From the NCBI GenBank assembly GCA_011523785.1, contig WTFW01000163.1, positions 4,835 to 68,834 on the forward strand: a stretch of 64,000 nucleotides of DNA, read 5' to 3'. Shown here one piece after another: positions 1 to 64,000 of this stretch. Position 1 is the first letter of the stretch. The number at the start of each line of letters is the position of its first letter. The translations under genes were made by a program, and so were the position numbers. The notes below the pieces were generated by a model. That model was given only the letters and a program-made list of their open reading frames with translations, was not told the origin of the DNA and searched no databases. The stretch comes from Chloroflexota bacterium (GTDB lineage: Bacteria > Chloroflexota > UBA11872).

Positions 1-464
1 GGCGGCCGACGTAAAGGTCGCCGCCGATTCCTTCGAGTAGACCTTCGGCGGCGTCAAGGTAGGTGCGAAAGGTTGGGTTGGTGGTGTGGATGTCGGATAC
101 CTCGTCGACCAGAAGGAGGCCGGCGGGTCGTAGCTGGGAGGCCCAGGTCCGCAGCGCGGCGGCGGGGTCGGCGAGGTGCGGCAGCAGCAAGTGGCAGAAG
201 AGCACGTCGGCGGCGCCGGTAGGGAAGGGCGCCCTGGTGACGTCGTGATGGAGGAAGTCAAGGCCGTCAGTGGGTTCGCTCCCGGCAATGTCCAAGAAGG
301 GCTGGGAGGTGTCGAGTCCGACGGTCTTGCGGGCGTTGAGTGTCTCGGCGATGAGGCGGGTGGTGAAGCCGGGGCCGCAGCCGAGGTCGATCACCAGCCT
401 GGGGTCGGGCGGGACGCGGCCCAGGAAGCTCTTGATCTCGGGCGCAAAGACGTAGGCGAGCATG
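1..464 (-). CDS. Class I SAM-dependent methyltransferase. C-terminus runs off the window start. Start codon uncertain: ATG at 462-464, or an upstream CTG near 608-610.
   Basis: Reverse-strand translation gives MLAYVFAPEIKSFLGRVPPDPRLVIDLGCGPGFTTRLIAE...LLLVDE. This is a Rossmann motif I (DLGCGPG) followed by an acidic loop, typical of small-molecule methyltransferases. Confidence 0.6.
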
Positions 465-662
465 CGCAGGCGTTCGGCGGCGGTGTCGTCGTCGCCGAAG
501 GCGTAGGCGGGGTTGGTCAGGGGGATAGCTTTCGTGAGAGAAGAGGGAAGAGGCTGGCGGAATTGTGCCCGAAATCGAAGCTGACTGGAGACCCGGGCAC
601 TGTGATGCAGCTTCGGGTATCGGGCCGAGCTCTTGTGCGTTCAGTTCGGATAGTCTGGCTGT

Positions 663-1022
663 ATGAAGCCCATTCGAGTCGGCGCGGCCGTCGTTCTGCT
701 GCTAGCCGTGGTGGCGTTACTGGCGCCATCGGTGGTGACGAGTGCGGCACCGGTGCTTGGGGTGGTGACGCCGCCCGGGCATGAGGGGCATGACCATATT
801 CACTTGCCGTGGACGCTGCCGGCGGCGGATGCGGAACGGGCGGATGGGACATCGGGGGAGTTCCCGGAGCAGTCGTCGCCGTTTCCGGTGGGGGTGATGC
901 CGGCGGTGCTGGTGGTGCTGCTGGCGGTGTGCATGTTTGAGCGGGTTGGATTCGATATTCGGCGGGTGCGGCTGACGGCCAATGGGCCGCCGCTGCCGCC
1001 GCCCCGGCTGGCCTTGCAGTAG
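663..1022 (+). CDS. Small exported/membrane protein with a His-rich motif (HEGHDHIH) and a C-terminal transmembrane helix. Possible metal-binding protein.
   Basis: N-terminal hydrophobic signal/TM segment (AAVVLLLAVVALLAPSVVTSA), then the motif HEGHDHIHLP, then a C-terminal hydrophobic stretch VMPAVLVVLLAVCMF. First gene of a same-strand run with 1097-2542 and 2472-4772. Confidence 0.5.
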   Translation: MKPIRVGAAVVLLLAVVALLAPSVVTSAAPVLGVVTPPGHEGHDHIHLPWTLPAADAERADGTSGEFPEQSSPFPVGVMPAVLVVLLAVCMFERVGFDIRRVRLTANGPPLPPPRLALQ

Positions 1023-1096
1023 ATGGTTTGCATCCGCGCACCGATGTGCGCGGACTATTCGCGCAAATCCGGTAGCAGCGAGGACTGCCATGCGGA

Positions 1097-2542
1097 TTGG
1101 CGCCGAAGCTGCGAGGTCTGTGTATGAGTTTCGGGAAAAGCCCGACGCGCCTTAGGCGCGGCCTGCTGGCCCTGGCCGTATCCGGGGCGGCACTGGCAGC
1201 GGCTGCGGGCATTGCGTGGGCGCACGAGGGCCGGGAGGTCCACGGGTTTACGTTTGACGTTGGGTTCCTGGTAGAGCCGGCGTATGAGGGTCAGCCGAAC
1301 GGGGTGTACCTGTCGGTGACGCGGGAGAGCGGCGTCGAGTCGGGCCACGGATCGGCCGGCGGGCACGATCACGGCGGAATGGTGGAGACCTCGGACATGT
1401 CGGTGGAGGTGACGGCGGAGGTCGACCCGATCGACGGGATCAACGTGCGCATCATGCCCAGCGGGTTTGCGTTCGCGCCGGAGCGGGTGAACCAGGCGGA
1501 CGTGGACGGCGAGGGGCACGCGCACGTTTACGTGGACGGCGAGAAGGTGGGCCGGGCCTACGGCGAATGGTTCCACCTGAAGGGTGTTGCGCCCGGGGAC
1601 CGCGAGATTCGCGTGACGCTGCAGACGAACGGCCATAGCGAATACGCGGTCGGCGGGCAGACGGTGGAGGCGGCGACGACACTCAGCGTTCCGGCAATGC
1701 CGCCGGCGCCGGAAGAGGTCGGGCAAGTTGAGGCGCCTGAAGGGATGGTCGTCGCAATCAGCCTGGAGCTGGATCCTGTGGGTGGGGCCAACCTGATGGT
1801 GATGCCGCAGGGGTTCACGATGGCTCCTGGGCAGGTCAATGCCCCGAATGTGGCAGGCGAAGGGCATCCGCATTTGTACGTGAACGGGGTGCGGCTGGGA
1901 CGGGTCTACAGTCCGTACCTGCACCTGGGGAAGCTGGCGCCGGGCATTAACGAGGTGCGGGTGACGTTGAATACGAACATGCACCAGGAGTACTCGCGCG
2001 ACGGAGAGACGATCGAAGCGGTAGCGACGATCCACATCCCGGCCGAAGGCGAAGTCCAGACGGATGACGGACACGGGGCCCGGGTTGGTGTCACGGGGCT
2101 GGCGAACAGCCTGGTGGTGGAGGTGACGCACCTGGCGGCGGACATGTCGGCCTCGGGCGTGGCGCGGCGGATGGCGCTGTCGCCGCTGCCGGGGGAGAGC
2201 GGCGGCTACGTGGCGCCGTTTATTCCAACGGTGCCGGGGCCGTACCGGTTCCGGTTTGTGGGGACGATTGACGGTTTGCCGGTCGACGAGACGTTCACGT
2301 CTGGTCCGGGCACGTTCGATGACGTGCGGTCGGCGACGGAGGCGCAGTTTCCGCGGCCGGTGCCGAGCGCGCGCGAGATTGCCGGGGTGGCCACCGCGGC
2401 GCAGTTGCAGGCGCGGGACGCATCGGACGCCTCGGCAACGGCGGTGACCGTTGCGGTTGCCGGGTTGGTGATTGGCGGGCTGGGGCTTGCAACCGGCGTT
2501 GGCCTGGCGTTGCATGCGTTCCGACGGCGTGGCGCGGGGTAG
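1097..2542 (+). CDS. Secreted protein with two tandem ~100-aa domains, each with a G-E-G-H-x-H-(V/L)-Y-V-(D/N)-G motif, plus a C-terminal TM anchor. Uncharacterised; possibly DUF4399-like metal-binding.
   Basis: Signal peptide ...AAAAGIAWA followed immediately by HEG. Internal repeat pairs: VRIMPSGFAFAPERVNQADVDGEGHAHVYVDG versus LMVMPQGFTMAPGQVNAPNVAGEGHPHLYVNG, and REIRVTLQTNGHSEY versus NEVRVTLNTNMHQEY. C-terminal hydrophobic helix VAVAGLVIGGLGLATGVGLAL. Confidence 0.55.
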   Translation: MAPKLRGLCMSFGKSPTRLRRGLLALAVSGAALAAAAGIAWAHEGREVHGFTFDVGFLVEPAYEGQPNGVYLSVTRESGVESGHGSAGGHDHGGMVETSDMSVEVTAEVDPIDGINVRIMPSGFAFAPERVNQADVDGEGHAHVYVDGEKVGRAYGEWFHLKGVAPGDREIRVTLQTNGHSEYAVGGQTVEAATTLSVPAMPPAPEEVGQVEAPEGMVVAISLELDPVGGANLMVMPQGFTMAPGQVNAPNVAGEGHPHLYVNGVRLGRVYSPYLHLGKLAPGINEVRVTLNTNMHQEYSRDGETIEAVATIHIPAEGEVQTDDGHGARVGVTGLANSLVVEVTHLAADMSASGVARRMALSPLPGESGGYVAPFIPTVPGPYRFRFVGTIDGLPVDETFTSGPGTFDDVRSATEAQFPRPVPSAREIAGVATAAQLQARDASDASATAVTVAVAGLVIGGLGLATGVGLALHAFRRRGAG

Positions 2543-4772
2543 TGCATGCGGCCCGCGGCGGGGGCCTGGGCTCCGCTGCGGGCGGCTGGCCCTGGCTGTC
2601 CTAGCCGCGTTGACGGCGCTGGCGCTGGTTGCGGCGCCGTCCGGGGCGCACGCCAACCTGGTGCGGTCGTCGCCGAGTCCAGGGACGGCGGTGGATCCCG
2701 CGCCGCCAGTGGTGTACGCGGAGTTCAGCGAGGCCATTGACCTGGGCTACAGCAGCCTGGAAGTACTGGACGCCAACGGGCAGCCGGTGACCACGGGTCC
2801 GACGGAGCCCGATCCGACTACTCCCACTGCGATGCTGGTGCCGGTGGGGGAGCTGGCGGACGGCACCTACGTGGTGGTGTGGCGGACGCTGTCGGTGGTG
2901 GACGGCCACGTGATTCGGGGGTCGTTTGCGTTTGGGGTGGGCGAGCCGGTGGCGGCGGACGTGGCGGTGGCGGTGGCGTCGATCGAGTCCAGTCCGGCGG
3001 CGGCGGTTTCGCGCTGGCTGCTGTTCGTGGGCGTGGCGGTGCTGATTGGTGGGCCGTTGCAGGCGCTGGTGCAGCGGCGCGGCGCTCAGCCGGAGCGGCG
3101 TCGGGTCGTGGAGCGGCGAACGGCGCTGCTGCTGCTGGGCGGCGGGTTGCTGGCGCTGGCGGGTCAGATCGGGTTGCTGGGGACGCAGATCCTGATCCTG
3201 GGCGGGGACTCGCTACTGGCGGGGTTTGGCGAGGTATTCAGGGCAGGGCAATGGGGCGCGCTTTGGATTGGCCGCACCGCGGCACTTGCTGTGGCGGTGG
3301 TGCTGGCCGACCAGGCGAGTTCGACGTCGGCGGGTGAGCGGCGCCAGGCGCTAGCGTTCGGCGGGGTGGCGGCGGCGGGCGTGGTGATGGCGACGAGCAT
3401 TTCGATGGGTAGCCACGCGGCGGCGCTGGTGGACGTGGGGCCGGCGCTGGTAGCCGACCTGATTCACCTGCTGGCGGTTGGCGCCTGGGTGGGCGGCCTG
3501 CCGGTGTTGCTGCTGGCGGCCTGGCAGGCGCGCGGGGCGAGAACCGGTGGAGCCGCGGCAGCCGATCTGATCGAGGTTGCGGCGCGATTCTCCGCCGTTG
3601 CGACAGTGGCCGTTGGGCTGATCGTGGTGACGGGCGCGTATAGCGCCTGGTTGCAGGTGGTGGAACCGGAGCGGTTGTGGCGTACGGCGTACGGGCTGCT
3701 GCTGGTGGTGAAGCTGGCACTGGTTGCGCCGCTGCTGGCGCTGGGCGGGGTGAACCTGGGGTGGACGCGGCCGCGGCTGGCGGGGGCTGGCGCGGCCGGG
3801 GCGCGTGCGGCGAGAGCGCTGCGGACGCTGGTGGTGGCTGAGATCGTGCTGGCGGCGGCCGTGCTTGCGGTGGTGGGCGTGCTCACGGAGCGGGAGCCGG
3901 CGCGGCAGGTCAGCGGCGACGTGCCGCTGGCGGTGGAGGGTGCCGGGGCAAGTGGCGACACGAGGGTTCGCGTGCGGGTGGCGCCGGGGCGGCCGGGCCC
4001 GAACACGCTGGAGGTTGACCTGTCGTCCCAGGACGGACGGGTCAACGACGCGGATGTTGAGTTGCAACTCAGGTATCTCGATACGGACCTGGGGACGACC
4101 GTTGAGCGTCCGGTGCGGACCGAGGAGGGGACGTTCGAGGCGGAGACCGATGCGTTCGCGCTGGCGGGGGCCTGGCAGGTGCTGGCGATCGTGCGGCAGC
4201 CGGGGGCGTTCGATGCGCGGGTGCCGGTGCGGCTGAACATCGGGTCTCCCACGGCGATTGGCGTAGCGGAAGTAGACGTGACGGTGGCGGTGCGGCTCTG
4301 GGGGCTGGCGCTGGCGGGGATGGGATTTGTGCTGGCGCTGGCCACGCTGGCCCGGCAGGGATGGGCGGCGCGGGTTCGCCAGGCGGGGACCGGAGCGGGA
4401 TTCGCGGCGATTCTGCTGGGGGCCGGGTTGCTGATCATCGGGCCGCAGCAGGGCGTGGCGCCGTCGGCGGTGAACCCGATTCGGCCGGATGATGCTTCAG
4501 TCAGCGCGGGTCGCGAGATCTTTGAGGCCGAGTGCGTGAGCTGTCACGGGCCGACAGGTCGCGGGGACGGTCCGCTGGCGGCGACGCTGGATCCGCCGCC
4601 GCTGGACCTGGTGATCCACGTGCCGCTGCATCCGGACGACGCGCTGTTTGGGTTTGTGTTCAACGGGATCGAGGGCACGGGGATGCCGGCGTTCGGGGAT
4701 CGCTATGGCGAACTGGATACGTGGCACATCATCAACTTTATCCAGACCCTGCCGGAAACGGCGCGGAGCTAG
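2472..4772 (+). CDS. Copper resistance/uptake-like fusion protein: CopC domain, CopD multi-TM domain, YtkA-like domain, and a C-terminal mono-haem cytochrome c domain. Likely start is ATG 2514 or nearby.
   Basis: CopC signature after the signal peptide (HANLVRSSPSPG...YVVVWRTLSVVDGHVIRGSFAFGV). A long polytopic hydrophobic region follows, typical of CopD. A YtkA-like beta-sandwich segment follows (TLEVDLSSQDGRVNDADVELQLRYLD...GAWQVLAIV). Then a TM helix and a CxxCH haem site (FEAECVSCHGPTGRGDG...GMPAFG) with a downstream Met ligand. Confidence 0.75.
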   Translation: MAGWGLQPALAWRCMRSDGVARGSACGPRRGPGLRCGRLALAVLAALTALALVAAPSGAHANLVRSSPSPGTAVDPAPPVVYAEFSEAIDLGYSSLEVLDANGQPVTTGPTEPDPTTPTAMLVPVGELADGTYVVVWRTLSVVDGHVIRGSFAFGVGEPVAADVAVAVASIESSPAAAVSRWLLFVGVAVLIGGPLQALVQRRGAQPERRRVVERRTALLLLGGGLLALAGQIGLLGTQILILGGDSLLAGFGEVFRAGQWGALWIGRTAALAVAVVLADQASSTSAGERRQALAFGGVAAAGVVMATSISMGSHAAALVDVGPALVADLIHLLAVGAWVGGLPVLLLAAWQARGARTGGAAAADLIEVAARFSAVATVAVGLIVVTGAYSAWLQVVEPERLWRTAYGLLLVVKLALVAPLLALGGVNLGWTRPRLAGAGAAGARAARALRTLVVAEIVLAAAVLAVVGVLTEREPARQVSGDVPLAVEGAGASGDTRVRVRVAPGRPGPNTLEVDLSSQDGRVNDADVELQLRYLDTDLGTTVERPVRTEEGTFEAETDAFALAGAWQVLAIVRQPGAFDARVPVRLNIGSPTAIGVAEVDVTVAVRLWGLALAGMGFVLALATLARQGWAARVRQAGTGAGFAAILLGAGLLIIGPQQGVAPSAVNPIRPDDASVSAGREIFEAECVSCHGPTGRGDGPLAATLDPPPLDLVIHVPLHPDDALFGFVFNGIEGTGMPAFGDRYGELDTWHIINFIQTLPETARS

Positions 4773-5251
4773 GCGCGGGCGCGGCGGCGGGCGGACCAGG
4801 TGTGGGCGGCGACGGCCGCGAAGAAGCCGCCGATGACCAGAACGCTGGGCACGACCCAGTTGGTGGGGGCCAGATCGAGCGAGTGCGAGAGTTTGGCGGG
4901 CCCGAGGGCGCTGGAGATGTCCAGGACGAGGTTCCAGTGGACTTCCTCGGGGCTTTGCTCGACGAATTCGTAGACGGAACCTGACTCAAAGGCCGTGTAT
5001 TGGGCGATGTTGACGCCGTTCTCGAAGACGGTCACGCGGACCTCGGCGCCGGGAATCCTGGCACCGGTAGAGACGTTGCGGAGGTCGACGGAGTAGTCGA
5101 GCCAGCCCTCGGCCCAGTTGGCAAAGGCGCGAACCTGGTAGGGGCCGGCGGCGCCGGTGTAGACGAGGTCGCCGCCGTGGGCCAGGACGGGTGTTGACGA
5201 CAGGGTAACGAGAGCTACAAGCACCGGCAGGAGGCGGGCGAAACCCCGCAT
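4769..5251 (-). CDS. Exported protein with His as the predicted first mature residue (HGGDLVYTG...) and a C-terminal TM anchor. CopC/YtkA-like beta-sandwich candidate.
   Basis: Signal peptide MRGFARLLPVLVALVTLSSTPVLA followed by H. C-terminal hydrophobic VVPSVLVIGGFFAAVAA plus basic tail. Its stop overlaps the stop of the converging 2472-4772 gene. Confidence 0.5.
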   Translation of the reverse strand: MRGFARLLPVLVALVTLSSTPVLAHGGDLVYTGAAGPYQVRAFANWAEGWLDYSVDLRNVSTGARIPGAEVRVTVFENGVNIAQYTAFESGSVYEFVEQSPEEVHWNLVLDISSALGPAKLSHSLDLAPTNWVVPSVLVIGGFFAAVAAHTWSARRRARA

Positions 5252-6225
5252 TAGTTCAGCGGCGGACCAGCCACGGCGGCGACGGCGGGTTCGAGTTCAA
5301 CCGCGCCGACCAGGCCCTCGAAGCGCGCGGCCACGCGCCCGGTAGAGTCGACCACGAAGACCCAGGGTTCGGTTTCGAGCTTCCACTCGCGGGCGGCGTC
5401 TGCCCATTCGAGGCGGCCCTCGGTGCGGGCGACAGCGAGATCGAAGGGCTCGATGTGGATGAAGCGCAGGCGGTCGCCAAAGTTTCGGGAGAGCTCGCCG
5501 ACGACGGCGGTAACAGGCCCGCACATGGCCGAGGTGCAGAACCCGGGGGTGCTGAAGGTCACCACCAACGGCTCGCGTCGGGCCAGCGCATCCGCGATTG
5601 AGTGATCGTAAAGAGCGGGGAGGGGCGGATCGGCGGTTGTCAGGGTTTCGAGGTTGAGTACGTCCCGGCTCGTGAGGTTAGCGAAGGCCGGCGCGGCGTC
5701 GCCGACGCGAGGAGCTGAGGTGCGGCGGCCGACCTGGAAGGCGGTCGACGTGGCGTAGGCCGAGCCGAAGGCTGGCTCCACTTCCAGGTCGGCGCGCCAG
5801 AGGCCTTCCTCGAAGTCGGCGTCGGCGACGAGGTAGTAGGAGCGCGATGCGTCGTGGACGTGGACGGCGCCGTCCGCGTGAACATGGTCGTAGCTGGCGC
5901 CGGCGACGTGCTCGCGGGCGGGCGCTTCGAAGCGAAACTCGTCGCGTTGACCGATCAGGCGGATGAAGCGCACGTTGATGTTCGCGCCGGTGACCAGCCC
6001 GCCGTCGCCGTCCACCAGGACGAAGGGAAAGCGGTGGGGTCCGGGGAGCATTTCGTTGACGGCGAGGAGGACGCTGATCCGGGGGTTGGTCGGCAGTTCG
6101 CCGCAGGCGGAAAGCCAAACGGCGAGTGCCGGGGCTCCAAGGGCCAGCACGCCGAGCAGCCTTCGTCTTGGTATCTCGCGTGCGTGGCGGGTCGGGGGCT
6201 GACTGAGAGGGTCGGGTCTGTCCAC
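5251..6225 (-). CDS. Tat-signal lipoprotein with an N-terminal His-containing beta domain and a C-terminal thioredoxin-fold (Sco/TlpA/redoxin-like) domain with a CTSAMC motif.
   Basis: RRRLLGV twin-arginine motif and lipobox LSAC. HVHADGAVHVHD His cluster. Thioredoxin-like block APAFANLTSRDVLNLETL...PLVVTFSTPGFCTSAMCGPVT. Start/stop overlap with 4769-5251 suggests an operon. Confidence 0.6.
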   Translation of the reverse strand: MDRPDPLSQPPTRHAREIPRRRLLGVLALGAPALAVWLSACGELPTNPRISVLLAVNEMLPGPHRFPFVLVDGDGGLVTGANINVRFIRLIGQRDEFRFEAPAREHVAGASYDHVHADGAVHVHDASRSYYLVADADFEEGLWRADLEVEPAFGSAYATSTAFQVGRRTSAPRVGDAAPAFANLTSRDVLNLETLTTADPPLPALYDHSIADALARREPLVVTFSTPGFCTSAMCGPVTAVVGELSRNFGDRLRFIHIEPFDLAVARTEGRLEWADAAREWKLETEPWVFVVDSTGRVAARFEGLVGAVELEPAVAAVAGPPLN

Positions 6226-6256
6226 ACAGGCAGTCTAGCCAGTCAAGGCCGGCCGC

Positions 6257-6271
6257 CAACCTGTTAGGTTG
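6257..6271. promoter_or_regulatory. Candidate DtxR/IdeR-family operator: the palindrome CAACCT-GTT-AGGTTG in the divergent promoter region between the dtxR-like gene and the 6225-4769 operon.
   Basis: The two 6-bp arms are exact reverse complements and the half-site TTAGGTT matches the classical DtxR/IdeR box half-site TTAGGTTAG. It lies 27 nt upstream of the regulator's start codon. Confidence 0.45.
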
Positions 6272-6297
6272 CGGACCCTCGCTATATTTGAGTCACG

Positions 6298-6993
6298 ATG
6301 TCAGAGCCGCGGATTTCAGCCAGCGATCAGGACTACCTGCGGGCGATCTACGACGCGGGTGGGCACGAGCGGCGTGTGGGAACAGGTGAAGTCGCCGGTG
6401 AACTGAATCTGACGCAGGGGGCGGTGACATTCGCCTTGCAACGGCTGCATGAAAAGGGGCTGGTCAACTACCGGCGCTACCAGGGGGCGCGGCTGACCGA
6501 GGATGGCGAGCGCCACGCGCTGGAAATGGTGCGGCATCACAGGCTGATCGAACGTTTCCTGGTGGAGTTTCTGGACTACGACTGGAACGACGTGCACGAA
6601 GAGGCTGACCGGCTGGAGCATGTGATTTCGGAGGAAATGGAGCGACGAATTGCGGCCAAGGTGTCCGACCCGACGACCGACCCGCACGGGGACTCGATTC
6701 CCAACGAGGCGCTGGACGCGCTGCAGGCCGACGACGCCCGGCAGTTGACAGGGGTTGCGGACGGTACGGACTTTGTGGTGGCGCGGGTGCGGGACCGCGA
6801 CCGGGCGGTGCTGGAGTACCTGACGGAAATCCAGCTCGTACCGGGGACGGAGGCCAGCGTGGTCCGACGACTGCCGTTCGATGGACCGCTGGTGGTGCGC
6901 ATTGAGTCGGAAGAGGTGGCGCTGAGCCAGACGGTGAGCGACAGCGTGTTCATTCGCGACGCAGAGCGAGGTTCGAGTCCTCAGCGCAGCTGA
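6298..6993 (+). CDS. DtxR/IdeR/MntR-family metal-dependent transcriptional regulator with a C-terminal SH3-like (FeoA) domain.
   Basis: N-terminal wHTH (DYLRAIYDAGG...VAGELNLTQGAVTFALQRLHEKGLV), dimerisation/metal-site helix (RHHRLIERFLVEFLDYDWNDVHEEADRLEHVISEEMERRI), and a C-terminal FeoA-like beta domain. Confidence 0.9.
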   Translation: MSEPRISASDQDYLRAIYDAGGHERRVGTGEVAGELNLTQGAVTFALQRLHEKGLVNYRRYQGARLTEDGERHALEMVRHHRLIERFLVEFLDYDWNDVHEEADRLEHVISEEMERRIAAKVSDPTTDPHGDSIPNEALDALQADDARQLTGVADGTDFVVARVRDRDRAVLEYLTEIQLVPGTEASVVRRLPFDGPLVVRIESEEVALSQTVSDSVFIRDAERGSSPQRS

Positions 6994-7011
6994 AGCTGAG
7001 GGCTGGTTCGG

Positions 7012-8121
7012 CTAGCGGAGCGCGGCTTGTCGGGCGGCTTCGCGCCCCGCGGCGGTGAGGCGGAGCTGGTCGTTTTCGAGGTCGATGAGACCGCGTTCGG
7101 TGGCGGTGTGGACGACGCGGTTGGCGAATTCGGGGGGCCAGCGCATGTGGCGTTGCATGTGGTCGGGGCGGCTCTCGTCGGCCTCGGTGGGCGTGCCCTC
7201 GTGGGTGGCGAGGTGGATGAGCAACATCTGGCGGGCGAAGGTCCAGCGCTGGCGGCGGCGGCGACGGGCGGTTGCGACGAGGCCGCGCTGGGGGGCGAGA
7301 AACAGGACCAGGATGAAGGCGATGCCGACCACGGTGGCCATGGACCCGGCGATGCTGGCGTCCAACAGGCGAGCCAGCCAGTAGCCGCCGACGGCTGAGG
7401 CGGCGCCGATAACGACGCTGAGACCGAGCATGCGGGGCAGCCGGTCCGTGAGCAGGTAGGCGGCGGCCGGCGGACCGATCATGAGCGCGACGACCAGGAT
7501 CGATCCGACGGCGTCGAAGGCGCCGACGGCGGTGACCGATACCACCGCCATGAGACCGTAGTGGACAAGCGCGGGCGAGAAGCCGAGCGCGGCGGCCAGC
7601 GCGGGGTCGAAGGTGGCCAGCTTGAGTTCTTTAAAGAAGAGAGACGCGCCGGCAAGGTTGACCACCAGGATGGCGCCCATGACCCAAAGCGCAATCGGTC
7701 CCAGGTCCACCCCGAATGGCGCGAATCGGTTGAACGGCGCAAAGGCGATCTCGCCAAGTAGCACGACATCGCTGTCCAGATGAACGTTGCCGGCGAGGCT
7801 GGAGATCAGAATCACGGCGATAGAAAAGAGGGCGGGGAAGACGAGGCCGATGGCGGTGTCTTCGCGAACGAGACCGGTTCGGCTGACCATCTCGACGAGG
7901 ACCACCGTCAATAGCCCGACGAGGGCGGCGCCGAGGATGAGGACCGGCGAGTTGAGATCGGCGACGACAAAGAAGGCCAACACGATGCCGAGCAGCACGG
8001 TGTGGCTGATGGCATCGCTCATCATCGCCATGCGACGCAGCACCAGGAACGTGCCGGGGATTGCGCACGCGGCGGCGACGACAACGGCCACGAGCAGAAC
8101 GTCGATCTGGGCCGACGTCAT
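7012..8121 (-). CDS. ABC-3 family (Mn/Zn/Fe chelate) transporter permease with a C-terminal cytoplasmic DtxR-N-terminal-like winged-helix extension.
   Basis: Polytopic ABC-3 permease core. After the last TM the tail TFARQMLLIHLATHEGTPTEA...RVVHTATERGLIDLENDQLRLTAAGREAARQAAL aligns with the DtxR N-terminus (TEMYLRTIYELEEEGVTP...TVARMERDGLVVV...LQMTPTGR). Confidence 0.85.
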   Translation of the reverse strand: MTSAQIDVLLVAVVVAAACAIPGTFLVLRRMAMMSDAISHTVLLGIVLAFFVVADLNSPVLILGAALVGLLTVVLVEMVSRTGLVREDTAIGLVFPALFSIAVILISSLAGNVHLDSDVVLLGEIAFAPFNRFAPFGVDLGPIALWVMGAILVVNLAGASLFFKELKLATFDPALAAALGFSPALVHYGLMAVVSVTAVGAFDAVGSILVVALMIGPPAAAYLLTDRLPRMLGLSVVIGAASAVGGYWLARLLDASIAGSMATVVGIAFILVLFLAPQRGLVATARRRRRQRWTFARQMLLIHLATHEGTPTEADESRPDHMQRHMRWPPEFANRVVHTATERGLIDLENDQLRLTAAGREAARQAALR

Positions 8122-9251
8122 AGATCGGCGGACGGCGTACGCCGCAGTCGAGCCAACCGGTCGGCTTCAGCCAGGCCGCGGGGGGTCAGCGACCAGCCGC
8201 CGGCATCGTGCCGCTGGGCCAAGCCATCGGCGGCGAGTTCGCTGAGTGCGCGATCCACGAGGGCGCGACCGCGCACCGCATGCAGGGCGGCGATATCGTG
8301 CGGACGGGTGGCGTCTGAGCTGTGTTGCGCCGCGAGCGCCGCCAAGTCCGACATCACAGCTTCGAGCGCCAGGATTCGCTGGCTGCGCCAGGCGTGCATG
8401 CGGGTCCACACGAGGCCGCGGGCCGGCGCAACGAGCAGGGATACGACCACCAGACCAGTGGCGACCAGCACGATCGTGGGTCCGGTAGACGTCTGGGCCG
8501 TGGTGCTGATCAGCGCCCCCAGCACGCCGGCCGCAGCGCCGAACAGGGCGGAGAGCGTGACCATGACCCCGAGGCGGTTGGTCCACTGGCGGGCGGCGGC
8601 CCCTGGCGCCACGACCATCGCGCTCATCAGGACCACGCCGACGGTCTTGAGACCGACGACGATGGCGATGACGAGGAGGCTGGTGAGGAGCAAATCCAGG
8701 CGCCGGGTGGGCACTCCAAGCGTGGCGGCGAAGTCCGGATCGAAACTCAGCAGCTTGAACTCTTTCCAGAGCACCAGCACCCCGAGCAGACCGACGGCGC
8801 CGACCGATGCCATGGTGATGACATCGCTTTCGAGCATGGCGGCGGCCTGTCCGAACAGGAACTTGTCGAGCCCGGCCTTGCCGGCAGCGGGCCGTCGCTG
8901 GATGAAGGTCAGTACGACCAGCCCGGCGCCAAAGAAGACGCTCAGCATGAGGGCCATGGCGGTATCGGTCTTGACGCGGGAAGCGCGAATGATGCCGGCG
9001 ATGGCCACGGCTGCGAGCCAGCCGGTGAGGGCCGCGCCAATCATCAGCACCAGCGGCGCGCGGCTGCCGGTAATCAGGAAGGCCAGGGCGACCCCGGGCA
9101 GCGCGGCATGCGACATGGCGTCGCCGAGCAGAGCCTGGCGACGGAGCACGGCAAAGGCGCCGAGAGCGCCGCTGACGATGCCAAGGGCGGCGGAGCCCAG
9201 CGCGACGGTTCGCAGCGTGTAGTCCAGGGCCATGTCGCTCAGCACATCCAC
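8118..9251 (-). CDS. ABC-3 family metal transporter permease (second permease), also with a C-terminal DtxR-like winged-helix extension.
   Basis: Polytopic permease core. Tail ...ALSELAADGLAQRHDAGGWSLTPRGLAEADRLARLRR resembles the DtxR wHTH wing and the start of the RKHRL helix. It has a 4-nt overlap with the downstream permease. Confidence 0.85.
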   Translation of the reverse strand: MDVLSDMALDYTLRTVALGSAALGIVSGALGAFAVLRRQALLGDAMSHAALPGVALAFLITGSRAPLVLMIGAALTGWLAAVAIAGIIRASRVKTDTAMALMLSVFFGAGLVVLTFIQRRPAAGKAGLDKFLFGQAAAMLESDVITMASVGAVGLLGVLVLWKEFKLLSFDPDFAATLGVPTRRLDLLLTSLLVIAIVVGLKTVGVVLMSAMVVAPGAAARQWTNRLGVMVTLSALFGAAAGVLGALISTTAQTSTGPTIVLVATGLVVVSLLVAPARGLVWTRMHAWRSQRILALEAVMSDLAALAAQHSSDATRPHDIAALHAVRGRALVDRALSELAADGLAQRHDAGGWSLTPRGLAEADRLARLRRTPSADL

Positions 9252-9287
9252 CGGTTCTGCGGTCCTAGCGACGCACGAGCGGTGGGT

Positions 9288-10067
9288 TCACGCCAACATG
9301 TCCAGAGGGGTCGCGTTGGCGCGGCCGCCGATTCCGGCAACTCGACCGCCGTAGGTGAGGCGCAGGTTCTCCTCAGTGAAGACCTCGTCGACGGGTCCCG
9401 CGGCGATGCGGCGTACGTTGAGGAGGGTGACCTGGTCGAAGTATTCGGCGACGGTTTGCAGGTCGTGGTGCACGGCGACGACCGTTTTACCGGCGGTGCG
9501 CAGAGCGCGCAGCAAGTCGACAATGGCGCGCTCGGTGGTGGCGTCGACTCCCTGGAACGGCTCGTCCATCAGGTAGATCTCGGCGTCCTGGACCAGCGCC
9601 CGCGCCAGAAAGACCCGCTGCTGCTGACCGCCCGAGAGTTGGCTGATCTGGCGGTCGGCGTAGTCCTGCATCCCCACTTGCTCCAGGGCGGCGGTGGCGC
9701 GCGAGCGCTCGGACGCTCCGGGACGCTTTACCCAACCCAGGCTGCCGTAGGTGCCCATGGTGACGACATCCAGTGCGGTGGTGGGAAAGTCCCAGTCCAC
9801 GCTGCCGCGCTGGGGGACATACGCGACCAGCCCTCGCTGTTCGAGGTAGGAGCGGCCGAACACGAGAACCTCGCCGGCAGCCGGCCGCAGCAGACCGAGC
9901 AACGTTCGCAGGAGGGTAGTCTTGCCGGCGCCGTTGGGTCCTACGATGGCCATCAGGACGCCCCGTGGAACTTCCAGGTCCACGTCCCACAGAACGGGCC
10001 GCTGCTGATAGGCCAGGGTGAGGTCGGTGGCCTGGACGGCCAGGGCGTTGCCGGTGCGAAGGCGCAC
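9288..10067 (-). CDS. Metal ABC transporter ATP-binding protein (ZnuC/MntA-like).
   Basis: Walker [13 protein letters not shown] signature LSGGQQQRV, Walker [14 protein letters not shown]-loop AVHHD. Confidence 0.92.
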
Positions 10068-10069
10068 GC

Positions 10070-11044
10070 CTATGCCTTCCGCAGCGCCGCGACGATGGTG
10101 TCGATGTTGTGGCGAATCATGCCGAGATAGGTGCCTTCCTCGGTGCCCTCCGCGCCCATGGCGTCGGAGAAAATCTCGCCGCCGATCGTCACGGTGTGAC
10201 CGCGGGCGGCGGCGGCCTCGATGACTGCCTGCACGCCCTGATCAGGCACCGACGACTCGATGAAGACCGCCGGGATCCCACGCTCGCTGATAAAACGCGC
10301 CAGCTCCTGCACGTCGGCCGTGCTGGCCTCGCTCTCGGTGCTGATGCCCTGCAGGCCGCGCACCTGCATGCCGTAGCGGTTGGCGAAGTAGTTGAAGGCG
10401 TCGTGGGCGGTGATGAGGACGCGCACACGTTCTTCGATTTCCTGCGCGCGCGCCTTGACATACATGTCCAGTTCGGCGATCTCGGCGATGTAGGCGGCGG
10501 CATTGGCGCGGTAGGCCTCGGCTCCCTCGGGGTCCATGGCGACCAGGGCGTCGCGGATGGATTCGACCGCCGTCGACCAGAGGTCCAGGTCAAACCAGAC
10601 GTGTGGGTCGTAGGCGCCGTCGAACTCGGGCGGAGCCAGGAGGCGGGTCCGGTCAATGTGGTCGGTTACGCGGATGGAATGGACACCGAGATCGACCATG
10701 CGTTCAAGGACGCCGGACATGCCGGCTTCCAGGTGCAGGCCGTTCCAGAAGACGGCGTCGGCCGATTCGAGGCGGGTAATGTCGCTTTCGCTGGCCCGGT
10801 AGAGGTGGGGGTCAACACCGCTGCCCATGAGGCCCTGGACCTCCACGCGGTCGCCGCCGACGTGGCGCACGGCGTCGGCAATCTGGCCAATGGTTGCGAC
10901 AACGCGTAGCGGGCGGCCGTCCGCGAGATCGACGGGCGCCGGCTTGCTCGCGGCTGGGACTGATTCGCCGGCCGCATCGGTCTCGCAGGCCGCCAACGCC
11001 AAGACGGCCAGCAGTAACCCGGCCACCAGCGCCACCGTCCGCAC
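10070..11044 (-). CDS. Metal ABC transporter substrate-binding lipoprotein (TroA/ZnuA/MntC cluster 9 family). The track ORF extends to 11083 via TTG; a GTG start at 11044 gives a clean lipoprotein signal.
   Basis: [20 protein letters not shown] lipobox. Family blocks [26 protein letters not shown] and [15 protein letters not shown]. It has a 4-nt overlap with the ATPase gene. Confidence 0.88.
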
Positions 11045-11189
11045 TTCTGACCCTTTCACCTGTTGGACACTGCGCAAACTCAAAGAGCGCGCCGCTTTAC
11101 AGGCACCCTGTAATCCAACTTCGCTTATCTAAACAAAAGTTTTGAGCCAGGTCAAACCAGCCGAGATGTGCGAGCGACCTGGACGATTG

Positions 11190-12437
11190 CTAGGTGGCGC
11201 CTCGGCGCCGCGCGGCTGGGGCGGATTCGCCGGCGGCGATGGCGAGGAGGGCGGAGAGGGCGGCGAAGGCGAGCATGGTGAAGGCGCTGGCGGTGAAGTC
11301 GAGGACGTCCACGGCGACGCCGAGGCCGAGGGGGGTGAGGGCGACGCCGATATCGCGCAGGAAGGCGTGGGTGCCGAGAGCCGCGCCCAGACGCTCGCGC
11401 GGGGCGCGGTCCACGACGGTTGAGGTAATGGTGGGAATCGCGCCGCCGCCGAGGCCAAAGGCCAGGCCGAACAGTACATAGGTGGCGGCGTTGCCGGCCT
11501 GGCTGACGAGGACGCTGACCAGGCCCATGGCCAGCGCGCTGGGCACGTAGACCCAGAGGCGTCCGTAGCGATCGGACATGGCGCCGGCGACGATGGCCAC
11601 GGGGAAGCGCATGAGGGTGGAAAGGGAGATGGCAATGCCGATCAGGAACGGCTGGAGGTTGAGGACCTCGCCGCCGAAGAGGGGATAGAAGAAAGCCTTG
11701 AAGCCGAAGATGGGGACCGCCAGGGCCATGGCCATGCCGTTGACGAACAGCAGACGGCCGGGCGAGTAGATCGCGCGGCGGGCGAAGCGCAGGGGGCTTT
11801 CAGGTCGGCCGGGGCTAAGTGTGGACGCCTGGGCGGGCGGCGGGTCGTCCTTTACATAACGTTTCACCATGAACATCCCGGCCAGGATGGCCAGGACGGT
11901 CAGGAGCATGCCGATGCGCCAGTGGGCCAGGGTGGCGACGGCGCCGACGACGACGGGGGAGAGGAAGCCGCCCATCATGGTGGCGGAGCTAACGGCGCCT
12001 AGCATGCGCCCGCGCTCGCGTTCGGGAGCCTGGCGGGCAACGTAGGCCTGGGCGGCAGCGCTGGCGGTGATGGACCCCGCGCCCTCGACGATGCGGCCGA
12101 GCAGGAGCAGCCAGTAGAAGGGCGCCGCAACTGTAAGTATGACGCCGAGGATGGCCAGCGCGCCGCCGCCGTAGAAGAGGGGATGCAGGCGAATCCGGTC
12201 GACCAGGGCCCCCATGGGCAGGTTGATGAGAAGGCGGGCGACGGCAAAGCTGGCAATGAGCGCGGCGAGGGCCGTTCCGGCAGTGTCCTCGAGATTGAAG
12301 TCGCGGCTGATCGGCGCCAGGACCGAGGCGATGGAGCCGTTGCCAAAAGCGACGGCCACGGTAATGGCCATGGACGCCAGCACGTCGCGCGGCAGATCCA
12401 GGACCGCGAGCCAGGGGAGGCGGCGACGGGGTGGCAT
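11190..12437 (-). CDS. MFS transporter.
   Basis: Twelve-TM-like hydrophobic profile. MFS motif-A-like GALVDRIRLHPLFYGG and a second-half repeat MSDRYGR. Confidence 0.8.
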   Translation of the reverse strand: MPPRRRLPWLAVLDLPRDVLASMAITVAVAFGNGSIASVLAPISRDFNLEDTAGTALAALIASFAVARLLINLPMGALVDRIRLHPLFYGGGALAILGVILTVAAPFYWLLLLGRIVEGAGSITASAAAQAYVARQAPERERGRMLGAVSSATMMGGFLSPVVVGAVATLAHWRIGMLLTVLAILAGMFMVKRYVKDDPPPAQASTLSPGRPESPLRFARRAIYSPGRLLFVNGMAMALAVPIFGFKAFFYPLFGGEVLNLQPFLIGIAISLSTLMRFPVAIVAGAMSDRYGRLWVYVPSALAMGLVSVLVSQAGNAATYVLFGLAFGLGGGAIPTITSTVVDRAPRERLGAALGTHAFLRDIGVALTPLGLGVAVDVLDFTASAFTMLAFAALSALLAIAAGESAPAARRRGAT

Positions 12438-12503
12438 TCAGGGCCGGTCAGGCGTTCGGATTACGTGGCCGGTACGGCGCCTCCGGTACCTGGCGAGGCC
12501 TGG

Positions 12504-13520
12504 TCAGTTTTTGACACGGACAACCTGGTTGTCGATGGCGGCATCGTAGCCGGCGAAGACGATTTGCAGGTTGCGGCGGCCCTCGTCCAGGGTGTGGAGG
12601 GGTGGAGCGTCGCCGCGGACGGCGTCGGCGAAGCGGCGGAAGATGGGCGTGAAGCCGAGCTCGTCGGCGTCCGTGCTTTCCAGCACTTCGGTTCGATCGC
12701 CGGTGTGCAGGACAGCTTCGCCGCGGTCCAGGCGGATGGAGCCGAGATCGCCGTGTACCTCGGTAAGGCCGGTTGCGCTGGTGGCGCTCCAGGCCGCCAG
12801 CACGATCGACGTGGCGCCGCTGGCGTGGCCGAGCATGAGGGCGGCGGTGTCGTCCACGTCCTGCTTCTGCACGTGGGTGCCGACGCGGGCGGACACGTGG
12901 GTGATGGGGGATTGGAGCATGGCCTCGGCGGTGTAGAGATTGTGATAGCCGTTGTCGAGGAGGGCGCCGCCGCCGGCATCTTCGCGCCGGCTGCGCCAGG
13001 TCGGGTCGTAGGCGGCCGCGCCTACGTACCAGCCGCTGCCCATGTGCTCCATGCGGAACATGAAGGGGCGGCCGATGCGCCCGGCCTCGATGGCTGTGAG
13101 CGCGGCGGCGGTGCTGGGGCGGTTGAGGTAGTTGTGCATGATGCCGGCGGGGATGTCGTTGCGTTCGACCTCAGCGATGATCTCGTCGGCCTGTTTCAGC
13201 GACGTGGCAAGGGGCTTTTCGCTGAGGAAGGGCGTGCGAGTGCGGGCGGCGCCCAGGCAGACGGGGGCGTGGAAGCGATGAGGCACGGCGATATCCACGG
13301 CGTCGACGCGGCCGGAGCGCAGGAGGTCGCGGTAGTCAGGAAAGCGGGCCTCAGCCGGTACACCGAAGCGGTCACCGATGAGGTTGAGGCGCTCGAGCGT
13401 GGGGTCGGCCACGGCGGAGACCTGCCAGACGTCCGGCAGGCGCTGTAGAACGGGGGCGTGGCCCTCTTCCTGGATGCGGCCGCAGCCTATGAGGCCGATA
13501 CGCAGGGGCGTAGCCATCAA
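12504..13520 (-). CDS. Gfo/Idh/MocA family NAD(P)-dependent oxidoreductase.
   Basis: N-terminal Rossmann LRIGLIGCGRI and EKPLATSLKQADEI motif. It has a 4-nt overlap with the upstream TIM-barrel gene. Confidence 0.85.
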   Translation of the reverse strand: MMATPLRIGLIGCGRIQEEGHAPVLQRLPDVWQVSAVADPTLERLNLIGDRFGVPAEARFPDYRDLLRSGRVDAVDIAVPHRFHAPVCLGAARTRTPFLSEKPLATSLKQADEIIAEVERNDIPAGIMHNYLNRPSTAAALTAIEAGRIGRPFMFRMEHMGSGWYVGAAAYDPTWRSRREDAGGGALLDNGYHNLYTAEAMLQSPITHVSARVGTHVQKQDVDDTAALMLGHASGATSIVLAAWSATSATGLTEVHGDLGSIRLDRGEAVLHTGDRTEVLESTDADELGFTPIFRRFADAVRGDAPPLHTLDEGRRNLQIVFAGYDAAIDNQVVRVKN

Positions 13521-14365
13521 GCGTTCTCACCGGCGAGGTCAAAGCCGAGGTTTTCGGTGAGGTAGCGGGAATTGACTTCCAGGCTCTGGCGCGGGGTGGT
13601 CTGCGAGCGGTCGAGTTCAACGGTGAGCCAGCCGTCGTAGTCGGCTTCGCGGGCCACGTCCAGCAGCGCGGGCAGATCCACGACGCCGGTACCCAGTTCA
13701 CCGAAAAAGGCGATGCGGGGGGCGTGGTCCTGAGCGCTGGCTACGTCCGGCCTGTCGCCGTCGAGTTCGGGCACGTAGTCCTTGATGTGCATGTAGGTGA
13801 GGATGTCGCGGTAGCTGGAGGCGACTTCCACCGGGTCGTCGCCGGCTTTGGCGATGTGGGCGGGGTCAAGCGCCAGCTTGACGAGGTCGGTGTCGACGGC
13901 GTCGAAGAAGCGCGTGATCTCGTCACGCTGCTCGATGACCGTGTTCCAGTGGGGGTGCATGCCGGCGACGATGCCCTTGTCGCGAGCGGCGGCGGCGACT
14001 TCGCTGACACCGCGGGCAAACCTGGCCAGGTCCTGGGCTGTCGGCGTTCCGGTGCGCTTGCCGGGACCCACTACCAGGCGGTCGGATCCCATTTCATGCA
14101 AGAAGTCGATGATGGCGAGGTTGTTGGCTATGGCCTCGGCCTGCTGGGCGGGATCGTGCAGCGGACCGCCGCCGTAGAGGGCCGATAGGCGCAGGCCGCG
14201 GGCCTCCAACATGGCCTGGAAGTCGTGGGCACGGCCGGCGAATTGGGCGACGACGGTTCCGAAGGTCTCGGTGCCGGCGTAGCCGAAGCTGCCGATGTCG
14301 TCGATGGCCTCGACGAGATTGTCGCCCCAGGTGATCTGGTGGCAGGAACAGCGAAAGACGGCCAC
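13517..14365 (-). CDS. Sugar phosphate isomerase/epimerase (xylose-isomerase-like TIM barrel).
   Basis: Family hallmarks LALDPAHI, HIKD and DGWLTVELD. Confidence 0.8.
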   Translation of the reverse strand: MAVFRCSCHQITWGDNLVEAIDDIGSFGYAGTETFGTVVAQFAGRAHDFQAMLEARGLRLSALYGGGPLHDPAQQAEAIANNLAIIDFLHEMGSDRLVVGPGKRTGTPTAQDLARFARGVSEVAAAARDKGIVAGMHPHWNTVIEQRDEITRFFDAVDTDLVKLALDPAHIAKAGDDPVEVASSYRDILTYMHIKDYVPELDGDRPDVASAQDHAPRIAFFGELGTGVVDLPALLDVAREADYDGWLTVELDRSQTTPRQSLEVNSRYLTENLGFDLAGENA

Positions 14366-14611
14366 AGGACAACCTCACGATGTGCGGGCGCGGGAAGGCG
14401 CCGACGTCGGCGGCGTGAACGTACGTTTTGTCGGGCCAGTGGGCAACTGGGCGTAGGCGCCCGTGTGTCTGGCGGACTCAGCGATGGGCAGTGGGCAGGG
14501 TATTGAAGGGCGGGTACGTGAGCTACGATCAACCAAACGGTCGGGTGGCAGATGCGACTGCCAACCGAACCGGGGGCGGTGAGATCGAAACTATTCCCAA
14601 GGAGGGACACC

Positions 14612-14788
14612 GTGAGCACCGCCTCATACGAGCAAAGACTCAGCGTCGTTGAAGCCGAGCGCAAGCACCTAGCAACGAAGGCCGACTTGCATGCCCTGGA
14701 GACCAGGCTCACCCGATGGATCGCCGGACTGGGCTTTGGCGTGGTTGGGACGCTGATTGCCGTCCTGGTGGACCGGTTTGCGGGGTAG
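14612..14788 (+). CDS. Small membrane-anchored coiled-coil protein, XhlA/DUF1640-like. Start is GTG 14612, preceded by an AAGGAGGG ribosome-binding site.
   Basis: VSTASYEQRLSVVEAERKHLATKADLHALETRLTRWIAGLGFGVVGTLIAVLV. This is a coiled-coil segment followed by one TM helix, reminiscent of the hemolysin XhlA family. The Shine-Dalgarno sequence is 5 nt upstream of the GTG. Confidence 0.55.
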   Translation: MSTASYEQRLSVVEAERKHLATKADLHALETRLTRWIAGLGFGVVGTLIAVLVDRFAG

Positions 14789-14903
14789 TTCCGGTACGTA
14801 GCAGCAGGTCCGGCCGCGTCGGGTTTCTACGCCGGTCGCGTCTGGTAGCTGACCATCGGACGCCAGCTTCCGTCACGAGCGAGGCGGCTCGACGGTTGAG
14901 AAG

Positions 14904-15758
14904 GTGAGCGTCCAGACTGCCGGCACGGCCGGGGTCTCAGATGAGGATCGCGAGTCCAGAAGCATGCGCGTGACCAGCCGTGAGCGGCTAGGCGAGCAAT
15001 ACGCGGACGACGCCCGGCTGGCCCTGCGGCAGGAAACGCATCGGCGCTACAGCGAGCGCCCGGACAACACTCCCGCGTGGGTGCTGGGGCTGTTGGCGCC
15101 GGGGATTGGCGACTTGGTGCTGGATGCGGGGGCGGGGAACGGCGCGTACCACTCGGCGGTGCAGAGCCGTGGGGCCAAGATCGTGGCGGTCGAGCGTGCG
15201 ATGGGGATGATCCGGTCGGTGTCCGAACCGGCGGCCTCGTACGTGGCGGGTGACGTAACGGCGCTACCGCTGTCCTCCGATACGGTCGATCACAGCATGG
15301 CCAACCACATGCTGTACCACGTGCCGGACATTCCGGCCGCGTTGCAGGAGCTTGCGCGCGTGACCCGTGCGGGTGGACAGGTGGCCATGACGACCAACGG
15401 CGACCGCCGGGAGTCGCCGCTGCAGCGGTTGCACGAGCGGGCGGCGCGGGAGTTGGGCATTGATGCCGACGTGCCAATCACGACGGACCGCTTCGGCGAT
15501 CACAACCTGGGGCAGGTGCGGCGCGTGTTTCCGGACGCCGCCACGCATGCGCAGGTGAATGCGCTGGTGTTTCCGACGGCGGAACCGGTGCTGGCGTATT
15601 ACGCGTCGGGACCCGTGGACAGCGTACGAGAGCCCACGGCTGACACGCGCCGCGAACTGGTGACGCGGATGGATGAACTGGTTCGACAGCGGATTGCAGC
15701 AGACGGCGAATTCCGGATTCCGAAGCGGGTTGTCTGCTACCTGGCAACGGCGCCGTAG
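14904..15758 (+). CDS. Class I SAM-dependent methyltransferase.
   Basis: Motif I VLDAGAGNG, acidic post-I AVER, motif II DVTALPLSSDTVD. Confidence 0.8.
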   Translation: MSVQTAGTAGVSDEDRESRSMRVTSRERLGEQYADDARLALRQETHRRYSERPDNTPAWVLGLLAPGIGDLVLDAGAGNGAYHSAVQSRGAKIVAVERAMGMIRSVSEPAASYVAGDVTALPLSSDTVDHSMANHMLYHVPDIPAALQELARVTRAGGQVAMTTNGDRRESPLQRLHERAARELGIDADVPITTDRFGDHNLGQVRRVFPDAATHAQVNALVFPTAEPVLAYYASGPVDSVREPTADTRRELVTRMDELVRQRIAADGEFRIPKRVVCYLATAP

Positions 15759-15825
15759 GTTCGGGCGGGTCTGGTCTCTGTGCCACTATCGGGCGGAACC
15801 GACCAGGGTCAGGTGAGGTCTAAAC

Positions 15826-16611
15826 GTGGCGAAGGGACTGAACGGCAAGGTGGCCGTGATTACCGGCGCGGGGCGGGGCATCGGGCAGGCCATTGCCGAA
15901 CGCTTCGCGGATGAGGGGGCGGCGGTGCTCGTGGCCGATGTTGATACGGAGGCTGCCGAGGCGGTTGCGGCAGGCATCGCTGCGGACGGCGGCTCGGCTC
16001 AGGCCCAGGACGCCGACGTGCGGAAGCCGGAGGACATCGTGGCCATGTTCGACGCGGCGGAAGCGGCGTTCGGTCCCGTGGACATCGTGGTGAACAACGC
16101 CGGCATCGGCGGGGCGACCTCCATCCTGGATCAGACAGTGGACGACTGGGACAACATGTTCACCATCAACGTGCGCGGCGTGTTCCTTGGCGTGCAGGAA
16201 GCGACGCGGCGGATGCTGCCCCGAGGCGCCGGGCTCATCATCAACCTGGCCTCGGCGGCCGGGAAGATCGGGCGGCCGTACATGACCTGCTACTGCGCGG
16301 GCAAGCACGCGGTGGTGGGGATCACGCGCGCGGCGGCGATGGAGTTGGCGCCGCACGGGGTGCGGGTGGTGGCGCTGTGCCCGGGCATCGTGGACACGCG
16401 GCTGTGGCGGGAGGACCTGAACCCGGACCTGACGGAGTTGGAAGGACGCGAGAACGAGTCGGCATGGGACGTGCGGGTGGCCAACATTCCGGTTGGCCGC
16501 CACCAGGTTCCCGAGGACGTGGCGAATGCGGCCTACATGCTGGCCAGCGACGACGCCTCGTATATCACCGGAATATCGCTGAGCGTGGACGGTGGGATGG
16601 TGCTGCATTGA
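15826..16611 (+). CDS. SDR family oxidoreductase (GTG start).
   Basis: TGAGRGIG cofactor motif, NNAG, and the catalytic Y at YCAGKHA. Confidence 0.88.
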   Translation: MAKGLNGKVAVITGAGRGIGQAIAERFADEGAAVLVADVDTEAAEAVAAGIAADGGSAQAQDADVRKPEDIVAMFDAAEAAFGPVDIVVNNAGIGGATSILDQTVDDWDNMFTINVRGVFLGVQEATRRMLPRGAGLIINLASAAGKIGRPYMTCYCAGKHAVVGITRAAAMELAPHGVRVVALCPGIVDTRLWREDLNPDLTELEGRENESAWDVRVANIPVGRHQVPEDVANAAYMLASDDASYITGISLSVDGGMVLH

Positions 16612-17678
16612 GCGAGGCGCTGTTTCCGACCTTCGTGGTTGGGAGCCTGCCGCGGCCGGTGTGGGTGCGGGAGCTGATCGAGCGGCGGAAGCGGGGCGAG
16701 GTGAGCGCGGCCGCGGCCGAGCGGGTGCTGGACGACGCGGTGCCGGCGGCGATCCGGATGCAGGAAGCGGCCGGGCTGGACTATGTCTCGGACGGCGAGT
16801 GGCGGCGCGAGAGCTACGTGAAGGTGTTTGCCGACGCGGTGGCGGGGTTCGAGCCGGACCTGATCGCGGGCGGCCGCGGGGCGGCGTATCCGGCGGTGAC
16901 CGAGCCGTTGCGGCAGGAGCGGGCGATCGCGCTGGACGAGGCGCGTTTCGTGCAACGGGCGACCACGCGACGGACGCTGACGGCGGTGCCGTCGCCCTAC
17001 ACGATCGCGCGTCGCATGTGGAGTCCGGAGCACTCCACGGGGGCGTATGCCGCGCGCGAGGACTTCATGGAGGCGTGCACTCCGATCATCAACGGGGAGC
17101 TGCAGCGGCTGACGTCGCTGGGGGTGGACGCGATCCAGCTGGACGATCCGTGGCTGGCGCTGCTGGTGGATGCGGAGTACCGGGCGCGGGCTGGGATCGA
17201 CGACGTGAAGCACGAGATCGAGATGGCGGTGCAGGGCGTCAACGGGGCGGTGGAGGGTGTGGACCACCCGCTGATCTCAGTGCACCTGTGCCATGCGCAC
17301 TCGAACCGGCAGCACAGCACGCGCGGGCCGTATGACCTGATCGTGGGGGCGCTGGGTCGGATGCACGTGCAGCGGTTGGCCATGGAGTTCGCGACGCCAG
17401 ACGCCGGCGGGATCGAGGTGCTGGCGCAGTTCCCGGACGACAAGCTGCTGGGTCTTGGGGTGATCGACCACACGGATATCAACGTGGAGACGCCGGAGGT
17501 CGTGGTGGCACGGGCCGAGGCGGCGATGCGTTACGTGCCGGCGGAGCGGTTGACGCTGAATCCGGACTGCGGGTTCGCGCCGTCGAGCATCAACCCGATG
17601 GACCTGGACGAGGCGTTTCTGAAATTGCGGGCGTTGTGTGTGGGGGCTGAGTTGCTGCGGGGGAGGCACGGACAGTGA
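16608..17678 (+). CDS. Cobalamin-independent methionine synthase catalytic-domain-only protein (MetE C-terminal / YxjG-like, UROD/MetE superfamily). Probable TTG start overlapping the SDR stop.
   Basis: Zn-ligand blocks VHLCHAHS and LTLNPDCGF. Substrate-binding block FVVGSLPRP. The track ORF's upstream extension is antisense-like junk until about 16608. Confidence 0.75.
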   Translation: MSEALFPTFVVGSLPRPVWVRELIERRKRGEVSAAAAERVLDDAVPAAIRMQEAAGLDYVSDGEWRRESYVKVFADAVAGFEPDLIAGGRGAAYPAVTEPLRQERAIALDEARFVQRATTRRTLTAVPSPYTIARRMWSPEHSTGAYAAREDFMEACTPIINGELQRLTSLGVDAIQLDDPWLALLVDAEYRARAGIDDVKHEIEMAVQGVNGAVEGVDHPLISVHLCHAHSNRQHSTRGPYDLIVGALGRMHVQRLAMEFATPDAGGIEVLAQFPDDKLLGLGVIDHTDINVETPEVVVARAEAAMRYVPAERLTLNPDCGFAPSSINPMDLDEAFLKLRALCVGAELLRGRHGQ

Positions 17679-17851
17679 ACGAGCAGAACTCAGATTCTCG
17701 AGAGGAAGATTGTTCGGAAAACGCAGACGAGCGTCGCCGGGCTGAGCGAGTGGCCGCTGTCGCCCGCTTCCGGCGGCGCCGGGCGAAGTTCAGGCGAGTC
17801 AAGATGACCATTGACGAGATCCTGGCTGACATAAACGAAGGACGCCTCTAG
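17675..17851 (+). CDS. Candidate 58-aa Arg-rich small ORF, GTG-started and overlapping the previous stop (GTGA). Low confidence.
   Basis: Translation: VNEQNSDSREEDCSENADERRRAERVAAVARFRRRRAKFRRVKMTIDEILADINEGRL. It is translationally coupled to the upstream gene. Codon bias in the first third is atypical for this genome. Confidence 0.25.
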   Translation: MNEQNSDSREEDCSENADERRRAERVAAVARFRRRRAKFRRVKMTIDEILADINEGRL

Positions 17852-17861
17852 CAGCGGACGT

Positions 17862-18539
17862 TTACCGCGCATTTGAGCGCGAGGTGGCCGTACGAAGTCG
17901 CCAAAGAGCCTGGGCGCTGGCGATGGCTAGGAAGGCGGCGGCGGCGGCGGCGGCGTAGTCGAGGAGGTTGAGGCCCCAGCCGAGGAAGGCGATCAGGAAG
18001 GGGTAATAGACCATCCAAGTCTTGATGCTGAAGGGTAGAGGCGTGCGGAAGCGGTCGGCCAGGTAGAGCAGGACGTTGGCGAGCGGGTAGGCGGCGGCGT
18101 AGGCCACGCCGATTTCGCCGCGCAGGGCGCCGACGGCGACGAGGCCGCCCAGCACGGTGAGCTCGCGCACGTGGTCGCAGACCTGGTCCAGCAGGGCGCC
18201 GAAGTTGGAGGCCAGGCCACGGGCGCGGGCCAGTTCGCCGTCAAGGAAGTCCAGGACCAGCGTGCCGATGAACAGCGCGAGGGCCAGGCGGGGGAAGGGG
18301 ACGATCAGAAAGGCGACGACGAACCCGAGTGGGATCTGGCTGAGGGAAAGTGCGTTGGGGTGGACTCGGGCGGCGGCAAGTGTCGTGATGACCGGCCGAA
18401 CGAGGTAGCCGCCGAGGCGTCGCAGGGGGGCTAGTAGCAGGCGTTCGAGGGTGGAGTAGGAGCCGGGAGCCGGGGGCTCAGCCGGTCGACCCTCACCCGG
18501 CCCTCCCCCGGTGGGAGAGCGTGGAGAGGGGACCGACAT
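17862..18539 (-). CDS. CDP-alcohol phosphatidyltransferase family protein.
   Basis: Signature D-G-x2-A-R-x8-G-x3-D-x3-D is seen as DFLDGELARARGLASNFGALLDQVCD. Confidence 0.85.
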   Translation of the reverse strand: MSVPSPRSPTGGGPGEGRPAEPPAPGSYSTLERLLLAPLRRLGGYLVRPVITTLAAARVHPNALSLSQIPLGFVVAFLIVPFPRLALALFIGTLVLDFLDGELARARGLASNFGALLDQVCDHVRELTVLGGLVAVGALRGEIGVAYAAAYPLANVLLYLADRFRTPLPFSIKTWMVYYPFLIAFLGWGLNLLDYAAAAAAAFLAIASAQALWRLRTATSRSNAR

Positions 18540-18548
18540 TGGCGCGGG

Positions 18549-19853
<1,305 letters not shown>

Positions 19854-19917
19854 GGGTGTCCTCGTGGGTATCCAGGGTCATGGGGATGGCGTGCGGTGCG
19901 ACGCCATGAGGTCGGAG

Positions 19918-20718
19918 TTACGCCCCGGGCACTGGCCGGGGCGCGGAACCCGCGCCCGCCCGTTCCAGGATGTGGGCGGATGAGATGTCGCGTTCGACGA
20001 CGGCGGCCGCGTAGGCCCGGAGGGCCGTGCGGAGTTCGGCGCGGGTACGCGGATCGGCGCGGAGGCGGGCGGCGCCGGTGAGGCCTTCGTGAGCGATGAA
20101 CCGCAGGGTTTTCAACGTGTCGAGGCTTAGCGGGTGGCTGGCGTTGTCGTGCGAACAGGTCGAGCAGATCACGCCGCCGGTTCGCGGGGCGAAGGCGTGG
20201 GCGCCAGGTTCAATCGTGCGGCCGCAGACGGTGCACTGCCACAGTTCGGGCGCGTAGCCGTGCGCACTCAGCAAGTTGATGGCCAGGGCGGAGAGCAACG
20301 GTTCCGGGTCGGCGGCTCGCTGGTTGAGGGCGCCAAGGAAGGCGACCAGGGCGGCGTAGGCAGCGGGCGCGGCCTCGCCGTCCTCGCTGAGACCATCCAG
20401 CAACTCGACGGCCCAGCCGGCGGCAGCAAAGGCGGCCAGGTCTTCACGGAAGCGGGGGTAGGCCTCCAGGCATTGGGCCTGCGTGAGCACGTCGAGGTTG
20501 GCGCCGACGACGCCGACCAGGCGGACGCGGCTAAAGAGTTCGATATGCGGAGCCAGCTGGCTGGTGGGCCGGCGCGAACCGCGCGCCACCAGGCGGCGGC
20601 GTCCGAACTCGCGCGTGAAGAGCGTGACGATTCGGTCGGCGTCGCCCAGGTCGCGACGGCTGAGCACCACGCCTTCGGCCTTGTAGGTGCTGGAGCGCTG
20701 CAGAACGGCCATGGGCAA
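19918..20718 (-). CDS. recO: DNA repair protein RecO.
   Basis: OB-fold N-terminus (GVVLSRRDLGDADRIVTLFT) and C4 zinc site (CTVCGR...CSTCS). Conserved recO-glyQS adjacency. Confidence 0.9.
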   Translation of the reverse strand: MPMAVLQRSSTYKAEGVVLSRRDLGDADRIVTLFTREFGRRRLVARGSRRPTSQLAPHIELFSRVRLVGVVGANLDVLTQAQCLEAYPRFREDLAAFAAAGWAVELLDGLSEDGEAAPAAYAALVAFLGALNQRAADPEPLLSALAINLLSAHGYAPELWQCTVCGRTIEPGAHAFAPRTGGVICSTCSHDNASHPLSLDTLKTLRFIAHEGLTGAARLRADPRTRAELRTALRAYAAAVVERDISSAHILERAGAGSAPRPVPGA

Positions 20719-20732
20719 GCCTAGCGTGAGTC

Positions 20733-22058
20733 TCAGTCGTCGGAGATTGCCGCGTCCGCCGGTCGGCGAATCACGTCAACGGCCTCAACGCGCGGGCCGC
20801 GCATGCGACGTACGCGCAGCAGCCAACCCTCGTGTTCCACGGTGTCACCGGGTCTTGGAACGGCGTCGAGGCGCTGCATCACGAATCCGGCAACCGTGAC
20901 AAAGTCACCCTCTGGCAGTCGGCACCCGGTGGATTCGACCAGCCGGTCGGCCCGCAACGTGCCGGCCACGACAAAGCGGTCGGGTCCGAAGTGCTGAACG
21001 TCTCGGGGTGGGGCGTCGTGTTCGTCGCGAATCTCGCCCACGACTTCCTCGACCAGATCTTCCAGGGTGACAATGCCCGCGGGCGAGCCGTGCTCGTCCA
21101 CGACCAGGGCCAGGTGCGCGCGGTCGCGGCGCATGGCCACGAGCAACTCGCCAACCAGGGCCGTGTCTGGTGAGATGTGCAGCGATCGAATCGCATCGTC
21201 CGGCAACGGCCGGTCAATGGCGTCGGGATCAATCGTCAGCAGGTCCTTCACGTGAACGAAGCCGACGATGGCGTCGGGCGAGTTGCGATAGAGCGGGAAT
21301 CGCGAGTAGCCCGTGGCAACGGCCTGGCGCTCGATTTCGCGCACGGATGAGCCCGCAGGCACGATATGCACGGCCGAGCGGGGCGCCATCACGTCCCCCA
21401 CGCGCCGCGCAGCGAACCGCAGCGCGCGGCTGGCCAATTGCTGCTGTGGCGCGCTGATCGCTCCAAGCCGACGCAGTTCGCCCAGCATCGAACCGATCTG
21501 CGCCGGTGTGTAGGCCGTGACCAACTCGTCGCGCGGCGCAACGCCGAAAGCCTGGATGGTCAGGTTGGCCAGTTCGTTCAGAACCCACAGCACACCGCGC
21601 ACGGCGTTGGCGTACCACCGATAGGGCAGCGCGAGCCACAGCAGGGTGCGCACGGGTTCGGCGATGGCGATGTTCTTGGGAGCCATTTCGCCGAGCACCA
21701 TGTGCAAGACGACCACGATGAATAGCGCGATAACGCCGGCGATCGCGTGCACCGCCGCGCCGTGCAGGCCGAAACGTTCGGCGAAGGTGGCCTCCAACAC
21801 GTCGGCGATGGCGGGCTCGGCCACGAACCCCAGGCCCAGTGACGCCATGGTGATCCCCAGTTGCGCGCCGGTGAGCATGAACGAGAGTTCGCGCATTGAG
21901 GCCACCGCCAGTTGCGCCGCCCGGCTGCCATCGGCAGCCCGGCGCTCAACTTCGCCACGACGACTGGCCGCAGCCGCGGTAATGGCGACCTCAGCGCCGA
22001 CAAAGAAGCCGTTTAGCAGCAGCAGGACGAGCGCGACGATGAGCAAGGTCAGCGTCAT
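20733..22058 (-). CDS. CNNM/CorC/TlyC family protein (DUF21 TM domain, CBS pair, CorC_HlyC). Paralog 1 of 3.
   Basis: GFFVGAEVAITAA DUF21 start, tandem CBS, C-terminal transporter-associated domain. Confidence 0.9.
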   Translation of the reverse strand: MTLTLLIVALVLLLLNGFFVGAEVAITAAAASRRGEVERRAADGSRAAQLAVASMRELSFMLTGAQLGITMASLGLGFVAEPAIADVLEATFAERFGLHGAAVHAIAGVIALFIVVVLHMVLGEMAPKNIAIAEPVRTLLWLALPYRWYANAVRGVLWVLNELANLTIQAFGVAPRDELVTAYTPAQIGSMLGELRRLGAISAPQQQLASRALRFAARRVGDVMAPRSAVHIVPAGSSVREIERQAVATGYSRFPLYRNSPDAIVGFVHVKDLLTIDPDAIDRPLPDDAIRSLHISPDTALVGELLVAMRRDRAHLALVVDEHGSPAGIVTLEDLVEEVVGEIRDEHDAPPRDVQHFGPDRFVVAGTLRADRLVESTGCRLPEGDFVTVAGFVMQRLDAVPRPGDTVEHEGWLLRVRRMRGPRVEAVDVIRRPADAAISDD

Positions 22059-23362
22059 TTCGCGCTTCCCGGCGATTTGGTCGGCCCTTCCAGGCGCACG
22101 CGTTCGATGCGTTGTCCCCGCACGGCGGTCACGCGGATCGTCCAGCCCGCCAGCGACACGACATCACCCTCGCGCGGCACGCGCTGCAGAACGGCCATCA
22201 GCAGACCCGCCAGCGTCTCGAACCGGCCGTCCGGCAAGCTGAAGCCGAGGACTTCGTGGAGTTCGTCGCGACGAATGCGCGCCGCCACGTCGAAGGCGCC
22301 GTCGTCCAGCGGCGTAACCAGCCGGGCCTCGGGCTTGTCGTACTCGTCCTCGATGTCACCCAGCAGCTCCTCGACGATGTCTTCGAGGGTGACGATGCCG
22401 GCGGGCTGTCCGAACTCGTCGTCGACGATGGCCATGGCGTGGTGCTCGGCCTGCATTTCGAGTAGCAGTGATCGCAGGTCGCGCGCGGCCGGGACGACGA
22501 GGGCGTCCTGGGACCTGGCCGCGACCGGCGTATTGGCTCGAGCCGTGGCGGGTAGCGCCAGGACGTCCTTGACGTGGGCGATGCCGATGTAGCCGCGCCC
22601 GTCCGCAGCCCGGATTGGGAAACGCGAATAGCCGGACTGGATCGACAATTGGGCAAGGTCGGCCAGAGAATCCGTTGCGTTGATGGCCACGACCTGGGAA
22701 CGCGGCACCAACACGTCGCCGGCGGTGGTACGACCAAGTCCCAAGGCGCGGTCGAGGACCTCGTACTCGACGCCTTCGATGGTGTTCTCGCGAGCTGCCC
22801 AGCGCAGGGCCTCCCGCATTTCCTCGAGGGACTGGAACCCCTCAAGTTCCTCGCGCGGCGCCAGGCCGACCAGGCGCATGGAAGCGTTGGCCATGGCGTT
22901 GAGCAGGCGGATTACGGGCGAGACAACCGTGTTGACGAACATGGCCGGGGGCACGAAGAGGCGTGCCGTGGCCATCGGGCGCGAAATGGCCAGGTTCTTA
23001 GGCCCCAGTTCGCCAAGCACCATCTGAATCACGGTGGCCAGGATGAGCGCCAAAGCGGCGGTCAACGCGACGAGCGTGCCGTCCTCAATCCCGGGGATCC
23101 AGGCAAGCAGTGGCCGCAGCAGCGGGCCGATCGCGCCATCCACCACGAAGCCCAGGACCAGCGAACTGACCGTGATGCCCAGCTGCGCGCCTGACAGCTG
23201 AAACGACAGCGTTTCGAGGCCCCGCCGAACCGCGCGGTCCCGCCGTGTGCCGCGGGCGGCGGCGGTCTCAACCTCGTAGCGGTCGACCGCCACGAGCGCG
23301 AACTGGGCGCCCGCGAAGAGGCCGTTGATGGCGATCAGGCCAAAAAAGACCAGGAGGCCCAC
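22055..23362 (-). CDS. CNNM/CorC/TlyC family protein. Paralog 2 of 3.
   Basis: Same architecture as paralog 1. It has a 4-nt overlap with paralog 1. Confidence 0.9.
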   Translation of the reverse strand: MGLLVFFGLIAINGLFAGAQFALVAVDRYEVETAAARGTRRDRAVRRGLETLSFQLSGAQLGITVSSLVLGFVVDGAIGPLLRPLLAWIPGIEDGTLVALTAALALILATVIQMVLGELGPKNLAISRPMATARLFVPPAMFVNTVVSPVIRLLNAMANASMRLVGLAPREELEGFQSLEEMREALRWAARENTIEGVEYEVLDRALGLGRTTAGDVLVPRSQVVAINATDSLADLAQLSIQSGYSRFPIRAADGRGYIGIAHVKDVLALPATARANTPVAARSQDALVVPAARDLRSLLLEMQAEHHAMAIVDDEFGQPAGIVTLEDIVEELLGDIEDEYDKPEARLVTPLDDGAFDVAARIRRDELHEVLGFSLPDGRFETLAGLLMAVLQRVPREGDVVSLAGWTIRVTAVRGQRIERVRLEGPTKSPGSAK

Positions 23363-23432
23363 CAGGATGTCGATGGCTCGTCTCCGGAACTAGCTCGTGG
23401 TGGTCAGGCCGCGGAGACCGGCGGTGGGACCG

Positions 23433-24704
23433 TCAAGCGGCATTGCCCTCTTCGTCAACGCGGGTGATTTCCAGGCGGGTTATGCGAGTTTCCTTGACCG
23501 CGTGTACGCGCAGCACCGCACCATCCACGGTGACCGATTCGCCGACTGAAGGAACGCGACCAAAGGCGCTGAAGGCCAGACCGCCCACGGTGTCCACACC
23601 GTCAGCTGTGAGCATGAGGCCGAGTTCATTGTTCAGGTCCGTGATCGGCAGGCTCGCGTCCACGATCAGGCGTCCGGGTCCCAGCGACACGATCGGGACA
23701 TCGGGGACGTCGTATTCGTCCTCGATTTCGCCCACGATTTCTTCCAGCAAGTCCTCGATCGTGACCAGGCCGGCCGTGTCGCCGTATTCGTTGACCACGA
23801 CGGCCATGTGGAGATTGTCCGCCTGCATTTCGCGCAGCAGCCGGTCGACGTACTTGGAATCGGGCACGAACAGAGGCTCGCGCACCAGCGAGCGCAGGTC
23901 GGAGGTCCGGTTGGGCTCCAGCAGTTCGGCCAGTCCGTCGCGCACGTGGATGATCCCGATGACGTTGTCGAGGTCGCCCTCGAACACCGGCAAGCGGGAC
24001 AGCCCGTCGGCGTGGGCCGTGCGGAGCGCGGTTCGCAGCGGCGTGTCAACGCTGACGGCCACAATGTCGGGGCGCGGCGTCATGACCTGACGTACCACGC
24101 GGTCGCCCAGCTCGATGACGTTGGTGATCATCTCGATGTCGGTGGCGTCGATAGCTCCCTCACGCGCGCCTTCGACCGCCTCGATGACCGCGGCGTCCTG
24201 TGGGTCTGGTCCGCGCCAGGCTTCCTGCTCCCGGGGCGAGAGCAGACGCTCGAACGGGAGGCTGGCGGGCAGAAACAGGAGGTACTGACCGTAGATCAGC
24301 CAGGAGAAGCGGCGGGCGATTCGGAGGGGCCGTCGCTGGGCCAGGATGCGCGGGGTCACTCGCGCGCCCCCCGCATGCAGCACGCTCAACACGGCAAGCG
24401 CGAGGACGACGCCGGCGGGGCGCGCGCCCATCAACTCGCCCAGCCGCTCGCCCACGGTGGTGGCCGCGAGCGCCGCTGAGGCGAAGATCAGCACGGCCGC
24501 GCCAATCCGAGCGCTGGCCCAAAACCGAAATCGGTTATCGAGCAGAGTGCGGAGGCGACGGGCGGCGCGGGGTTCGGTGCTGTCCAGGGAATCAAGCGCG
24601 GTCTGTGAGAGCTCCAGCGCGGCGTTTTCGGCCAGCACCAGCAGTGTGCTGACCACAGTCAGCACGAGAATGAGGGCAAGTCCTACCCAACTAACCGGAT
24701 CCAA
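23433..24704 (-). CDS. CNNM/CorC/TlyC family protein. Paralog 3 of 3.
   Basis: DUF21 + CBS pair + CorC_HlyC (LVTIEDLLEEIVGEIEDEYD). Confidence 0.9.
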   Translation of the reverse strand: MDPVSWVGLALILVLTVVSTLLVLAENAALELSQTALDSLDSTEPRAARRLRTLLDNRFRFWASARIGAAVLIFASAALAATTVGERLGELMGARPAGVVLALAVLSVLHAGGARVTPRILAQRRPLRIARRFSWLIYGQYLLFLPASLPFERLLSPREQEAWRGPDPQDAAVIEAVEGAREGAIDATDIEMITNVIELGDRVVRQVMTPRPDIVAVSVDTPLRTALRTAHADGLSRLPVFEGDLDNVIGIIHVRDGLAELLEPNRTSDLRSLVREPLFVPDSKYVDRLLREMQADNLHMAVVVNEYGDTAGLVTIEDLLEEIVGEIEDEYDVPDVPIVSLGPGRLIVDASLPITDLNNELGLMLTADGVDTVGGLAFSAFGRVPSVGESVTVDGAVLRVHAVKETRITRLEITRVDEEGNAA

Positions 24705-24790
24705 AAAGGATCCACTCCCCTAGCGCGCGGCACAGACGGGTGCTCACGCCCAGATGCCGGTCCCCGCTGGCAGGCGGGGCCACATCGCGG

Positions 24791-25783
<993 letters not shown>

Positions 25784-25835
25784 CCTGGCTCGCCCATGAT
25801 ATCCGGCCCCGGCGAGGGCCCGCGGCCATTGGCGG

Positions 25836-26612
25836 CTAACGGTGCCGACGCTTGCGTTCCCGGCGCTCAAATGCGGCGTTGGCGGTGGCGAGGCGATCGA
25901 GGTCGTCGCAGCCAATCGTCTCGTCCAGGTCGGTGATCTGGTACCCGGCCACTCGCCGGCCGTCGTCAATGGCCAGGTCCACGAGTTGGGTGAGGTAGCG
26001 CTCGCCCGAGGTTCGGCTGGGTCGAACGCGCGACAGCGCGCGGCGCAGCCAGGCGGCGCGGAAGGCCGCCGGGCCGGCATTCACGGTGGTCAACGCCAGC
26101 TCGTCCGCTGAGGCGTCGGCCGTTTCCACAATGCCGCGTACAAGGCCGGTCTCAGCCAAGCGGACCCTGCCAAAAGAGCCCGGATCCGGCACGTCGGCCC
26201 AGGAAACGGCCGCGACGGCGTCCAGGCTTAGCAGGGCCTTGAGGACGCCGCGCACCGTCGCCGGGCGAACCAGGGGCGAATCGCCGTAAAGCGCGACCAC
26301 AACGTCAACGTCAGACGGCACGGCGCCCAGACCGGTTTCCACAGCGAAGGCGGTGCCGCGGCCGGTGGGCGGCTGGTCCACGGTGACCGTGCCGGCGGCC
26401 GCCGATCCCATGTCCATGCCGGGCCGGATGACGACCACCAGCGGATCCAGCCCGGCGGCTCGCCCGGTGTCGACCACGTGCGCCAGCATGGGGCGTCCCG
26501 CCACGCGGTGCATAACCTTTGGCACGTCCGAGGCGAAGCGCGTGCCCTGCCCGGCTGCCATCACGATGCCGGCAGCGCCGATCGATTTCGTCGCGGGGTC
26601 ACCGGCGTTCAT
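25836..26612 (-). CDS. Sugar-1-phosphate nucleotidyltransferase matching only the GlmU N-terminal uridyltransferase domain; no LbH acetyltransferase domain. The start is probably downstream of the track ATG, which lies 3 nt from the tRNA.
   Basis: IVMAAGQGTRF (compare GlmU LAAGKGTRM), YGDSPLV, and GlmU-like core. Stop at 25836 is only 53 nt from the prs start, leaving no room for a C-terminal LbH domain. Confidence 0.7.
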   Translation of the reverse strand: MNAGDPATKSIGAAGIVMAAGQGTRFASDVPKVMHRVAGRPMLAHVVDTGRAAGLDPLVVVIRPGMDMGSAAAGTVTVDQPPTGRGTAFAVETGLGAVPSDVDVVVALYGDSPLVRPATVRGVLKALLSLDAVAAVSWADVPDPGSFGRVRLAETGLVRGIVETADASADELALTTVNAGPAAFRAAWLRRALSRVRPSRTSGERYLTQLVDLAIDDGRRVAGYQITDLDETIGCDDLDRLATANAAFERRERKRRHR

Positions 26613-26615
26613 GGG

Positions 26616-26686
26616 CTGGGGAGGAAGGGTTCGAACCTTCGATCACGGATCCAAAATCCGTTGCCTTACCACTTGGCCACTCCCCA
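26616..26686 (-). tRNA. tRNA-Gln (UUG anticodon); CCA not cleanly encoded.
   Basis: Reverse complement reads TGGGGAGTGGCCAAGTGGTAAGGCAACGGATTTTGGATCCGTGATCGAAGGTTCGAACCCTTCCTCCCCAG. 7-bp acceptor stem, GGTTCGAACC T-loop, anticodon loop TTTTGGA. Near-identical in design to E. coli tRNA-Gln. Confidence 0.9.
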
Positions 26687-26718
26687 CAGGGAAAGCGTAG
26701 GCAGGCACTGTAGGCCGG

Positions 26719-27582
26719 TCAAAGTTGACTTCCGGCCTCGTCGGGCGGGGTCATGAAGCGCGTTGTCTTGGTCCACCAGCCGTGCGATTTCACGCGGGCT
26801 TCCGCGTTCCGCGCGGCCGCCCTGGTTGCGAAGAGTCCGAAGCAGGTTGGTCCGCTGCCGGCCAGGAGCGGCGGCTCCGCTCCGGCGGACTCCAGGGCGC
26901 GAATGACCACGGCCACTTCAGGCACCAGGCGGATTGCGGCGGGCTGCAGATCATTGGTCAGCAGCTGTGGCGTGAAATGGCCGCCTCGAATGGCGTCCAC
27001 CTGCTGCAAGGTGGCGGCCCCGCCTGACCACTCGGCCGGGCGCAACTCAGCGTAGGCGTCGCGGGCAGATATCTCGGCGTCGGGCCGGACAAGCACGACC
27101 CAATGCGGCGGCCCCGGTGGTATGGGCCGCAGGTCGTCGCCGCGGGCGAGCCCCAGCGCGGTTCCCGGACGAAGGAAGAACGGTACATCCGCGCCCAGCG
27201 CCCGCGCGGTCTCGGCTACGGCGGAAGCGTCCGAACTCCACAGCCGTTGAAGGCCCAGCAGAACGGCGGCCGCGTCGGTACTGCCGCCGGCGAGACCCGC
27301 CGCAACCGGGATGCGTTTGTCGACGCGAATGTGGACGCCCTGGCGCGTACCGCTGCGAGCTTGCAGTTCGCGGGCCGCGCGGAATGCCAGGTCGGCCGCG
27401 GGGTCAAGCCCGGGCACCGCGCTTTCGCCCTGGATCGTCGGCGCCGGGGTCAGGTGCACCGTGTCGCCGAATTCAAGCGCCTGGAAGATGGTGACGATCT
27501 CGTGATACCCGTCGGCACGCCGCCCGCGAACTTCAAGGCCCAGGTTGATCTTGGCCGGAGCGGCGATCGTGAGCCTGGCCAC
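26719..27582 (-). CDS. ispE: 4-diphosphocytidyl-2-C-methyl-D-erythritol kinase.
   Basis: APAKINLGLEV...RADGYHEI and GHMP-kinase motif PVAAGLAGGSTDAAAV. Confidence 0.9.
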   Translation of the reverse strand: MARLTIAAPAKINLGLEVRGRRADGYHEIVTIFQALEFGDTVHLTPAPTIQGESAVPGLDPAADLAFRAARELQARSGTRQGVHIRVDKRIPVAAGLAGGSTDAAAVLLGLQRLWSSDASAVAETARALGADVPFFLRPGTALGLARGDDLRPIPPGPPHWVVLVRPDAEISARDAYAELRPAEWSGGAATLQQVDAIRGGHFTPQLLTNDLQPAAIRLVPEVAVVIRALESAGAEPPLLAGSGPTCFGLFATRAAARNAEARVKSHGWWTKTTRFMTPPDEAGSQL

Positions 27583-27584
27583 GG

Positions 27585-28082
27585 TTAGCGAACAGGCTGG
27601 TCGTCGCGCGCGAGTCCGACGGCGGCCATGACGGACTCTTCCACGTGGCGCATTTTGCGCTGATCAGCGTTGTCGTCGTGACCGAAGCCGGCCAGATGCA
27701 GCAGGCCGTGCGTGAGGAGGTACCCGAACTCGCGTTCGATGCTGTGTCCGTAGGCATTGGCCTGCGAGCGGACACGTTCGAGCGAAATGGCCACGTCGCC
27801 CGGACACTCCCGGTCTCCGCTGGGGAAAGCAAGGACATCCGTTGCGCGGGGCTTACCGGCGAAGGCGCCGTTGAGCCGGGCAATCTCGGCATCGTCGGTC
27901 AGGCGCAGCCCCACCACGCCGGTCATGCCGGTGATGTCGTGCACGACAGCCGCGATCGGGTGAATCAGTCGGGCAAGCCCGGGTGGCAGGGGGGCACCCT
28001 CGCCGGCTTGAACCTGTAAGCGGGCCGACCCGTCCGCGCGGACTCGCGCCTTAGCCGCCGAGCAGTTTGCCAACGAGGGCAT
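27585..28082 (-). CDS. ybeY: rRNA maturation endoribonuclease YbeY. Start uncertain; the track start overlaps yqeY by 32 nt.
   Basis: TDVLAFP and Zn-binding HGLLHLAGFGHDD motif. Confidence 0.88.
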   Translation of the reverse strand: MPSLANCSAAKARVRADGSARLQVQAGEGAPLPPGLARLIHPIAAVVHDITGMTGVVGLRLTDDAEIARLNGAFAGKPRATDVLAFPSGDRECPGDVAISLERVRSQANAYGHSIEREFGYLLTHGLLHLAGFGHDDNADQRKMRHVEESVMAAVGLARDDQPVR

Positions 28083-28503
28083 TCACGGCGCGTCCGTCGA
28101 CCGTGCCCTGCTCACGCAGCCGCGCCATCAGCGGGCGCATGACCTTGCCCATGTCGCGGCGGCTGGTTGCGCCGACTTCGCTGATCACTTCGCGCGCGAT
28201 GGCTTCCATGGCGTCGCTGTCAAGCTCGTCGGGCTGATAGGCGCTGACGATGGCGCGCTCGGCGCGTTCAGCATCGGCTTGTGCAGGGCGGTCGCCCTTG
28301 ACATAAAGTTGAATGGCTTCGTCGCGGCGGCGGATGTCGCGTTGAACGACGCGTACCACCAGGGCGTCGTCCATTGACGCGCCGGATTCCTTGGCCTCGT
28401 ACTTGATTTGGGAGATGAGCGTGCGCAGGACACGGACACGATCGGCATCGCCGCCACGCTGCGCCGTTCGCAGATCCCCGGTGAGGCGGTCGATTAGCGC
28501 CAT
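28051..28503 (-). CDS. GatB/YqeY domain-containing protein.
   Basis: Typical YqeY sequence (LTGDLRTAQRGGD...LISQIKYEAKE) and the conserved adjacency to rpsU. Confidence 0.8.
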   Translation of the reverse strand: MALIDRLTGDLRTAQRGGDADRVRVLRTLISQIKYEAKESGASMDDALVVRVVQRDIRRRDEAIQLYVKGDRPAQADAERAERAIVSAYQPDELDSDAMEAIAREVISEVGATSRRDMGKVMRPLMARLREQGTVDGRAVNALVGKLLGG

Positions 28504-28524
28504 GCGGGGTTGGGACTGAGTTGG

Positions 28525-28740
28525 CTAGAGGGCGCGGGCCTCGGCTTCGGCCGCCTTCATGGCTGCCCGCCGGGCCTTGCGGCGCTTGGTGGCTTCCTTC
28601 TTCTTGCGCAGCACGCTGGGCTTGTCGTACGCCTTCCGGCGCCGGGTCTCCGTGATAATGCCCTCTTGCTGCACCTTTTTATTGAAACGGCGTAGGGCCG
28701 CATCAAAACTCTCGTTCGCGCCGATCGTGATATGAACCAA
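28525..28740 (-). CDS. rpsU: 30S ribosomal protein S21. The second in-frame TTG, at 28740, is the likelier start.
   Basis: VHITIGANESFDAALRRFNKKVQQEGIITETRRRKAYDKPSVLRKKK matches the S21 family core. Confidence 0.88.
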   Translation of the reverse strand: MVHITIGANESFDAALRRFNKKVQQEGIITETRRRKAYDKPSVLRKKKEATKRRKARRAAMKAAEAEARAL

Positions 28741-28762
28741 TGAACCCCCCAATTCGGACGGG

Positions 28763-28789
28763 CAACAAAAAACCCGCCGTGCGGGCGGG
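28763..28789 (-). terminator. Intrinsic-terminator-like hairpin (CCCGCC-N5-GGCGGG) followed by a U-tract on the minus strand, inside the rpsU 5' leader.
   Basis: Minus-strand RNA CCCGCCCGCACGGCGGGUUUUUUGUUG, lying about 25-50 nt upstream of the rpsU start. Confidence 0.5.
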
Positions 28790-28871
28790 TGCTGGCGGGT
28801 TGGTCAACCGGGCCGCGCGATTTCGGTCAGGCGCCTCCTGATGATGACCCGCCACCCCACGAGTTGCCGAG

Positions 28872-28901
28872 ATTATATGCGGCGCCGAAATACCAGGTCA
28901 A
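28872..28901 (-). promoter_or_regulatory. Near-consensus sigma70-type promoter (TTGACC-18 nt-TATAAT) reading toward rpsU.
   Basis: Minus-strand -35 TTGACC (28896-28901), 18-nt spacer, -10 TATAAT (28872-28877). Confidence 0.55.
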
Positions 28902-28922
28902 CCGCAGCCGGCCGCGCGGCAG

Positions 28923-29945
28923 GTGTCCTTCGTGACTGACCTCAACTGGCTGGCGCTGGCCCTCGGCGCGCCGCTGGCGCTGGTCTTAACCCTCGGCGTG
29001 CGAACGCTGGCCGCCCGCCTGGGCTGGATGGACCAACCCGGAGCGGCGCGAATCCACGTGGTGCCGGTGCCCCGGCTGGGCGGGGTGGCCATGTATGCGG
29101 CGTTCGTCATCACCGTGCTGGTGGTGGCCTGGCCGCTGGATCGGCAGACCGTGGGGTTGCTGCTGGGCGCCACGCTGCTGGTGGTCTTCATCGTGGTGGA
29201 CGACCTGCGCGGGATGCGTCCACGCAACAAATTCCTCGCGCAGCTCGCGGCCGCGGCGGTGCCGTTGCTGTTCGGCGTCCGCATCGATGTGGTCAGCAAC
29301 CCGTTCGAGGCCGGCGTGGTGCTGCTGCATGCGGCGATCGTGATTCCGTTCACGCTGTTCTGGATCACGGGAATGATGAACGCTATCAACTTCGTGGACG
29401 GACTCGATGGGCTGGCAGGTGGTGTCGTCACCATTGCCGCGATCGTACTGATAGCCCTGTCGCTGCGGCTGGGCCTGCCCGAGACCGCCACGCTGGCCCT
29501 GGTGCTGGTGGCCGTGGTTCTCGGATTCCTGCCGTTCAACGTCTACCGGTCGAGCATCATCATGGGCGACGCCGGCTCGCACTTCCTGGGCTTCGTGCTG
29601 GCGGTCATCGCCATCATGGGCCCGGCCAAGCTGGCTACCGCGATCCTGGTGCTGGGCGTGCCGATTCTGGATATCGCCTGGTCGATCGGGCGCCGTCTGG
29701 CCGGCGGCCGCCGCTTCGCCGACCGGGATGCCGAGCATCTGCATCACCGGCTCTGGGAGGCGGGCGTGCCGCAACCCGCCATCGCGCTGATGTATTACGC
29801 GCTGGCGGGCGTGCTGGGCGTTATTGCGCTGTTGGTCGAGCGGCTGGACAAGATCTTCGCGTTCCTGGGCCTGGCGGTGTTCCTGGGGGCGCTCCTGGCC
29901 GTTCTGAGTCGGGCGCCCAGGCGTCGGGGAGTCCCGCGGCGATAG
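28923..29945 (+). CDS. Glycosyltransferase family 4 (MraY/WecA-like) undecaprenyl-phosphate N-acetylhexosamine-1-phosphate transferase.
   Basis: NAINFVDGLDGLAGG motif, polytopic profile, DDLRG. Confidence 0.88.
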   Translation: MSFVTDLNWLALALGAPLALVLTLGVRTLAARLGWMDQPGAARIHVVPVPRLGGVAMYAAFVITVLVVAWPLDRQTVGLLLGATLLVVFIVVDDLRGMRPRNKFLAQLAAAAVPLLFGVRIDVVSNPFEAGVVLLHAAIVIPFTLFWITGMMNAINFVDGLDGLAGGVVTIAAIVLIALSLRLGLPETATLALVLVAVVLGFLPFNVYRSSIIMGDAGSHFLGFVLAVIAIMGPAKLATAILVLGVPILDIAWSIGRRLAGGRRFADRDAEHLHHRLWEAGVPQPAIALMYYALAGVLGVIALLVERLDKIFAFLGLAVFLGALLAVLSRAPRRRGVPRR

Positions 29946-30018
29946 GACGGTTCCCACCTGTAGGAGGTCGCACCAGCCGCCTCTATACTAGGGCCGTGAC
30001 CGACGGAGGCCCCAAACG

Positions 30019-30225
30019 TTGAATCCCGAAATCCATCCCGACTACATGGAGTGCCGCGTGACCTGCTCGTGCGGCAACATGTTCGAAACGCGCGCCACGA
30101 CATCCTCGATCCACGTGGATGTGTGCTCCAGTTGCCACCCGTTCTACACGGGTCAGCAGCGGCTGGTGGACTCGACCGGCCAGGTGGAGCGGTTCGAGCG
30201 GCGCCGGCGCAGGTCCCGCGCCTAA
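30019..30225 (+). CDS. rpmE: 50S ribosomal protein L31 (TTG start, GGAGG ribosome-binding site).
   Basis: MNPEIHPDYMECRVTCSCGNMFETRATTSSIHVDVCSSCHPFYTGQQ is the L31 zinc-ribbon form. Confidence 0.9.
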   Translation: MNPEIHPDYMECRVTCSCGNMFETRATTSSIHVDVCSSCHPFYTGQQRLVDSTGQVERFERRRRRSRA

Positions 30226-30282
30226 CCAGCCGCACCGGCGGCCAGACGCCGCTGCGGCCCAAGGCTAAGCGGCACGATCTAC

Positions 30283-31245
30283 ATGTCCGCGTCCTCTAAC
30301 GGCAGCAACGAACTTCGCATCAACTATGGCGGCCAGGCCGTACTTGAGGGCGTGATGATGCGTGGCCGCCGCGCCGCGGCGACGGCGGTGCGGCACCCGG
30401 CCGGGCATATCGTGCTCAAGACGGAGGAGCTGGATCCCAACCGGCTTTCGCAGCGGCTGCGCCGCGTGCCGTTCGTGCGCGGAGTCGTCGCGCTCTGGGA
30501 AATGCTGGCCGTTGGACTACGCGCGCTGAACTTCTCAGCCAACGTGCAGCTTGCCGAGGAGGAAGACCAGGACGAAGGCCCCGGCGGCGCGGCCGGCGGC
30601 ATGATGACGGGCAGCCTGGTGATCGGCCTGGTGGTGGGTATTGCGCTGTTCTTCGTGCTGCCGCTCGTGTTGACGTCATTTACCGACGGTCTGGTTGAAT
30701 CCGACTTCGTCAGCAACGTGATCGAAGGCGCCGTGCGGATGGCGGTCTTCGTGACCTATATCGCGCTCATCGGCCTGATGCCCGACATCCGGCGCGTGTG
30801 GATGTATCACGGCGCCGAGCACAAGACGATCAACACGCTGGAGGCCGGCGAGCAACTGACCGTGCCCAACGTGCGTCGCTTTGGGCTGGCCCACCCGCGC
30901 TGTGGCACGTCGTTCATCGTGACGCTGGTGGCGATCTCGATCATCGTGTTTGCGTTGCTGGGGCGCCCGCCGATGGCGATTCGCGTGGTGTCTCGCATCG
31001 TCTTGCTGCCGCTGATCGCCGGCGTGGGCTACGAGTACATTATGCTGACGGCCCGCTACCAGGGGCATGCGCTGGCTCGCTGGGCCTCGAAGCCCGGCAT
31101 GTGGTTCCAGAAGATGACCACGCGCGAGCCGGACGACGAGCAGGTCGAAGTGGCGGTCGCGGCGATGGATCACGTGCTGGCGCGCGAGGACGCCCTGGCG
31201 GAATTGCGGCCGGCCGCCGTGAACGCGGTCGTCGTCGATGATTGA
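30283..31245 (+). CDS. DUF1385 (YqhQ-like) membrane protein.
   Basis: [16 protein letters not shown] and CGTSF blocks. Conserved position between rpmE and prfA. Confidence 0.75.
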
Positions 31246-32317
31246 CCGGCTGGCGGAGGCCCGACGGCGCTACGACGAGCTGACGGCGGAGCTTGCCGGT
31301 GCGGGCGGCGCCCTGGACTCGCGGCGCCTGGCGAGCCTTGGCCGCGAAATGTCGCAGTTGGAGACCACGGCCCGTCTGCATGACGAGCTGTCGGACGCTC
31401 GGGAACGCCTGACCGAGGCGCGCGACCTGCTGGACTCGTCCGATCCTGAACTGGTGGAACTGGCGCGCGAGGAACTGGACGAGGTGCAGGCCGAGATCGC
31501 TGAGATCCAGGCCCGCGCCATCGATGTGCTGGTCAGCGACGACCCCGACGACGCGCGAAACGCCATTGTGGAAGTCCGTGCCGGGACAGGCGGAGAAGAA
31601 GCGGCCCTGTTCGCCGGCGATCTGCTCCGGATGTACACCCGCTATGCCGAGCGCCTGCGTCTGAAGGCGGAGCCCATGACCGTCAACGGCACGGACCGCG
31701 GCGGGGTCAAGGAAGGCATCCTGCGCATCGTTGGCGCCCGGGCGTTCGGTGCCTTCCGATTCGAGAGCGGCGTGCACCGCGTGCAACGCGTGCCGGTCAC
31801 CGAGGCCGGCGGGCGCATTCACACGTCGGCGGCCAGCGTGGCTGTGCTGCCGGAAGCCGAAGAGATCGATATTGAGATTCCCGAGTCCGACGTGCGGGTT
31901 GATGTCTTCCGCTCGAGCGGCCACGGCGGCCAGAGCGTCAACACCACGGACTCGGCGGTACGGGTTACGCACCTGCCCACCAACACCGTGGTCAGCATCC
32001 AGGATGAGAAATCGCAATTGCAGAATCGCGTGAAGGCCATGCAGGTCTTGCGGGCCCGCTTGCTGGAACAGGAACGCGAGCGCCAGGCGGCGGAGCGCGG
32101 GCAGGCTCGGCGCGACCAGATCGGCAGCGGGGATCGCAGCGAAAAGATCCGTACGTATAACTTCCCGCAGGACCGGATTACCGATCATCGCGTGGGTCTG
32201 ACGGTCCACAATTTGCCCGCGATCCTTGACGGAAACCTGGACCGGGTGATCGATTCGCTGCGGCAGGCCGAGCGAGACCGCGAACTGGCGGGCTTTGCCG
32301 ACGTCGGCGCCGCCTGA
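31238..32317 (+). CDS. prfA: Peptide chain release factor 1.
   Basis: RF1 PVT tripeptide (RVPVTE) and GGQ motif ([11 protein letters not shown]). Confidence 0.93.
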
Positions 32318-33155
32318 CACGCTCGCCGAGCTGCGCCGCGCGGTCATTGCGCGCCTGCGCACGGCTGGCGTCGATACGCCGGTCCTGGACGCAAACATGC
32401 TGATCGGGCATGTACTGGGGATCGCGCCCGAGCGGGTGGCGATGGGGCTCGGAGCCGAGTTGGGCGACGACGACGTAGGACGAATTGAAACCGCATCGAG
32501 GCGACGCGAGCGTCGCGAGCCGATGGCCTACATCACCGGTTTCAAGGCCTTCCGCCATCTCGACATCGCGGTGACGCGGGACGTGCTGGTCCCCCGGCCC
32601 GAGAGCGAGTTGCTGGTTGACGTTGGGCTGGAGCTGTGGGACGCGAACCCTGGCTCAACCGCGGTAGACATTGGGACTGGCAGCGGCGTGATTGCCCTGG
32701 CGCTCGCCAGCGAACGCCCGGGCCGTCGCGTGATCGCGACAGACTGTTCCCACGCGGCCCTGCAGGTGGCTGCGGCCAATGCACGGCGACTGCAGCTGGC
32801 GGATCGGGTGAAAAGTCGCTTCGCGGCTGGAGCGACCGGGGTGGACCTGGGTGAATCGGTGGTCGTGGCAAACCTGCCGTATATCCCATCGGCGGCGCTG
32901 GATGCGCTCGAGCCGGAAGTCGCGCGCTGGGAGCCGAGACTCGCTCTCGACGGCGGACCCGACGGCCTGGCCGTAATTCGTGAAGTCGTGGGACAGGTTG
33001 GTCGGGGACGGGCACGGGCCGCCGCGTTCGAGATTGGAGCCGGGCAGACCGAGTCGGTTGCGGCGCTGCTGCGCCAGGCAGGGTTTGCGCAGACGGCCGT
33101 GCATCGCGACCTCGCCGGGCATCCACGCGTCGTAACGGGCTCCCGCGTAAGCTGA
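32295..33155 (+). CDS. prmC: Release-factor glutamine N5-methyltransferase PrmC/HemK.
   Basis: [11 protein letters not shown] motif I and NPPY-type VVANLPYI. Confidence 0.9.
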
Positions 33156-33191
33156 GCCTAGGCGGCGGCTTGCGGCCGTCCGCTCGGGAGG

Positions 33192-33848
33192 ATGCCGCGA
33201 CGCGTGTCACCTGCGACTGATTCGCCGCGCAGCGGCCTGCTGTTTCTCGTGACCGCTCCCTCGGGCGCCGGCAAGGACTCGGTGATCGGCGTGCTGAGAG
33301 ACCGTGGCGCTGACGTGGGCTTTGCGATTACCGCCCTGACGCGCGAGCCTCGCGAGGGCGAGCGGGACGGCATCGACCACTTCTTTATCAGCGACGCGGA
33401 GTTCGAGCGGCGGCTGAGCGACGGTTGGTTTCTGGAGACGGCCAGTGTCTACGGGCGGCGCTACGGCACGCCCATCCACCAGGTGCGCAAGCCACTGCTG
33501 GAGGGACGGGACGTGATGCTGCGCCTGGATGTCCAGGGCGCCCGCGAACTCAAGCGGCGCTACCCCGGCGCGATCGCGATATTCGTTGAGCCGCCCTCGC
33601 CGGAGGAGGCCGAGCGACGCATGCGGTCCCGTGCCACCGAGTCGCCACAGGAAATCGAACGCCGGATTGACGCCATGCGCGCATACGAATTGTCGTTCGC
33701 CGCGGAGGCCGACTTTCGAGTCGTGAACGCGACTGGCGACCTCGCGCGGGCGGCCGACCGCGTATGGGACATCGTCACCTCGGTCCGCCGGACCCCCGAG
33801 CGAATGGCGGTGGCGGCTGAGCTGACCCCGGTTCGACCCCTGGACTAA
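33192..33848 (+). CDS. gmk: Guanylate kinase.
   Basis: P-loop APSGAGKDS. TREPREGERDGIDHFF and the downstream family block. Confidence 0.85.
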   Translation: MPRRVSPATDSPRSGLLFLVTAPSGAGKDSVIGVLRDRGADVGFAITALTREPREGERDGIDHFFISDAEFERRLSDGWFLETASVYGRRYGTPIHQVRKPLLEGRDVMLRLDVQGARELKRRYPGAIAIFVEPPSPEEAERRMRSRATESPQEIERRIDAMRAYELSFAAEADFRVVNATGDLARAADRVWDIVTSVRRTPERMAVAAELTPVRPLD

Positions 33849-33853
33849 CGGCC

Positions 33854-36292
33854 GTGAACGCGACGGCGCCCGCGTATGCCGAGGTCATCGTGGCGGCCGG
33901 TGACGTGCGCGGCGACCAGACGTTTCACTACAGCGTGCCGGATGACTTGCGGGGTGCCGTGCGGCCCGGCCAGCTGGTGATGGCGCCGTTCGGGGCGCGG
34001 CAACTGCCCGGGGTGGTGACGGCGCTGGCCGACGTTTCGCCGGTAGACGCGACGCGAGATCTCCTGCAGCTGGTCTGGGAGCCACCCTTGATCGGACCTC
34101 GGCAGCTTGCGCTGGCACGCTGGGTGGCCGCTCGCTATGGAGCCCCCTTGCGGTCGGCCCTGGACCTGGTCGCGCCGCCACGCCTGGCGCACCACTTGCA
34201 CGCCGTGTATGCGGCGGCAGGAGCGAGTGAGCCGCGTCAGGGGATCTCGGGCGGCGACCGGCGCGTGCTCGAACTCCTTCGCGAACGCGGCGGGCTAACC
34301 GAGGCCGCGCTGCGGACCGAGCTTGGCAAAACTGCCGCAACGCGTGGTGTGGCGCGGCTGGTTCGCCACGGCCTGGTGACGCGGCATGTCAGTCTTCGCT
34401 TCCCCGAGCCGCCCGCGGAACGTCTCGTCGAGTCGCTACCGCCGCCGGATGGCCAGTCGCCGGCCGAGTTGTTGCAGCGTGCGCCCAAGCAACGTGCCCT
34501 CTGGGAGCACCTGCGAAGTCTTGACGGGCCGATGCCCGTGGCCCAGGTGCTCAGGCAGGTTTCGGCGTCACGGCCATCGCTGCAGGGGCTGGTGGATCGT
34601 GGCCTGGCGCGCATCGAGAGCCGCTGGTCGGCCTCCTACATCGTCGCCGGATTGCGGGATGGGGTTGCCTGCGCCCAGGCAGGCGATGCCTGGGCCTGGC
34701 CTGAACTGGCGGCGGCCCTCGCACGCCGGCCGCCGGATCCGGTGGTTGTGCAGGGCCGCGAGTCCGATCGCTGGCCAATGTACGCCAAGGCCATCGAGCG
34801 GGTAGCGACCGAGCGGCGCCAGGCTCTGGTGATCGCTCCCGAAGCCGCGACCGCGGCCGAATTGGCCGAATGGCTGGCCGCGCGGGTAAGCGTGACGCCG
34901 GCAGACGCCACCCGGGCTCGCACGCCGGCGCAGCGCGTGGCGTTGTGGCGCGCGCTGCGCGCCGGCGAAATCGATCTGTTGGTGGGAACGCGTGACGCGA
35001 CCTTCGCGCCGCTGACGCGCCTGGGTCTCGTGATCGTGGAACGCGAGGAAGATTCGGGCCACAAGAGCCGCGTTGCGCCCAGGTACCACGTGCCGGTCTG
35101 CGCCGCCAGGCTGGCGGAACTCTTTGGTTGCCCCCTTCTGTTGGGCACGGAAACCCCGCGCGTCGCCACCTTTCATGCAGCCGAGACCGGCCGCGCGCAG
35201 CTGGTGATCGCCGGATCCCCGCTGCTCTTGCGCCAGCCGGAGGATGAAACGGGCGGTGGCCGGTTCGTGCGGCGGTCGTCGCGCGATGCGGAAATCGTGG
35301 ACACGCGCCGGGCGCCAACCGTGGGCCGCTACGGAGCGATCTCGCGAGCGCTCTACGAGGCGTTGCGCGAGACCCTGTCTGAACAGGGCCGTGCCGTGTT
35401 GTACGTCAACCGGCGCGGCCTGGCCGCCCTGACCATCTGCCGCACCTGTGCCCACGTCTTCGAGTGCCCGCGCTGCAGCACCGGGCTGGTCCAGCATCGC
35501 CAGACACGGCAGAACGTCTGCCACATCTGCAACTGGCGGGGACCGGTGCCCCGCTGGTGCCCGGTCTGCGAGGGCGACCGCCTGCGCCTCTGGGGCTACG
35601 GCAGTGAGGCCGTCGCCGAGGCGGTCGCGCACCTGCTGCCGCGATCGAAAGTGGCCCGCATAGACAGCGACCGGCCGGCACACGAAATGGACGCCGACGT
35701 GACGGCCTTCGAGCGAAGTGAAGTTCAGGTCCTGGTTGGCACGCAGCGTTTGCTGGGATTCGGCAATCGGCTGCAGTCCGACCTGCTGGGCATCGTACAG
35801 GCCGACATCGGGCTACAGTTTCCCGACTTTCTGGCCCCGGAGCGCGTGTTTCTGACGCTCTCGCGTCTGCGGCTGGTGGCCACCGGCAGCCAGGCGAGGG
35901 CGCGTACAGTAGTGCAAACGATCATGCCCAATCATCACGTCGTGCAGGCATTGCAAACGGCTAGCTACCTGCGTTTCTTCGAACCCGAGATGGAGCAGCG
36001 CCGCAGCGAAGGCCTGCCGCCCTTGCGCCCCCTGATCAAGGCATCGTTCGGCCATGCCGACGAGTCACGAGCCGAAGCCGAGGCGCGGCGCGCGCGGCTG
36101 GAGCTCAACACCGTGCTGACCGCCGGTCCGCCGCTGGACCTGGACGTGCTTGGGCCGGCCCCCGCCTTCATTTACCGGCAGCGCGGCCAGTATCAGTGGC
36201 AGTTGCTGTTACAGGGCCAGGACGCCGAAAAAGCGCTCCCGTTGTTTCACGGCGGCTGGACGCTCGACGCCGATCCTCTCGATTTGACGTAA
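33854..36292 (+). CDS. priA: Primosomal protein N' (PriA) with degenerate Walker A and B motifs.
   Basis: 3'BD N-terminus, and the PriA zinc-binding Cys cluster CRTCAHVFECPRCSTGL...CHICNW...CPVCEG. The expected GxxGSGKT position reads QGRESDRWPMYAKAIE and the DExH position reads EREEDSGHK. Confidence 0.85.
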   Translation: MNATAPAYAEVIVAAGDVRGDQTFHYSVPDDLRGAVRPGQLVMAPFGARQLPGVVTALADVSPVDATRDLLQLVWEPPLIGPRQLALARWVAARYGAPLRSALDLVAPPRLAHHLHAVYAAAGASEPRQGISGGDRRVLELLRERGGLTEAALRTELGKTAATRGVARLVRHGLVTRHVSLRFPEPPAERLVESLPPPDGQSPAELLQRAPKQRALWEHLRSLDGPMPVAQVLRQVSASRPSLQGLVDRGLARIESRWSASYIVAGLRDGVACAQAGDAWAWPELAAALARRPPDPVVVQGRESDRWPMYAKAIERVATERRQALVIAPEAATAAELAEWLAARVSVTPADATRARTPAQRVALWRALRAGEIDLLVGTRDATFAPLTRLGLVIVEREEDSGHKSRVAPRYHVPVCAARLAELFGCPLLLGTETPRVATFHAAETGRAQLVIAGSPLLLRQPEDETGGGRFVRRSSRDAEIVDTRRAPTVGRYGAISRALYEALRETLSEQGRAVLYVNRRGLAALTICRTCAHVFECPRCSTGLVQHRQTRQNVCHICNWRGPVPRWCPVCEGDRLRLWGYGSEAVAEAVAHLLPRSKVARIDSDRPAHEMDADVTAFERSEVQVLVGTQRLLGFGNRLQSDLLGIVQADIGLQFPDFLAPERVFLTLSRLRLVATGSQARARTVVQTIMPNHHVVQALQTASYLRFFEPEMEQRRSEGLPPLRPLIKASFGHADESRAEAEARRARLELNTVLTAGPPLDLDVLGPAPAFIYRQRGQYQWQLLLQGQDAEKALPLFHGGWTLDADPLDLT

Positions 36293-36297
36293 CCCGA

Positions 36298-36798
36298 ATG
36301 GCCGTTCTCACCGTGCTACCGGTCGACCACCCCATGCTGCGGCGCAAGGCCAGCCGCGTTCGCGGCGTATCGGCTGGACTGCGCACGTTTGTGGACGACA
36401 TGTTCGAGACCATGCAGGCGCATCGAGGCGCCGGACTGGCGGCGCCGCAACTCGGCCGTCCCTGGCGGGTGATCGTGGCCGATACGGGATCCGAACGCTT
36501 TGCCCTGGTAAACCCCGAAGTTGTTCGCGCCAGCGGCGCCGCCGTGGCCGAGGAAGGCTGCCTGAGCCTGCCCAACTGGTATGGCCCCGTGGAGCGGGCC
36601 ACCGACGTCACTGTGAAGGGCCTCGGCCTGGACGGAACGTCGGTGCGCCGCCGCTTGCGCGGCCTGGCCGCCCGCGTAGTGCTGCACGAAATCGACCATC
36701 TGGACGGCGTGATCTTTACCGACCGCCTGGTGGATTCCGAGAAGCTGCGCTTCGTGGACCCACGCTCGCAGGAAGCGCAGGAACTACGCGCGTCGTAG
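36298..36798 (+). CDS. def: Peptide deformylase.
   Basis: GAGLAAPQ, EGCLSLP and HEIDHLDG motifs. Start taken at MAVLTV immediately after the priA stop. Confidence 0.92.
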   Translation: MAVLTVLPVDHPMLRRKASRVRGVSAGLRTFVDDMFETMQAHRGAGLAAPQLGRPWRVIVADTGSERFALVNPEVVRASGAAVAEEGCLSLPNWYGPVERATDVTVKGLGLDGTSVRRRLRGLAARVVLHEIDHLDGVIFTDRLVDSEKLRFVDPRSQEAQELRAS

Positions 36799-36803
36799 GG
36801 CCC

Positions 36804-37757
36804 ATGCGCGTCGTCTTCTTCGGCACCCCCGACTTTGCAGTCCCCTCGCTGCGCCGGTTGACGGAACGGTTCGACGTGGCGCTGGTTGTTACGCGCCCTG
36901 ACCGACCGGTGGGGCGAGGTGGCCGGCTGACGCCGCCGCCGGTCGCGACAGTGGCTCGCGACCTTGACCTGGATTTGTTCCAGCCTGCCAATCCCAACAA
37001 GCTGGAGGCCGTTGAAGCCATTGCGTCCTATGAGCCCCAGGCGGTGGTATGCGTGGCCTACGGCCGGCTGCTGGGCACGCGGCTTCGCCGGCTGGCGACG
37101 CCCGGGATCGTCAATGCCCACCCGTCGTTGCTGCCCGCCTACCGCGGAGCGTCGCCGATCCAGGGCGCCTTGCTGGATGGCGCTGGCGAAACCGGCGTCA
37201 CGCTGATTCGGCTTGTCCGCAAGCTTGACGCCGGACCGATCGTCGCGGTCGAGCGAAGCCAGATCGATCCCGACGAAACGGCGGCCCATCTGCACGGGCG
37301 GCTGGCCGACCTCACGGCTGAGTTGCTGATCCGCGTCCTGCCCGCCTGGGCCGCCGGCGAACTGACCGAAGAGTCGCAGGACGAAGCGAAGGTCACGCTC
37401 ACGCGGCCCCTTGAGCGCGCGGACGCCGACCTGGATTTGCGCCGATCCGCCGCTGAGCTCTACAACCGCTGGCGGGCATTTCAGCCCTGGCCCGGCGTGC
37501 GGGTACGCGCGGGCGACACGATCTGCGGGCTGACGGACGTGCGACTCGGCATGGAACAGCTGGATCCCGGCCAGGTGCGCCTTTCCGGCGAAGCGCTACT
37601 GCTCGGCTGCGGCGACGGCTCGCTGGCGATTCGTGCGCTCCAGCCGGCCGGTCGCAAGCGCATGACGGCGGCCGCATTTGCCCGCGGCTATCAAGGCGTG
37701 CTGCATGTGCCCTGGGGCCATCCCTATCCCGAAGCGAGGCCGCCGCTCATCGAGTAA
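36804..37757 (+). CDS. fmt: Methionyl-tRNA formyltransferase.
   Basis: MRVVFFGTPDFAV, NAHPSLLPAYRGASPIQ, C-terminal domain. Confidence 0.92.
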   Translation: MRVVFFGTPDFAVPSLRRLTERFDVALVVTRPDRPVGRGGRLTPPPVATVARDLDLDLFQPANPNKLEAVEAIASYEPQAVVCVAYGRLLGTRLRRLATPGIVNAHPSLLPAYRGASPIQGALLDGAGETGVTLIRLVRKLDAGPIVAVERSQIDPDETAAHLHGRLADLTAELLIRVLPAWAAGELTEESQDEAKVTLTRPLERADADLDLRRSAAELYNRWRAFQPWPGVRVRAGDTICGLTDVRLGMEQLDPGQVRLSGEALLLGCGDGSLAIRALQPAGRKRMTAAAFARGYQGVLHVPWGHPYPEARPPLIE

Positions 37758-37854
37758 CTGGAAGCTCCACTACGGTGCCGAAGCGGCCCGGTGATACGCT
37801 TGATTCCAAGACGCGTCGCGTACCCCAGCGACTGCGCGAATAGGCTCGCTAATC

Positions 37855-38580
37855 GTGTTCTTCCCCTTCTTCGACCCGCTGTACCTGCTCCTGATCGGCC
37901 CGGCCTTCATCCTTGCCATGTGGGCTCAGAACCGCGTCAAGGGCACGTACCGCAAATACTCCCAGGTCATGTCCAGTTCGGGCATCCCGGCCCACCTGGC
38001 GGCGCGGCGCCTGCTGGACGCCGTGGGGCTGTACGACGTCGAGGTCAAGCGCGTGCCGGGCGAGTTGACGGATCACTACGACCCGACAAAAAAGGTCTTG
38101 CGCCTGTCCGACGGCGTCTTCGACAGCAACTCGCTGGCCGCCGTGGCCATTGCCGCGCACGAGGCTGGCCATGCCATGCAGGACAAGATTCGCTACCCCT
38201 TCCTGGTGTTGCGAACGGCCATGGTGCCCATCACCACGTTCGGTTCGCGCTTCGGCTACTTCATGCTGATCGGCGGGTTTTTGCTGGCGCTCTTTTCGGG
38301 TGGAAGCCCGTTGGGCCTTGCAGTGGCCTGGATAGGTCTGGCGCTCTTCGCCACGGCGTTCGTATTCGCCCTGATCACGCTTCCGGTCGAGTTTGACGCC
38401 AGCCGGCGTGCAATCCAGATGATGGAGAGCGTGTACGTCATCAGCGGCGCCGAGCGCGTCCACGCAAAGAAGGTGCTGGACGCCGCGGCGCTGACCTACA
38501 TCGCCGCCATGTTCATCGCCCTGATGCAGGTGCTCTATTTCGCGCTGCGCCTGCTCGCCCTTTCCGGCAGCCGCGACTAG
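37855..38580 (+). CDS. YugP-family membrane zinc metallopeptidase.
   Basis: HEAGHAMQ zincin motif plus flanking TM helices. Confidence 0.8.
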   Translation: MFFPFFDPLYLLLIGPAFILAMWAQNRVKGTYRKYSQVMSSSGIPAHLAARRLLDAVGLYDVEVKRVPGELTDHYDPTKKVLRLSDGVFDSNSLAAVAIAAHEAGHAMQDKIRYPFLVLRTAMVPITTFGSRFGYFMLIGGFLLALFSGGSPLGLAVAWIGLALFATAFVFALITLPVEFDASRRAIQMMESVYVISGAERVHAKKVLDAAALTYIAAMFIALMQVLYFALRLLALSGSRD

Positions 38581-38595
38581 CTCACCGGCGCTCGC

Positions 38596-39660
38596 ATGAG
38601 CGGTTCTCCGGACGCCGCGCCGGGCCGTCCGCCGATTACCGGAGTCTCCGTGCCCGCGCTGCGTCAGATGCTGGCTGGCGAACCGCGGTACCGCATCGAT
38701 CAGCTGCGGCGCGCGGTCTACCGGGAATCGGCCACCGAATTCGAGCAGATTCTGACCTTACCGACGTCATTGCGCTCGGCGCTCGCGCATCAATTCCGCT
38801 TCGAGTCGCTGGATTCGGTCCGCTCGGAAACGTCGTCCGATGGAACGCGCAAGACCCTGTTTCGCACCGCCGACGGCGCGCCGGTTGAAACGGTGCAGAT
38901 GCCGACCGAGCGGGCTGGCGCCACGACCATCTGCCTCAGCTCGCAAGCCGGCTGCGGCATGGGTTGCACGTTTTGCGCCACCGGAGCCATGGGGCTGACC
39001 CGCAATCTCACCGGCAGCGAGATCGTGGACCAATTCCTGCACTACCGGCGGCGCTCCGCGGCGAATCGGACTCCCGACCGGGCGGTGTTCATGGGCATGG
39101 GCGAACCGCTGGCCAACCTGCGGGAGGTCAAGTCGGCCGTACGTCTGCTCGTCGATCCGCAGGCCGTCGGGCTCAGCCCGCGCCGCGTAACCGTGTCCAC
39201 CGTGGGTCTGCCACGAGGCATCCACGCCATGGCTGGCTGGGGGCTTCCAGTAAGCCTGGCGATTTCGCTCCACGCACCTGACGACCAGGTTCGAGCCGAG
39301 CTTGTGCCCGTCGCCCGCCGCTTTCCGCTCGACACGCTCATGGATGCCAGTCGCCGCTACCAGCAGCAGGCGCGCCGGCGCGTGACCTACGAATACACCC
39401 TGCTTGATGGCGTGAACGACTCGCTGGCCCAGGCAGCCGACCTAACCCGGCTGCTACGCGGCCAGCGCTGTCACCTGAACCTGATCCCGTTCAACGCCTA
39501 TCCGGGAGCGCGCTACCGCCCTACGCCGCGCGACGGAATCCGAGCATTTCGCGACGCCCTGCGCGCGCGTGGTCTGCGGGCCACGATTCGGCGCACTCGT
39601 GGTCGTGACATCTCCGGCGCCTGTGGGCAATTGCACGCGGGGGCGCTGACGGGCGGATAG
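38596..39660 (+). CDS. rlmN: 23S rRNA (adenine2503-C2)-methyltransferase RlmN (radical SAM).
   Basis: CGMGCTFCATG radical-SAM cluster site, MGMGEPL, NLIPFN. Confidence 0.9.
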   Translation: MSGSPDAAPGRPPITGVSVPALRQMLAGEPRYRIDQLRRAVYRESATEFEQILTLPTSLRSALAHQFRFESLDSVRSETSSDGTRKTLFRTADGAPVETVQMPTERAGATTICLSSQAGCGMGCTFCATGAMGLTRNLTGSEIVDQFLHYRRRSAANRTPDRAVFMGMGEPLANLREVKSAVRLLVDPQAVGLSPRRVTVSTVGLPRGIHAMAGWGLPVSLAISLHAPDDQVRAELVPVARRFPLDTLMDASRRYQQQARRRVTYEYTLLDGVNDSLAQAADLTRLLRGQRCHLNLIPFNAYPGARYRPTPRDGIRAFRDALRARGLRATIRRTRGRDISGACGQLHAGALTGG

Positions 39661-39789
39661 CGGCGTGCGCGTCCGACTGGCGCGCCGTATCTTCGGGGCA
39701 ATCGAGTCCCCAGGGGCGAGGCGCGCAATGCAATTCGGCACGACGCAGTCAGCGCCCCGACTGCCGCCTGGCTGTGGTGAAATGACGCC

Positions 39790-40455
39790 GTGAGCCAGGT
39801 GTTGATCGCTCCCTCTATTCTCTCGGCCAACTTCGCCTCGCTTGGGAGCCAGGTCCGTGAGGCCGAAGCCGGTGGGGCCGACTGGATCCACGTGGACGTC
39901 ATGGACGGCCACTTCGTCCCGCAGATCAGCTTCGGGGAGCCTATCGTCCGCGCCCTGCGCCCGGTCACGAGACTGCCGCTCGATGTTCACCTGATGATCG
40001 AGCCGGTAGATCCGCACCTGGAGGCGTTCGCGGCGGCGGGCGCCGACTCGATCACAATTCACGTGGAGGCCACGCCGGATCCGGCCCGCACGCTTCAGGC
40101 CATCAGCGACCTGGGCGTTCGCCCTGGGCTCACCTTGCGGCCCGGCACCCCCGTCTGGGCGATATGGCCCTACCTGGATCTGGCGGAAGTCGTGCTGGTA
40201 ATGACCGTGGAGCCCGGACGCGGCGGCCAGGCCTTCATGCCGGACATGCTGCCGCGAATCGCACAGGTGGCCGAGCGGCTGGCTGCGCTCGACGGCGAAC
40301 GCTGGCTTCAGGTCGACGGCGGGTTAAACTCTGCAACCACTGGCGCGGCCGTGCGGGCCGGGGCGCAGGTCATCGTGGCCGGATCGGCCGTATTTGGCCG
40401 TGAGGGAGGCGTCGCGGCCGCGATTGACGGCCTGCGCGGGGCGGCCGCCGGCTAG
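39790..40455 (+). CDS. rpe: Ribulose-phosphate 3-epimerase.
   Basis: APSILSANF, HVDVMDGHFVPQISFG, VMTVEPGRGGQAF. Confidence 0.92.
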   Translation: MSQVLIAPSILSANFASLGSQVREAEAGGADWIHVDVMDGHFVPQISFGEPIVRALRPVTRLPLDVHLMIEPVDPHLEAFAAAGADSITIHVEATPDPARTLQAISDLGVRPGLTLRPGTPVWAIWPYLDLAEVVLVMTVEPGRGGQAFMPDMLPRIAQVAERLAALDGERWLQVDGGLNSATTGAAVRAGAQVIVAGSAVFGREGGVAAAIDGLRGAAAG

Positions 40456-40658
40456 CCCAGGCGGTCGACTGTGCGAATACAGCGCGTACAAATCTTCACG
40501 CGCTGGTAGCGGCCATCGATCATCAGCCGCTTACGCTGGACGTTCACGGACCACATCTTCTGTTTACGAGGAGCTTTCCGCTCCCAGCGACCGGACGCCG
40601 AGTGGCGAATGTGCCGGCCGAACTGGGGACCCGCATCGCAAACTTCACAACGTGCCAA
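40452..40658 (-). CDS. rpmB: 50S ribosomal protein L28.
   Basis: MARCEVCDAGPQFGRHIRHSASGRWERKAPRKQKMWSVNVQR...KICTRCIRT matches the L28 family pattern. Confidence 0.85.
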   Translation of the reverse strand: MARCEVCDAGPQFGRHIRHSASGRWERKAPRKQKMWSVNVQRKRLMIDGRYQRVKICTRCIRTVDRLG

Positions 40659-40744
40659 TGGCGTACCTACTCCGTTGACGCAATCCCGACCGCGTCTCTA
40701 AGATCAAGCTTCACCATGCTAGCACCGCGAGAGCGTGGCCCCGT

Positions 40745-42385
40745 ATGACGCTGGCAGACTCCCGGACCGAGGCCTCGGACGCGCGCGACGGCCGTCGCTT
40801 CATGCACGCGATCGAGTACAGCCTGCGCTGGCTCGAAATCAACGCCGAGGCGATCGACCGCCTCAACGTCTATCCCGTGCCCGACGGCGATACCGGCACC
40901 AACATGGTCCTTACGCTGCGCGCCGCCATCCGCGAGGCGACGGATAACCCCTCCACCAACGTGGACGCGGTGGCTGCGCACTTGGCGCGGGGCGCCTTGC
41001 TCGGTGCGCGGGGAAACTCCGGTGTCATCTTGTCCCAGATCATTCGCGGCCTTGCCGAGGGCCTCGACGGCCACCGCGAGTTCGGCATCGCCGAATTCAG
41101 CACCGCCCTCGAACGTGCCTACCAGGTTGGCTACAAGGCCGTCACCAATCCCGTCGAGGGCACCATCCTCACCGTGGCCCGCGACGCCGGCGAAGCCGCC
41201 CAGGCCGCGCAGACCCAGGTCGAGTCGGTGGAGGAACTCATCGCGCAGGTCGTGGATGCCACCCGCGAGTCCGTGGCCAACACGCCCAACCTGCTGGACG
41301 TCCTGGCTGAAGCTGGTGTGGTGGACGCCGGCGGCCAGGGCCTGCACGTCATCTACGAAGGTCTGCTGCGCTCACTCCGCGGCGAGCCGCTGCCCGAGTC
41401 GGCGGACCTCGACCGGGCGACCGATGTGTTCGCCGCCTTCGCGGAAACCCACCAGGCCGACGAGCACGGCTTCTGCACCGAATTCGTGGTGCACGGCACC
41501 GACCTGGACGCCAATGCGATGCGAACCGAGTTCGCCAAGATCGGCGAGTCGCTTCTGGTGGTGGGCGACAACAGCCTTGTGCGTGTGCATATTCACATCG
41601 AGAGGCCCGGCGACGTCTTTAACGCGGCCATGTCCTACGGCGAGATCGACCAGCTCAAGGCCGACAACATGGACCTGCAGCAGGCACGAAACTTCGAGGG
41701 AGCGCTGGCCGAGGCGACCGAGCCGCCACCGCCAGCCAACGGCGTGATCGCGGTGGCCAGCGGCGAGGGCCTGGAAGAGGTCTTCCGCAGCCTGGGCGTG
41801 GACGTCGTGCGCGGCGGCCAGAGCATGAATCCCAGCGCGGGCGAACTGCTGGAAGCCATCGACCGCACGCCCGATGACTGGGCGGTGGTGCTCCCCAACA
41901 ATTCCAACATCTATCTCACGGCCCGCCAGGCCGCCGAGCAGTCCGACAAGAACGTGCACGTCATCGCCACGCGCACGCTGCCCCAGGGCTTCTCCGCCGC
42001 CCTGGCGTTCAATCCCGCCGACGCCTCCGAAAGCAACGCCGAGGCCATGAGCGAGGCTGCTGGTGACGTCACCACGTTGGAAGTCACCAAGGCGGTGCGC
42101 GACGCCGTGCTGGACGGCAACCCCGTCGCCGAAGGCGAATTCATGGGCCTGCTGGACGACAAGTTCGTCGCACGCGGCGAGATGCCGCACCCGGTCATCA
42201 TGCAAATGCTGGAACAGGTCGCCGAAGACGAACCGGAAGCCCTCACGATCTACGTGGGCCAGGCCACGCCGGATTCGGCAGCCCGCGAACTCGCCGCGGA
42301 GATCAGCGAGCGGTACCCGGACATGGATGTACAGACGGTGGCGGGCGGCCAGGACCACTACGACTACATCATCGCGGCTGAGTAG
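40745..42385 (+). CDS. DAK2 domain fusion protein (YloV family).
   Basis: DGDTGTNM, RGNSGVILSQI, and the C-terminal domain. Conserved rpmB/yloV-recG neighbourhood. Confidence 0.85.
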   Translation: MTLADSRTEASDARDGRRFMHAIEYSLRWLEINAEAIDRLNVYPVPDGDTGTNMVLTLRAAIREATDNPSTNVDAVAAHLARGALLGARGNSGVILSQIIRGLAEGLDGHREFGIAEFSTALERAYQVGYKAVTNPVEGTILTVARDAGEAAQAAQTQVESVEELIAQVVDATRESVANTPNLLDVLAEAGVVDAGGQGLHVIYEGLLRSLRGEPLPESADLDRATDVFAAFAETHQADEHGFCTEFVVHGTDLDANAMRTEFAKIGESLLVVGDNSLVRVHIHIERPGDVFNAAMSYGEIDQLKADNMDLQQARNFEGALAEATEPPPPANGVIAVASGEGLEEVFRSLGVDVVRGGQSMNPSAGELLEAIDRTPDDWAVVLPNNSNIYLTARQAAEQSDKNVHVIATRTLPQGFSAALAFNPADASESNAEAMSEAAGDVTTLEVTKAVRDAVLDGNPVAEGEFMGLLDDKFVARGEMPHPVIMQMLEQVAEDEPEALTIYVGQATPDSAARELAAEISERYPDMDVQTVAGGQDHYDYIIAAE

Positions 42386-42400
42386 CGGCCAGCGGCGCTG

Positions 42401-44704
42401 ATGTCGGCCGACCCGGAGGCGGCGCTGGCGCGGGAAGCGCGGCGGCTGCTGGAGGCCGAGGCGTCGGCTGGATTCGACGACTCCTCGACTCCCGGCGGGA
42501 TCTCGCGCTGGGTTGCCAGCGAGGGCCGGAATACGAGGGCCCTGACGCGCCTGTCACAGTACTCACGGCTGCGGCCACGCACCCGCGAGGACCTGGCGCG
42601 TGCCGTCCTCGCCGATCTGGGAACGGCCGCTCCGGCTCCCTCCCGCGGACGCGATGCTGATGCCTCCGTGACCGCACTGCCGGGGGTGGGCGCCGCCGCT
42701 GAGAAGCGGCTGGCTGCGCTTGGTATTCAGACGGTCAGCGATCTGCTCCATCACCGGCCGCGTCGCTACATCGATCACTCGTCCGTCGTTGCGATCGCCG
42801 AAGCGGAACCGGGACGCGAAGTCACGGTAATCGGCGAAGTCGTCGAAATCCGCGCCAGACCGGCTCGCTCAGGCCGCGTGCGCGTGGTCGAGGCGGCCAT
42901 CGCGGACGAAACGGGACAGATCCTCGCGGTCTGGTTCAACCAGGTCTACCTGGTCAAGACCTTGCGCGGTCGGCGCAACGTAGCGTTCGCTGGCCGCGTG
43001 GAATCGGCGGCCTACGACCGCCAGCTCACCAGCCCTGAGTATGAGCTGGATGTACACCGCATGGTGCATGCCGGACGGCTGGTGCCGGTTTACCCGCTTA
43101 CGCGCGGGCTCTCGCAGCGGCAGTTGCGCCGCTGGATGTCGCTGGCGGTTGACGACTACGCCGCGTCCGTCCCGGAAACGCTCGGTGCGCAGCAGCGCCG
43201 GACGCACGGGTTGCCGGACGTCGCGACGGCCATCCGCAATCTTCACTTTCCGGTTGATTCGGCCGCCAGAGATGCCGCCGCGCGGCGCTTTGCATTCGCC
43301 GAATTGCTGGTCTACCAACTGGCGATCCTGCGCCGCCGCCAGACCTGGCGTGAAAGCCAGCCCGGACGGCCCGTGCAAATCCACCGCGACGCACTGGCGG
43401 CCTTCGGCGGGCAGTTGCCATTCAAGCTGACCGACGGACAGCGCGTGGCCGTCGCCGAGGTGCTGACCGACCTGCGGCGCGAGCGTCCAATGAGCCGGCT
43501 ACTCCAGGGCGACGTCGGCTCCGGCAAGACCGTGGTGGCCGCGGGGGCATTGCATGCCATCGTCGGCGACGGCTGGCAGGGCGCCATCATGGCGCCAACT
43601 GAAGTCCTGGCCGAACAGCACACCGCAACCCTGCGCGAGCTGCTGGCGCCGCTGGGCGTCCGCGTGGAACTCGTCACCGGCAGCGTTCCGGCCGCCGACA
43701 AGCGCCGCATCTGGCGCGATGTGGAACGCGGCGGCGTGAACGTGGTCGTCGGGACGCAGGCCATCATCCAGCGCAGCGCCCGTTTCGATCGTCTGAACCT
43801 GGCGGTCGTGGATGAGCAGCACCGGTTTGGCGTGCAGCAGCGCGGCGAGATTCGCGCCAAGGGTTACAACCCGCATTTGCTGGCCATGTCCGCCACGCCC
43901 ATTCCGCGCACGCTGGCCCTCACCGTCTACGGCGATCTGGACATCAGTGTTCTGCGCGAGTTGCCGCAAGGGCGGCGCCCGGTGGAGACGTCATTCGTCC
44001 CCAACCACCGCCGCGGCGACGCCTATACCTTCATTCGGCGTGAGGTCGCGGCGGGCCGGCAGGCCTTCATTGTCTTTCCGATCATCGACGAGTCGGAGAG
44101 CCTTAACGCCCGCGCCGCGACCGAGGAGCACAAACGGCTCACGCGCGGCGCGTTTGCCGACTTGGCGGAGGAGGTCGGGCTCTTGCACGGCCGCCTGAGC
44201 GGCGCGGCCAAGGATCGGGTCATGCGAGCCTTCCGCGACGGCCAAATCAAGATCCTGGTCAGCACGTCCGTGATCGAGGTTGGGATCGACGTCCCGAACG
44301 CCACCGTGATGCTGATCGAAGGGGCGGAGCGATTTGGATTGGCGCAGCTGCATCAGCTCCGCGGGCGTGTGGGTCGCGGGGATCACCCGTCGCACTGCCT
44401 GCTGATGAGCGAGACGACCGACCCACGGGAAAACGCGCGGCTGCGAACGCTCCAAACGGTGCGCGATGGCTTTACGCTCGCTGAAAGGGATCTCGAACTC
44501 CGGGGTCCCGGGGATGTGCTGGGAACCAGGCAGAGCGGGGCGCTGGGATTCCGCTTCGCGTCGGTGACCGACCTTCCCACGATTCAGTCGGCGCGCATCG
44601 ACGCCGAACAGTTGATGAGTGCGGACCCCGGGCTGAACCGGCCCGAGCACGCCGGATTGGCCGCCGCCGTGGAGCGGCTGCTCCAGCGCAACGAGTGGAA
44701 CTGA
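42401..44704 (+). CDS. recG: ATP-dependent DNA helicase RecG. The first ~90 aa are low-complexity, so the true start is possibly later.
   Basis: Wedge/OB domain, Walker A LQGDVGSGKT, DEQHRFGV, TPIPRT, and the C-terminal TRG motif region. Confidence 0.9.
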   Translation: MSADPEAALAREARRLLEAEASAGFDDSSTPGGISRWVASEGRNTRALTRLSQYSRLRPRTREDLARAVLADLGTAAPAPSRGRDADASVTALPGVGAAAEKRLAALGIQTVSDLLHHRPRRYIDHSSVVAIAEAEPGREVTVIGEVVEIRARPARSGRVRVVEAAIADETGQILAVWFNQVYLVKTLRGRRNVAFAGRVESAAYDRQLTSPEYELDVHRMVHAGRLVPVYPLTRGLSQRQLRRWMSLAVDDYAASVPETLGAQQRRTHGLPDVATAIRNLHFPVDSAARDAAARRFAFAELLVYQLAILRRRQTWRESQPGRPVQIHRDALAAFGGQLPFKLTDGQRVAVAEVLTDLRRERPMSRLLQGDVGSGKTVVAAGALHAIVGDGWQGAIMAPTEVLAEQHTATLRELLAPLGVRVELVTGSVPAADKRRIWRDVERGGVNVVVGTQAIIQRSARFDRLNLAVVDEQHRFGVQQRGEIRAKGYNPHLLAMSATPIPRTLALTVYGDLDISVLRELPQGRRPVETSFVPNHRRGDAYTFIRREVAAGRQAFIVFPIIDESESLNARAATEEHKRLTRGAFADLAEEVGLLHGRLSGAAKDRVMRAFRDGQIKILVSTSVIEVGIDVPNATVMLIEGAERFGLAQLHQLRGRVGRGDHPSHCLLMSETTDPRENARLRTLQTVRDGFTLAERDLELRGPGDVLGTRQSGALGFRFASVTDLPTIQSARIDAEQLMSADPGLNRPEHAGLAAAVERLLQRNEWN

Positions 44705-44711
44705 GGACGGC

Positions 44712-45308
44712 GTGGCGGCGCGCGGCCGTGGTCTGACGATCACAGCCGGCATCCATCGCGGTCGGCGGCTGCACGTCCCGCCTGGCGTTCGCCCCACGAC
44801 GGACCGCGTCAGAGCGGCCACATTTGACGCCTTGCAGGGCCCGCCGCCCGAGCGTGTGCTGGATCTCTACGCCGGCTCCGGCGCGTTCGGCATCGAGGCG
44901 TTGAGCCGGGGCGCGGGCTACGCGTGCTTTATCGAGCGCAGCCGCCGCGCCGCTACTGTCATCATGCAGAACCTGGACCTCCTGGATCTCAGCGCACAGG
45001 GCGAAGTCGTGGTCGCAGACGCGCGGCGGGTCACCCTGGCCCGTGGAGCGCCGTTCGGGCTGGTCTTCGCTGATCCGCCGTACGCAAACGATCCGTGGGC
45101 GGAGCTGTTCGACGCCCTGGAGACGCCCGGCGTGCTGACAGATGAGGCCGTGGTCGTGACTGAGACCAGCAGCCGGATCGGCGCCCCGCTCGCTCCCTTC
45201 GGCTGGCGACGCATGAAGGAGCGTCGTCATGGTGACACGACGTTCGCGGTCTTTGTCCGAGAGGCGCCGCTGGACAGGAATCTTCGGTTCGAGGCGCCGT
45301 CGCTATAA
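44712..45308 (+). CDS. rsmD: 16S rRNA (guanine966-N2)-methyltransferase RsmD.
   Basis: LDLYAGSGAFGIEALSRGA and DPPY (FADPPY). Confidence 0.88.
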   Translation: MAARGRGLTITAGIHRGRRLHVPPGVRPTTDRVRAATFDALQGPPPERVLDLYAGSGAFGIEALSRGAGYACFIERSRRAATVIMQNLDLLDLSAQGEVVVADARRVTLARGAPFGLVFADPPYANDPWAELFDALETPGVLTDEAVVVTETSSRIGAPLAPFGWRRMKERRHGDTTFAVFVREAPLDRNLRFEAPSL

Positions 45309-45336
45309 TGCGCGGGGTGTCTTGGAAGGGCAGGCC

Positions 45337-45828
45337 GTGCGCGCGCTGTTTCCCGCGACCTTCGACCCGGTTACCAACGGTCACATGGACATCCTGTGCC
45401 GGACGGCTAGTGTCTGCGACAGCGTGGTGGTTGGCGTATTCGAGAACGAACGCGGCGACACGCTGTTCACGGCGGACGAGCGTTTGGCGCTGCTTGAAAC
45501 GGCCGTGGCTCACCTGCCGAACGTCGAGGCGCGCATCTACTCGGGGTTGACCGTAGACTTTGCGCGGCAGATTGAGGCTAGCGTGCTGGTTCGAGGCCTG
45601 CGGGCCGTGTCAGACTTCGAGTATGAGTTCGCGCTCTCGGCCATGAATCGCCGCTTGCACCCGGATATCGACACGATGTTCTTTCTCTCCGCGCCCGAGC
45701 ACGCGTTCGTCAGTTCATCGCTGATTCGTGAAATCGGGGCACTGGGCCGTTCGGTCGAGCCGTTCGTCCCGCCAAACGTCGCGGCCGCGGTCGGCGCCAA
45801 GTTCGCCGTACACCCTGAGCGGAGGTAG
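45337..45828 (+). CDS. coaD: Phosphopantetheine adenylyltransferase (GTG start at 45337).
   Basis: FPATFDPVTNGHMDI (T/HxGH motif), SSSLIRE. Confidence 0.9.
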   Translation: MRALFPATFDPVTNGHMDILCRTASVCDSVVVGVFENERGDTLFTADERLALLETAVAHLPNVEARIYSGLTVDFARQIEASVLVRGLRAVSDFEYEFALSAMNRRLHPDIDTMFFLSAPEHAFVSSSLIREIGALGRSVEPFVPPNVAAAVGAKFAVHPERR

Positions 45829-45951
45829 TTCGCCATCGATCTCATAAACCTGATTGAGCGACTTGAGACGCTGCTGCGTCATGCCCAGCGCGTTCCGCTG
45901 ACGCACAAGATCCTCGTTGACGAACGCGCCCTGCTGACCATCGTCGATGAG

Positions 45952-46314
45952 ATGCGCATTCGTATTCCCGAGGAAATCCGCGAGGCGCGTCGGGTCATGC
46001 GCCAGCGCGACCAGATTCCACAGTCGGCCCAGATGGAGGCCGAGCGCATCGTTCAGCAGGCGCAGGAGCAGGCCGAACAGATGATTCGCGATGAAGAAAT
46101 CGTCAAACAGGCCGAGGCGCATGCGCTGCAGCTCGTCGAGGAAGCGGAAGAGCGTACGGACGCCTCCCGCGAGGAAATGGACCTCTACGCGCTGAGCATG
46201 CTCCGCGACCTGGAGAGCCGGTTGGAATCCCATCTCACCAGCATCCGCCGCGGGGTTGCCGCGCTTGACCAGAGCGACGCCGAACCCGTCGAGTTCGACG
46301 AAGAGCCTGCCTGA
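45952..46314 (+). CDS. Hypothetical coiled-coil protein. The ORF is open from the coaD stop at 45829 with no canonical start before ATG 45952; a CTG at 45850 is possible.
   Basis: EQAEQMIRDEEIVKQAEAHALQLVEEAEERTDASREEMDLYALSMLRDLESRLE shows charged heptad-like character. Coding-like sequence (LIERLETLLRHAQRVPLTHKILVDERALLTIVDE) runs directly from the coaD stop. Confidence 0.5.
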   Translation: MRIRIPEEIREARRVMRQRDQIPQSAQMEAERIVQQAQEQAEQMIRDEEIVKQAEAHALQLVEEAEERTDASREEMDLYALSMLRDLESRLESHLTSIRRGVAALDQSDAEPVEFDEEPA

Positions 46315-46355
46315 GCCGAGTTGAACCGCTCGCGGGCCTGACCTGAAGGTGGCCT

Positions 46356-46877
46356 GTGGCCGATTACATCTTCAACGTCGCGCGCTTGCTCGCGCAGACG
46401 TCCGGGCCGAGCCGCATGGTCGACGTGGACGCACCGGCACGTGCGGTGGACGTTCCGGAACTCAGCGGGTCCATACGGGGCACGGCGCACTTGACGCGGC
46501 TGTCCGACGCCGTCCTCGTCACCGGACAGATGCGAGCCCGGGCGTTGGTGCCTTGCGCCCGCTGCACGGACGACGTGGAGATAGAGCTTGCGTTCGAGTT
46601 GGACGACCAATTTGTGCCGCGTATCGATCCGGTACGCGGCGGTTTGGTCGATCCCGGTGACCGCTGGCAGCTTGATCCTGGACACAACCTCGATCTGTCG
46701 CAGGTACTTGCCGAAGGCGCGATCAGCGCGCTGCCTCCGCGTGTTCTCTGCGCCGGACCATGCGAGGCGCCGTGGGACGGTCCGGCTGCGAGCCCGCCCG
46801 CGGTGGATCCGCGGCTGGCGCCGCTGGAACGCATGCGCCGCCAAATGCTCCACAAAGACGACGAATCTCATGGATAA
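46356..46877 (+). CDS. YceD/DUF177 family protein (large ribosomal subunit accumulation protein).
   Basis: Paired Cys motifs (CARCTDDV...CAGPCEAPWDG) and the conserved position immediately upstream of rpmF. Confidence 0.8.
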   Translation: MADYIFNVARLLAQTSGPSRMVDVDAPARAVDVPELSGSIRGTAHLTRLSDAVLVTGQMRARALVPCARCTDDVEIELAFELDDQFVPRIDPVRGGLVDPGDRWQLDPGHNLDLSQVLAEGAISALPPRVLCAGPCEAPWDGPAASPPAVDPRLAPLERMRRQMLHKDDESHG

Positions 46878-46886
46878 TGGCGGGTT

Positions 46887-47087
46887 ATGACTCCTCTGCC
46901 CAAACGTCGGCTCACCCGTTCGCGCTCACGTGCCCGACGCCATTCGGCCCGCGCGCGCCGACCGAACCTCGGGCGCTGTCCGACCTGCCATCGCCTGGTG
47001 GTCAGTCATCAGGTATGCCCCTTGTGCGGGAACTACCGCGGCAACCTGGTCATCGAGCCTTCCGAACAAGCCGTCAAATACCGCTAG
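46887..47087 (+). CDS. rpmF: 50S ribosomal protein L32.
   Basis: PKRRLTRSRSRARR...CPTCHRLVVSHQVCPLCGNYRG zinc ribbon. Confidence 0.88.
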   Translation: MTPLPKRRLTRSRSRARRHSARARRPNLGRCPTCHRLVVSHQVCPLCGNYRGNLVIEPSEQAVKYR

Positions 47088-47111
47088 CCGGGGAATCCGG
47101 AACCACGCACC

Positions 47112-48110
47112 ATGGCGCCTGAACGGGCCCGGGCCGCTTTTGTGTTTCCGGGCCAGGGTTCCCAGGCGCCGGGGATGGGTCGCAGCCTCCGTGCGTCATC
47201 GGCTGCCGCGCGCGCGGTCTGGCAGGCGGCGGATGCCGGCTATGGCGCATCCCTCAGCAACCTGACCGGGGCTGGCAGCCAGGACGACCTCCAACCCACG
47301 GACGTTCAGCAGCCGGCCATTGTCGCTGCGTCCGTCGCCGCCTTCGCGGCCTTCAACGAAGTGCTCGGCGTCTGCGGGGCCGCGGTCACAGCCTCGGGCT
47401 ATCCCGTGAACGTGGCCGCCCTTGCCGGCCACAGCGTTGGCCTGGTGTCCGCCGTCGTGGCCGCCGGCTGCACGCCGGTTGGCGAGGCGGTCGCCCTGGT
47501 GCGAGACCGCGGTCGTCTTATGGCGGCCGCGGCCTTCGAGAAACCGGGGCGCATGGCTGCCGTCCTGGGTTTGGATGAGCCTGCGGTCGAGGACTTGACG
47601 GCGGCGATTCGGTCCCGGACTCCTGGGAGCTATCTCACGGTCGCCAACATCAACGCACCTGGCCAGATCGTGGTCGCGGGTGATCTCGCCGCTATTGATC
47701 GCATCGTCAACGAAGGCCGCAAAGCCGGCGCCCGCCGCGTGATTCCGCTCAACGTCAGCGGCGCATTCCACTCCGTGGCCATGCTGCCGGCCCAGGCCGC
47801 CATGCGCGAACGCCTGTTCGCTGTCGGAATCGACCCCCCGGCGGCTCCCGTGATCAGTAACATCGACGCCGGACAGCTTGTTGACCCGCCGGTTCTGCGG
47901 GCCGAGTTGGCGAATCACATCGCGGCTCCCGTCCGCTGGCTGGATGGCATCCGGGCAATCGAGGCGTTAGACGTGCAGCACATTGTGGAGTTTGGACACG
48001 GTTCGGTCCTTACCGGCATGCTGCGGCGCACGGTGAAAGGCATCGAGTTGCATAACGTGAGCGATCTGGCCTCGGCCCGCGCGACCGCCGCCGCACTGAT
48101 CAATGAGTAG
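47112..48110 (+). CDS. fabD: Malonyl CoA-ACP transacylase.
   Basis: FVFPGQGSQAPGMG, GHSVGL active-site serine, GAFHS. Confidence 0.92.
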   Translation: MAPERARAAFVFPGQGSQAPGMGRSLRASSAAARAVWQAADAGYGASLSNLTGAGSQDDLQPTDVQQPAIVAASVAAFAAFNEVLGVCGAAVTASGYPVNVAALAGHSVGLVSAVVAAGCTPVGEAVALVRDRGRLMAAAAFEKPGRMAAVLGLDEPAVEDLTAAIRSRTPGSYLTVANINAPGQIVVAGDLAAIDRIVNEGRKAGARRVIPLNVSGAFHSVAMLPAQAAMRERLFAVGIDPPAAPVISNIDAGQLVDPPVLRAELANHIAAPVRWLDGIRAIEALDVQHIVEFGHGSVLTGMLRRTVKGIELHNVSDLASARATAAALINE

Positions 48111-48861
48111 CGTCAGGCGCCTGACCGGGGCGCGCACGCTCGTCACTGGCGCCTCAGGTGCGCTTGGTCGTGCGTTTGCGCGTCGTCTGGCTGCCGACGG
48201 CGCCGACCTGGTTCTGCACTACAACTCCAACGCCAAGCAAGCCGACGAGTTGGCCTCCGAGATTCGCGGCAGTGGCGGCAGCGCGGTCGTTATGGCCGCC
48301 GACTTGTCCACGGTCGAGGGCGCGGAGCTGATTGTGGACCAGGCCCAGGAGGCGCTCGGCGGCCTGGACGTTCTGGTCAACAACGCCGGCACCACCCGGG
48401 ACAACCTGCTCATGCGTATGTCCGACGAGCAGTGGGATACGGTCATGAATACGAACCTGCGCTCCGCCTTCGTCTGTTCACGCCGCGCGGTCAGAGCGAT
48501 GATTCGCCAGCGCAGCGGACGCATCATCAACATCGCCTCCGTCGTCGGGATCAAGGGCAACGCCGGCCAGGCAAACTATGCTGCGGCCAAGGCTGGCTTG
48601 ATCGGCTTTACCCGGGCGTTGGCCCAGGAAGTCGGCAGCCGCAACATTACGGTGAACGCCGTGGCGCCCGGTTTCGTCATCTCACCGCTGACTGACGTCA
48701 TCCCCGACCAACTGCGCGACAGAGCGTTGAATTCGATTCCGCTGGGCCGCTTTGCCGACCCGGACGACATTGCCGGAGCCGTGGCATTTCTCGCGTCTGA
48801 CGACGGCGCCTACGTCACCGGGCACGTGCTGACGGTTGACGGCGGCCTCGCCATGAGCTGA
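48103..48861 (+). CDS. fabG: 3-oxoacyl-ACP reductase.
   Basis: TGASGALG, NNAG, YAAAKAG catalytic YxxxK, PGFVISPL. Confidence 0.9.
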   Translation: MSSVRRLTGARTLVTGASGALGRAFARRLAADGADLVLHYNSNAKQADELASEIRGSGGSAVVMAADLSTVEGAELIVDQAQEALGGLDVLVNNAGTTRDNLLMRMSDEQWDTVMNTNLRSAFVCSRRAVRAMIRQRSGRIINIASVVGIKGNAGQANYAAAKAGLIGFTRALAQEVGSRNITVNAVAPGFVISPLTDVIPDQLRDRALNSIPLGRFADPDDIAGAVAFLASDDGAYVTGHVLTVDGGLAMS

Positions 48862-48863
48862 GC

Positions 48864-50222
48864 ATGTTTGAAAGGGTGCTCGTCGCCAACCGGGGCGAGA
48901 TGGCCGTCCGAATCATCCGCGCCTGCCGCGATCTTGGCGTCCGCACGGTTGCCATCTACTCGGAAGCCGACAACGACAGCCTCCCCGTTCAGATGGCCGA
49001 CGAATCGGTTTGTATTGGCCCCGCGCCCGCGGCCGCCAGCTACCTCAACGTGCCGCACATCATTGCCGCCGGGCTCAACACGGGTTGCGACGCCGTGCAT
49101 CCCGGCGCTGGTTTTTTGGCCGAGAATGCCTACTTTGCCGAAGCCTGCGAGCGCTACCGCATCACCTTCATCGGCCCTACCCCCGACAACATGCGCATGA
49201 TGGGCGAGAAGACTCGGGCCCGCGAAGCCGCCCTGGCGGCTGGCCTGCCAGTCATCCCCGGCTCTAACGGCCCCGTGGCCGACATCAACGAGGCCAAGTC
49301 CATTGCGCGCGAGATCGGCTTCCCCGTCATGCTCAAGGCCGCCGGTGGCGGTGGCGGTCGCGGTATTCGTCGTGTGAGTGATGTCGACGACCTGGTCACC
49401 CTCTTCCCGCTGGCCCAGGCCGAGGCTCGCAGCTCGTTCGGCAACGCCGACCTCTATGTCGAGAAGCAGATCGAACGCTCGCGTCATGTTGAGGTGCAGG
49501 TGCTGGGCGACGGCTCCACCGTCCTGCACCTGGGGCACCGCGAGTGCTCCATTCAGCGCCGCTTCCAAAAGCTCATCGAAGAAGCGCCCGCCCCAAGCCT
49601 CGGCGGACGCCATGGTGACCGCGTCGCCCGCGCCGCCGTGCGCCTAGCCGAGTCCATCAACTACCGCGGTGCCGGCACCGTCGAATTCCTCCTGGACGAT
49701 GAGAACCGCTTCTACTTCATTGAGACCAACACGCGTATCCAGGTAGAGCATCCCGCCACCGAGGAAGTGACCGACGTCGACATCGTTCGCGCCCAACTTC
49801 AGATCGCGGCCGGCGAGCCCACCGGCCTGCGCCAGCGCGACGTCCGGCTCACCGGCCACGCCATCGAATATCGCCTGCTGGCCGAGGACCCCGAGCGCGA
49901 CTTCCGGCCTGACGCCGGCACTGTTACCGACCTTCGACTCCCGGGCGGTCCCGGCGTGCGTGTGGACACCCACCTTTATGCCGGCTGCGAGGTGTCGCCC
50001 TTCTACGACTCGCTGCTCGCCAAGCTGATTGTCTACGGCGACACGCGGGCCGAGGCGATCCGGCGTTCCCGTCGGGCGCTGGCCGAGACCCGGATCGAAG
50101 GTCCGGCAACCAACCTGGACCTGCACCGAGCAATCCTCCAGGACCAACGCTTCGTCTCGGCCGAATACGACCTGGACTACGTCACCGGCACGCCCGTCCC
50201 ACTCGCGGAAGCCGCCGGCTAA
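48864..50222 (+). CDS. accC: Biotin carboxylase (acetyl-CoA carboxylase AccC-type); no BCCP gene adjacent.
   Basis: ATP-grasp blocks MLKAAGGGGGRGIRRV, EVQVLGD, FIETNTRIQVEHP. Confidence 0.92.
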   Translation: MFERVLVANRGEMAVRIIRACRDLGVRTVAIYSEADNDSLPVQMADESVCIGPAPAAASYLNVPHIIAAGLNTGCDAVHPGAGFLAENAYFAEACERYRITFIGPTPDNMRMMGEKTRAREAALAAGLPVIPGSNGPVADINEAKSIAREIGFPVMLKAAGGGGGRGIRRVSDVDDLVTLFPLAQAEARSSFGNADLYVEKQIERSRHVEVQVLGDGSTVLHLGHRECSIQRRFQKLIEEAPAPSLGGRHGDRVARAAVRLAESINYRGAGTVEFLLDDENRFYFIETNTRIQVEHPATEEVTDVDIVRAQLQIAAGEPTGLRQRDVRLTGHAIEYRLLAEDPERDFRPDAGTVTDLRLPGGPGVRVDTHLYAGCEVSPFYDSLLAKLIVYGDTRAEAIRRSRRALAETRIEGPATNLDLHRAILQDQRFVSAEYDLDYVTGTPVPLAEAAG

Positions 50223-50226
50223 GCGG

Positions 50227-50679
50227 ATGGCTGCGCGACGGCGACGGCGACGGCGTGGCCGCCGATTGGCGCGAGAGACCGCAATGCGACTCATCTACGA
50301 GGCCGACATGGCTCAACGCCCCGCGCTCGAACTCTTGGATTTTCGCGAACGCGAGTTGAGCCTGGACGCCGAAACCGCCGCCTACGCCCGCACGCTGGTT
50401 GCGTCGGTAAGCGCCAATCGGGATGACCTCGACGCCGCCATCGGCCTGCTGACACCCGCCTGGCCCGTCGACCAGATGGCCCGTCTCGATGTCGCCATCA
50501 TGCGCATTGCGCTCACTGAAATCGGCTCAGGCGAAACACCCGTGGCCGTGGCCATCAACGAGGCCGTGGAGTTGGCCAAGCGTTACTGCGCCGCCGGCGC
50601 CGCTCCCATGATCAACGGGGCGTTAGGATCGTACGTGCGAAGAGGCGTGGCCTCCGCTGTGCCCGAACATCAAGGCTGA
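50227..50679 (+). CDS. nusB: Transcription antitermination factor NusB.
   Basis: MAARRRRRRRGRRLARETAMRLIYEAD... and INEAVELAKRY...INGALG. It starts 4 nt after the accC stop. The track's 50029 ORF is the correct frame but over-extended upstream. Confidence 0.85.
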   Translation: MAARRRRRRRGRRLARETAMRLIYEADMAQRPALELLDFRERELSLDAETAAYARTLVASVSANRDDLDAAIGLLTPAWPVDQMARLDVAIMRIALTEIGSGETPVAVAINEAVELAKRYCAAGAAPMINGALGSYVRRGVASAVPEHQG

Positions 50680-50683
50680 CTGA

Positions 50684-51508
50684 ATGGCCGAAGCCGACCA
50701 GGCGCTGACCGACCCAACGCAACCGCAGGAAGAGCTCGGCGGCGTGATGTCGCTGCGCGAGCACCTGGACGAATTGCGCAAGCGGCTGACGGTGGCGATT
50801 CTGGCGATCATTCTCGCCAGCTTTGTGGTCTGGCCGTTCAAGGACTTTGTCTTTCACTTCGTCCAGCTCCCACTCCCCCGCGGCGCCGTGCTGCAGCAAA
50901 TAGCCGTCACTGAGACGCTCTTCACATTCGTCAAGATTTCGTTCATCGTCGGCTTCGGCCTGGCCAGCCCCATCGTCGTCTACGAGGTGCTCGCCTTCGT
51001 AGCCCCGGGTCTGTATCCCCACGAGCGACGCTGGATCTTCATGAGCATTCCGGCCATCGCGCTCGCCTTCCTGGCCGGGGTTGCCTTCGCCTGGTTCATC
51101 GTGCTGCGCTTTACCGTCGGGTTCCTGGCCGGATTCGCGCCCGCCACCATCAGCACGGAGTTCACCGTCGACGGCTGGGTGTCGTTCGTCTTGCGCATCT
51201 TGCTGGCTGTTGGCCTGGCGTTCGAAACGCCCTTCATCATCTTTGCCTTGGCCAAAATCGGCATCGTCACGGCCGACAGCTTGGCCCGCCAGCGGCGCTA
51301 CGCCATCGTCGCCATCGCCGTCATCTCGGCCATCATCACGCCCACACCCGACCCGTTCACCCAGGCCTCGGTCGGAATTCCGCTCTACGCCCTGTACGAA
51401 GTCGGCGTCGTCCTGGCCCGTGTGGCCGCGCCCGCCGACCGGCCCGATGACGATACGGAGCCGGAAGCGGGGCCCGAAGACGACGGCTCGGTTCCCACCA
51501 CCGCCTAG
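50684..51508 (+). CDS. tatC: Twin-arginine translocase subunit TatC.
   Basis: MSLREHLDELRKRL N-terminus and a six-TM profile. Confidence 0.9.
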   Translation: MAEADQALTDPTQPQEELGGVMSLREHLDELRKRLTVAILAIILASFVVWPFKDFVFHFVQLPLPRGAVLQQIAVTETLFTFVKISFIVGFGLASPIVVYEVLAFVAPGLYPHERRWIFMSIPAIALAFLAGVAFAWFIVLRFTVGFLAGFAPATISTEFTVDGWVSFVLRILLAVGLAFETPFIIFALAKIGIVTADSLARQRRYAIVAIAVISAIITPTPDPFTQASVGIPLYALYEVGVVLARVAAPADRPDDDTEPEAGPEDDGSVPTTA

Positions 51509-52452
51509 CGGGCCTCCAGCCCTGAGGCCGGCGTGTCCGGCAGTGTGAGGCCCAGCTCCGCCGCCGTTCGCTGAAAGTCCTCCGGCGGCGGGGCTGCGGC
51601 GAGCCAGCGGTCCCCCGCGTTGTCTCGGAAGCGCAGCGTCCACGCGTGCAACATGACACGTCGGACTGCCGGCACCGATCCACCGTACGTCGCGTCGCCC
51701 CTGATCGGATGACCGATCGCCGCCATGTGCACCCGGATCTGGTGCGTGCGTCCCGTCGTCGGGCTGGCTTCAACCAGTGCCGCGTCGCCGGCCCGATCCA
51801 GCACGCGGTAGTTGGTTTCGGCTGGCCGCCCGCGCCGCGCCACCGCCATTCGCGTCCGCTGCGTCGGGTGTCGCCCGATCGGCCCATCGATGCGTCCCCG
51901 CGGAGGATCTGGCGTCCCCCGCGCGATCAATAGGTACCGCTTCTGAACCTCTCGATGCTCGAACGCCCGCGCCAGGTGCGCGTAGACCGCCGGTGTGCGC
52001 GCGATCATCACCACTCCCGACGTGTCCTTGTCCAGCCGATGCACGATCCCAGGCCGCCGCGGATGCCCCACCGCCACAAGCTCCGGAAAGTGCGCCAGCA
52101 GCCGGTGTGCCAGCGTCCCGCGAAGCGCCCCGGCGCCCGGGTGCATCACCATCCCTGCCGGCTTGTCCACCGCCACGAAGCCATCCGTCGTCAGCAGCCG
52201 ATCCAACGCCCCCGGCTCGCCCGCAAGCTCCGCTGCTACCCCCGGCAGCTCGCCGCGCACAATGTCTCCGTCTCGCAGCCGCCGCGACGGCGCAGCCGCC
52301 TGGCCGTTCAGCGTGACCTGCCCGTCCCGGATCAATCGCGCCGCCCGCGATCGCGAAACGTCGGCCAACGACTCCGCCAGGAACACGTCCAGCCTCGCCC
52401 CACGCGCCGCGCCCGCATAGGTCAACTCGAAGCGCTGTGCCGGGACGGCCAT
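51505..52452 (-). CDS. RluA-family pseudouridine synthase (RluD-like, with S4 domain).
   Basis: S4-like N-terminus, HRLDKDTSG catalytic Asp motif, HQIRVH. Confidence 0.9.
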   Translation of the reverse strand: MAVPAQRFELTYAGAARGARLDVFLAESLADVSRSRAARLIRDGQVTLNGQAAAPSRRLRDGDIVRGELPGVAAELAGEPGALDRLLTTDGFVAVDKPAGMVMHPGAGALRGTLAHRLLAHFPELVAVGHPRRPGIVHRLDKDTSGVVMIARTPAVYAHLARAFEHREVQKRYLLIARGTPDPPRGRIDGPIGRHPTQRTRMAVARRGRPAETNYRVLDRAGDAALVEASPTTGRTHQIRVHMAAIGHPIRGDATYGGSVPAVRRVMLHAWTLRFRDNAGDRWLAAAPPPEDFQRTAAELGLTLPDTPASGLEAR

Positions 52453-52495
52453 CTCGGCTCGGGACTAGCTGACGTGCAACCGCGGAGGGCCTCGC

Positions 52496-53404
52496 CTACC
52501 CATCACGCTCCGCCCGCGACCGCACCTCGACTTCCCCAATCGACACATACCCCGCATGTCCGCCATTTGCCAGCAACCGCAGCACCACGTAGCGCGTGAC
52601 CTCGGTCGGAAACTCAATCCGCACGCTCGGCGCGGCTTCCAGCTCCGCCTGCCGAATGAACTTCAGCCCGGACGGGTCCTCGCGCGGATCAACCTCGCGC
52701 GAAGTGAAGACCTGCACGCGCCGCGCATAACTGTCCGCCGGCTCGCTCGGGTGGTTCAGTACGTCAATTGTCGCGATCGGCGTGCGCAGGTTCATCTTCA
52801 AGACCACGTCCTGCGGGAATACGGCATTGGCCGAGCGCCAGGCCGGAAAGTCCGCTTCCACCAGACCATCCACCAGCGCCTCCGCACCGTGTCCCTCTTG
52901 CGCTCCGGCTGGCGAGTACGCTTGCCCTCCAACGGCTGAAGCTGAAACCAGTGCCCCGCGGCTGCGGTCCGCGCCGTCAAACAGCAGCCGCATCTTGACT
53001 GCCAGGTCGCCCCGCAGATCGCTGCCATTGGACACGATGAACAGCTGTACCGCCATCATCAACGACAGGCCCAGCACAATCCCCACCGGCAGCCAGTTCC
53101 AGGAAAACACGTTGCGTCGCAGCGCCGTACGGTCCAGCTCGACCCGCCGTTCCAGCTGCCCCTGGCAGACTTCGCACACGTATCCCCAGTCCGTGTCGTT
53201 CAGCGCCTCGTCGCAGAACAGCCGGGCGCAGTGGTCGCAGCGCTGCGTGGCCACCCGCGTCGGATAGACGGTGCAGCGGTACAGTGCCAGTTCGCGCGCG
53301 CTCTCGGCAAAGATGCGACGGCTGGGCGGACGTTTCGCCGGCTCGCCGACCCGCATTGCTGGACCCATCCGCCGCCGTTTCTCTGCGCGTGTCTCGGTGT
53401 CCAC
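52496..53404 (-). CDS. Hypothetical membrane protein: N-terminal Cys-rich zinc-ribbon-like region, one TM helix, and a C-terminal F5/8 type C (discoidin)-like domain.
   Basis: CTVYP...CDHCARLFCDE...YVCEVCQG, then TM WLPVGIVLGLSLMMAVQLFIV, and a discoidin-like ending RYVVLRLLANGGHAGYVSIGEVEVRS. Confidence 0.55.
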   Translation of the reverse strand: MDTETRAEKRRRMGPAMRVGEPAKRPPSRRIFAESARELALYRCTVYPTRVATQRCDHCARLFCDEALNDTDWGYVCEVCQGQLERRVELDRTALRRNVFSWNWLPVGIVLGLSLMMAVQLFIVSNGSDLRGDLAVKMRLLFDGADRSRGALVSASAVGGQAYSPAGAQEGHGAEALVDGLVEADFPAWRSANAVFPQDVVLKMNLRTPIATIDVLNHPSEPADSYARRVQVFTSREVDPREDPSGLKFIRQAELEAAPSVRIEFPTEVTRYVVLRLLANGGHAGYVSIGEVEVRSRAERDG

Positions 53405-53662
53405 GACCCGGCATCGCGGCGGCGCGGGTTACGCACGCGCCGCAAAGCGCAGCCTCACCTCAATATACTTGTGCTATTCACTTCGCCGCTGCTGCGAACG
53501 GTCTGGTGGCCGGTCACACTCGTCGGGCCCATCGGTGGCGGAAGACCATCTCGTTGCCCGTTCCCTTCGGTAGTCGGGTGCGCTGAGGGTCTTTCGTCCT
53601 GAGACCCATGCGTACCGCACGACCAGCCGTCCCCGCATGACGGCCTGGAACCCGAAAGTCTG

Positions 53663-54253
53663 ATGTTCAGGCGTAACAGCAACATCCTGCTCGAGATCGC
53701 CGAAACGGTGCTCCTGGCCGCCCTGATCTTCTTCGGCACCCGCCTGCTCGTGCAGAACTTCCTCGTCGAGGGCCCCAGCATGTCCCCCAACCTGGCCGAC
53801 TCCGAGTTCCTGCTCGTCAACAAACTCTCCTACCTCACCGAAGATCCGCAGCGCGGCGACGTTATCGTCTTCCGATCCCCTCGCAGTCCCGACGAGGATC
53901 TGGTCAAGCGCGTCATCGGACTACCAAACGACGAGGTCGAAATTCGCGCCGGACAGGTTCTCGTCAACGGCCACCTCATCGACGAGTCCAGCTACTTCAG
54001 CGGCCCGATCGGACGCGACACGCCCGCCAGGCGCGTGCCTGAAGATTCCTACTTCGTTATGGGCGACAACCGCCTGCAGAGCCGCGACTCCCGCGACATC
54101 GGCACGGTGCCTCGCGCCTCAATTGTCGGGCAGGTTTGGCTCGTGTACTGGCCGCCCGGCAAACTCGGATTCCTGCCTGAAGCCGCGCCGGCTTTGGTCC
54201 CAGTCCCCCAGCGCGCGCCCGACCTCCTGCCCGCCGGAAGCGCCGGCCGCTAG
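53663..54253 (+). CDS. lepB: Signal peptidase I.
   Basis: GPSMSP catalytic Ser box, KRVIGLPND general-base Lys box, GDNRLQSRDSR. Confidence 0.9.
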   Translation: MFRRNSNILLEIAETVLLAALIFFGTRLLVQNFLVEGPSMSPNLADSEFLLVNKLSYLTEDPQRGDVIVFRSPRSPDEDLVKRVIGLPNDEVEIRAGQVLVNGHLIDESSYFSGPIGRDTPARRVPEDSYFVMGDNRLQSRDSRDIGTVPRASIVGQVWLVYWPPGKLGFLPEAAPALVPVPQRAPDLLPAGSAGR

Positions 54254-54744
54254 GTGGGCCAGGCCTCGACCAGGCGCCGCTTCGTCTGATCGAGCGTTTC
54301 CGGCATCACCTTGACGTCGCCCGTCACCGGCATGAAGTTCGTATCGCCTGCCCAGCGCGGCACCACGTGAAAGTGCAGGTGGCTCGGAATCCCGGCGCCC
54401 GCCGCTGAACCCAGGTTCATGCCCACGTTGTAGCCGTCGGGCGCGAAGGCCGCCTGCAACGCCACCCGCGCCTGCACCACCAGCGACATCAACTCAGCCG
54501 CCTCGTCCTCTCGAAGTTCATCCAGGTCCGCTACGTGGCGGTACGGCAGCACCAGCACGTGCCCGTTGTTATACGGATACAGATTCAGCGTCACGTACCC
54601 CAACTGCCCCGCCTGAACCAGCAACTCGGGTAACTCCTGGGCCTCCGCCACCGGCACGCAAAACGGACAAGCCCCGTCGTCCCGCTTCTCGCCACTCACG
54701 TACGCCATCCGCCAGGGACTCCACAACCGCTGCGAAGGCACCAA
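54250..54744 (-). CDS. HIT family hydrolase.
   Basis: Histidine triad HLHFHVVPR. Confidence 0.8.
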   Translation of the reverse strand: MVPSQRLWSPWRMAYVSGEKRDDGACPFCVPVAEAQELPELLVQAGQLGYVTLNLYPYNNGHVLVLPYRHVADLDELREDEAAELMSLVVQARVALQAAFAPDGYNVGMNLGSAAGAGIPSHLHFHVVPRWAGDTNFMPVTGDVKVMPETLDQTKRRLVEAWPT

Positions 54745-54855
54745 CCGCTCCGACCCGTCCGGCGGCTACAAATCCGCCCCAAATGCTGGCCGTGATCTTA
54801 CCGACGGGCGGCCTCGCAACGGCTCGGCTGACTCGCCGCTAGCGAGTCTGCGCGT

Positions 54856-56091
54856 GTGCGGTTGCTACGATTCGCACCCATGAGCCTCCAAGCCCACTAC
54901 AGCCCCGTCGCCCAGGCGATGGAGCAGAACCCGTTGCGGCCCAGTTGGACCATGCAGCGGCCCGGCCTGATCAGCCTCGCCTACGGCTTCCCCGACTCGG
55001 CGAGCTTTCCCTACGACGAATTGGCCGAGACAACCGCCGCCCTCATGGCCGACCACAACGCCGAGGCCCTCCAATACGGCCCCGTCTCCGGCCCCGAACC
55101 GCTGCGCAACTTCCTGGCCGACTGGGTCGGCGCCACCGAGGGCCTGGACGTCGGCCCCGACAACATCATGATTACCAGCGGGGCCTCGCAGGGCATCGCG
55201 CTGGCCGCGCGGCTGCTGGTGCCGCCCGGCGGAACCGTGATCGTCGAGTCGCCCACCTTCATTGGCGCCCTCTGGTTCTTCCGCGGGCTCGGCATCAACG
55301 TCGTCGGCGTCGACACCGACGAGCTCGGCATCGTCCCCTCCGCGCTGCGCGAAACGGTGACTCGCCAGCGCCGGGCCGGAGCCCACGTCTCCCTCGTCTA
55401 CACCATGCCCACCGTCCACAACCCCGTCGGCTTCAACGCCCCCGTGGAACGCCGCCGCCAGCTTGCCGAGGTCGCCGAGGAACTTGACCTGGTCTTTCTC
55501 GAAGACGACGCCTACGGCGATCTCATCTTCGAGGGCGCCCGCCCACCCGCCCTTTACGCCATCGCCGGCCGCGAGCGCGTCATCAAGCTGGGCACCCTCT
55601 CCAAGCTGGTCGCCGGCGGCATGCGCCTGGGCTGGGCCATCGCCGAGCCCGACGACATCTCGCGCATGTGCGGCCTCAAGGCCGACAGCGCCACCAGCCC
55701 CTTCGCTGCCTGGGTCACCGGCGCGTACCTGCAAAGCGGCGCGCTCGCCAGGCGCCTGCCCACCCTGCTGGACCTCTACCGCGGGCGTCGCGACGCCATG
55801 CTCGAGGAACTGGCGCCGCTTCGTGACCTCGGCTGCGACTGGATCACACCCGTCGGCGGCTTCTTCATCTGGCTGGAGCTACCCGAAGGCGCCGACAGCG
55901 AGGCCATCCGCGAACGTGCCGAAGAGAACGGTGTCACCTACTTGGCCGGCCACCACTGCTTCGCCCACGACAGAAATCGCCGCTGCATCCGCCTCGCCTA
56001 CAGCTACATCCCCGAAGACCAGCTCCGCGAAGGCACCCGCCGCCTCGTCCAAACCCTCCAGGCCGAACTTACGGCAGCCGCCCCAAGCTAG
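54856..56091 (+). CDS. PLP-dependent aminotransferase (class I/II fold; 2-aminoadipate/aromatic aminotransferase-like).
   Basis: Fold-type I blocks and LGTLSKLVAGGMRLGW PLP-lysine region. Confidence 0.8.
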   Translation: MRLLRFAPMSLQAHYSPVAQAMEQNPLRPSWTMQRPGLISLAYGFPDSASFPYDELAETTAALMADHNAEALQYGPVSGPEPLRNFLADWVGATEGLDVGPDNIMITSGASQGIALAARLLVPPGGTVIVESPTFIGALWFFRGLGINVVGVDTDELGIVPSALRETVTRQRRAGAHVSLVYTMPTVHNPVGFNAPVERRRQLAEVAEELDLVFLEDDAYGDLIFEGARPPALYAIAGRERVIKLGTLSKLVAGGMRLGWAIAEPDDISRMCGLKADSATSPFAAWVTGAYLQSGALARRLPTLLDLYRGRRDAMLEELAPLRDLGCDWITPVGGFFIWLELPEGADSEAIRERAEENGVTYLAGHHCFAHDRNRRCIRLAYSYIPEDQLREGTRRLVQTLQAELTAAAPS

Positions 56092-56138
56092 CGTCCATTC
56101 CTGGGGCGTCGTCCACGGTCGGTGCCTCGCTGCATCCC

Positions 56139-56471
56139 CTACGCCTCGTCAACGCTGTACCTGGCCGCCCGCTCCCGAAACGCCAGCACCGCCTCCGGCA
56201 AGTCAAGCCGGATTTCCCCGGCCCGCCGCATCGCCTGCGCCATTTCATAGGCCGCCTGCAACTGATACCACGTGCTGGCGCCGCCCCCGAAGGCCTTGTC
56301 CAGCCGAATTGCCATCTCCGGCGAAATCCCTGCCCGCCCGTTCACCAGCGCCGACAGTTGCTTCCGGCTCACGCCCAGCACGCGCGCACCGTCAGTCACG
56401 CTCAGGCCCAGCGGTTCCAGGCAGTCATAGCGGACCGACGACCCCGGATGGGGCGGGCTGTGCATAGGCAT
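56139..56471 (-). CDS. higA: HigA-family antitoxin (XRE-type HTH). Start at MPMHSPP with a GAAGGAG ribosome-binding site.
   Basis: [62 protein letters not shown]. Confidence 0.85.
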
Positions 56472-56496
56472 CGCAATCTCCCTCACTCCTTCGACC

Positions 56497-56775
56497 TTAG
56501 TGGTAGTCCACCAGGTCCACATCCCGGACGTTTTCCGCCTCGAAGCGGAAGATGATGCGCCAGTTCCCCGAAAGGCTGACGGCCCAGAACCCGGCCAGGT
56601 TGCCCCGCAGCGGGTGCAGGCGGAAGCCTGGCAGATTCATGTCGGCCGGCACTTTCGCCACGTCCAGCCGCGCCAGGATCCGCTCGATCCTGCTGACGCT
56701 GCGTGACGGAAGGAGCCGCCGATCGCCTCTCTCGTAGAGCCGCCGCAGCCCTTTGTGTCGGAACTGCACGATCAT
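56497..56775 (-). CDS. higB: HigB toxin (RelE/ParE superfamily).
   Basis: [18 protein letters not shown]...[43 protein letters not shown] is the canonical HigB pattern ending in DYH. Confidence 0.88.
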
Positions 56776-56781
56776 CCCGGG

Positions 56782-56810
56782 ATTGTAACCCGATACGTAT
56801 CAGGTGGCAA
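56782..56810 (-). promoter_or_regulatory. higBA promoter (TTGCCA-17 nt-TACAAT) with an embedded perfect palindrome GATACGTATC at 56792-56801; near-leaderless higB.
   Basis: The -10 ends 6 nt before the higB ATG. The 10-bp self-complementary sequence sits in the spacer, as expected for a HigA/HigBA autorepression operator. Confidence 0.5.
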
Positions 56811-56913
56811 GCCTTCGCCAACTCGGCAAGCATTCGCGCTCGTTGAGCCACGCGGGTAGCGCAATCCGACATGTCCCCAGCGGCCCTGGTCAGGGCGGTC
56901 CGATCTGCAGTGG

Positions 56914-58134
56914 TTAGGAAGCCGCTGCCCGCAGCACCCGAAACCCCAGGTTCTCCTCCGTCCGCTCGGCCACCGGCAGGACTTCAATCAACACGTGCGA
57001 GATGCCGGTCACGTCCCCGTGCTCGTCAAAGCTGTAGTCGTCGCCGATCGCCCCGCTCCAGATGAGGTCGTGCAGACACGCCCTGAAGCCCTCGGCGTCC
57101 TGGTCGTCGTTCGTCTGCCGCAGGCATTCCGCGGCAATGTAGACGCCGTCGTATGCCGACCCCTGGTACCAGGGCCACGGGGCGAGGCCGTGACGTTCGT
57201 TGAAACTCGCCAGAAAGTCTCGTCCGGTGGTGGTGTTCAGCTCGGGGTCCGGGACGATGGCTTTCAGCCCGGTCGCGTGTTCGCCGGCAATCTCCAGGGC
57301 GTTGGACCCCGTGGGCACCACCTCGGAGTAGATGGGACCGTCGTAGCCCAACTCGCGGGCTTGCTTGATGATGGTGCCGCCGGAGATCTCGCCTTGCGCG
57401 GCCAGGAAGATCGCGTCGGCGCTGACACGCAGCAGCTTCGAGAGCTGGCTACGAAAGTCGATCGCGTCCGAGGGATAGCTCTCCGCCGCCGCCACCGTGC
57501 CGCCCAGCTGCTCGAATTGCGCCACGGCCGCGCGGCGACTCCCCTCCGCGTAGTCGGTGGCCTCGCTGATCGTGACGATCGTCCGCACGCCGTCCGCCCA
57601 CAGCAGGTTGCCCACGTCCGTGCCCGCTTTCTGCGAGCTGATGGCCGTACGGAAGACATAGTCGCCGGCGTGCGTGATATCGGGACTCGTCGACGATGGC
57701 GAAAACAGGATCACGCCGTCTTTCTCCGCCAGCGGAGCCACCCCCAGCGTGGCGCCGCTGCAGGTCGCCCCCAGCACGATCTTGATGCCCTCCACGTCCG
57801 TCAGCCGCTGGTACGCGGTAATCGCATCCGTGGATGTGCACTTGGAGTCCTCGATCACCAGCTTGAGCATCCGCCCGTTGATGCCGCCCGCCGCGTTGAT
57901 TTCCTCCACGGCCAGCAGCTTGGACCGCGACAGCGGAACCCCGTACGACTCCCCAATCCCCGTCAGCGAGACCAGCGCCCCAATCACAAACGGCTCTTGC
58001 GCGGTGGCCTGTGCAGCATTTACGGCGTCGGCCGACCCGCGTGCCGGTTCCGACGCGGCATCCTCGCCGCACGCGATCGCCAGCAGCGCGCACAGACCAA
58101 GCAGGACGGTTCGCGTCCAGCACCTAAGCTTCAT
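56914..58134 (-). CDS. Orphan Leu/Ile/Val-binding-protein-family (type I periplasmic binding fold) lipoprotein. The track ORF is over-extended; the start is at MKLRCW.
   Basis: Lipobox LLAIACG; then FVIGALVSLTGIGESYGVPLSRSKLLAVEEINAAGGINGRMLKLVIEDSKC, typical of LivJ/LivK/AmiC-like proteins. No ABC permease or ATPase genes nearby. Confidence 0.8.
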   Translation of the reverse strand: MKLRCWTRTVLLGLCALLAIACGEDAASEPARGSADAVNAAQATAQEPFVIGALVSLTGIGESYGVPLSRSKLLAVEEINAAGGINGRMLKLVIEDSKCTSTDAITAYQRLTDVEGIKIVLGATCSGATLGVAPLAEKDGVILFSPSSTSPDITHAGDYVFRTAISSQKAGTDVGNLLWADGVRTIVTISEATDYAEGSRRAAVAQFEQLGGTVAAAESYPSDAIDFRSQLSKLLRVSADAIFLAAQGEISGGTIIKQARELGYDGPIYSEVVPTGSNALEIAGEHATGLKAIVPDPELNTTTGRDFLASFNERHGLAPWPWYQGSAYDGVYIAAECLRQTNDDQDAEGFRACLHDLIWSGAIGDDYSFDEHGDVTGISHVLIEVLPVAERTEENLGFRVLRAAAS

Positions 58135-58292
58135 GTCACCTTGCCGGCCGGCCGCGATCCGCCCGCGACTGATCATTCTATTGAGTGCCCTGACTACGGA
58201 ACCTGGCCCAACGCCACGATCCGTGGCGCTCAAGCTCGCCATGTACCCTGCGGGCAACCGTGGCGCACTCAGATGCCCCGGAGGCGGCAGAC

Positions 58293-58889
58293 ATGGAGAC
58301 GGAGGCGGATGGCGTTCTGATCGTCGTGGGCGACGCCGCCGAAACGGTGGACACGCTCTACCCAATCCTGCGGCTGCAGGAGGATGGCTTTCGCCCGGTG
58401 GTTGCTGCGCCCCAAAGGCGCCGCTACCAGATGGTCCTGCACGAGATTCCCCAAACCGGCTGGGAAATCACGCGCGAGTACGAGGGCTACACCATCCAGG
58501 CCGACGTGGCCTTCGCCGACGTGCAGCCCGAGGCGTATGTGGGGATCTTCTTTTCCGGCGGACGGGCGCCCGAGTACATCCGCTACGACCCCGACCTGGT
58601 CCGCATCACGCGCTACTTCTTCGAGCACGACAAGCCGGCGGCCTCCGTCTGTCACGGCGTGGAAATCCCGGCGTACGCGGGCGTCGTGGCGGGGCGCAAC
58701 ATGGCCTGTGTCCCTAAGTGCAGGTTCGACCTGGAAGTCTGCGGCGGGATCTACTCCGAGGAGACCTGGGCGATCGACCGCAACCTGGTCTCCGGCCGAA
58801 CCTGGCACGACCACGGGCGGTATATGAAGCACTGGATCGAGCTGCTGAAAGCCGAGCGCCAGCGCATGCTCAGGGCTACCGAAGCATGA
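58293..58889 (+). CDS. DJ-1/PfpI family protein.
   Basis: Nucleophile-elbow region AASVCHGVEI and the class-I glutamine amidotransferase-like fold pattern. Confidence 0.75.
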   Translation: METEADGVLIVVGDAAETVDTLYPILRLQEDGFRPVVAAPQRRRYQMVLHEIPQTGWEITREYEGYTIQADVAFADVQPEAYVGIFFSGGRAPEYIRYDPDLVRITRYFFEHDKPAASVCHGVEIPAYAGVVAGRNMACVPKCRFDLEVCGGIYSEETWAIDRNLVSGRTWHDHGRYMKHWIELLKAERQRMLRATEA

Positions 58890-59728
58890 GCCACATCAAG
58901 TTGGGCGCCGGAACCTACGCCTTTCGCGACGTGGACGTCTTCGAGGCCTTGCCGCGCGTGCGCCGGATCGGCTACGAGGCCATCGAGATTCTGGCCGGCG
59001 AAGGCTGGCCCACCGCGCCGGCGCGCCTGAACCGAGCCGATCGGGCCCGGCTGTCGAGTGCGATTCGCGATCAGGGTTTTGAGTCGCCCGCGCTCATGGC
59101 CTTGCTGCCGCTGTGCGAGGAAGGGGCTGGCGCGCAAAACGTCGAAGCCGAGTTTCGCGCCGTCTGCCAGCTGGCCCGCGATCTCTCCTTTTCGGATGCC
59201 CCCGCGGTTCTCAGCTCGCCCATTGGGCACCAGGGTCCGCCCTGGGACAGCGGCCGCACGCGCATCGCCGACCGACTTTGTGAGCTGGCCGACATCGCGC
59301 AGGAGCACGGGGTCATCCTGGCGGCCGAGCCGCACGTCGGAAATCCGTTGGACAGCCCGGAAAAGGCCGTCTGGCTCATGCAGCAGACCAACCATCCCGC
59401 GTTGCGGCTCAACTTTGATATGAGCCACTTCCACGTGCAGAAGATGGATTTGCGCCACTGCATCCAGGCGTGCCTGCCGTATGCCGTGCACATCCACGTC
59501 AAGGACGGCTTCATCGACGCCGACGGCGAGGTTGTCTTTCAGCTTCCCGGCGAGGGGAGCCTGGACCTTGGCGCGTACTTTCGGATCCTGGCGGAGCACG
59601 ACTCAACCATTCCCGTCACCGCCGAGGTCAGCGCCATGATCTGGCGACGTCCCGACTACGATCCCTGGGCGGCGGCCGAACAGTCGTTCGCCGCCCTGGA
59701 TGCGGCTCGGCGGGCTGCTGGCAGCTAG
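58886..59728 (+). CDS. Sugar phosphate isomerase/epimerase (xylose-isomerase-like TIM barrel). The start overlaps the DJ-1 stop (ATGA).
   Basis: GYEAIEI, LAAEPHVGNPL, HIHVKD and related blocks. Confidence 0.8.
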   Translation: MSHIKLGAGTYAFRDVDVFEALPRVRRIGYEAIEILAGEGWPTAPARLNRADRARLSSAIRDQGFESPALMALLPLCEEGAGAQNVEAEFRAVCQLARDLSFSDAPAVLSSPIGHQGPPWDSGRTRIADRLCELADIAQEHGVILAAEPHVGNPLDSPEKAVWLMQQTNHPALRLNFDMSHFHVQKMDLRHCIQACLPYAVHIHVKDGFIDADGEVVFQLPGEGSLDLGAYFRILAEHDSTIPVTAEVSAMIWRRPDYDPWAAAEQSFAALDAARRAAGS

Positions 59729-59872
59729 CCCACACGCCTACGGGTTCTAGGTCCCGGACTGCCGGATTAGGCCTCCCGGATCACGCCAGACACCAAGACC
59801 TCCGCTCAATGGCCGCTCGGCAGGACCCCCGACGATCTCAGCCGTGCGACAGCTTGGGGCGAGGCGGGACGG

Positions 59873-60757
59873 CTACGCCTCAAGCCGTCCGTTGGCCCGC
59901 AGGGTCAACAGCGCCTCGACGGTGACGCTGCCGCGCCACTCCAGCTCACAAGCGCGGCTCAGCGGCTCCCATGAAATATTCCATCCGCCGTCCGGCTGCT
60001 GACCCGCCACGAGCAGGTCCAGATTCGCGGCGACGTCCTCAGGTCCAACGTGTTCTCGCAGCGGATGTTCGGGCGTGGGGGCCCAGTCAAGCGGTTTGAA
60101 GACATAGCCTTCCGCATTGACATCCGCAACCAGGTCGCTCGAGAGCAGCAGGCCGACCACGCGCGTCAGCTCCGCGTCCGCCCTGGCACGATCGGGGACG
60201 TTGTAGAGGAACTTGAGGACGACACCTGCGTCGTGAGGATCGGTGAGCTCCAGCTTGGCGATCTTGGACCAGCAGAACTTCGTGGCGACCTCCAGCCACT
60301 CGTGTCGAAAGCCGTTCTGGTGCAGCAGGCCGGCAATGGCGGCCGTCGGATTGACGGCTGCTGCGGGCGCGTCGCCGGTCTGCCACCAGGGCGCCCGCGG
60401 ATACTTCAGCGCGGAAGGCAAGAGCCACGGCACGCCGCCTTCCGCGGTCGTGATGGTCAGCAGGTAGTCACACGCATCCTTCACCATCTCGCCGTCGAAC
60501 CCAACCGTGCTGAGAAGCTCGAGCGCGTGCTGCACCGGCACGGGCTGACTATCGGGACAGCGAATGTCCGGTTCAAGGGCGTTGCCGAATCCACCATCGG
60601 CGTTCTGGTAGGGGCGCAGCGCGTCCACGACTGCAGCTGGCGAGCCGTCCTTGAAGTGAAACTCAAACAGCCGCCGCTCCAGCAGCCGGGCGTTCTTCCA
60701 AATGAAGTCTTCGGCGCGCTCCAGGATTGATCGACCCATCGGATCCTCCGAAGTCAC
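59873..60757 (-). CDS. Hypothetical protein with prenyltransferase/terpene-cyclase-like (alpha/alpha toroid) repeats.
   Basis: Two Q-x2-DGG(F/W) repeats (YQNADGGFG, GQQPDGGWN). Confidence 0.45.
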   Translation of the reverse strand: MTSEDPMGRSILERAEDFIWKNARLLERRLFEFHFKDGSPAAVVDALRPYQNADGGFGNALEPDIRCPDSQPVPVQHALELLSTVGFDGEMVKDACDYLLTITTAEGGVPWLLPSALKYPRAPWWQTGDAPAAAVNPTAAIAGLLHQNGFRHEWLEVATKFCWSKIAKLELTDPHDAGVVLKFLYNVPDRARADAELTRVVGLLLSSDLVADVNAEGYVFKPLDWAPTPEHPLREHVGPEDVAANLDLLVAGQQPDGGWNISWEPLSRACELEWRGSVTVEALLTLRANGRLEA

Positions 60758-60854
60758 AGGGCGCTAGGGCCCGATCTGATGCGCTGCCGAAGCCCGGTTC
60801 GCGACCGGCACGGCTCAAGCGTCCGCCTGCGAATGCCGCCCCTTGTCGGCAGCG

Positions 60855-61730
60855 TCAGTCCCACGCATCCAGGCCCAGCAGTTTCCTGCCCAGGTCGGTC
60901 AGGACGGCCGGCGCCTGGGTCCGGTGTTCCCAGTCCCGTGGATCGTGGGGCCAACCGGCCCCACCGCCTGGCGACCTGGCCGGCCGGCGCTCCCGCCACG
61001 ACTCGATGCGCAATTGCCGCAACTCCTCGTCGTCTTCCGCCGGCTGCATGGTGATGTACTGGGCCAGGCGCGGCCTGTGGGACGTGTTGTGACCGTTGCC
61101 GTGCGCCAGCAGTCGGTCCCAGATAATCAAGTCGCCGGCCTTGCCGGCAATTTGCTTGACCTCAAGCCCTTCCAGGTCGGGGTTCCAGGGATCGCGGTCG
61201 GCGGGCTGTGTCTGCACCCATGCGTCAAAAGCCCGGTGGAAGCCCGGCACGCACTGGAAGCCGCCCTGGTTCTCCGACGTGTCAGTCAGGCAGAGCACCC
61301 CCTGCACCCCGAATGGGATCGTTGGGCGTGACGTGTCCACGTCCCAGTGGATCATTCCCGTATGACCCCACTCCGGCCGGTCGGCTCGCACAGGAGGCTT
61401 CATGTTCACTCGGTCAAGCGAGACCCACAGCCGCTCGCTGCCAAAGATCTGCGCGAAGGCTTCATGCATCCGCGGGTACTGCCGGTTGTCCCACAGGGCC
61501 TGGTGCTGGTACATCGACACCATGCCGGCCGCGGAAATCGGCGTTTGCGGATCGTTCCGGTCATACGGCGCCCACTTGTACCAATCGTCCGGCCTGCCCG
61601 GGTCCATCTCCAGGAAGTCCCAGATAGCCTCGACCAGCCTCGTCAGCTGCTCCCCCGGCACCGCATTAGGCACCACGACATATCCGTGTTCGTCCCAATA
61701 CGCCAGGTCGCGTTCGCTGAGTACCGGCAT
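60855..61730 (-). CDS. Phytanoyl-CoA dioxygenase (PhyH) family Fe(II)/2-oxoglutarate oxygenase.
   Basis: HWDVD (HxD) and the distal His in LLAHGNGHN. PhyH-like N-terminus DLAYWDEHGYVVVPNAV. Confidence 0.75.
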   Translation of the reverse strand: MPVLSERDLAYWDEHGYVVVPNAVPGEQLTRLVEAIWDFLEMDPGRPDDWYKWAPYDRNDPQTPISAAGMVSMYQHQALWDNRQYPRMHEAFAQIFGSERLWVSLDRVNMKPPVRADRPEWGHTGMIHWDVDTSRPTIPFGVQGVLCLTDTSENQGGFQCVPGFHRAFDAWVQTQPADRDPWNPDLEGLEVKQIAGKAGDLIIWDRLLAHGNGHNTSHRPRLAQYITMQPAEDDEELRQLRIESWRERRPARSPGGGAGWPHDPRDWEHRTQAPAVLTDLGRKLLGLDAWD

Positions 61731-62057
61731 TTCACTCCACCACGTCCAAGCTGCCGTTGCACTCTAGCGGCTCACGAATGCCCAATACCCTCGCGCCGGC
61801 TGCGCGGCAGCGCTTGGCCGCCAGCGATATGTGTACAGTGTGGGTCCGGACGTATGCGCCGTGCATCAACGGCAATTTCGAACGCCTAGTCTCAGGCCTT
61901 TGGTGCAGGCAGTCCTACCCCTTCTCCTGGCCCTTGAGCATGGCCTGCGCGGGCCCTCGCCCGCTCGCTCGGGCCGGTAGAACCGTCATCGTTCTCACAA
62001 CTCGCGATGCGGTCTTGCCGTCCGCCAGCCAAGTCTCACACTTCGAGGTCACGTCGG

Positions 62058-64000
62058 CTAGGGAGACTCGCAGGCGGGCAACCCAAGCTCGGCCAGGTCA
62101 TGCTCCGCCACGTCACTCAGGGGTGTGGGCACGCATCCCGTGAGCCCGGGGTTGCCCGCGAGGCGCAACTCTTTGAGATTGGCGAGCTGGCCCAATTCTG
62201 AAGGGATTGTGCCGCTGAGCTGGTTCGCGTCGAGCCACAGTTCAGCCAGCTTGGTGAGCCGGCCAAGCTCAGCCGGAATCGGACCTGACAGTTCGTTCCA
62301 CGACAAAGCCAGATACTCGAGGTTGGTGAGTTGGCCCAGTTCGGTAGGAATTCTGCCGCCAAGCGGGTTCACCATCAGTCGCAGCGTCCGCAGGCGGGAG
62401 AGCGAGCCTAGCTCCGGCGGAATCCCTCCGCTCAGCTGATTCCACGAGAGCAGCAGATACTCAAGGTTGGCGAGCTGGCCCAACTCGGGCGGGATTTCGC
62501 CGCTCAGCTGGTTCACCATTAGGCGCAGCCCTTCCAGATGGGTAAGCGAGCTCAGCTCCGGCGGAATCCCGCCGCTCAGCTCGTTCCATCCGAGACTCAG
62601 CCTGGTCAGCTTCGTCAGCGAGCCCAACTCCGGCGGAATCGCGCCGCTCAGCTGGTTATCGTCGAGATCCAGCCAAGTCAGGTTGACGAGTTGGCTCAGT
62701 TCAGGCGGAATCGCGCCGCTTAGCTGGTTGCCCGAAAGGTCCAGTGCAGGCAGGTTGAACAGCTGACCCAGAGCGGGCGGAATCGCGCCGCTCAACTGGT
62801 TGTTCTGAAGACTGAGAGATGTTAGGTCGGTGAGCTGGCCCAGGGTCTCGGGAATAGCGCCACTCAGCTGGTTGTGCATGAGGCTGAGCAACGTCAGGCC
62901 CGTGAGCGCGCCCAACTCCGGCGGAATCGTGCCGGTGAGCTGATTGTTCGAGAGGTCCAGCGAATGCAGGTTGACGAGTTGACCCAGCGTGGGCGGGATC
63001 GTGCTGGTCAACTGGTTGTTTCGAAGACCTAGCCGCGTCAGGCTGGTGAGTTGGCCAAGCTCCGAAGGAATGGCGCCGCTGAGTTCATTGTCGGAGAGGT
63101 TCAGCAACGTCAGGTTGGTCAGTTGGCCCAACTCGGGCGGGATCGCGCCCTGCAACTGGTTGCCCTGCAGCGAAACCGCTTCCAGGTTTGCGAGCCCTCC
63201 GATTTCCGGCGGGATCACGCCGCTGAGTTGGTTCTCCGCCATGTAGAGCGCTGTGAGCATGCTGAGTTGGCCGAGTTCCGCGGGCAGTTGGCCTCGCAGC
63301 CCGTGCCCGGCGAGTTCAAGGTGAATCACTCGCCCGCGGCGATCCACGATGACGCCGCTCCACTGATCGATTGGTAGGTCGCTCAGCCAGTTGCCGCTGT
63401 CGTTCCAGTTCGCGCCGTCCGTGGCGAGGTACAGGGCCACCAGCGCGGCCCGCTCGGCGGGGTCGGCGGCGCCGCAGTAGGGCAAACCGAGATCCCACAC
63501 GTCGGCGCCTGACACATATCGCAAGCGCTCTGGAATGCACCCGGTGAGACCATCGTTTGGCGTGAGGTGCAACGCCCGCAGGTTGTCGAGCCACGTCAGC
63601 TCTGCGGGAATCGGACCGCTGAACCGGTTCTTCTCGAGGTCCAGCGTCTCCAGGCTGGTCAGTTGCACGAGTTCCGCTGGTATCGGGCCCTCCAGGTGGT
63701 TCGCCCCGAGGTGCAACTCCGTCAGGTTGGTCAGCCGGCTCAGTTCCGTCGGGACCTGGCCGCTCAGCTGATTTCCCCGGAGATTCAATTCGGCGAGCCT
63801 GCTCAGTTCGCCCAGTTCCGCCGGGATCTCGCCGCTGAGGACATTCTCGGCCAGGTTCAACTCGGTGAGGTTCGCGAGCCGGCCCAGCGCCGCCGGGATC
63901 ACGCCGCTGAACGCGTTCTCGCGCAGGTTCAACACTCTGAGGCTGCCGAGCTCGCCCAGGTCCGGCGGCAATTCGCCGCTGAGGGCATTCCCGGACAGGT
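62058..64000 (-). CDS. Large plant-type (24-residue, LxxLxxLxLxxNxLSGxIPxxLGxL) leucine-rich-repeat protein with two LRRNT-capped repeat modules. N-terminus is beyond the window end.
   Basis: More than 20 consecutive 24-aa LRRs (for example LTNLTLLNLSDNELSGAIPSELGQ). Two module ends of the form N(D/P)GLTGC(I/V)P...LGLP(Y/A)C. An internal cap ERAALVALYLATDGANWNDSGNWLSDLPIDQWSGVIVD resembles the plant LRRNT_2 cap. Confidence 0.85.
   Translation of the reverse strand, partial: LSGNALSGELPPDLGELGSLRVLNLRENAFSGVIPAALGRLANLTELNLAENVLSGEIPAELGELSRLAELNLRGNQLSGQVPTELSRLTNLTELHLGANHLEGPIPAELVQLTSLETLDLEKNRFSGPIPAELTWLDNLRALHLTPNDGLTGCIPERLRYVSGADVWDLGLPYCGAADPAERAALVALYLATDGANWNDSGNWLSDLPIDQWSGVIVDRRGRVIHLELAGHGLRGQLPAELGQLSMLTALYMAENQLSGVIPPEIGGLANLEAVSLQGNQLQGAIPPELGQLTNLTLLNLSDNELSGAIPSELGQLTSLTRLGLRNNQLTSTIPPTLGQLVNLHSLDLSNNQLTGTIPPELGALTGLTLLSLMHNQLSGAIPETLGQLTDLTSLSLQNNQLSGAIPPALGQLFNLPALDLSGNQLSGAIPPELSQLVNLTWLDLDDNQLSGAIPPELGSLTKLTRLSLGWNELSGGIPPELSSLTHLEGLRLMVNQLSGEIPPELGQLANLEYLLLSWNQLSGGIPPELGSLSRLRTLRLMVNPLGGRIPTELGQLTNLEYLALSWNELSGPIPAELGRLTKLAELWLDANQLSGTIPSELGQLANLKELRLAGNPGLTGCVPTPLSDVAEHDLAELGLPACESP

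Follow-up and report, generated by a model that had tools for sequence, protein, structure and literature searches.

Among the closest described systems is the YcnJ-YcnI pair of Bacillus subtilis (ycnKJI operon), in which the CopC and CopD sites of YcnJ are required under copper limitation, the YtkA domain of YcnJ shares part of its function in CuA assembly with CtaK, and Cu(II) is exchanged between YcnI and the CopC domain of YcnJ (PMC13344008, PMC12362106). CuA assembly generally needs Sco together with a PCuAC- or CtaK-type protein, and TlpA reduces cysteines (PMC9145763). Here, we compare these systems with a five-gene locus (P1 to P5) located in the window, a stretch of 64,000 nucleotides from a Chloroflexota bacterium. 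We lean, with moderate confidence, towards regarding the locus as a two-module extracytoplasmic system for copper acquisition and metallation.

Locus layout and its two modules

The five open reading frames (ORFs) of the initial annotation, three on the forward and two on the reverse strand, all proved to be real, with unchanged coordinates. They are listed below with their domains and neighboring features.

663-1022, forward: P1, ORF of 119 aa
1097-2542, forward: P2, 481 aa from TTG; with the ATG at 1124, 1124-2542 and 472 aa
2472-4772, forward: P3, 766 aa from TTG; alternative start, ATG at 2514
2649-2939, forward: P3 CopC domain (Pfam, 2e-18)
2997-3884, forward: P3 CopD domain with eight transmembrane (TM) helices (Pfam, 1e-22)
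3957-4181, forward: P3 YtkA-like domain (Pfam YtkA, 0.002, below the cut-off)
4296-4439, forward: two TM helices of P3 (topology prediction)
4497-4751, forward: P3 cytochrome c (Pfam Cytochrome_CBB3, 1e-10)
4533-4547, forward: heme motif CVSCH within the P3 cytochrome c
4769-5251, reverse: P4, ORF of 160 aa
4799-4855, reverse: C-terminal TM helix of P4, containing the invariant His150 and followed by an Arg-rich tail
4871-5170, reverse: P4 YtkA/CrdA-type beta-sandwich, a single domain
5251-6225, reverse: P5, ORF of 324 aa
5266-5628, reverse: C-terminal thioredoxin-like domain of P5 (PDB profile search)
5521-5538, reverse: P5 C230-x4-C235 (CTSAMC), invariant in the family
5758-6090, reverse: N-terminal YtkA/CtaK-like domain of P5 (YtkA Pfam match in relatives)
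6257-6271, no strand: perfect palindrome CAACCT-GTT-AGGTTG between P5 and REG, candidate operator
6298-6993, forward: REG, DtxR/MntR-family regulator of 231 aa (Pfam Fe_dep_repress, Fe_dep_repr_C, FeoA)
7012-11083, reverse: ABC-3 metal importer operon (Pfam ABC-3, ABC_tran, ZnuA)

The ATG start of P2 at 1124 gives a cleaner signal peptide than the TTG at 1097. P2 and P3 overlap by 71 nt, or by less if P3 begins at the ATG at 2514, the stop codons of P3 (4770-4772) and P4 (4769-4771) overlap, and position 5251 is common to the P5 stop and the P4 start. An exported or membrane nature had been claimed for all five products, and an N-terminal hydrophobic segment is indeed present in each; a further helix, C-terminal or second in order, follows in P1, P2, and P4, and P3 has a polytopic topology. 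The motifs HEGHDHIH, GEGHAHVYVDG, GEGHPHLYVNG, and CTSAMC are likewise all present. Signal-peptide cleavage sites, assigned by the -3/-1 rule, are predicted at AWA/HEG in P2, VLA/HGG in P4, and SGA/HAN in P3, placing the mature N-terminus of P2 at His34 (codon 1223-1225) and that of P4 at His25 (5177-5179). The first-residue histidine noticed earlier in P2 and P4 is conserved more than expected by chance in both families: it is found in 53 of 54 P2-family sequences, is invariant in 17 P4 relatives, and is at least 90% conserved in 49 P4-family representatives sharing 20-43% identity. Profile searches identified CopC, CopD, and cytochrome c in P3, but the window copies of P1, P2, P4, and P5 gave no matches in Pfam or NCBIfam, and the suggested DUF4399, DUF1775, and SCO1 assignments, when tested, were not supported.

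The cluster consists of two modules: the P1-P2-P3 trio and a separable unit in which the regulator is divergent from P5 followed by P4. Its description as one five-gene cluster is thus correct in that co-conservation extends past close relatives, with REG, P5, P4, P3, and P2 kept together down to ~45-60% identity in L024 and L098, but the set is not indivisible. Module 1 occurs without module 2 in four loci (L001, L004, L099, L116), and module 2 without module 1 in six (L002, L025, L027, L003, L171, L172); the two gene sets are, moreover, transcribed convergently and so do not form one operon. These observations would fit two functionally unrelated modules whose adjacency is synteny inherited in one Chloroflexota clade, an explanation that we consider improbable given how often their components meet elsewhere. 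Beyond the two loci at ~45-60% identity, P2-P3 are immediately preceded by a P5-like gene in L106, and in L079 and L060 P5-like genes occur in the vicinity of P2-like or P3-like ones. Remote P4 relatives adjoin a P3-like gene (L170) or a CopC-like gene (L174), YtkA-type P4-like ORFs precede P1-P2-P3 in L118, L124, and L135, and a YtkA-type fold is common to P3, P4, and P5. Among distant P5 relatives, the majority lack all of these partners.

P1, P2, and the P3 fusion protein

P1 carries the GHEGHDHIH motif and two TM helices, the first of them an N-terminal signal/TM helix, and has PPPR as a C-terminal motif. P1-like His-rich ORFs are found upstream of P2 in distant loci, their common features being an invariant H-x-H (H43, H45) and PP(x)PPR at the C-terminus. 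P2 is exported and has a C-terminal TM anchor (2444-2500); two GEGHxH beta-sandwich repeats (1379-1693 and 1721-2038), the first with a conserved three-His site, are inserted between its terminal beta-segments. The repeats resemble DUF2846/PEGA in matches below threshold, and similarity between P2 and P4 is confined to the N-terminal segment; for the AF2 models of both, the best match is the copper protein CrdA. A P3-like gene follows P2 in 27 of 27 full-length relatives with enough downstream sequence. Among repeat-only relatives with enough downstream sequence, there are no P3 neighbors except beside two truncated full-length genes; repeat-only relatives fused to cupredoxin-like domains also occur. 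P1 and P2 are obligate partners of P3.

P3 begins with a signal/anchor segment and follows the YcnJ order CopC-CopD-YtkA-like; as in YcnJ, its soluble domains, cytochrome included, are predicted by topology to face the outside of the membrane. The CopC-CopD-YtkA-cytochrome c fusion described earlier holds for the YcnJ-type CopC-CopD part and for the c-type cytochrome, whereas the YtkA-like domain gives a weak, sub-threshold match. The conserved ligands of the CopC domain, His1 and D-G-H (D-x-H), align with 5icu, 6tpb, and YcnJ-CopC 9c14, and the predicted Cu(II) histidine brace is intact, as in YcnJ. In contrast to YcnJ, P3 adds two TM helices and a c-type cytochrome, and all complete P2-linked P3 partners retrieved carry one CxxCH, located C-terminally. 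Its partners also differ, being P1 and P2 instead of a DUF1775 protein. P2 and P4 resemble YcnI as membrane-tethered beta-sandwich proteins with a conserved His as the first mature residue, but their folds match CrdA/P19 and not YcnI, P2 carries its two inserted GEGHxH domains, and, unlike ycnKJI, the locus has no YcnK-type copper repressor.

Pseudomonas CopCD and H. pylori CrdA were first proposed as copper resistance determinants, an origin echoed in family and depositor names, and the many His-rich sites of the locus could on that basis be taken to buffer copper outside the membrane, with the cytochrome and thiol domains acting in detoxification. In L003, P5-P4 occur without the regulator and adjoin a multicopper oxidase, with P-type ATPases and a CDF exporter also alongside, which would suit such resistance or sequestration. 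We nevertheless judge this role improbable. The P3 CopC domain, like the aligned C0-1-type structures, has the Cu(II) brace as its sole site, no CopA/CusF-type efflux genes are present within the cluster, and SCO1 (2e-49) and PCuAC (1e-38) occupy, in L099 and L100, the position that P5-like genes take in other loci, which in L099 points to cuproenzyme assembly. In addition, YcnJ, whose CopC-CopD-YtkA architecture is the closest one tested, supports growth when copper is limiting (PMC13344008, PMC12362106).

P5-P4 and the divergent regulator

P4, an exported protein, is related to the N-domain of P5. It was also considered as a DUF1775 protein and rejected as such, as DUF1775 was undetected and the fold is of the YtkA/CrdA-type. 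Its sequence relationship to CrdA is marginal (E 0.007 by profile). Compared by fold and profile with H. pylori CrdA (PDB 9ll2) and with P19/Tp34/FtrA, P4 differs in its N-terminal His hallmark and C-terminal TM anchor.

P5 matches number at least 591 in species-representative genomes, nearly all from Chloroflexota. The protein had been called a Tat lipoprotein; the lipobox Cys41 (6103-6105) is at least 90% conserved across the family, but the Tat label is unconfirmed because the RRR motif is unconserved and the family consensus has a single R. The N-terminal domain is recognized as YtkA in 30 of 69 family members and the C-terminal domain as Thioredoxin_2 in 10 of 69, the window copy itself being below Pfam detection; a PDB profile search matched the TlpA-like thioredoxin 3ia1 (E 2e-4). 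The proposed thioredoxin/Sco-like CTSAMC domain is an atypical CxxxxC thioredoxin-like one, and Sco was rejected (hhalign probability 0.6%). The thiol motif of Sco is CxxxC followed by a His and that of TlpA is CxxC, whereas P5 has C-x4-C and, 22 residues further on, H257, which is invariant, as is E259. P5 thus resembles the CtaK (YtkA)/PCuAC, Sco, and TlpA set in being a lipoprotein with YtkA/CtaK-type and thioredoxin-fold domains, and differs in fusing both activities in a single polypeptide and, unlike CuA-assembly factors, in having no oxidase genes nearby.

The initial annotation had missed REG, which shares a 72-bp divergent region with P5-P4, and the abutting ABC-3 importer. REG has a FeoA/SH3-like C-domain, its best NCBIfam match is MntR, below the cut-off, and its best PDB matches are 5zr4, 8pvt, SloR, and ScaR, ahead of IdeR/DtxR; Asp at the positions of DtxR Met10 and Cys102 gives it Mn-type selectivity residues. 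The palindrome is the sole exact match in the window. Of the 11 loci scanned in close species, 10 preserve it exactly, the other two matches listed have two mismatches, and the distant loci scanned gave no match. The ABC-3 operon encodes a ZnuA/TroA-family binding protein, an ATPase, and two permeases, and is probably a separate Mn/Zn uptake system, present in 10 of 12 close species and absent from distant loci that keep REG-P5-P4. With its three family domains, Mn-type residues, and an adjoining ABC-3 operon, REG resembles MntR, SloR, ScaR, and TroR; unlike in MntR-type repressors, the divergent neighbor with which it is conserved from lineage to lineage is P5-P4, not the ABC-3 operon. We know of no MntR regulon member of the P5-P4 kind. 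No copper-sensing regulators of the CsoR, YcnK, CueR, or CopY type were found nearby, the sole regulator being Mn-type, and it probably controls the expression of module 2.

Because module 2 shares its regulatory region with this regulator and abuts the ABC-3 importer, we can only infer copper specificity for P5-P4. Module 2 may instead belong to a Mn/Fe regulon in which REG controls P5-P4 together with the importer, so that P4 and P5 bind or process Mn or Fe outside the membrane, or shield exported proteins from oxidation under Mn scarcity, and form a general metal island with P1-P2-P3. The Mn-type residues of REG, the palindrome within the shared intergenic region, and the divergent pairing itself, kept at gaps of 41-190 bp in six independent lineages (L002, L024, L025, L027, L098, L172) and also without the ABC-3 operon, are consistent with this possibility, as are the iron-binding P19/Tp34/FtrA proteins among the fold relatives of P4, the P19-type gene preceding a P4-like gene in L174, and the CDF exporters recurring near P5 relatives. 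We still regard it as unlikely. To our knowledge, ligation by an N-terminal His has been described almost exclusively at copper sites (CopC, YcnI, LPMOs), and cysteines are not the usual ligands of Mn. CopC/CopD genes are recurrent neighbors of P4-like and P5-like genes, SCO1 and PCuAC stand in for P5 in L099, the best structural match is a copper protein, and in L003 it is a multicopper oxidase, with no regulator, that accompanies P5-P4.

Proposed copper acquisition and metallation

In the two-module copper system that we favor, P3 would act as a YcnJ-type importer, on the basis of its homology with the B. subtilis protein, which has been tested, with CopC binding Cu(II) through its His1/D-x-H brace and passing it to the eight-TM CopD. 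The fused outward-facing cytochrome c could, purely conjecturally, act as a reductase, providing an electron for Cu(II) to Cu(I) conversion during or ahead of translocation, or ahead of transfer to the YtkA-like domain. Membrane-tethered P2, with its N-terminal His and three-His site, and His-rich P1 may capture Cu(II) and funnel it to CopC, a role analogous, not homologous, to that of YcnI toward YcnJ. P5 combines a chaperone domain of the CtaK/YtkA type with a thiol-active, TlpA-like one (Cys-x4-Cys, His, Glu), and P4 is a membrane-tethered protein of YtkA/CrdA fold bearing an N-terminal His. The two may deliver copper to a cuproprotein site outside the cytoplasm, for instance CuA, or keep the cysteines of such a site reduced, a job done elsewhere by Sco and PCuAC or CtaK, with TlpA.

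Counting against a copper role are the Mn-type sole regulator, the ABC-3 neighbor, the absence of a curated family for P1, P2, P4, and P5, the P19/Tp34/FtrA fold relatives of P4, the absence of these partners from most distant P5 relatives, and the lack of a client in the window, where no cuproenzyme is found among the annotated genes and no CuA motif occurs anywhere. With its function predicted from sequence, the P1-P2-P3 and P5-P4 locus would represent a new variant of the known bacterial machinery for copper acquisition and enzyme loading.

Gene layout and the P3 fusion protein

ORF calls placed the five clustered genes, whose products are referred to here as P1 to P5, exactly where the initial annotation had positioned them. 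The genes form two modules: P1-P2-P3 (module 1), and P5 and P4 together with a divergent regulator gene, REG (module 2). The features of the region are as follows.

Left-flank gene: end near 520, - strand, left of P1
P1: 663-1022, + strand, ORF
P2: 1097-2542, + strand, ORF; 472-aa product if started at the ATG at 1124
P3: 2472-4772, + strand, ORF
P4: 4769-5251, - strand, ORF
P5: 5251-6225, - strand, ORF
REG, DtxR/MntR-family regulator: 6298-6993, + strand, right flank, assigned by Pfam domains
ABC-3 importer operon, including a ZnuA/TroA-family binding protein: 7012-11083, - strand, right flank

In homology searches, the window falls within a MAG lineage of Chloroflexota. The reported overlap of the P3 and P4 stop codons is present, and the P5 stop also overlaps the P4 start. 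All five products had been described as exported or membrane proteins, and all five possess an N-terminal hydrophobic segment; P1, P2, and P4 have an additional transmembrane (TM) helix, P3 is polytopic, and every motif quoted earlier is found in the sequences. Between P1 and P2 lies a hairpin (1033-1054; 9-bp stem, TCCGCGCAC-cgat-GTGCGCGGA) with no T-run after it, and the fold of the whole intergenic region shows no significant gain in stability over shuffled sequence (z -1.7). Scanning for sigma-70 promoters and intrinsic terminators yielded nothing informative. GC skew of the + strand is positive in nearly every 500-nt window of positions 1-12000 (0 to 0.30), whatever the gene orientation. 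A gene pair at 40745-44704, considered as a P2-P3 paralog on the basis of its similar size, encodes FakA and RecG and was rejected.

Among the five proteins, only P3 matched curated Pfam and NCBIfam models, and no match was obtained for P1, P2, P4, or P5 in either collection. P3 had been proposed to be a CopC-CopD-YtkA-cytochrome c fusion. The CopC (2e-18), CopD (1e-22), and cytochrome c (1e-10) domains were recovered by Pfam, but the YtkA-like segment remained below the threshold (19.2 bits, E 0.002; cut-off 25.9 bits). The first mature residue of P3 (SGA|H) is His60, the CopC-domain counterpart of His1 in solved CopC proteins, and D144-G-H146 aligns with their D-x-H motif (5icu, 6tpb, and 9c14, the last being the CopC domain of YcnJ). 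Since both His1 and the D-G-H motif are kept, the Cu(II) histidine brace of P3 is intact. The CopD domain comprises eight TM helices, and its NCBIfam match (residues 177-476) falls below the equivalog cut-off. The predicted topology runs from an N-terminal anchor through the CopC domain (outside), eight TM helices, the YtkA-like segment (outside), and two further TM helices to the cytochrome c domain (CVSCH), which also lies outside; a single C-terminal CxxCH motif occurs in every complete P3 partner retrieved. Judging from these alignments and the topology, P3 combines a CopC domain whose Cu(II) site is competent with the CopD channel domain and an outward-facing heme c domain. The literature search turned up no account of CopD fused to cytochrome c.

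Characteristics of the P1, P2, P4, and P5 families

Both P2 and P4 had been suggested to expose a histidine after signal peptide cleavage, and their relatives bear this out. Mature P2 starts at AWA|H in 53 of 54 relatives and is anchored by a C-terminal TM helix. Its AF2 model (pLDDT 79) contains two very confident repeat domains located between N- and C-terminal beta-segments and followed by the TM helix. Repeat 1 carries three near-invariant histidines (H132, H134, and H171), and repeat 2 is degenerate; sequence conservation points to E35, E51, and E55 as candidate brace partners of the N-terminal histidine. Assignment of the repeats to DUF4399 did not hold, with no PF14347 match above the gathering score in P2 of the window or in its 54 relatives; P0105 (26 bits with a cut-off of 28) and P0102, both remote and repeat-only, gave the only sub-threshold matches. 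All scores for the resemblance of the repeats to DUF2846/PEGA were likewise below cut-offs, and the YcnI domain (DUF1775) was detected in neither P2 nor P4. Comparison of the P2 family profile with PDB sequences gave spurious matches only, e.g., to Tudor and FlaA. Outside the P2 architecture, GEGHxH repeat domains occur widely in metagenomes; some of the proteins containing them have an N-terminal cupredoxin-like domain (P0104 and P0106), and at loci L008 and L009 (8001-9176) a GEGHxH gene is located two genes upstream of a gene encoding an EB_dh heme domain.

P1 was missed by tblastn in most distant loci. Reading those loci by ORF revealed small P1-like ORFs upstream of P2 whose products have a TM helix at the N-terminus, a PP(x)PPR motif at the C-terminus, and, within 'GH(E/x)xHxH' or 'DHHFAER..GHxH', an invariant H-x-H.

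P4 belongs to a small family, comprising only about 115 representative clusters in a full-library profile search, and is modeled by AF2 (pLDDT 90.9) as one beta-sandwich with a C-terminal TM helix. The mature start 'A|HGG' is nearly invariant across 49 representatives sharing 20-43% identity, and the conserved candidate brace partners of this histidine are D28, W50, D52, E95, and H123, again selected by sequence conservation. H150, located within the TM helix (4799-4855), is invariant in 17 closer relatives and not conserved in the wider family. P4 is detectably related to the N-terminal domain of P5 (hhalign probability 77%, E 2e-5). An hhalign comparison of the P4 and P2 families, with and without the repeats removed in silico, covered only the signal peptide, AH(G/E)G, and the first strand (49-59% probability), and because it is confined to this N-terminal segment, homology of the terminal domain of P2 to P4 is not established.

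Among species-representative genomes, P5 has 591 matches or more, almost all in Chloroflexota. In the family, YtkA was recognized in 30 of 69 members at E<=0.01 (best 2e-6) and Thioredoxin_2 in 10 of 69, with no YtkA match detected by Pfam in the copy encoded in the window. The invariant residues are C230 and C235 (C-x4-C), P237, H257, E259, and W288, and the lipobox Cys41 is conserved in at least 90%. The C-terminal domain profile matches the TlpA-like thioredoxin 3ia1 weakly (E 2e-4), and this match is limited to the C-terminal beta-alpha part; the active-site cysteines are spaced CxxxxC, compared with CxxC in TlpA-type thioredoxins. The proposed SCO1/SenC identity is not supported, with no PF02630 match in P5 or its 69 relatives, a C-x4-C motif instead of CxxxC...His, and an hhalign probability of 0.6% against a genuine SCO1 from locus L099. 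From its profile similarities and invariant residues, P5 is a protein uniting a putative CtaK-type domain and a predicted thiol-active thioredoxin-like domain.

Conservation of the two modules

The initial annotation treated the five genes as one cluster. Gene neighborhoods in relatives show that P1-P2-P3 are co-conserved and obligate, but the five genes do not form one unit, P5-P4 being separable. A P3-like gene follows P2 directly in 27 of 27 loci, these being the 27 of 36 full-length P2 relatives with at least 1.5 kb of downstream sequence. Among 45 repeat-only or partial P2 relatives with the same length downstream, P3 follows only two, both of which are full-length genes cut by contig ends. 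The divergent arrangement of REG with P5-P4 occurs without P2 and P3 at L002, L025, L027, and L172/L173, and P5-P4 without REG at L003 and L171. At L003 (4173-14657), the pair lies within a dense metal-homeostasis island encoding a multicopper oxidase, a CDF exporter, an ArsR-type regulator, two P-type ATPases, and Fur, and a DtxR-type regulator is absent. The majority of the distant P5 relatives lack a constant partner: neighbor clustering of 71 such loci revealed no dominant one, CDF and ABC-2 genes each occurring at about 8-9 loci only, and many of the clusters were antisense shadow ORFs, which are typical of high-GC DNA.

The two modules are adjacent in 12 close species, at L090, and, at about 45-60% identity, at L024 and L098. 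Beyond these, a P5-like gene is located directly upstream of P2-P3 at L106, and YtkA-type P4-like ORFs precede P1-P2-P3 at L118, L124, and L135. Remote P4 relatives also lie near such genes: at L170 (2-2510), a P3-like gene, represented by its C-terminal part, precedes an unannotated gene of 451 aa and then a P4-like gene; at L174 (2-1144), a fragment of a P19-type Iron_transport gene precedes a P4-like gene and a CopC-like gene. Most tellingly, SCO1/SenC (2e-49) and PCuAC (1e-38) genes lie immediately upstream of P2-P3 at L099 and L100. We consider it quite unlikely that modules 1 and 2 are unrelated neighbors.

Regulation, proposed mechanism, and significance

REG contains Fe_dep_repress, Fe_dep_repr_C, and FeoA domains (Pfam). 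Its best PDB matches are 5zr4, 8pvt, SloR, and ScaR (E 6e-37 to 3e-22), with IdeR/DtxR at 1e-20 or weaker. The 'QDYL' and 'HEEAD' motifs align with the Mn sensors 5zr4, SloR, and ScaR, and the residues of REG equivalent to DtxR Met10 and Cys102 are both Asp. Acidic residues at these positions in the DtxR family are a mark of Mn rather than Fe responsiveness, and the alignment indicates that REG belongs to the Mn-responsive DtxR/MntR subgroup. REG is the only regulator in the cluster and its flanks, where no YcnK/CsoR-type copper regulator was found. The 72-bp REG-P5 intergenic region contains a perfect palindrome, CAACCT-GTT-AGGTTG, the sole exact match in the window, which is kept in most close species; at distant loci, the sequence between REG and P5 contained no CAACCT-N3-AGGTTG. 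An AT-rich palindrome of 11 bp, CAAAAGTTTTG, lies at about 11125-11135 in a GC-rich region ahead of the gene for the ZnuA-family binding protein, and because it is unlike the REG-P5 palindrome, the ABC-3 and REG-P5 promoters may not share an operator. In each of the two ABC-3 permeases (7012-8121 and 8118-9251, both - strand), the C-terminus is extended by about 90-100 aa on the cytoplasmic side, and one of these extensions weakly matches PF25213, a winged-helix family (E 7.5e-4), which suggests that the transporter carries fused regulator-like domains.

The link to the Mn-type regulator supports the alternative that module 2 is part of a Mn/Fe regulon, which is also favored by the P19-type fold and the P19-type neighbor gene; we regard this alternative as unlikely. 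Module 2 handling copper is a nearly balanced possibility, leaning slightly against, and module 1 probably handles copper.

Among known systems, the YcnJ-YcnI pair with CtaK/Sco/TlpA is nearest in its working to the whole locus. In B. subtilis, YcnI and the CopC domain of YcnJ exchange Cu(II), Cu limitation makes the sites in CopC and CopD of YcnJ necessary, and CuA assembly is supported by the YtkA domain and CtaK in concert with Sco (PMC12362106, PMC13344008, PMC9145763). Of the five proteins, P3 alone is strictly a family member, and it differs from YcnJ in its conserved cytochrome c fusion and obligate partners P1 and P2. P2 and P4 are analogous, not homologous, to YcnI, sharing with it a histidine as the first mature residue and a membrane anchor; P5 is not a Sco member. 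No description of the P1-P5 architecture was found in the literature searched, which is weak evidence of absence. In the proposed mechanism, P2, perhaps with P1 and P4, would capture Cu(II) and hand it to the CopC domain of P3, the fused cytochrome would reduce the copper, and CopD would import it, or YtkA-type domains would relay it, while P5 would metallate or reduce a cuproprotein site. We think it quite unlikely that the system serves copper resistance instead of acquisition. The role of the P3 cytochrome as a reductase is itself rather doubtful, and so is the joint reading, in which P3 would be a reductive importer whose cytochrome draws respiratory electrons so that CopC-bound Cu(II) passes through CopD as Cu(I), P2 and P4 would represent two new N-terminal-His (histidine-brace-type) copper families on the YtkA/CrdA fold, and P5-P4 would be switched by a Mn sensor.

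The mechanism of CopC/CopD-type importers is unsettled, in particular the oxidation state of the copper crossing the membrane. A natural and conserved fusion of such an importer to an outward cytochrome c, with two obligate His-rich partners, makes reductive import directly testable. Four protein families outside Pfam/NCBIfam coverage also come to light at this locus, and P2 and P4 may add to the few copper proteins with a histidine brace, since the N-terminal histidine is nearly invariant in each. The conserved pairing of the chaperone-like P5-P4 module with a regulator of the Mn type hints at copper-manganese homeostasis cross-talk in Chloroflexota, an abundant and mostly uncultured phylum; if true, switching of P5-P4 by a Mn sensor would make the loading of exported enzymes with copper dependent on manganese status.

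Follow-up and report, generated by a model that had tools for sequence, protein, structure and literature searches.

Copper import is poorly understood, and only one partner of CopC-CopD (CopCD) importers has been well studied, namely YcnI, which was characterised only between 2021 and 2026. YcnI from B. subtilis has a signal peptide, binds Cu(II) with its N-terminal His27 and Glu50, ends in a C-terminal TM helix, and is encoded together with the CopC-CopD-YtkA importer YcnJ (PMC8424229). Cu(II) exchange occurs between YcnI and the CopC domain of YcnJ, and each of the two supports growth when copper is limiting (PMC12362106, PMC13344008). In the CopC family, of which CrdA is a member, the Cu(II) ligand pattern consists of an N-terminal His and a D-x-H motif (PMC9182242).

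Here, we analyzed a gene in a window of 64,000 nucleotides from the genome of an uncultured Chloroflexota bacterium (contig WTFW01000163.1). The closest functional analogue of its product is YcnI. Both are analogous in having a signal peptide, a conserved His that is (here by prediction) the first residue of the mature protein, a beta domain outside the cytoplasm, a C-terminal TM helix, and a gene beside CopC-CopD. They differ in several respects. The window gene is localized upstream of the CopCD gene and not downstream, and YcnI has no loop insertion, whereas the domain described below as the scaffold contains a His-rich linker and two DUF4399-like domains. In addition, the Cu(II) ligands of YcnI include Trp137 as well as Glu50. 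Pfam searches with the protein, its pieces and the scaffold yielded no match to DUF1775 (PF07987), and therefore, the protein belongs to a sequence family other than that of YcnI.

We propose that the protein is probably an extracytoplasmic copper-binding partner of the CopCD importer, which would capture copper and exchange it with the adjacent CopCD. Such a partner role is already known from YcnI. Judged by this analogy, what is new is an unrelated partner of CopCD importers into which a pair of DUF4399-like domains is inserted.

Gene product and split scaffold domain

The features of the gene, its product and its neighbours are summarized in Table 1. A GAGG motif is found 8 nt 5′ of the ATG at 1124, which is likely the true start, and a database protein that is 100% identical to the product has a length of 472 aa. 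The search for homologues retrieved 236 unnamed proteins, every one of them from metagenome-assembled genomes of Chloroflexota. Neither the protein nor its pieces had a match above threshold in Pfam or NCBIfam. The full predicted model had a pLDDT of 83.6, and a Foldseek search with it against the PDB was uninformative, returning only generic tandem Ig/FN3 proteins.

Residue conservation was counted in an alignment of 57 homologues (A1). The residues at positions −3 and −1 were small in 57/57 sequences, and signal-peptide cleavage is predicted before His43 (481-aa numbering), which would thus become the N-terminal residue; it is invariant (57/57). The linker that follows the first scaffold segment varied from 20 to 196 aa among the 57 homologues and contained 12.5% His and 26% Asp plus Glu. 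At the other end of the protein, residues 449–475 are hydrophobic and are followed by RRR. This fits a membrane anchor and agrees with a TM anchor that had been noticed in an earlier reading of the DNA (the sequence-only reading). The protein is most likely of type I, membrane-anchored and facing the outside of the cytoplasmic membrane.

Table 1. Features of the gene, its product and the neighbouring genes, with positions in the window.
Feature	Position	Strand	Basis or remarks
Small membrane protein, 119 aa, N-terminal TM, GHEGHDHIH, C-terminal PPR	663..1022	+	Conserved upstream partner
Gene in question	1124..2542	+	472 aa from ATG 1124; longest ORF from TTG 1097
Predicted signal peptide, end A-W-A, cleavage before His	1124..1222	+	Hydrophobic helix in model
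Scaffold part 1: predicted N-terminal His (codon 1223-1225), HEGR, EPAYEG	1223..1327	+	Three beta strands, pLDDT ~90
Disordered His-rich linker SGVESGHGSAGGHDHGGMVETSD	1328..1396	+	pLDDT <50
Repeat 1, DUF4399-related FN3-like domain	1397..1696	+	GEGHAHVYVDG nt 1508-1540; N-G-H aa 178-180
Repeat 2, DUF4399-related FN3-like domain	1745..2044	+	GEGHPHLYVNG nt 1856-1888; N-M-H aa 294-296
Scaffold part 2: VEVTH, IPTxPGxYxFxFxG, DETF, FDD, QFP	2075..2359	+	Alignment, model, joined profile
Helical stalk and C-terminal TM anchor	2360..2521	+	Model helix 416-471; sequence
CopC-CopD-(weak YtkA-like)-cytochrome c fusion	2514..4772	+	Overlaps 3′ end of the gene; start ATG 2514 or GTG 2529
160-aa membrane-anchored protein, predicted N-terminal His (VLA|HGGD)	4769..5251	-	Conserved in close relatives
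324-aa predicted lipoprotein, His-rich stretch HVHADGAVHVHD, C-terminal TPGFCTSAMCGP motif	5251..6225	-	ORF; relatives

The sequence-only reading had placed a beta domain as a separate third module behind repeat 2. The approximately 95 highly conserved residues at this site instead belong to a domain that starts at the mature N-terminus with a first part of 35 residues, and they form its second part. This assignment was obtained with a profile of the joined N- and C-terminal segments of 18 homologues (A3), which was searched against a collection of 5.8 billion proteins. It matched 913 proteins, and the best matches had lengths of only 200–240 aa and covered 98–100% of the query in a single local alignment with 42–55% identity. 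Nearly the whole profile was spanned in one piece by 116 of the 120 listed matches. Because hundreds of proteins of 200–240 aa carry both segments contiguously, the N- and C-terminal segments are, by sequence comparison, one domain, and the His-rich linker together with the repeats is an insertion into one of its loops. The homologues without repeats, designated basal here, start with a signal peptide and a predicted mature N-terminus A|HEGR, and the domain is followed by a helix and then a TM anchor. A metagenome scan with the scaffold profile yielded 16 loci only, many of which were short.

Several acidic and His residues of the scaffold are strongly conserved in addition to the predicted N-terminal His. 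E51 was found in 57/57 and E55 in 56/57 sequences of A1, and E333 and H336 also show complete or almost complete conservation (472-aa numbering; E60, E64, E342 and H345 in the 481-aa numbering). H336, present in 54/57 sequences, is a candidate for a second His. A D-x-H motif at a position comparable to that in CopC is absent from the scaffold.

The fold of the scaffold may be a CopC/CrdA-like beta-sandwich, as far as the predicted model allows such an assignment. The fold matches of the scaffold were absent from the top 60 matches of the repeat alone, and the number of residues that they aligned exceeded the length of a single repeat as well as that of the C-terminal segment; they therefore match both scaffold segments taken together. 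The predicted N-terminal His after cleavage would be common to the window protein and to Cu(II)-binding members of the CopC family, which includes H. pylori CrdA (PDB 9ll2) and M. trichosporium CopC (5icu). In contrast to CopC, the window domain has no sequence relation to this family, has no D-x-H motif at the corresponding site, is split by an insertion of 250 aa, and is membrane-anchored.

Relatedness in sequence was analyzed separately. The scaffold belongs to no Pfam family, and a sequence-profile search of the PDB with A3 gave only chance-level matches and thus no solved relative by sequence. A relationship to CopC was rejected: hhalign of A3 against the CopC domains of the neighbouring protein (A5) gave a probability of 0.2%, and no CopC match was found with Pfam. 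The profile comparison by hhalign with the YtkA-like domains of the cluster was also negative. YtkA-like (PF13115) matches of the scaffold were all below the Pfam threshold of 25.9 bits; they occurred in two scaffold-family members, with E values of 0.008 and 0.042 (1/18 members), and the best score was 17.3 bits (P0293). YtkA/CtaK-like domains also occur within the adjoining CopCD protein and in genes close by. The third domain had been called YtkA/CopC-like in the sequence-only reading. Of this description, the beta domain and faint YtkA matches could be retained, but not a sequence relation to CopC or to the YtkA-like domains of the cluster.

The loop that carries the linker and the repeats differs among lineages. 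It was found to contain nothing, His- or Met-rich loops, one or two DUF4399-like domains, or an HxH-bearing, possibly cupredoxin-like domain. The His- or Met-rich loops are short, and the last type is an insert of about 130 aa that is unrelated to the repeats and contains IPWHSH or IPYHVH. Its matches to Cupredoxin_1 were weak (E 0.012–0.02 in 2 of 4 sequences), and therefore, the designation cupredoxin-like is only a hint for this insert.

Conserved linkage to CopC-CopD genes

The next gene downstream encodes a fusion protein with Pfam matches to CopD (1e-22), CopC (2e-18), Cytochrome_CBB3 (1e-10) and YtkA (0.002). Its CopC domain begins with A|HANL and carries V-D-G-H, which is, as read from the sequence, the canonical Cu(II) site of CopC.

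The conservation of this arrangement was quantified with 80 loci from species-representative genomes. The full architecture was present at 59 loci, and downstream DNA was available for 58 of these. At 56 of the 58 loci, CopC-CopD-cytochrome c was the next gene downstream on the same strand, and this was true down to about 36% identity of the homologues. The two exceptions (L037 and L049) had no CopCD gene within 8 kb. No other flanking genes were common to the distant homologues. The basal scaffold proteins without repeats are also encoded directly upstream of CopC-CopD. A cytochrome c domain forms the C-terminal end of the partner protein in most lineages, and in one case (L086) a basal scaffold gene is found beside a CopC-CopD gene without cytochrome c.

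A small membrane protein with a His motif was encoded directly upstream on the same strand at 65 of the 80 loci. This number includes loci for repeat-only lipoproteins, at which greedy ORF calling was noisy at their GC and could be interpreted for the small upstream protein only. No Pfam family was found for the Dehalococcoidia counterparts of the small protein. The 119-aa protein of the window is only weakly similar to these counterparts and would be their equivalent by its position, its H-x-H motif and its PPR end.

Two further genes, which are convergent with the CopCD gene and encode the 160-aa and the 324-aa protein, are common to close relatives. A faint YtkA match was obtained for the counterpart of the 160-aa protein in one relative (L001). 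The 324-aa lipoprotein of the window had no Pfam match; from its TPGFCTSAMCGP motif, we read it as a putative thioredoxin-fold or peroxiredoxin-like protein. ORFs similar to it were found beside relatives at four loci (L027, L058, L060 and L066), and AhpC-TSA/Redoxin fragments were recorded at two (L001 and L085).

The gene neighbourhood also bears on the identity of the metal. The protein might scavenge or buffer a metal other than copper, such as iron, zinc or nickel, in the manner of the P19/FtrA/Tp34 family, whose members are Ig-like metal binders of the periplasm, or as a general divalent-metal sponge by means of its His-rich linker and its His triads. A Mn/Zn-type ABC importer (ZnuA/ABC-3) and a DtxR-family regulator are indeed encoded 4–9 kb away in the window, but this Mn/Zn cluster is not kept beside distant homologues, and the conserved neighbour is CopC-CopD rather than a permease of the Ftr1 type or a Znu system. 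The P19 and Tp34 fold matches would fit iron or another metal too; however, there was no Pfam match to the P19 family, the periplasmic copper-and-iron binders P19/FtrA/Tp34/HftA have no sequence similarity to the protein, and its partner is CopD and not Ftr1. Neither a three-His site nor a linker rich in His, Asp and Glu is specific for copper, but the fusion partners of the repeat, which are described below, are copper families (PCuAC and cupredoxin-like). A metal other than copper is thus considered unlikely.

Tandem repeats and the DUF4399 superfamily

An internal duplication of about 100 aa had been proposed in the sequence-only reading. It was clearly recovered by self-alignment: residues 101–200 and 217–316 (481-aa numbering) aligned without gaps and were 49% identical and 69% similar (BLASTP E 3e-37). 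The motif G-E-G-H-x-H-(V/L)-Y-V-(D/N)-G, which had been noticed in both copies, is localized at aa 138–148 and aa 254–264, and the VTLxTNxHxEY block is also present behind each copy as described. The repeat motif was conserved in homologues down to about 36% identity. The three His of the H-x-H...H triad were found in 55, 57 and 56 of the 57 aligned homologues for repeat 1. The triad of repeat 2 was more relaxed, with 48, 44 and 52 of 57. The repeat is predicted to fold into a seven-strand beta sandwich that is superposable on FN3 domains, and its fold matches were generic FN3 domains. A sequence-profile search of the PDB with a profile of 30 repeats (A2) gave only chance-level matches.

The sequence-only reading had also named DUF4399 as a possible family for the repeats. 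A direct match to PF14347 (DUF4399) was found neither for the whole protein (E≤1) nor for the isolated repeats (E≤10), and the only Pfam match that appeared was DUF2846, below the threshold. The suggestion nevertheless held at the superfamily level. A search of 1.84 billion representative proteins with profile A2 yielded 2,333 representative clusters at E≤1e-3, 1,630 of them at E≤1e-10. Most of the matches were two-repeat proteins, and some had 4–10 repeats. Multi-repeat proteins found in this way match PF14347 themselves (P0123, E 3e-42; P0122, E 2e-23). From such PF14347-positive proteins, 24 repeats were excised (A4), and 22 of the 24 matched PF14347 alone at E≤0.01 (best value 2.7e-8), mostly with scores below the Pfam gathering threshold of 28 bits. 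A comparison of A2 with A4 by hhalign resulted in a probability of 99.5% and an E value of 4e-22 over 86 columns, with GxGHxH and NxH in register.

Invariance in A4 is restricted to three Gly, one Leu, one Asn and three His residues, among them G38, G40, H41, H43, N79 and H81 (A4 alignment numbering). The signature G-x-G-H-x-H...N-x-H, which was derived from the PF14347-positive repeats, is present in both window repeats, although these miss the PF14347 threshold. Because the repeat profile matches repeats that score with PF14347, the window repeats are, by profile comparison, a divergent, separate and large branch of the DUF4399 superfamily. No functional study was found in the literature on DUF4399, DUF6130, DUF2846 and PF14347, and a 2026 preprint describes the characterisation of DUF4399 as scarce.

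The repeat is also found outside of the scaffold. The scaffold segments were missing at 21 of the 80 loci, one of which (L041) encodes the full form truncated by the end of the contig. The other 20 loci encode two-repeat proteins, most of which have a lipobox, and they have His-rich linkers and often His-rich tails. In general, the linkers of the repeat are His-rich and sometimes Met-rich. Six of the 20 scaffold-less proteins have a cupredoxin-like N-terminal domain, and Pfam reported Cu-oxidase_2 with 21.5 bits and Cupredoxin_1 with an E value of 9e-4 for one locus (L069). A protein with four repeats (P0121) looks as if it had a cupredoxin-like N-terminus and a PEFG-type, archaeal-looking C-terminal end; Pfam gave no cupredoxin match for it. 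In addition, a plasmid protein from Sulfitobacter contains one repeat of the window type fused to PCuAC (PF04314, 34.6 bits), a copper-chaperone domain that the window protein itself does not have. This fusion points to work of the repeat in the same extracytoplasmic copper pathway.

Metal coordination by the conserved HxH, which the sequence-only reading had suggested, is plausible because the His triad is invariant across distant branches, the linkers are His-rich, the repeat is fused to PCuAC and cupredoxin-like domains, and the genes are linked to CopCD. Alternatively, the repeats might be structural FN3-like spacers that keep the scaffold at a distance from the membrane or wall, in which the conserved histidines would stabilise the fold. 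Homologues carry 0 to 2 repeats, and the HxH of repeat 2 is degenerate in some lineages, being absent in about 20% of the homologues, but all single-repeat variants, which were found at 8 of 59 loci, retain an intact triad. Apart from glycines and one leucine, invariance across distant repeats is confined to three His and one Asn, a pattern not seen in plain spacers. Furthermore, the domain is found together with His-rich tails in lipoproteins, and also fused to PCuAC or cupredoxin-like domains. As the repeats are inserted into a loop of the scaffold and are not placed between scaffold and membrane anchor, they are also unable to act as a stalk. A mere spacer function thus appears quite improbable.

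An H-x-H on a beta strand together with a distal His is reminiscent of Cu,Zn-SOD and carbonic anhydrase. We nevertheless give very little credence to a redox-active copper protein, either a cupric reductase partner of the cytochrome c or a copper-only SOD-like centre, which the cytochrome c domain of most partner genes and the SOD-like H-x-H plus third His on an Ig-like sandwich might suggest, because no SOD or oxidoreductase occurred among the sequence or fold matches, a conserved fourth ligand or bridging His is lacking, and the basal scaffold without repeats keeps the CopCD linkage, even to the CopC-CopD gene without cytochrome c.

Proposed role in copper import

The architecture of the protein, its homology relations, its conservation and its gene linkage were obtained from the sequence comparisons above. 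For the extracytoplasmic copper-binding partner of CopCD proposed here, we infer signal-peptide cleavage, metal binding, the identity of the metal and copper transfer in the following way. Cleavage of the signal peptide would expose the invariant N-terminal His on the CopC/CrdA-like beta-sandwich scaffold. A loop of this scaffold would carry the flexible His/Asp/Glu-rich linker and, from the DUF4399 superfamily, two FN3-like domains that would each expose the conserved His-x-His and one further His. Copper from the environment may be captured by the linker and these two domains, and the site with the N-terminal His may hold Cu(II), as is the case in CopC and YcnI. The copper could then be exchanged with the N-terminal-His/Asp-x-His site in the CopC domain of the importer, and thereby the protein would feed or buffer copper import.

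A more far-reaching view is offered tentatively, as we hold it to be somewhat less than an even chance. The protein might combine two undescribed copper-binding modules. One would be a new N-terminal-His family, which has a CopC-like fold, is unrelated in sequence to CopC and YcnI, and is the standard CopCD partner in Chloroflexota. The other would be DUF4399 with a three-His copper site on an FN3-like sandwich. The loop of the scaffold might then serve as a docking point for metal modules that are swapped.

With regard to gene position and topology, the family would be the counterpart of YcnI in a whole phylum, and thereby a second, unrelated family of CopCD partners. The occurrence of an unrelated family in the position of YcnI raises the possibility that CopCD importers generally require accessory proteins that hold Cu(II). 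A three-His metal site tied to copper trafficking would be the first testable function for the DUF4399-type domain, which is uncharacterised. DUF4399 is a large family, with sequence clusters numbering in the thousands, from bacteria and probably from archaea as well.

Genes flanking the two-repeat gene

The gene preceding the DUF4399-like gene encodes a small membrane protein that bears a His motif, HxH with V or I after it, and ends in PPR at its C-terminus; no Pfam family was found for this protein. A small His-motif membrane protein gene directly precedes the DUF4399-like gene in 65 of the 80 loci fetched from species-representative genomes, and these 65 include lipoprotein forms without CopCD, the CopC-CopD copper importer, nearby. 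The downstream importer gene of the window encodes a four-part fusion, and its cytochrome c part is kept in most Chloroflexota relatives and missing from at least one (L086). That a copper importer carries a haem domain suggests that Cu(II) reduction is coupled to import, or that copper is delivered to an oxidase.

Two convergent genes follow. From its TPGFCTSAMCGP motif, we read the encoded 324-aa predicted lipoprotein as a peroxiredoxin or thioredoxin-like protein. With the CopC domain counted, three proteins of the copper cluster are predicted to start with His. The adjoining genes, from the DtxR-family regulator to the binding protein, constitute a Mn/Zn-type importer, and this adjacency is not kept in distant homologues.

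Features of the window and of related loci (L numbers, fetched loci of relatives)
Feature	Position	Strand	Source
Small His-motif membrane protein	663-1022	+	window
Its counterparts	L001:6903-7304, L002:7471-7884, L056:7320-7730, L062:7347-7733		relatives
CopC, CopD, weak YtkA-like middle region, C-terminal cytochrome c (cbb3-type)	2472-4772	+	window
160-aa anchored protein, predicted N-terminal His (VLA/HGGD, cleavage before H)	4769-5251	-	window, convergent
324-aa predicted lipoprotein with HVHADGAVHVHD and TPGFCTSAMCGP motif	5251-6225	-	window, convergent
DtxR-family regulator with FeoA domain	6298-6993		window
Two ABC-3 permeases	7012-9251	-	window
ZnuA-type binding protein	10070-11083	-	window
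Scaffold-family proteins with a different insert (~130 aa) in the same loop	L092:3508-4275, L096:4467-5300, L098, L101		relatives
PCuAC plus C-terminal DUF4399-like domain, 229 aa (WP_259943695.1)	L083:6590-7279		Sulfitobacter sp. M368 plasmid

Repeats and scaffold loops in other proteins

The alternative insert of the scaffold family carries IPWHSH or IPYHVH plus a V-x-W-x-N...T-x-SG segment, and its similarity to Cupredoxin_1 is weak (E 0.012-0.02). The insertion site in the scaffold loop looks like a hot spot for module swapping.

The Sulfitobacter protein is labelled copper chaperone PCu(A)C in the database; its actual make-up is PCuAC followed by a DUF4399-like domain (GEGHAHIYLNG...NSHDH). 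Related single-domain proteins are carried by plasmids of Labrenzia/Roseibium, Leisingera, and Loktanella. An 801-aa protein from the search of representative proteins (P0121) contains four repeats of the window type and His-rich linkers. By eye, its N-terminus looks cupredoxin-like, and its PEFG-type C-terminal sorting signal appears to be archaeal. Because of this make-up, including the archaeal-looking signal, the repeat family may extend to ammonia-oxidising archaea, which are copper-dependent.

GC skew

The GC skew is strongly positive (0.18-0.25) in the first 20 kb of the 64,000-nt window and close to 0 midway along it. Around 52-56 kb it falls below zero, reaching -0.17, and the cumulative skew has its maximum at about 34-46 kb. 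Gene-strand bias may account for this pattern, or it may mark a replication landmark.

Follow-up and report, generated by a model that had tools for sequence, protein, structure and literature searches.

The C2 domain of MetNI and the regulatory domain of ModBC bind the substrate on the cytoplasmic side, dimerize under the nucleotide-binding domains (NBDs) and stop transport. ABC-3 metal importers have long been held to be controlled through expression and efflux only (PMC8346216). A zinc-sensing domain of the E. coli ATPase ZnuC was first reported in 2025, and Zn binding to this domain locks ZnuBC, which has been proposed for the metal-replete state (PMC12236471). In Chlamydia trachomatis, the TroC-like permease YtgC (CT069) is fused to a DtxR/TroR-like repressor, YtgR, that is cleaved off (PMC5599777, PMC7755916). 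The Treponema permeases TroD and TroC contain 366/367 and 304/298 aa, respectively (PMC2628430 Table 1).

Here we analyze an importer operon in a 64,000-nucleotide stretch of DNA from a Chloroflexota bacterium (hereafter the window), in which both ABC-3 permeases end in a winged-helix (wHTH) tail. The closest precedents are YtgC-YtgR and the zinc-sensing domain of ZnuC. In YtgC-YtgR, the ABC-3 permease, which is TroC-like and belongs to a Tro/Ytg-type metal importer, also carries a DtxR/TroR-like domain at its C-terminus; the original prediction for the window, which called the function of such a fusion unstudied, overlooked this work (PMC5599777, PMC7755916). YtgR differs in being a full repressor that keeps the DtxR metal-coordinating residues, is cleaved to a fragment of ~28-30 kDa and binds DNA, whereas the tails described here comprise only ~75-80 aa (the wHTH and one helix) and lack the DtxR metal sites. 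In further contrast to YtgC-YtgR, this importer has a tail on both permeases, conserves another His/Glu cluster and is accompanied by a soluble regulator encoded separately. Treponema TroABCD-TroR shares with this locus a close TroA homolog with identical ligand motifs, two permeases, an ATPase and a DtxR-family regulator. TroD is similar in size to permease B (369 aa) and, going by this length, we infer that its extra residues form the same C-terminal wHTH. TroC is similar in size to the few tail-less A proteins in our sample, and by length it has no tail, whereas the TroC-like subunit in the window has one. The zinc-sensing domain of ZnuC is likewise a cytoplasmic C-terminal addition with conserved metal ligands, putative in the tails, in an importer of the ABC-3 transmembrane domain (TMD) family, but it is a small Cys/His (CxxxHxCC) fold located on the ATPase, while the tails are wHTH domains on the permeases. 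The C-terminal domains of MetN and ModC are comparable in the concept of trans-inhibition, but they are located on the NBD, have other folds and respond to non-metal or oxyanion substrates.

Results

A TroABCD-type importer operon and its soluble regulator

On sequence grounds, the presence of a cluster A-I solute-binding protein, an ATPase and two ABC-3 permeases identifies this operon as a TroABCD-type general transition-metal (Mn/Fe/Zn) ABC importer (Table 1). The best PDB match of the solute-binding protein is T. pallidum TroA (1toa, E 2.9e-85), and the protein keeps the TroA ligand motifs, FSDAMG among them. Both permeases score far above the PF00950 gathering cut-off of 20.1 bits (permease A, 234.5; permease B, 154.8). 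They also contain the Asp/His coordination site of transmembrane helix 2 (TM2), which was defined as D46/H50 in PsaC (PMC8346216), within the sequences GDAMSHAALPG (A) and SDAISHTVLLG (B, residues D36/H40), and the Asp and His are invariant across orthologs. The ATPase of the window contains no Cys and no CxxxHxCC motif, and this motif of the ZnuC-type zinc-sensing domain was found at the C-terminus of 0 of 77 orthologous ATPases of the clade. If the importer has a metal sensor, it therefore sits elsewhere than on the ATPase.

Table 1. Features of the importer locus, in nucleotide positions of the window.
Feature	Position	Strand	Evidence or details
Soluble DtxR/MntR/TroR-family regulator	6298..6993	+	PF01325 + PF02742 + PF04023
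Permease B, ABC-3, 369 aa, TroD-like	7012..8121	-	PF00950 over residues 7-274
Permease B winged-helix domain, residues 293-368	7018..7245	-	α1, short helix 313-316, α2 319-326, α3 330-342, wing 346-355, α4 357-368
Permease B His/Glu cluster H303, H307, E308, E316, H321, H325	7147..7215	-	HxxxHE ... E ... HxxxH
Permease B basic juxtamembrane helix, residues 280-292	7246..7284	-	RRRRRQRW; AF2 helix 278-307; mean net charge +5.0
Permease B transmembrane domain, residues 1-279	7285..8121	-	PF00950, E 4e-45
Permease A, ABC-3, 377 aa, TroC-like	8118..9251	-	PF00950 over residues 11-274
Permease A winged-helix domain, residues 294-371	8139..8372	-	α1, α2 321-327, α3 329-341, wing 345-355, α4 357-371
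Permease A ligand-type residues D302, H310, H318	8298..8348	-	Ortholog column counts
Permease A basic juxtamembrane helix, residues 280-293	8373..8414	-	AF2 helix 280-309, pLDDT ~88
Permease A transmembrane domain, residues 1-279	8415..9251	-	
ABC ATPase, TroB-like	9288..10067	-	PF00005
Solute-binding protein, TroA ortholog	10070..11083	-	PF01297 ZnuA, E 1e-80
Candidate promoter TTGACC-18 nt-TAGATA	11126..11155	-	Read by eye

As had been predicted, a separate soluble DtxR-type regulator is encoded next to the importer. It is convergent with the operon, contains the Fe_dep_repress, Fe_dep_repr_C and FeoA/SH3-like domains, and its best NCBIfam match is of the MntR type. A homolog of this regulator is linked to the operon in 43 of 80 loci.

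Upstream of the operon, an AT-rich imperfect palindrome (11129-11146) covers most of the spacer of the candidate promoter and overlaps its -10 hexamer. The candidate promoter and palindrome are kept in the close relatives L004, L006, L009 and L013, with variants in L001 and L010, and the palindrome is a probable operator of the soluble regulator. A consensus scan of positions 6900-11300 for sigma-70 promoters and terminators called nothing, the candidate promoter included. A perfect palindrome (7-3-7, 11097-11113) was rejected as a conserved operator because it is found in the window alone and relatives do not have it.

Both permeases carry conserved C-terminal tails

The solved ABC-3 permeases PsaC and ZnuB align to approximately residue 279 of the two permeases and no further, leaving ~98 aa in permease A (280-377) and ~90 aa in permease B (280-369), in the same two open reading frames where the original prediction had placed the tails. 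Their conservation, which that prediction had made a test of its claim, is borne out in a sample of 80 species-level GTDB loci from several phyla, comprising 78 A and 80 B orthologs: a tail of at least 80 aa is present in 75 of the A orthologs and 79 of the B orthologs. The single short B protein is a cut-off sequence, and the A tail is missing in three species (L042, L047 and L077). In addition, the best 120 database homologs of permease A are all 367-411 aa long. As the tails are kept across loci and the homologs are uniform in length, chance read-through of the open reading frames does not account for them. Orthologs with tail B occur in Chloroflexota, Thermodesulfobacteriota, Rhodothermales, Poribacteria and Dadabacteria. 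The source annotation of tailed proteins reads only "metal ABC transporter permease" or "iron chelate uptake ABC transporter family permease subunit", with the tails left unannotated.

We also searched for the tail domains outside this setting. In an exhaustive search with the tail-A profile, the full-length proteins among the 150 matches listed have the domain at the C-terminus of a permease, and the shorter matches resemble C-terminal fragments. None of these 150 matches places the domain at the N-terminus of a regulator-sized protein, and none forms a bridge to DtxR regulators or B-type tails. Word-indexed searches with the tails alone yielded 1 and 6 matches, all short fragments and several with frameshifts, and a tblastn search of plasmids with tail B gave no match. 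Many database proteins of 72-80 aa start at the wHTH, with GTG/ATG starts or with frameshifts (as in P0004, P0005 and P0007); we rejected these as stand-alone wHTH genes and consider them most likely to be gene-calling artifacts.

A folded C-terminal GFP usually means that a protein ends in the cytoplasm. PsaC was produced and purified with GFP fused to its C-terminus (PMC8346216), and the C-terminus of the permeases is therefore, by analogy, probably cytoplasmic.

The tails are winged helices that most resemble the N-terminal half of DtxR-family repressors

Tails A and B are paralogs, and they either descend from a common ancestor with the N-terminal half of the DtxR/MntR/TroR repressors or at the least have the same fold. 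When aligned by hhalign to a DtxR-family profile built from 21 regulators of the sampled loci, the one wHTH family profile used, the tail-A profile reached a probability of 90% (E 1.6e-6, score 41.6, 70 columns) and the tail-B profile a probability of 34% (E 4e-4, score 28.0), compared to scores of 8-15 for reversed or column-shuffled control profiles. The register of these alignments, in which helix 1 ends ...HEG/...QH and LTxxG opens helix 4, is that of the hand alignment on which the original prediction was based. AlphaFold models and fold searches return a winged helix with a trailing helix 4 and MntR/DtxR as the nearest relatives, although the models of A and B are not fully independent, as the AF2 alignment for tail B mixed B and A tails. 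In both permeases, the basic juxtamembrane helix leads directly into the wHTH; in permease A, it (mean net charge +4.2 across orthologs) is unbroken with helix 1.

Family models and pairwise comparison did not show this resemblance at significant levels. PF01325, the family named in the original prediction, gave no significant match: it was not found on either tail of the window up to E=10, it appeared in 4 of 48 tail-A orthologs at E >= 0.035, and it was not among the 25 Pfam families most often matched by 49 tail-B orthologs. The other Pfam matches of the tails were to generic wHTH families (HVO_A0261_N in tail A, HemN_C in tail B), all under the gathering thresholds, and NCBIfam gave only sub-threshold generic wHTH matches. 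Searches of PDB sequences with the tail profiles reached DtxR-family chains at E 0.04-1.4 only, and pairwise BLASTP found nothing between tail A and either tail B or the neighboring regulator.

The tails span the wHTH and, as predicted, the first helix of the DtxR dimerization region, and they stop at the position aligned to approximately DtxR residue 79. Because of this end point, the canonical DtxR metal sites 1 and 2 (H79, E83, H98 / C102, E105, H106) are absent, and there is no PF02742 match on the tails. Compared to the N-terminal domains of DtxR, MntR and IdeR, tail B has an insertion between helices 1 and 2 that includes a one-turn helix and an invariant Glu. Both tails differ from these proteins in lacking domain 2 and a conserved or basic recognition surface.

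The tails conserve His/Glu clusters and not a DNA-reading surface

The expectation that metal-binding residues would be missing held for the DtxR sites, but the tails have an invariant His/Glu cluster of their own. In tail B, H303, H307 and E316 are each present in 49 of 49 orthologs, followed by E308 (46/49), H321 (44/49) and H325 (41/49), so arranged that one HxxxH pair lies on helix 1 and another on helix 2. The other invariant positions of tail B are structural Gly, Pro, Ala and Phe residues, together with R287 and Q291 of the basic helix. In tail A, H310 and H318 are each conserved in 47 of 48 orthologs and D302 in 37 of 48 (with Asn in 7 more); position 316 is His in 35 of 48 orthologs and Arg in the window. 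Such a set, invariant His, His and Glu with paired HxxxH motifs, is more characteristic of metal binding than of a simple contact surface, although the residues might also serve as a protein-protein interface or a hand-off site.

The surface that reads DNA in repressors follows the opposite trend. The mean net charge of the wHTH is -1.0 in tail A and -2.3 in tail B. Conservation within the tails is lowest in helix 3 and the wing (0.51-0.57), which are both close to neutral. The true regulators encoded at these loci show their highest conservation (0.72) in helix 3, with a charge of +1.6. The tails thus have no conserved basic DNA-reading surface. Since helix 3 and the wing show little conservation and no charge, the reverse of what is seen in the same-locus regulators, binding of DNA at the membrane appears less likely.

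Discussion

The best reading of these data, which we propose tentatively, is that the tails arose from a repressor domain and act in the cytoplasm as a metal-sensing module that inhibits its own transporter. According to this proposal, the winged helix would have been exapted from DNA binding to regulation of the importer. Tails A and B would pair beside or under the ATPase dimer, and cytoplasmic metal would be bound by the conserved residues where helix 1 ends, in the loop between helices 1 and 2, and on helix 2, with H303, H307, E308, E316, H321 and H325 of B and D302, H310, H318 and possibly position 316 (where it is His) of A as candidate ligands. When metal is replete, the tails would restrain the ATPase/TMD cycle (trans-inhibition), much like the zinc-sensing domain of ZnuC or the C-terminal domains of MetN and ModC but with the sensor placed on the permeases, and transcriptional control would be left to the separate soluble regulator. 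We infer metal binding, A/B pairing and inhibition of transport together as parts of one mechanism, in which an A/B heterodimer cannot be universally obligate, as three species in our sample and, by length, Treponema TroC have no A tail. We counted the retention of the tails across phyla as selection, in favor of a sensor. Against a sensor, the only permease-DtxR fusion that has been studied experimentally, YtgCR, is a DNA-binding repressor.

The tails might instead bind DNA, either tethered to the membrane like ToxR/CadC or released by proteolysis like YtgR, with A and B forming a pseudo-dimeric repressor or a co-regulator of the tro operon. DNA-binding repressors are indeed the closest matches in structure, the promoter contains a palindromic operator-like element, and the YtgC-YtgR fusion of this transporter family undergoes cleavage and acts as a repressor of the operon that encodes it (PMC5599777; PMC7755916). 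We nevertheless consider this role unlikely, given that the tails lack the DtxR dimerization and metal domain that YtgR keeps, that they are net acidic with a poorly conserved helix 3 and wing, unlike the regulators of the same loci, that the operon already has a linked, complete soluble regulator, and that the B tail is kept where the A tail is missing. A structural or docking module without metal sensing, which would stabilize the assembly of TMD and ATPase or dock a partner (for instance the soluble TroR/MntR-like regulator, sequestered through its homologous helix-4 surface, or a metallochaperone), seems to us somewhat unlikely. wHTH domains are often protein-protein modules, the Pfam matches include non-DNA-binding families (HemN_C, MksE, eS19/eS10-like), the first helix of the DtxR dimerization region is present, and the long ordered helix that is modeled from TM8 to the domain suggests a rigid strut. 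This role fits less well with the invariant His/His/Glu set and HxxxH pairs or with the assembly of the tail-less homologs PsaBC and ZnuBC.

It is also conceivable that the His/Glu clusters are a cytoplasmic metal-acceptor or exit site that passes the translocated ion to cellular ligands without gating. The domain with the conserved ligand-type residues is indeed anchored where the last TM helix reaches the cytoplasm, and the Asp/His translocation site is kept in both permeases. However, a 30-residue helix (~45 Å if straight) separates the membrane from the cluster, placing it far from the pore exit, and other family members do without such a site, making this role very unlikely in our estimation.

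Returning to the sensor proposal, its wider form is possible but doubtful: in Tro-type Mn/Fe/Zn importers, probably including Treponema TroD, the repressor-derived winged helix of the permease would be a cytoplasmic metal sensor that gates the pump, with post-translational feedback acting on the TMD and not the NBD, and would form an evolutionary bridge to YtgC-YtgR. If true, post-translational metal feedback would extend to Mn/Fe/Zn importers through an architecture different from that of ZnuC. Tailed importers are widespread in Chloroflexota, Thermodesulfobacteriota, Rhodothermales and Poribacteria and, by length, would occur in pathogenic Treponema. If the proposal holds, the DNA-binding fold of a repressor would have been re-used as an allosteric module, giving an evolutionary context for the odd YtgCR fusion of Chlamydia.

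Tro-type operon and its surroundings

The solute-binding protein (SBP) of the operon is closely homologous to Treponema pallidum TroA (1toa; E 2.9e-85), and all four TroA ligand motifs are kept, so the operon is a Tro-type general transition-metal importer. The stop codon of the TroC-like subunit (permease A) overlaps the start codon of the TroD-like subunit (permease B). Both permeases retain the Asp/His site for translocation described for PsaC (PMC8346216) and so look transport-competent. The window derives from a Chloroflexota bacterium; the best related locus, in MAG RHO3_bin_23, is 95% identical. The separate soluble DtxR regulator that had been placed nearby is encoded convergently with the 3' end of the operon; of the 80 species-level GTDB loci, in which genes A and B are adjacent, 43 have a complete soluble regulator linked to the operon. 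Just upstream lies a 766-aa fusion of CopC, CopD and a C-terminal c-type cytochrome, which places the Tro operon among metal-homeostasis genes. No Pfam match was obtained for the two ORFs that separate this fusion from the Tro region.

Features of the Tro region and its neighbourhood, in window positions
Feature	Position	Strand	Remarks
CopC + CopD + cytochrome fusion	2472-4772	+	PF04234, PF05425, PF13442
ORF	4769-5251	-
ORF	5251-6225	-
DtxR-family regulator	6298-6993	+	Fe_dep_repress + Fe_dep_repr_C + FeoA/SH3-like
Permease B, 369 aa	7012-8121	-	operon member
Permease A, 377 aa	8118-9251	-	operon member
ABC ATPase (TroB-like)	9288-10067	-	operon member
ZnuA/TroA-family SBP	10070-11083	-	operon member
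Perfect 7-3-7 palindrome	11097-11113		TTACAGG-NNN-CCTGTAA
Candidate promoter	11126-11155	-	TTGACC-18 nt-TAGATA; upstream of SBP gene
AT-rich imperfect palindrome	11129-11146	-	CTCAAAAC-TTTT-GTTTAG

In the candidate promoter, at which a consensus promoter scanner made no call, the AT-rich palindrome takes up most of the spacer and extends into the -10 hexamer. It is kept as CTAAAAAC-ATTT-GTTTAG in three related loci (L004, L006 and L013), has TTTT as its middle in a fourth (L009) and takes variant forms in two others (L001 and L010). This conventional candidate operator is probably bound by the soluble DtxR/MntR-type regulator. The perfect palindrome, downstream of the candidate -10 and ahead of the start of the SBP gene, occurs once in the 64-kb window (expected 0.01). 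None of the 80 related loci keeps it, not even loci whose proteins are ~90% identical.

Both permeases carry conserved C-terminal tails

The PF00950 match stops at residue 274 in both permeases, and alignment with the solved permeases PsaC and ZnuB reaches only to ~residue 279, leaving ~98 aa in permease A and ~90 aa in permease B. The 120 best database homologues of permease A are all 367-411 aa long. Tails of 80 aa or more are kept by 75/78 A proteins and 79/80 B proteins from the 80 loci, bearing out the proposal that both subunits are extended; the loci come from Chloroflexota, Thermodesulfobacteriota and other 'Deltaproteobacteria', Rhodothermales, Poribacteria, Dadabacteria and Ignavibacteria. 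Mean column identity is 42% in tail A and 50% in tail B, versus ~70% for the whole proteins. The A tail is genuinely absent, while the B tail is kept, in two Chloroflexaceae and one Thermomicrobiales (L042, L047 and L077); permease A there ends 29-42 aa beyond residue 276, and no winged-helix (wHTH) remnant was found in its region in any frame. The architecture is widespread yet unannotated.

Many short predicted proteins begin exactly at the wHTH, with V/M-L-x-D-L-Y or MLLIHL... (P0001-P0007 and ~43 census matches of at most 90 aa among P0128-P0276), and frameshifts are present in P0004, P0005 and P0007. These are probably artefacts of gene calling where contigs are truncated or carry indels near the Arg-codon-rich linker.

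The tails are divergent winged helices of probable DtxR kinship

Pairwise BLAST, Pfam and NCBIfam gave nothing significant for the tails, and neither tail had the Pfam match to PF01325 that the original prediction had looked for. Below the gathering threshold, tail A weakly matched HVO_A0261_N (E 6e-5), and tail B, also weakly, HemN_C and other wHTH families. Most chains returned when the tail profiles were searched against PDB sequences belonged to the DtxR family and aligned in a single consistent register, at E values of only 0.04-1.4. Against a profile of 21 non-redundant DtxR-family regulators from the same loci, profile-profile comparison scored 41.6 for tail A (Prob 90%, E 1.6e-6, 70 columns from helix 1 to helix 4) and 28.0 for tail B (Prob 34%, E 4e-4, 46 columns); reversed or shuffled controls scored 8-15. 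The two tails matched each other at Prob 93%, and their near-gapless alignment at ~22% identity indicates paralogous copies of one module.

In an AlphaFold2 model of full-length permease A, tail A (pLDDT 88-92) comprises a helix at 280-309, a bridge at 318, helices at 321-327 and 329-341, a hairpin at 345-347/353-355 and a helix at 357-371. Tail B, modelled alone (mean pLDDT 92.5), shares this topology and adds a one-turn helix at 313-316, and MntR, IdeR, DR2539 and DtxR predominate among its top 30 PDB chains in Foldseek. The tails are therefore winged helices followed by the first helix of the DtxR 'dimerisation' region, too divergent for the Pfam model; the proposed fold is upheld, and the kinship with DtxR is probable. 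DtxR/MntR are clearly the closest relatives of tail B; for tail A, PadR and MarR are equally near.

When the tail-A profile was searched exhaustively against 1.84 billion representatives, no more than 301 clusters matched at E <= 1e-3. Of the 150 matches listed, all full-length ones (367-415 aa) are A-type permeases with the domain C-terminal (~residues 288-409), shorter ones resemble C-terminal fragments, and no regulator-like protein has an N-terminal copy. The tail domain is a distinct family, so far found, among the matches listed, only on Tro-type transporters. Two non-permeases, P0266 (1424 aa) and P0247 (201 aa), matched the tail-A wHTH profile in 6 and 3 tandem stretches; their repeated winged helices have a ...RGL/W...W.LT..G motif like that of the tails but stand in an unrelated context.

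Conserved ligand-type residues and surface of the tails

Since both tails end at the equivalent of regulator residue 79, the domain-2 metal sites of DtxR/MntR cannot exist in them. The original prediction of absent metal-site residues holds for the DtxR sites; it overlooked a conserved His/Glu cluster of the tails' own. In tail B, H303, H307 and E316 are invariant (49/49 each), E308 is kept in 46/49, H321 in 44/49 and H325 in 41/49. These residues lie in three places: HxxxHE where helix 1 ends, the Glu within the inserted loop helix, and HxxxH in helix 2. Tail A conserves H310 and H318 (47/48 each) and D302 (37/48); position 316 is His in 35/48 and Arg in the permease A of the window.

The mean net charge of the wHTH is -1.0 in A and -2.3 in B. 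Helix 3 and the wing carry roughly no net charge and show the lowest conservation of any segment, whereas in bona fide regulators from the same loci helix 3 is positively charged and the most conserved segment (0.72). The DNA-reading surface is not maintained in the tails. The linker helix, which is strongly basic (+4 to +5), runs unbroken into helix 1.

Possible roles of the tails

In Chlamydia trachomatis, the joining of a DtxR/TroR-like domain to a TroC-like permease has already been studied, a precedent missed when the function of such fusions was called unstudied; a literature search found none described outside Chlamydia. There, the C-terminal domain, YtgR, is a full repressor that includes the DtxR metal ligands; it is cleaved from YtgC, and it represses both the ytg and the trpBA promoters (PMC5599777, PMC7755916). 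Unlike YtgC-YtgR, the tails described here are shortened to a wHTH and one helix and sit on both permeases; their ligand-type cluster is a different one, and a soluble regulator is encoded as well. The original prediction as a whole was sound on fold, and probably on kinship, and faltered on the Pfam match, this precedent and the His/Glu cluster. As the reading surface is not maintained, DNA binding by the tails, tethered or after YtgR-like cleavage, appears unlikely. A structural or partner-docking role independent of metal is also unlikely, though slightly less so. Use of the His/Glu cluster as a metal exit or hand-off site seems improbable.

The best-supported reading, which we hold tentatively, is that a repressor-derived winged-helix module was taken over for cytoplasmic metal sensing on the permeases: the tails would bind metal, might pair A with B and contact the ATPases, and would autoinhibit the transporter. 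An earlier statement in the PsaBC work allowed for control by expression and efflux only (PMC8346216). Recent cryo-EM of ZnuBC showed that pumps of the ABC-3 family can be locked by a cytoplasmic metal sensor, in that case a Cys/His domain borne by the ATPase (PMC12236471). The ZnuC-type zinc-sensing domain is present in 0 of 77 orthologous ATPases here. In contrast to the Cys-rich ZnuC tail, the C-terminal third of these TroB-like ATPases almost never contains Cys, and the ATPase of the window has no cysteine at all. The founding Treponema Tro systems, with TroC of 304/298 aa and TroD of 366/367 aa (PMC2628430), fit the B-only architecture of the three loci without an A tail; judging by length, the extra residues of TroD would be the tail domain.

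The tails belong with a known kind of system, permease-DtxR-like fusions and regulatory add-ons of ABC importers, and the finding would gain interest if metal sensing proves true.

Follow-up and report, generated by a model that had tools for sequence, protein, structure and literature searches.

The gene for ribosomal protein S21 (rpsU) in an uncultured Chloroflexota lineage is preceded by a sigma-70-type promoter and, close to its start codon, by a hairpin with the form of an intrinsic terminator. Judging from the sequence and its conservation, we give roughly even chances to the reading that this region is a cis-acting, lineage-specific 5′ leader of the rpsU-yqeY-ybeY-ispE genes that acts as a transcription attenuator, and we are evenly divided as to whether the hairpin ends transcription and in that way limits or regulates the operon. 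The preliminary description of this DNA had recognised the layout of an attenuator; the succession of promoter, RNA of about 100 nt, terminator, about 30 nt and rpsU is indeed real and conserved, although the data speak weakly for any specific switch. A terminator-bearing rpsU leader would, if true, be the first attenuator-type leader of an S21 gene, and it would come from a phylum in which, to our knowledge, almost no RNA regulators have been characterised.

The DNA analysed, referred to below as the window, is a 64-kb stretch (64,000 nucleotides) with a G+C content of 67.5%, and the features discussed here are listed in Table 1. The first gene of the operon is rpsU, and the genes that follow it overlap or are tightly packed down to position 26719, with a tRNA-Gln gene next after them. 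The glycosyltransferase gene on the other side is transcribed away from rpsU, with the L31 gene lying beyond it on the plus strand side, such that the 182-nt gap between rpsU and the glycosyltransferase gene is a divergent promoter region. An in-frame TTG at 28752 was considered as the rpsU start and rejected; the TTG at 28740 (MVHITIG...) was taken instead. A weak TTG start codon is used by rpsU throughout the relatives described below.

Table 1. Features of the rpsU locus. Positions are those of the window; for minus-strand elements the details are written as RNA or DNA in the direction of transcription.
Feature	Position	Strand	Details
Family-4 glycosyltransferase gene	28923-29945	plus	Pfam
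Sigma-70-type promoter	28872-28901	minus	-35 TTGACC 28901-28896, 18-nt spacer, -10 TATAAT 28877-28872
5′ G-rich strand, GUGGGGUGGCGGGU	28847-28860	minus	GGCGGGU 28853-28847, 5′ strand of helix P1
GUGGG, candidate antiterminator	28860-28856	minus	Can extend P1 onto the terminator 5′ arm
Hairpin UCAGG-AGGCG-CCUGA	28827-28841	minus	Bears Shine-Dalgarno-like AGGAGG 28839-28834
UUGACCAACCCGCC, GACCRAC motif and first ACCCGCC copy	28794-28807	minus	ACCCGCC 28800-28794, 3′ strand of P1
Intrinsic-terminator-like element	28763-28790	minus	Stem ACCCGCC 28790-28784 / GGCGGGU 28778-28772
Spacer	28741-28762	minus	CCCGUCC 28762-28756; ribosome-binding site GGGGGG 28750-28745
rpsU (ribosomal protein S21)	28525-28740	minus	TTG start at 28740; Pfam Ribosomal_S21
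yqeY	28503-28051	minus	Pfam YqeY
ybeY	28082-27585	minus	Pfam YbeY
GHMP kinase gene, probably ispE	27582-26719	minus	Pfam GHMP kinase

The near-perfect TTGACC-18 nt-TATAAT promoter of the preliminary description lies on the minus strand where it had been placed, and it is the sole 11/12 match to both sigma-70 hexamers on either strand of the whole window; dinucleotide shuffles predict 0.07 such matches per window. Transcription is predicted to start at about 28865. That is some 125 nt ahead of the rpsU start codon rather than the roughly 100 nt first given, although an RNA ending at the terminator would be about 100 nt long. No other promoter-like site was called by a consensus scan of positions 24000-34000, and no second rpsU promoter was found either in the 31 nt between the terminator and the start codon or elsewhere in that interval. 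The promoter is also well preserved among relatives: of the 28 family loci scanned, 25 have TTGACC/TTGGCC-18 nt-TAnAnT, at 121-148 nt ahead of the start codon (75 nt in L004). In L005 the -35 element is TTGACT and the spacer 19 nt, and L184, which stands for L184-186, has no match to the -35 pattern of the scan. Apart from L184-186, the promoter was recognised at all family loci whose upstream region was covered.

An intrinsic terminator had been proposed about 30 nt before the start codon, and we find one of canonical geometry at a distance of 31 nt from the TTG. Its stem of 7 bp, six of them G-C, is closed by the 5-nt loop CGCAC (28783-28779), and the tail UUUUUUGUUG, a tract of six U that begins at the last stem base, ends at 28763. 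The hairpin is thermodynamically favoured, with a folding energy of -12.8 kcal/mol on its own, and it is present in the minimum-free-energy fold of the transcript. The consensus scan calls it as well as the promoter. Under strict settings (a stem of 6 or more pairs, 5 or more of them G-C, a loop of 3-8 nt and at least 5 T in the next 7) there is no other site anywhere in the window, and neither further copies of the terminator pattern nor of the AGGAGG hairpin, such as a regulon or a repeat would show, occur in the window, each being unique. Looser criteria, however, give about 58 chance matches at this G+C content; the sequence statistics of the terminator are by themselves only suggestive, and we have therefore rested the case on conservation instead. 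The orientation of the neighbouring genes matters here. Read on the plus strand, the hairpin has no T run after it and, because the gene upstream is divergent, the terminator cannot belong to an upstream gene. With a divergent neighbour and no second promoter, transcription of rpsU-yqeY-ybeY-ispE must read through the terminator.

We collected about 40 related loci, with S21 proteins 79-100% identical, from genomes, a metagenome scan and a protein search with contig look-ups. The nearest genomes are MAGs with S21 identities of 97-99%, and the metagenome scan contributed one close relative. These relatives share a gene order, with rpmE and the glycosyltransferase gene on one side and rpsU-yqeY-ybeY-ispE on the other, and the leader element always lies directly 5′ of rpsU. 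Leader groups were assigned by reading the sequences (Table 2).

Table 2. Leader groups among the relatives, with the sequence or quality of the U-rich tail that follows the hairpin.
Group	Members	U-rich tail
A	Window, L002	Strong, UUUUUUGUU
A′	L001, L003, L161	
B	L006-8, L173, L180-183	Strong, CUUUUAUU
C	L175-177	Strong, UUUUUUUG
D	L178-179	Strong, GUUUUUUG
E	L163-172	Degenerate, AUCUUGCUUG
F (low G+C)	L081, L162	Weaker
G	L187	Weaker
H	L188-190	Strong, AUUUUAU
I	L191	Degenerate, GUCUUGCUG
Four lineages with a different leader, hairpin absent	L004, L005, L174, L184-186	

Lack of conservation in relatives had been named, together with an unfavourable fold, as grounds for dropping the idea; in fact most relatives have the hairpin, at a constant spacing from the start codon. 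Among 18 distinct aligned sequences (groups A-E, H and I) the core CCGCC...GGCGG is nearly invariant, with the stem columns paired in 96.8% of cells, and the only stem substitutions are C-to-U changes opposite G or changes in the closing pair (AU, GU, GC, CG). Wherever the hairpin is detected the stem ends 29-36 nt before the start codon, and group F has a stem of different sequence, CCUCG/CGAGG, at the same position. Between these groups the four-fold degenerate sites of rpsU are only 38-62% identical, synonymous sites being saturated. For the closest pairs, the whole leader is 72-90% identical versus 76-84% for four-fold sites, and the rates are thus similar. This pattern indicates that the sequence and position of the hairpin are clearly under selection. 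Sequence conservation of both arms, in place of free covariation, would be expected of arms that each pair with more than one partner.

The tails that follow the stem bear more directly on termination. A U-rich tail abuts the stem in the independent lineages A, B, C, D and H, and more weakly in F and G, which counts for a terminator. Several observations weigh on the other side: the U tract is degenerate in two lineages, no hairpin is present in four, and only single covariation events were seen. By the strict criteria, moreover, the window contains no second canonical terminator.

Upstream of the hairpin, conservation is of a different kind. The ACCCGCC sequence occurs twice, the second copy making the terminator stem. 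CAGGAGG, which occurs once in the window, is invariant across groups A and B while its flanks diverge, and these two groups also share a GUCR...YGAC helix and the GACCRAC motif, the latter recurring in groups A, B, D, E and I. AGGAGG itself is confined to groups A and B, other lineages having weaker purine-rich stretches at that place. A possible partner of GGAGG in group B lies 5 nt downstream, a pyrimidine run (UUUCC, UCUUC or UCUCC) in which the only variation is of C with U. The hairpins of groups C-I are different and specific to each lineage, and the upstream domains of these groups could not be confidently aligned. MAFFT and RNAalifold gave lineage-specific folds with one compensatory pair each and no structure common to all lineages; one event separates A from A′ (GYGC/GCRC, C-G to U-A) and the other separates A from B (GUCR/YGAC helix, A-U to G-C). 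The folding energy of the upstream domain is not consistently below that of shuffled sequences (leader z-scores: window, -0.6 to -0.8; L001, -3.1; group B, +0.6 to +1.0), and the domain diverges about as fast as synonymous sites.

Searches of Rfam 15, with permissive thresholds included, returned no relevant match, whether for the region, the whole window or the leaders from 15 relatives. The best matches in the region have E values of at least 2, far under gathering scores, and only a tRNA passes in the window. The preliminary description had spoken of an unannotated RNA in front of the S21 gene, and it does match no known RNA family in these searches of the window and 15 relatives. The leader thus appears to hold no widely conserved aptamer.

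We also considered whether the leader contains an antiterminator. In the minimum-free-energy fold of the window, GGCGGGU pairs with the first ACCCGCC to form P1, and the terminator forms from the second copy. A competing fold within about 1 kcal/mol extends P1 by 5 bp through GUGGG:CCCGC and leaves a 4-bp remnant of the terminator; the same extension was found in L002, the closest relative. At equilibrium the full terminator would form with a probability of 0.38 in the window and 0.54 in L002; the values are 0.71 for L001 and about 0.75 for group B. It had been suggested that an upstream segment, GGUGGCGGGU, pairs with the 5′ arm of the terminator. This holds in part, in that the 5′-most GUGGG does reach the arm, although the best partner of the segment is the first ACCCGCC (28800-28794). 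The broader suggestion of a terminator/antiterminator switch fares similarly. In the window and L002 the P1 extension competes at nearly equal energy, but shuffled sequences do as well: the gain from pairing with the 5′ arm is -6.7 kcal/mol in the window versus -4.5 ± 2.7 kcal/mol for shuffled upstream sequence, and in groups B-F the pairing is no better than in shuffles. No equivalent antiterminator is recognisable in groups B-I. Folding models therefore suggest the P1 extension as an antiterminator switch weakly at most.

A mechanism that would fit these observations can be outlined, with transcription attenuation as the preferred reading. Some transcripts would end at about 28766 and yield a leader RNA of about 100 nt, and the fraction that reads through would set expression of the operon. 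In the lineage of the window, GUGGGGUGGCGGGU would first pair with ACCCGCC to form P1, and P1 could then zip 5 bp onto the 5′ arm of the terminator before the 3′ arm has been made, giving an antiterminated state by default. With the extension able to precede synthesis of the 3′ arm, default read-through with termination switched by a factor is plausible in group A. Termination would follow when such a factor bound or remodelled the upstream domain, at P1 or at the AGGAGG hairpin, and thereby released the arm. Our guess is that this factor might be linked to ribosome supply, being either free S21 or 30S subunits that engage AGGAGG.

The last of these possibilities can be phrased as a sensor of ribosome status that needs no leader peptide, in which engagement of AGGAGG during transcription decides between the P1-extension antiterminator and the terminator. 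The AGGAGG would be bound by the anti-Shine-Dalgarno tail of the 30S subunit, whose accessibility would depend on S21; alternatively, free S21 would recognise a duplex resembling that between Shine-Dalgarno and anti-Shine-Dalgarno sequences. We regard this sensor as improbable. If real, it would tie the transcription of S21 and YbeY to how many competent small subunits are available. YbeY is the nuclease that matures the 3′ end of 16S rRNA, on which S21 sits. Because ybeY lies in the same operon, the effector, if one exists, could reveal feedback on late assembly of the small subunit. Should the terminator be constitutive, this would merely be an ordinary attenuated leader.

The evidence can be read in other ways. 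One is that the hairpin and the U-rich tract form a translational or mRNA-stability element on the full-length mRNA, with no terminator at all, the C-rich 5′ arm alternating between the 3′ arm and the ribosome-binding site and the U-rich stretch, 20-30 nt before the start, serving as a landing or standby site for the ribosome (S1). The fixed 29-36 nt distance to the start codon and the weak TTG would both suit such an element, as would the retention of the hairpin in groups E and I despite a poor U tract, and distant Chloroflexota carry a different rpsU leader, which has no U tract and can pair through its 5′ end with the Shine-Dalgarno region, to which that end is complementary. In consensus folds of full-length leaders the ribosome-binding site is also paired, in group A with the C-rich arm and in group B with an upstream CCCC. 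In the minimum-free-energy fold and the consensus fold of group A leaders, an alternative structure for read-through RNA has CCCGUCC paired with the 3′ arm of the terminator and GGGGGG with the 5′ arm, which would sequester the ribosome-binding site, and in the group B consensus a long helix, CCCC...GGCGU...CCGA / UUGG...ACGCC...GGAGG, encloses the terminator. However, the pairings needed to sequester the ribosome-binding site do not vary among the leaders and hence lend no covariation support, and six or seven U abutting a G+C-rich 7-bp stem, in several independent lineages and in a genome of 67% G+C, is the signature of an intrinsic terminator. We consider a purely translational or stability role unlikely. 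It is compatible with attenuation and both could operate, with pairing of the C-rich arm and the G-run of the ribosome-binding site perhaps modulating translation of read-through RNA as well. Similarly doubtful, in our judgement, is that free S21 is the effector of a classical autogenous ribosomal-protein leader, binding an rRNA mimic such as the AGGAGG hairpin and favouring the terminator. In favour, the leader immediately precedes rpsU at the head of the operon, no open reading frame follows the conserved AGGAGG, and the residues opposite GGAGG in group B vary only between C and U, compatible with pairing; the resulting GGAGG:YYUYY duplex resembles a Shine-Dalgarno:anti-Shine-Dalgarno helix, which we take as a lead only. 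The sequence (C/U)AGG-AGGNR-CCU(G/U) also resembles the top of 16S helix 45 (UAGG-GGAA-CCUG), a point of little weight as the match is short and was found post hoc. S21 adjoins the 3′ tail of 16S rRNA (PMC7797042, PMC10931766), and bS21 represses through the rpsU2-yqeY leader of Francisella (PMC13374519). Against this, only groups A and B carry AGGAGG, S21 joins the ribosome late in assembly, and an RNA motif bound by bS21 is not known (PMC13374519).

The remaining readings fare less well. The preliminary description had allowed for a separate small RNA of about 100 nt, which would be a stand-alone gene acting in trans and adjacent to rpsU by chance. A promoter and a terminator about 100 nt apart are what such a gene would have, and small RNAs derived from leaders by premature termination are known in other bacteria; a terminated leader RNA could also accumulate here. 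As a gene of its own, though, it is disfavoured and seems to us a poor prospect: no promoter of its own was found for rpsU in the 31 nt after the terminator or elsewhere in 24000-34000, the element is always found immediately 5′ of rpsU and travels with it, and the body of the RNA is poorly conserved and single-copy. A metabolite-sensing riboswitch or a leader-peptide attenuator would share the general architecture of a structured domain followed by a terminator, but we think either very improbable. There is no Rfam match in the window or the 15 relatives even at permissive thresholds, and the upstream domain is not conserved between lineages whose S21 proteins are 80-90% identical. For the leader peptide, the group A and B sequences that were read have no ATG, GTG or TTG at a usable spacing after AGGAGG, and comparing the window with L001 by eye shows mostly non-synonymous changes in the leader's open frames; we conclude from these two points that no leader peptide is present.

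Control of S21 in bacteria is little understood (PMC10931766, PMC9976891, PMC13374519), and there are several systems with which this leader can be compared. In Escherichia coli, the rpsU-dnaG-rpoD macromolecular synthesis operon has an internal intrinsic terminator that limits downstream expression (PMC10931766). There too rpsU is promoter-proximal in a mixed operon, although the E. coli terminator lies after rpsU whereas here it precedes the gene, and the downstream genes here are yqeY, ybeY and ispE. Many ribosomal-protein leaders repress by means of conditional Rho-independent terminators (PMC7247131). With the Bacillus leaders of the L10, L20 and S10 type the present one would share a structured 5′ UTR upstream of ribosomal-protein genes, alternative partners for the 5′ arm of the terminator and an intrinsic terminator close ahead of the first gene, along with a narrow phylogenetic distribution and fast turnover of sequence. 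One difference is that S21 is not a primary rRNA-binding protein. No S21 leader is present among the Rfam families searched or in the 2020 catalogue of 20 new leaders, and a search of the literature for an rpsU attenuator or an S21 leader motif found none.

The closest parallel in gene order is in Francisella tularensis, where the 5′ UTR of rpsU2-yqeY suffices for repression of transcript abundance by bS21 paralogs (PMC13374519). As here, rpsU is followed by yqeY behind a 5′ UTR. Unlike here, the Francisella effect is at least partly one of mRNA stability, no leader terminator has been reported, and two predicted stem-loops are dispensable (PMC13374519); sequence similarity between the two leaders is neither seen nor expected. 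The same study describes S21 as late-assembling and without a known free RNA-binding motif, and notes that evidence of S21 feedback is lacking in E. coli (PMC13374519); these points weigh against the attenuator reading preferred here.

In the Flavobacteria, rpsU is autoregulated through an extended Shine-Dalgarno sequence that is read by ribosomes without bS21 (PMC9976891, PMC13000453). A strong Shine-Dalgarno-like sequence on rpsU mRNA is common to both systems, and the functional link of S21 to the anti-Shine-Dalgarno tail of 16S rRNA is a further likeness. The flavobacterial sequence, however, is the gene's own ribosome-binding site and acts in translational control within the Bacteroidia, whereas here a terminator intervenes. 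In the window, AGGAGG lies about 95 nt upstream and has no start codon, and the site that rpsU itself uses is the weak G-run GGGGGG, 4 nt before the TTG. With the strong AGGAGG 95 nt upstream and no extended Shine-Dalgarno sequence at the rpsU start of the window, a mechanism of the flavobacterial type was rejected. Group B does have GAGGAGGAG at the rpsU start, and it retains the leader terminator.

A conserved rpsU leader unlike that of the window is found in more distant Chloroflexota, in Limnocylindria-type MAGs (loci L026-L080 and L088-L160). It begins directly after a -10 element of TAGACT or TACACT, and consists of CUCCGC(A/G)GGCUU, a GCGCG...CGCGC hairpin with an insert varying from 10 to 60 nt in length, and GA(G/A)UUCA..AGC(A/G)GAGAGGAGGCGAGACGUUUG. 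Two pairs show covariation among 27 distinct sequences (GC:8/CG:8 and UA:17/CG:6), and both GCGGAG and the Shine-Dalgarno region show complementarity to the 5' CUCCGC. No U tract follows the motif in these loci. This leader looks like an undescribed rpsU 5' UTR motif.

The window and every one of its close relatives share TTG as the rpsU start codon with the Limnocylindria-type loci (TTGGTTCA..., TTGGCAGA...), and weak initiation of rpsU appears to be a conserved property in the phylum. Gene callers push the S21 ORF further into the leader, giving a 75-aa ORF in the window and 'S21' proteins of 92-112 aa in relatives (P0001, P0012, P0013 and P0017), the latter reading through the terminator region. 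As N-terminal extensions they show no conservation, and almost certainly they are artefacts of annotation.

The S21 gene is predicted to be co-transcribed with those for YqeY, YbeY and an IspE-like kinase, and the order rpsU-yqeY-ybeY-ispE is kept in all relatives. YbeY is the nuclease that matures the 3' end of 16S rRNA. In Francisella, rpsU-yqeY is a unit repressed by bS21 (PMC13374519), and the two genes also adjoin in the window.

At the convergent operon ends near 17679-17861, 45309-45714 and 59729-59872, scans of the window turned up no hairpin that resembles a terminator and carries a U tract. Canonical intrinsic terminators seem to be rare in this genome, and it is for this reason that the one in the rpsU leader stands out.

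Coordinates of the rpsU features and of an intergenic hairpin (window positions unless a locus is named).
Feature	Position	Strand	Energy (kcal/mol)
Limnocylindria-type rpsU leader, examples	L028:2439-2503; L044:2439-2503; L032:2405-2503		
rpsU-yqeY-ybeY-ispE	26719-28740	minus	
rpsU TTG start	28738-28740		
75-aa S21 ORF call, TTG	28752 (region 28741-28752)		
Hairpin CGGUUCGGUUGGCAG-UCGCAU-CUGCCACCCGACCG, then UUUGGUUG	14538-14572	minus	-20
Intergenic region	14366-14903		
58-aa candidate ORF, GTG	near 14606	plus	

Elsewhere, a very stable hairpin lies in the intergenic region between xylose-isomerase-like and methyltransferase genes. Adjoining it is a candidate small ORF with AAGGAGGG ahead of its GTG.
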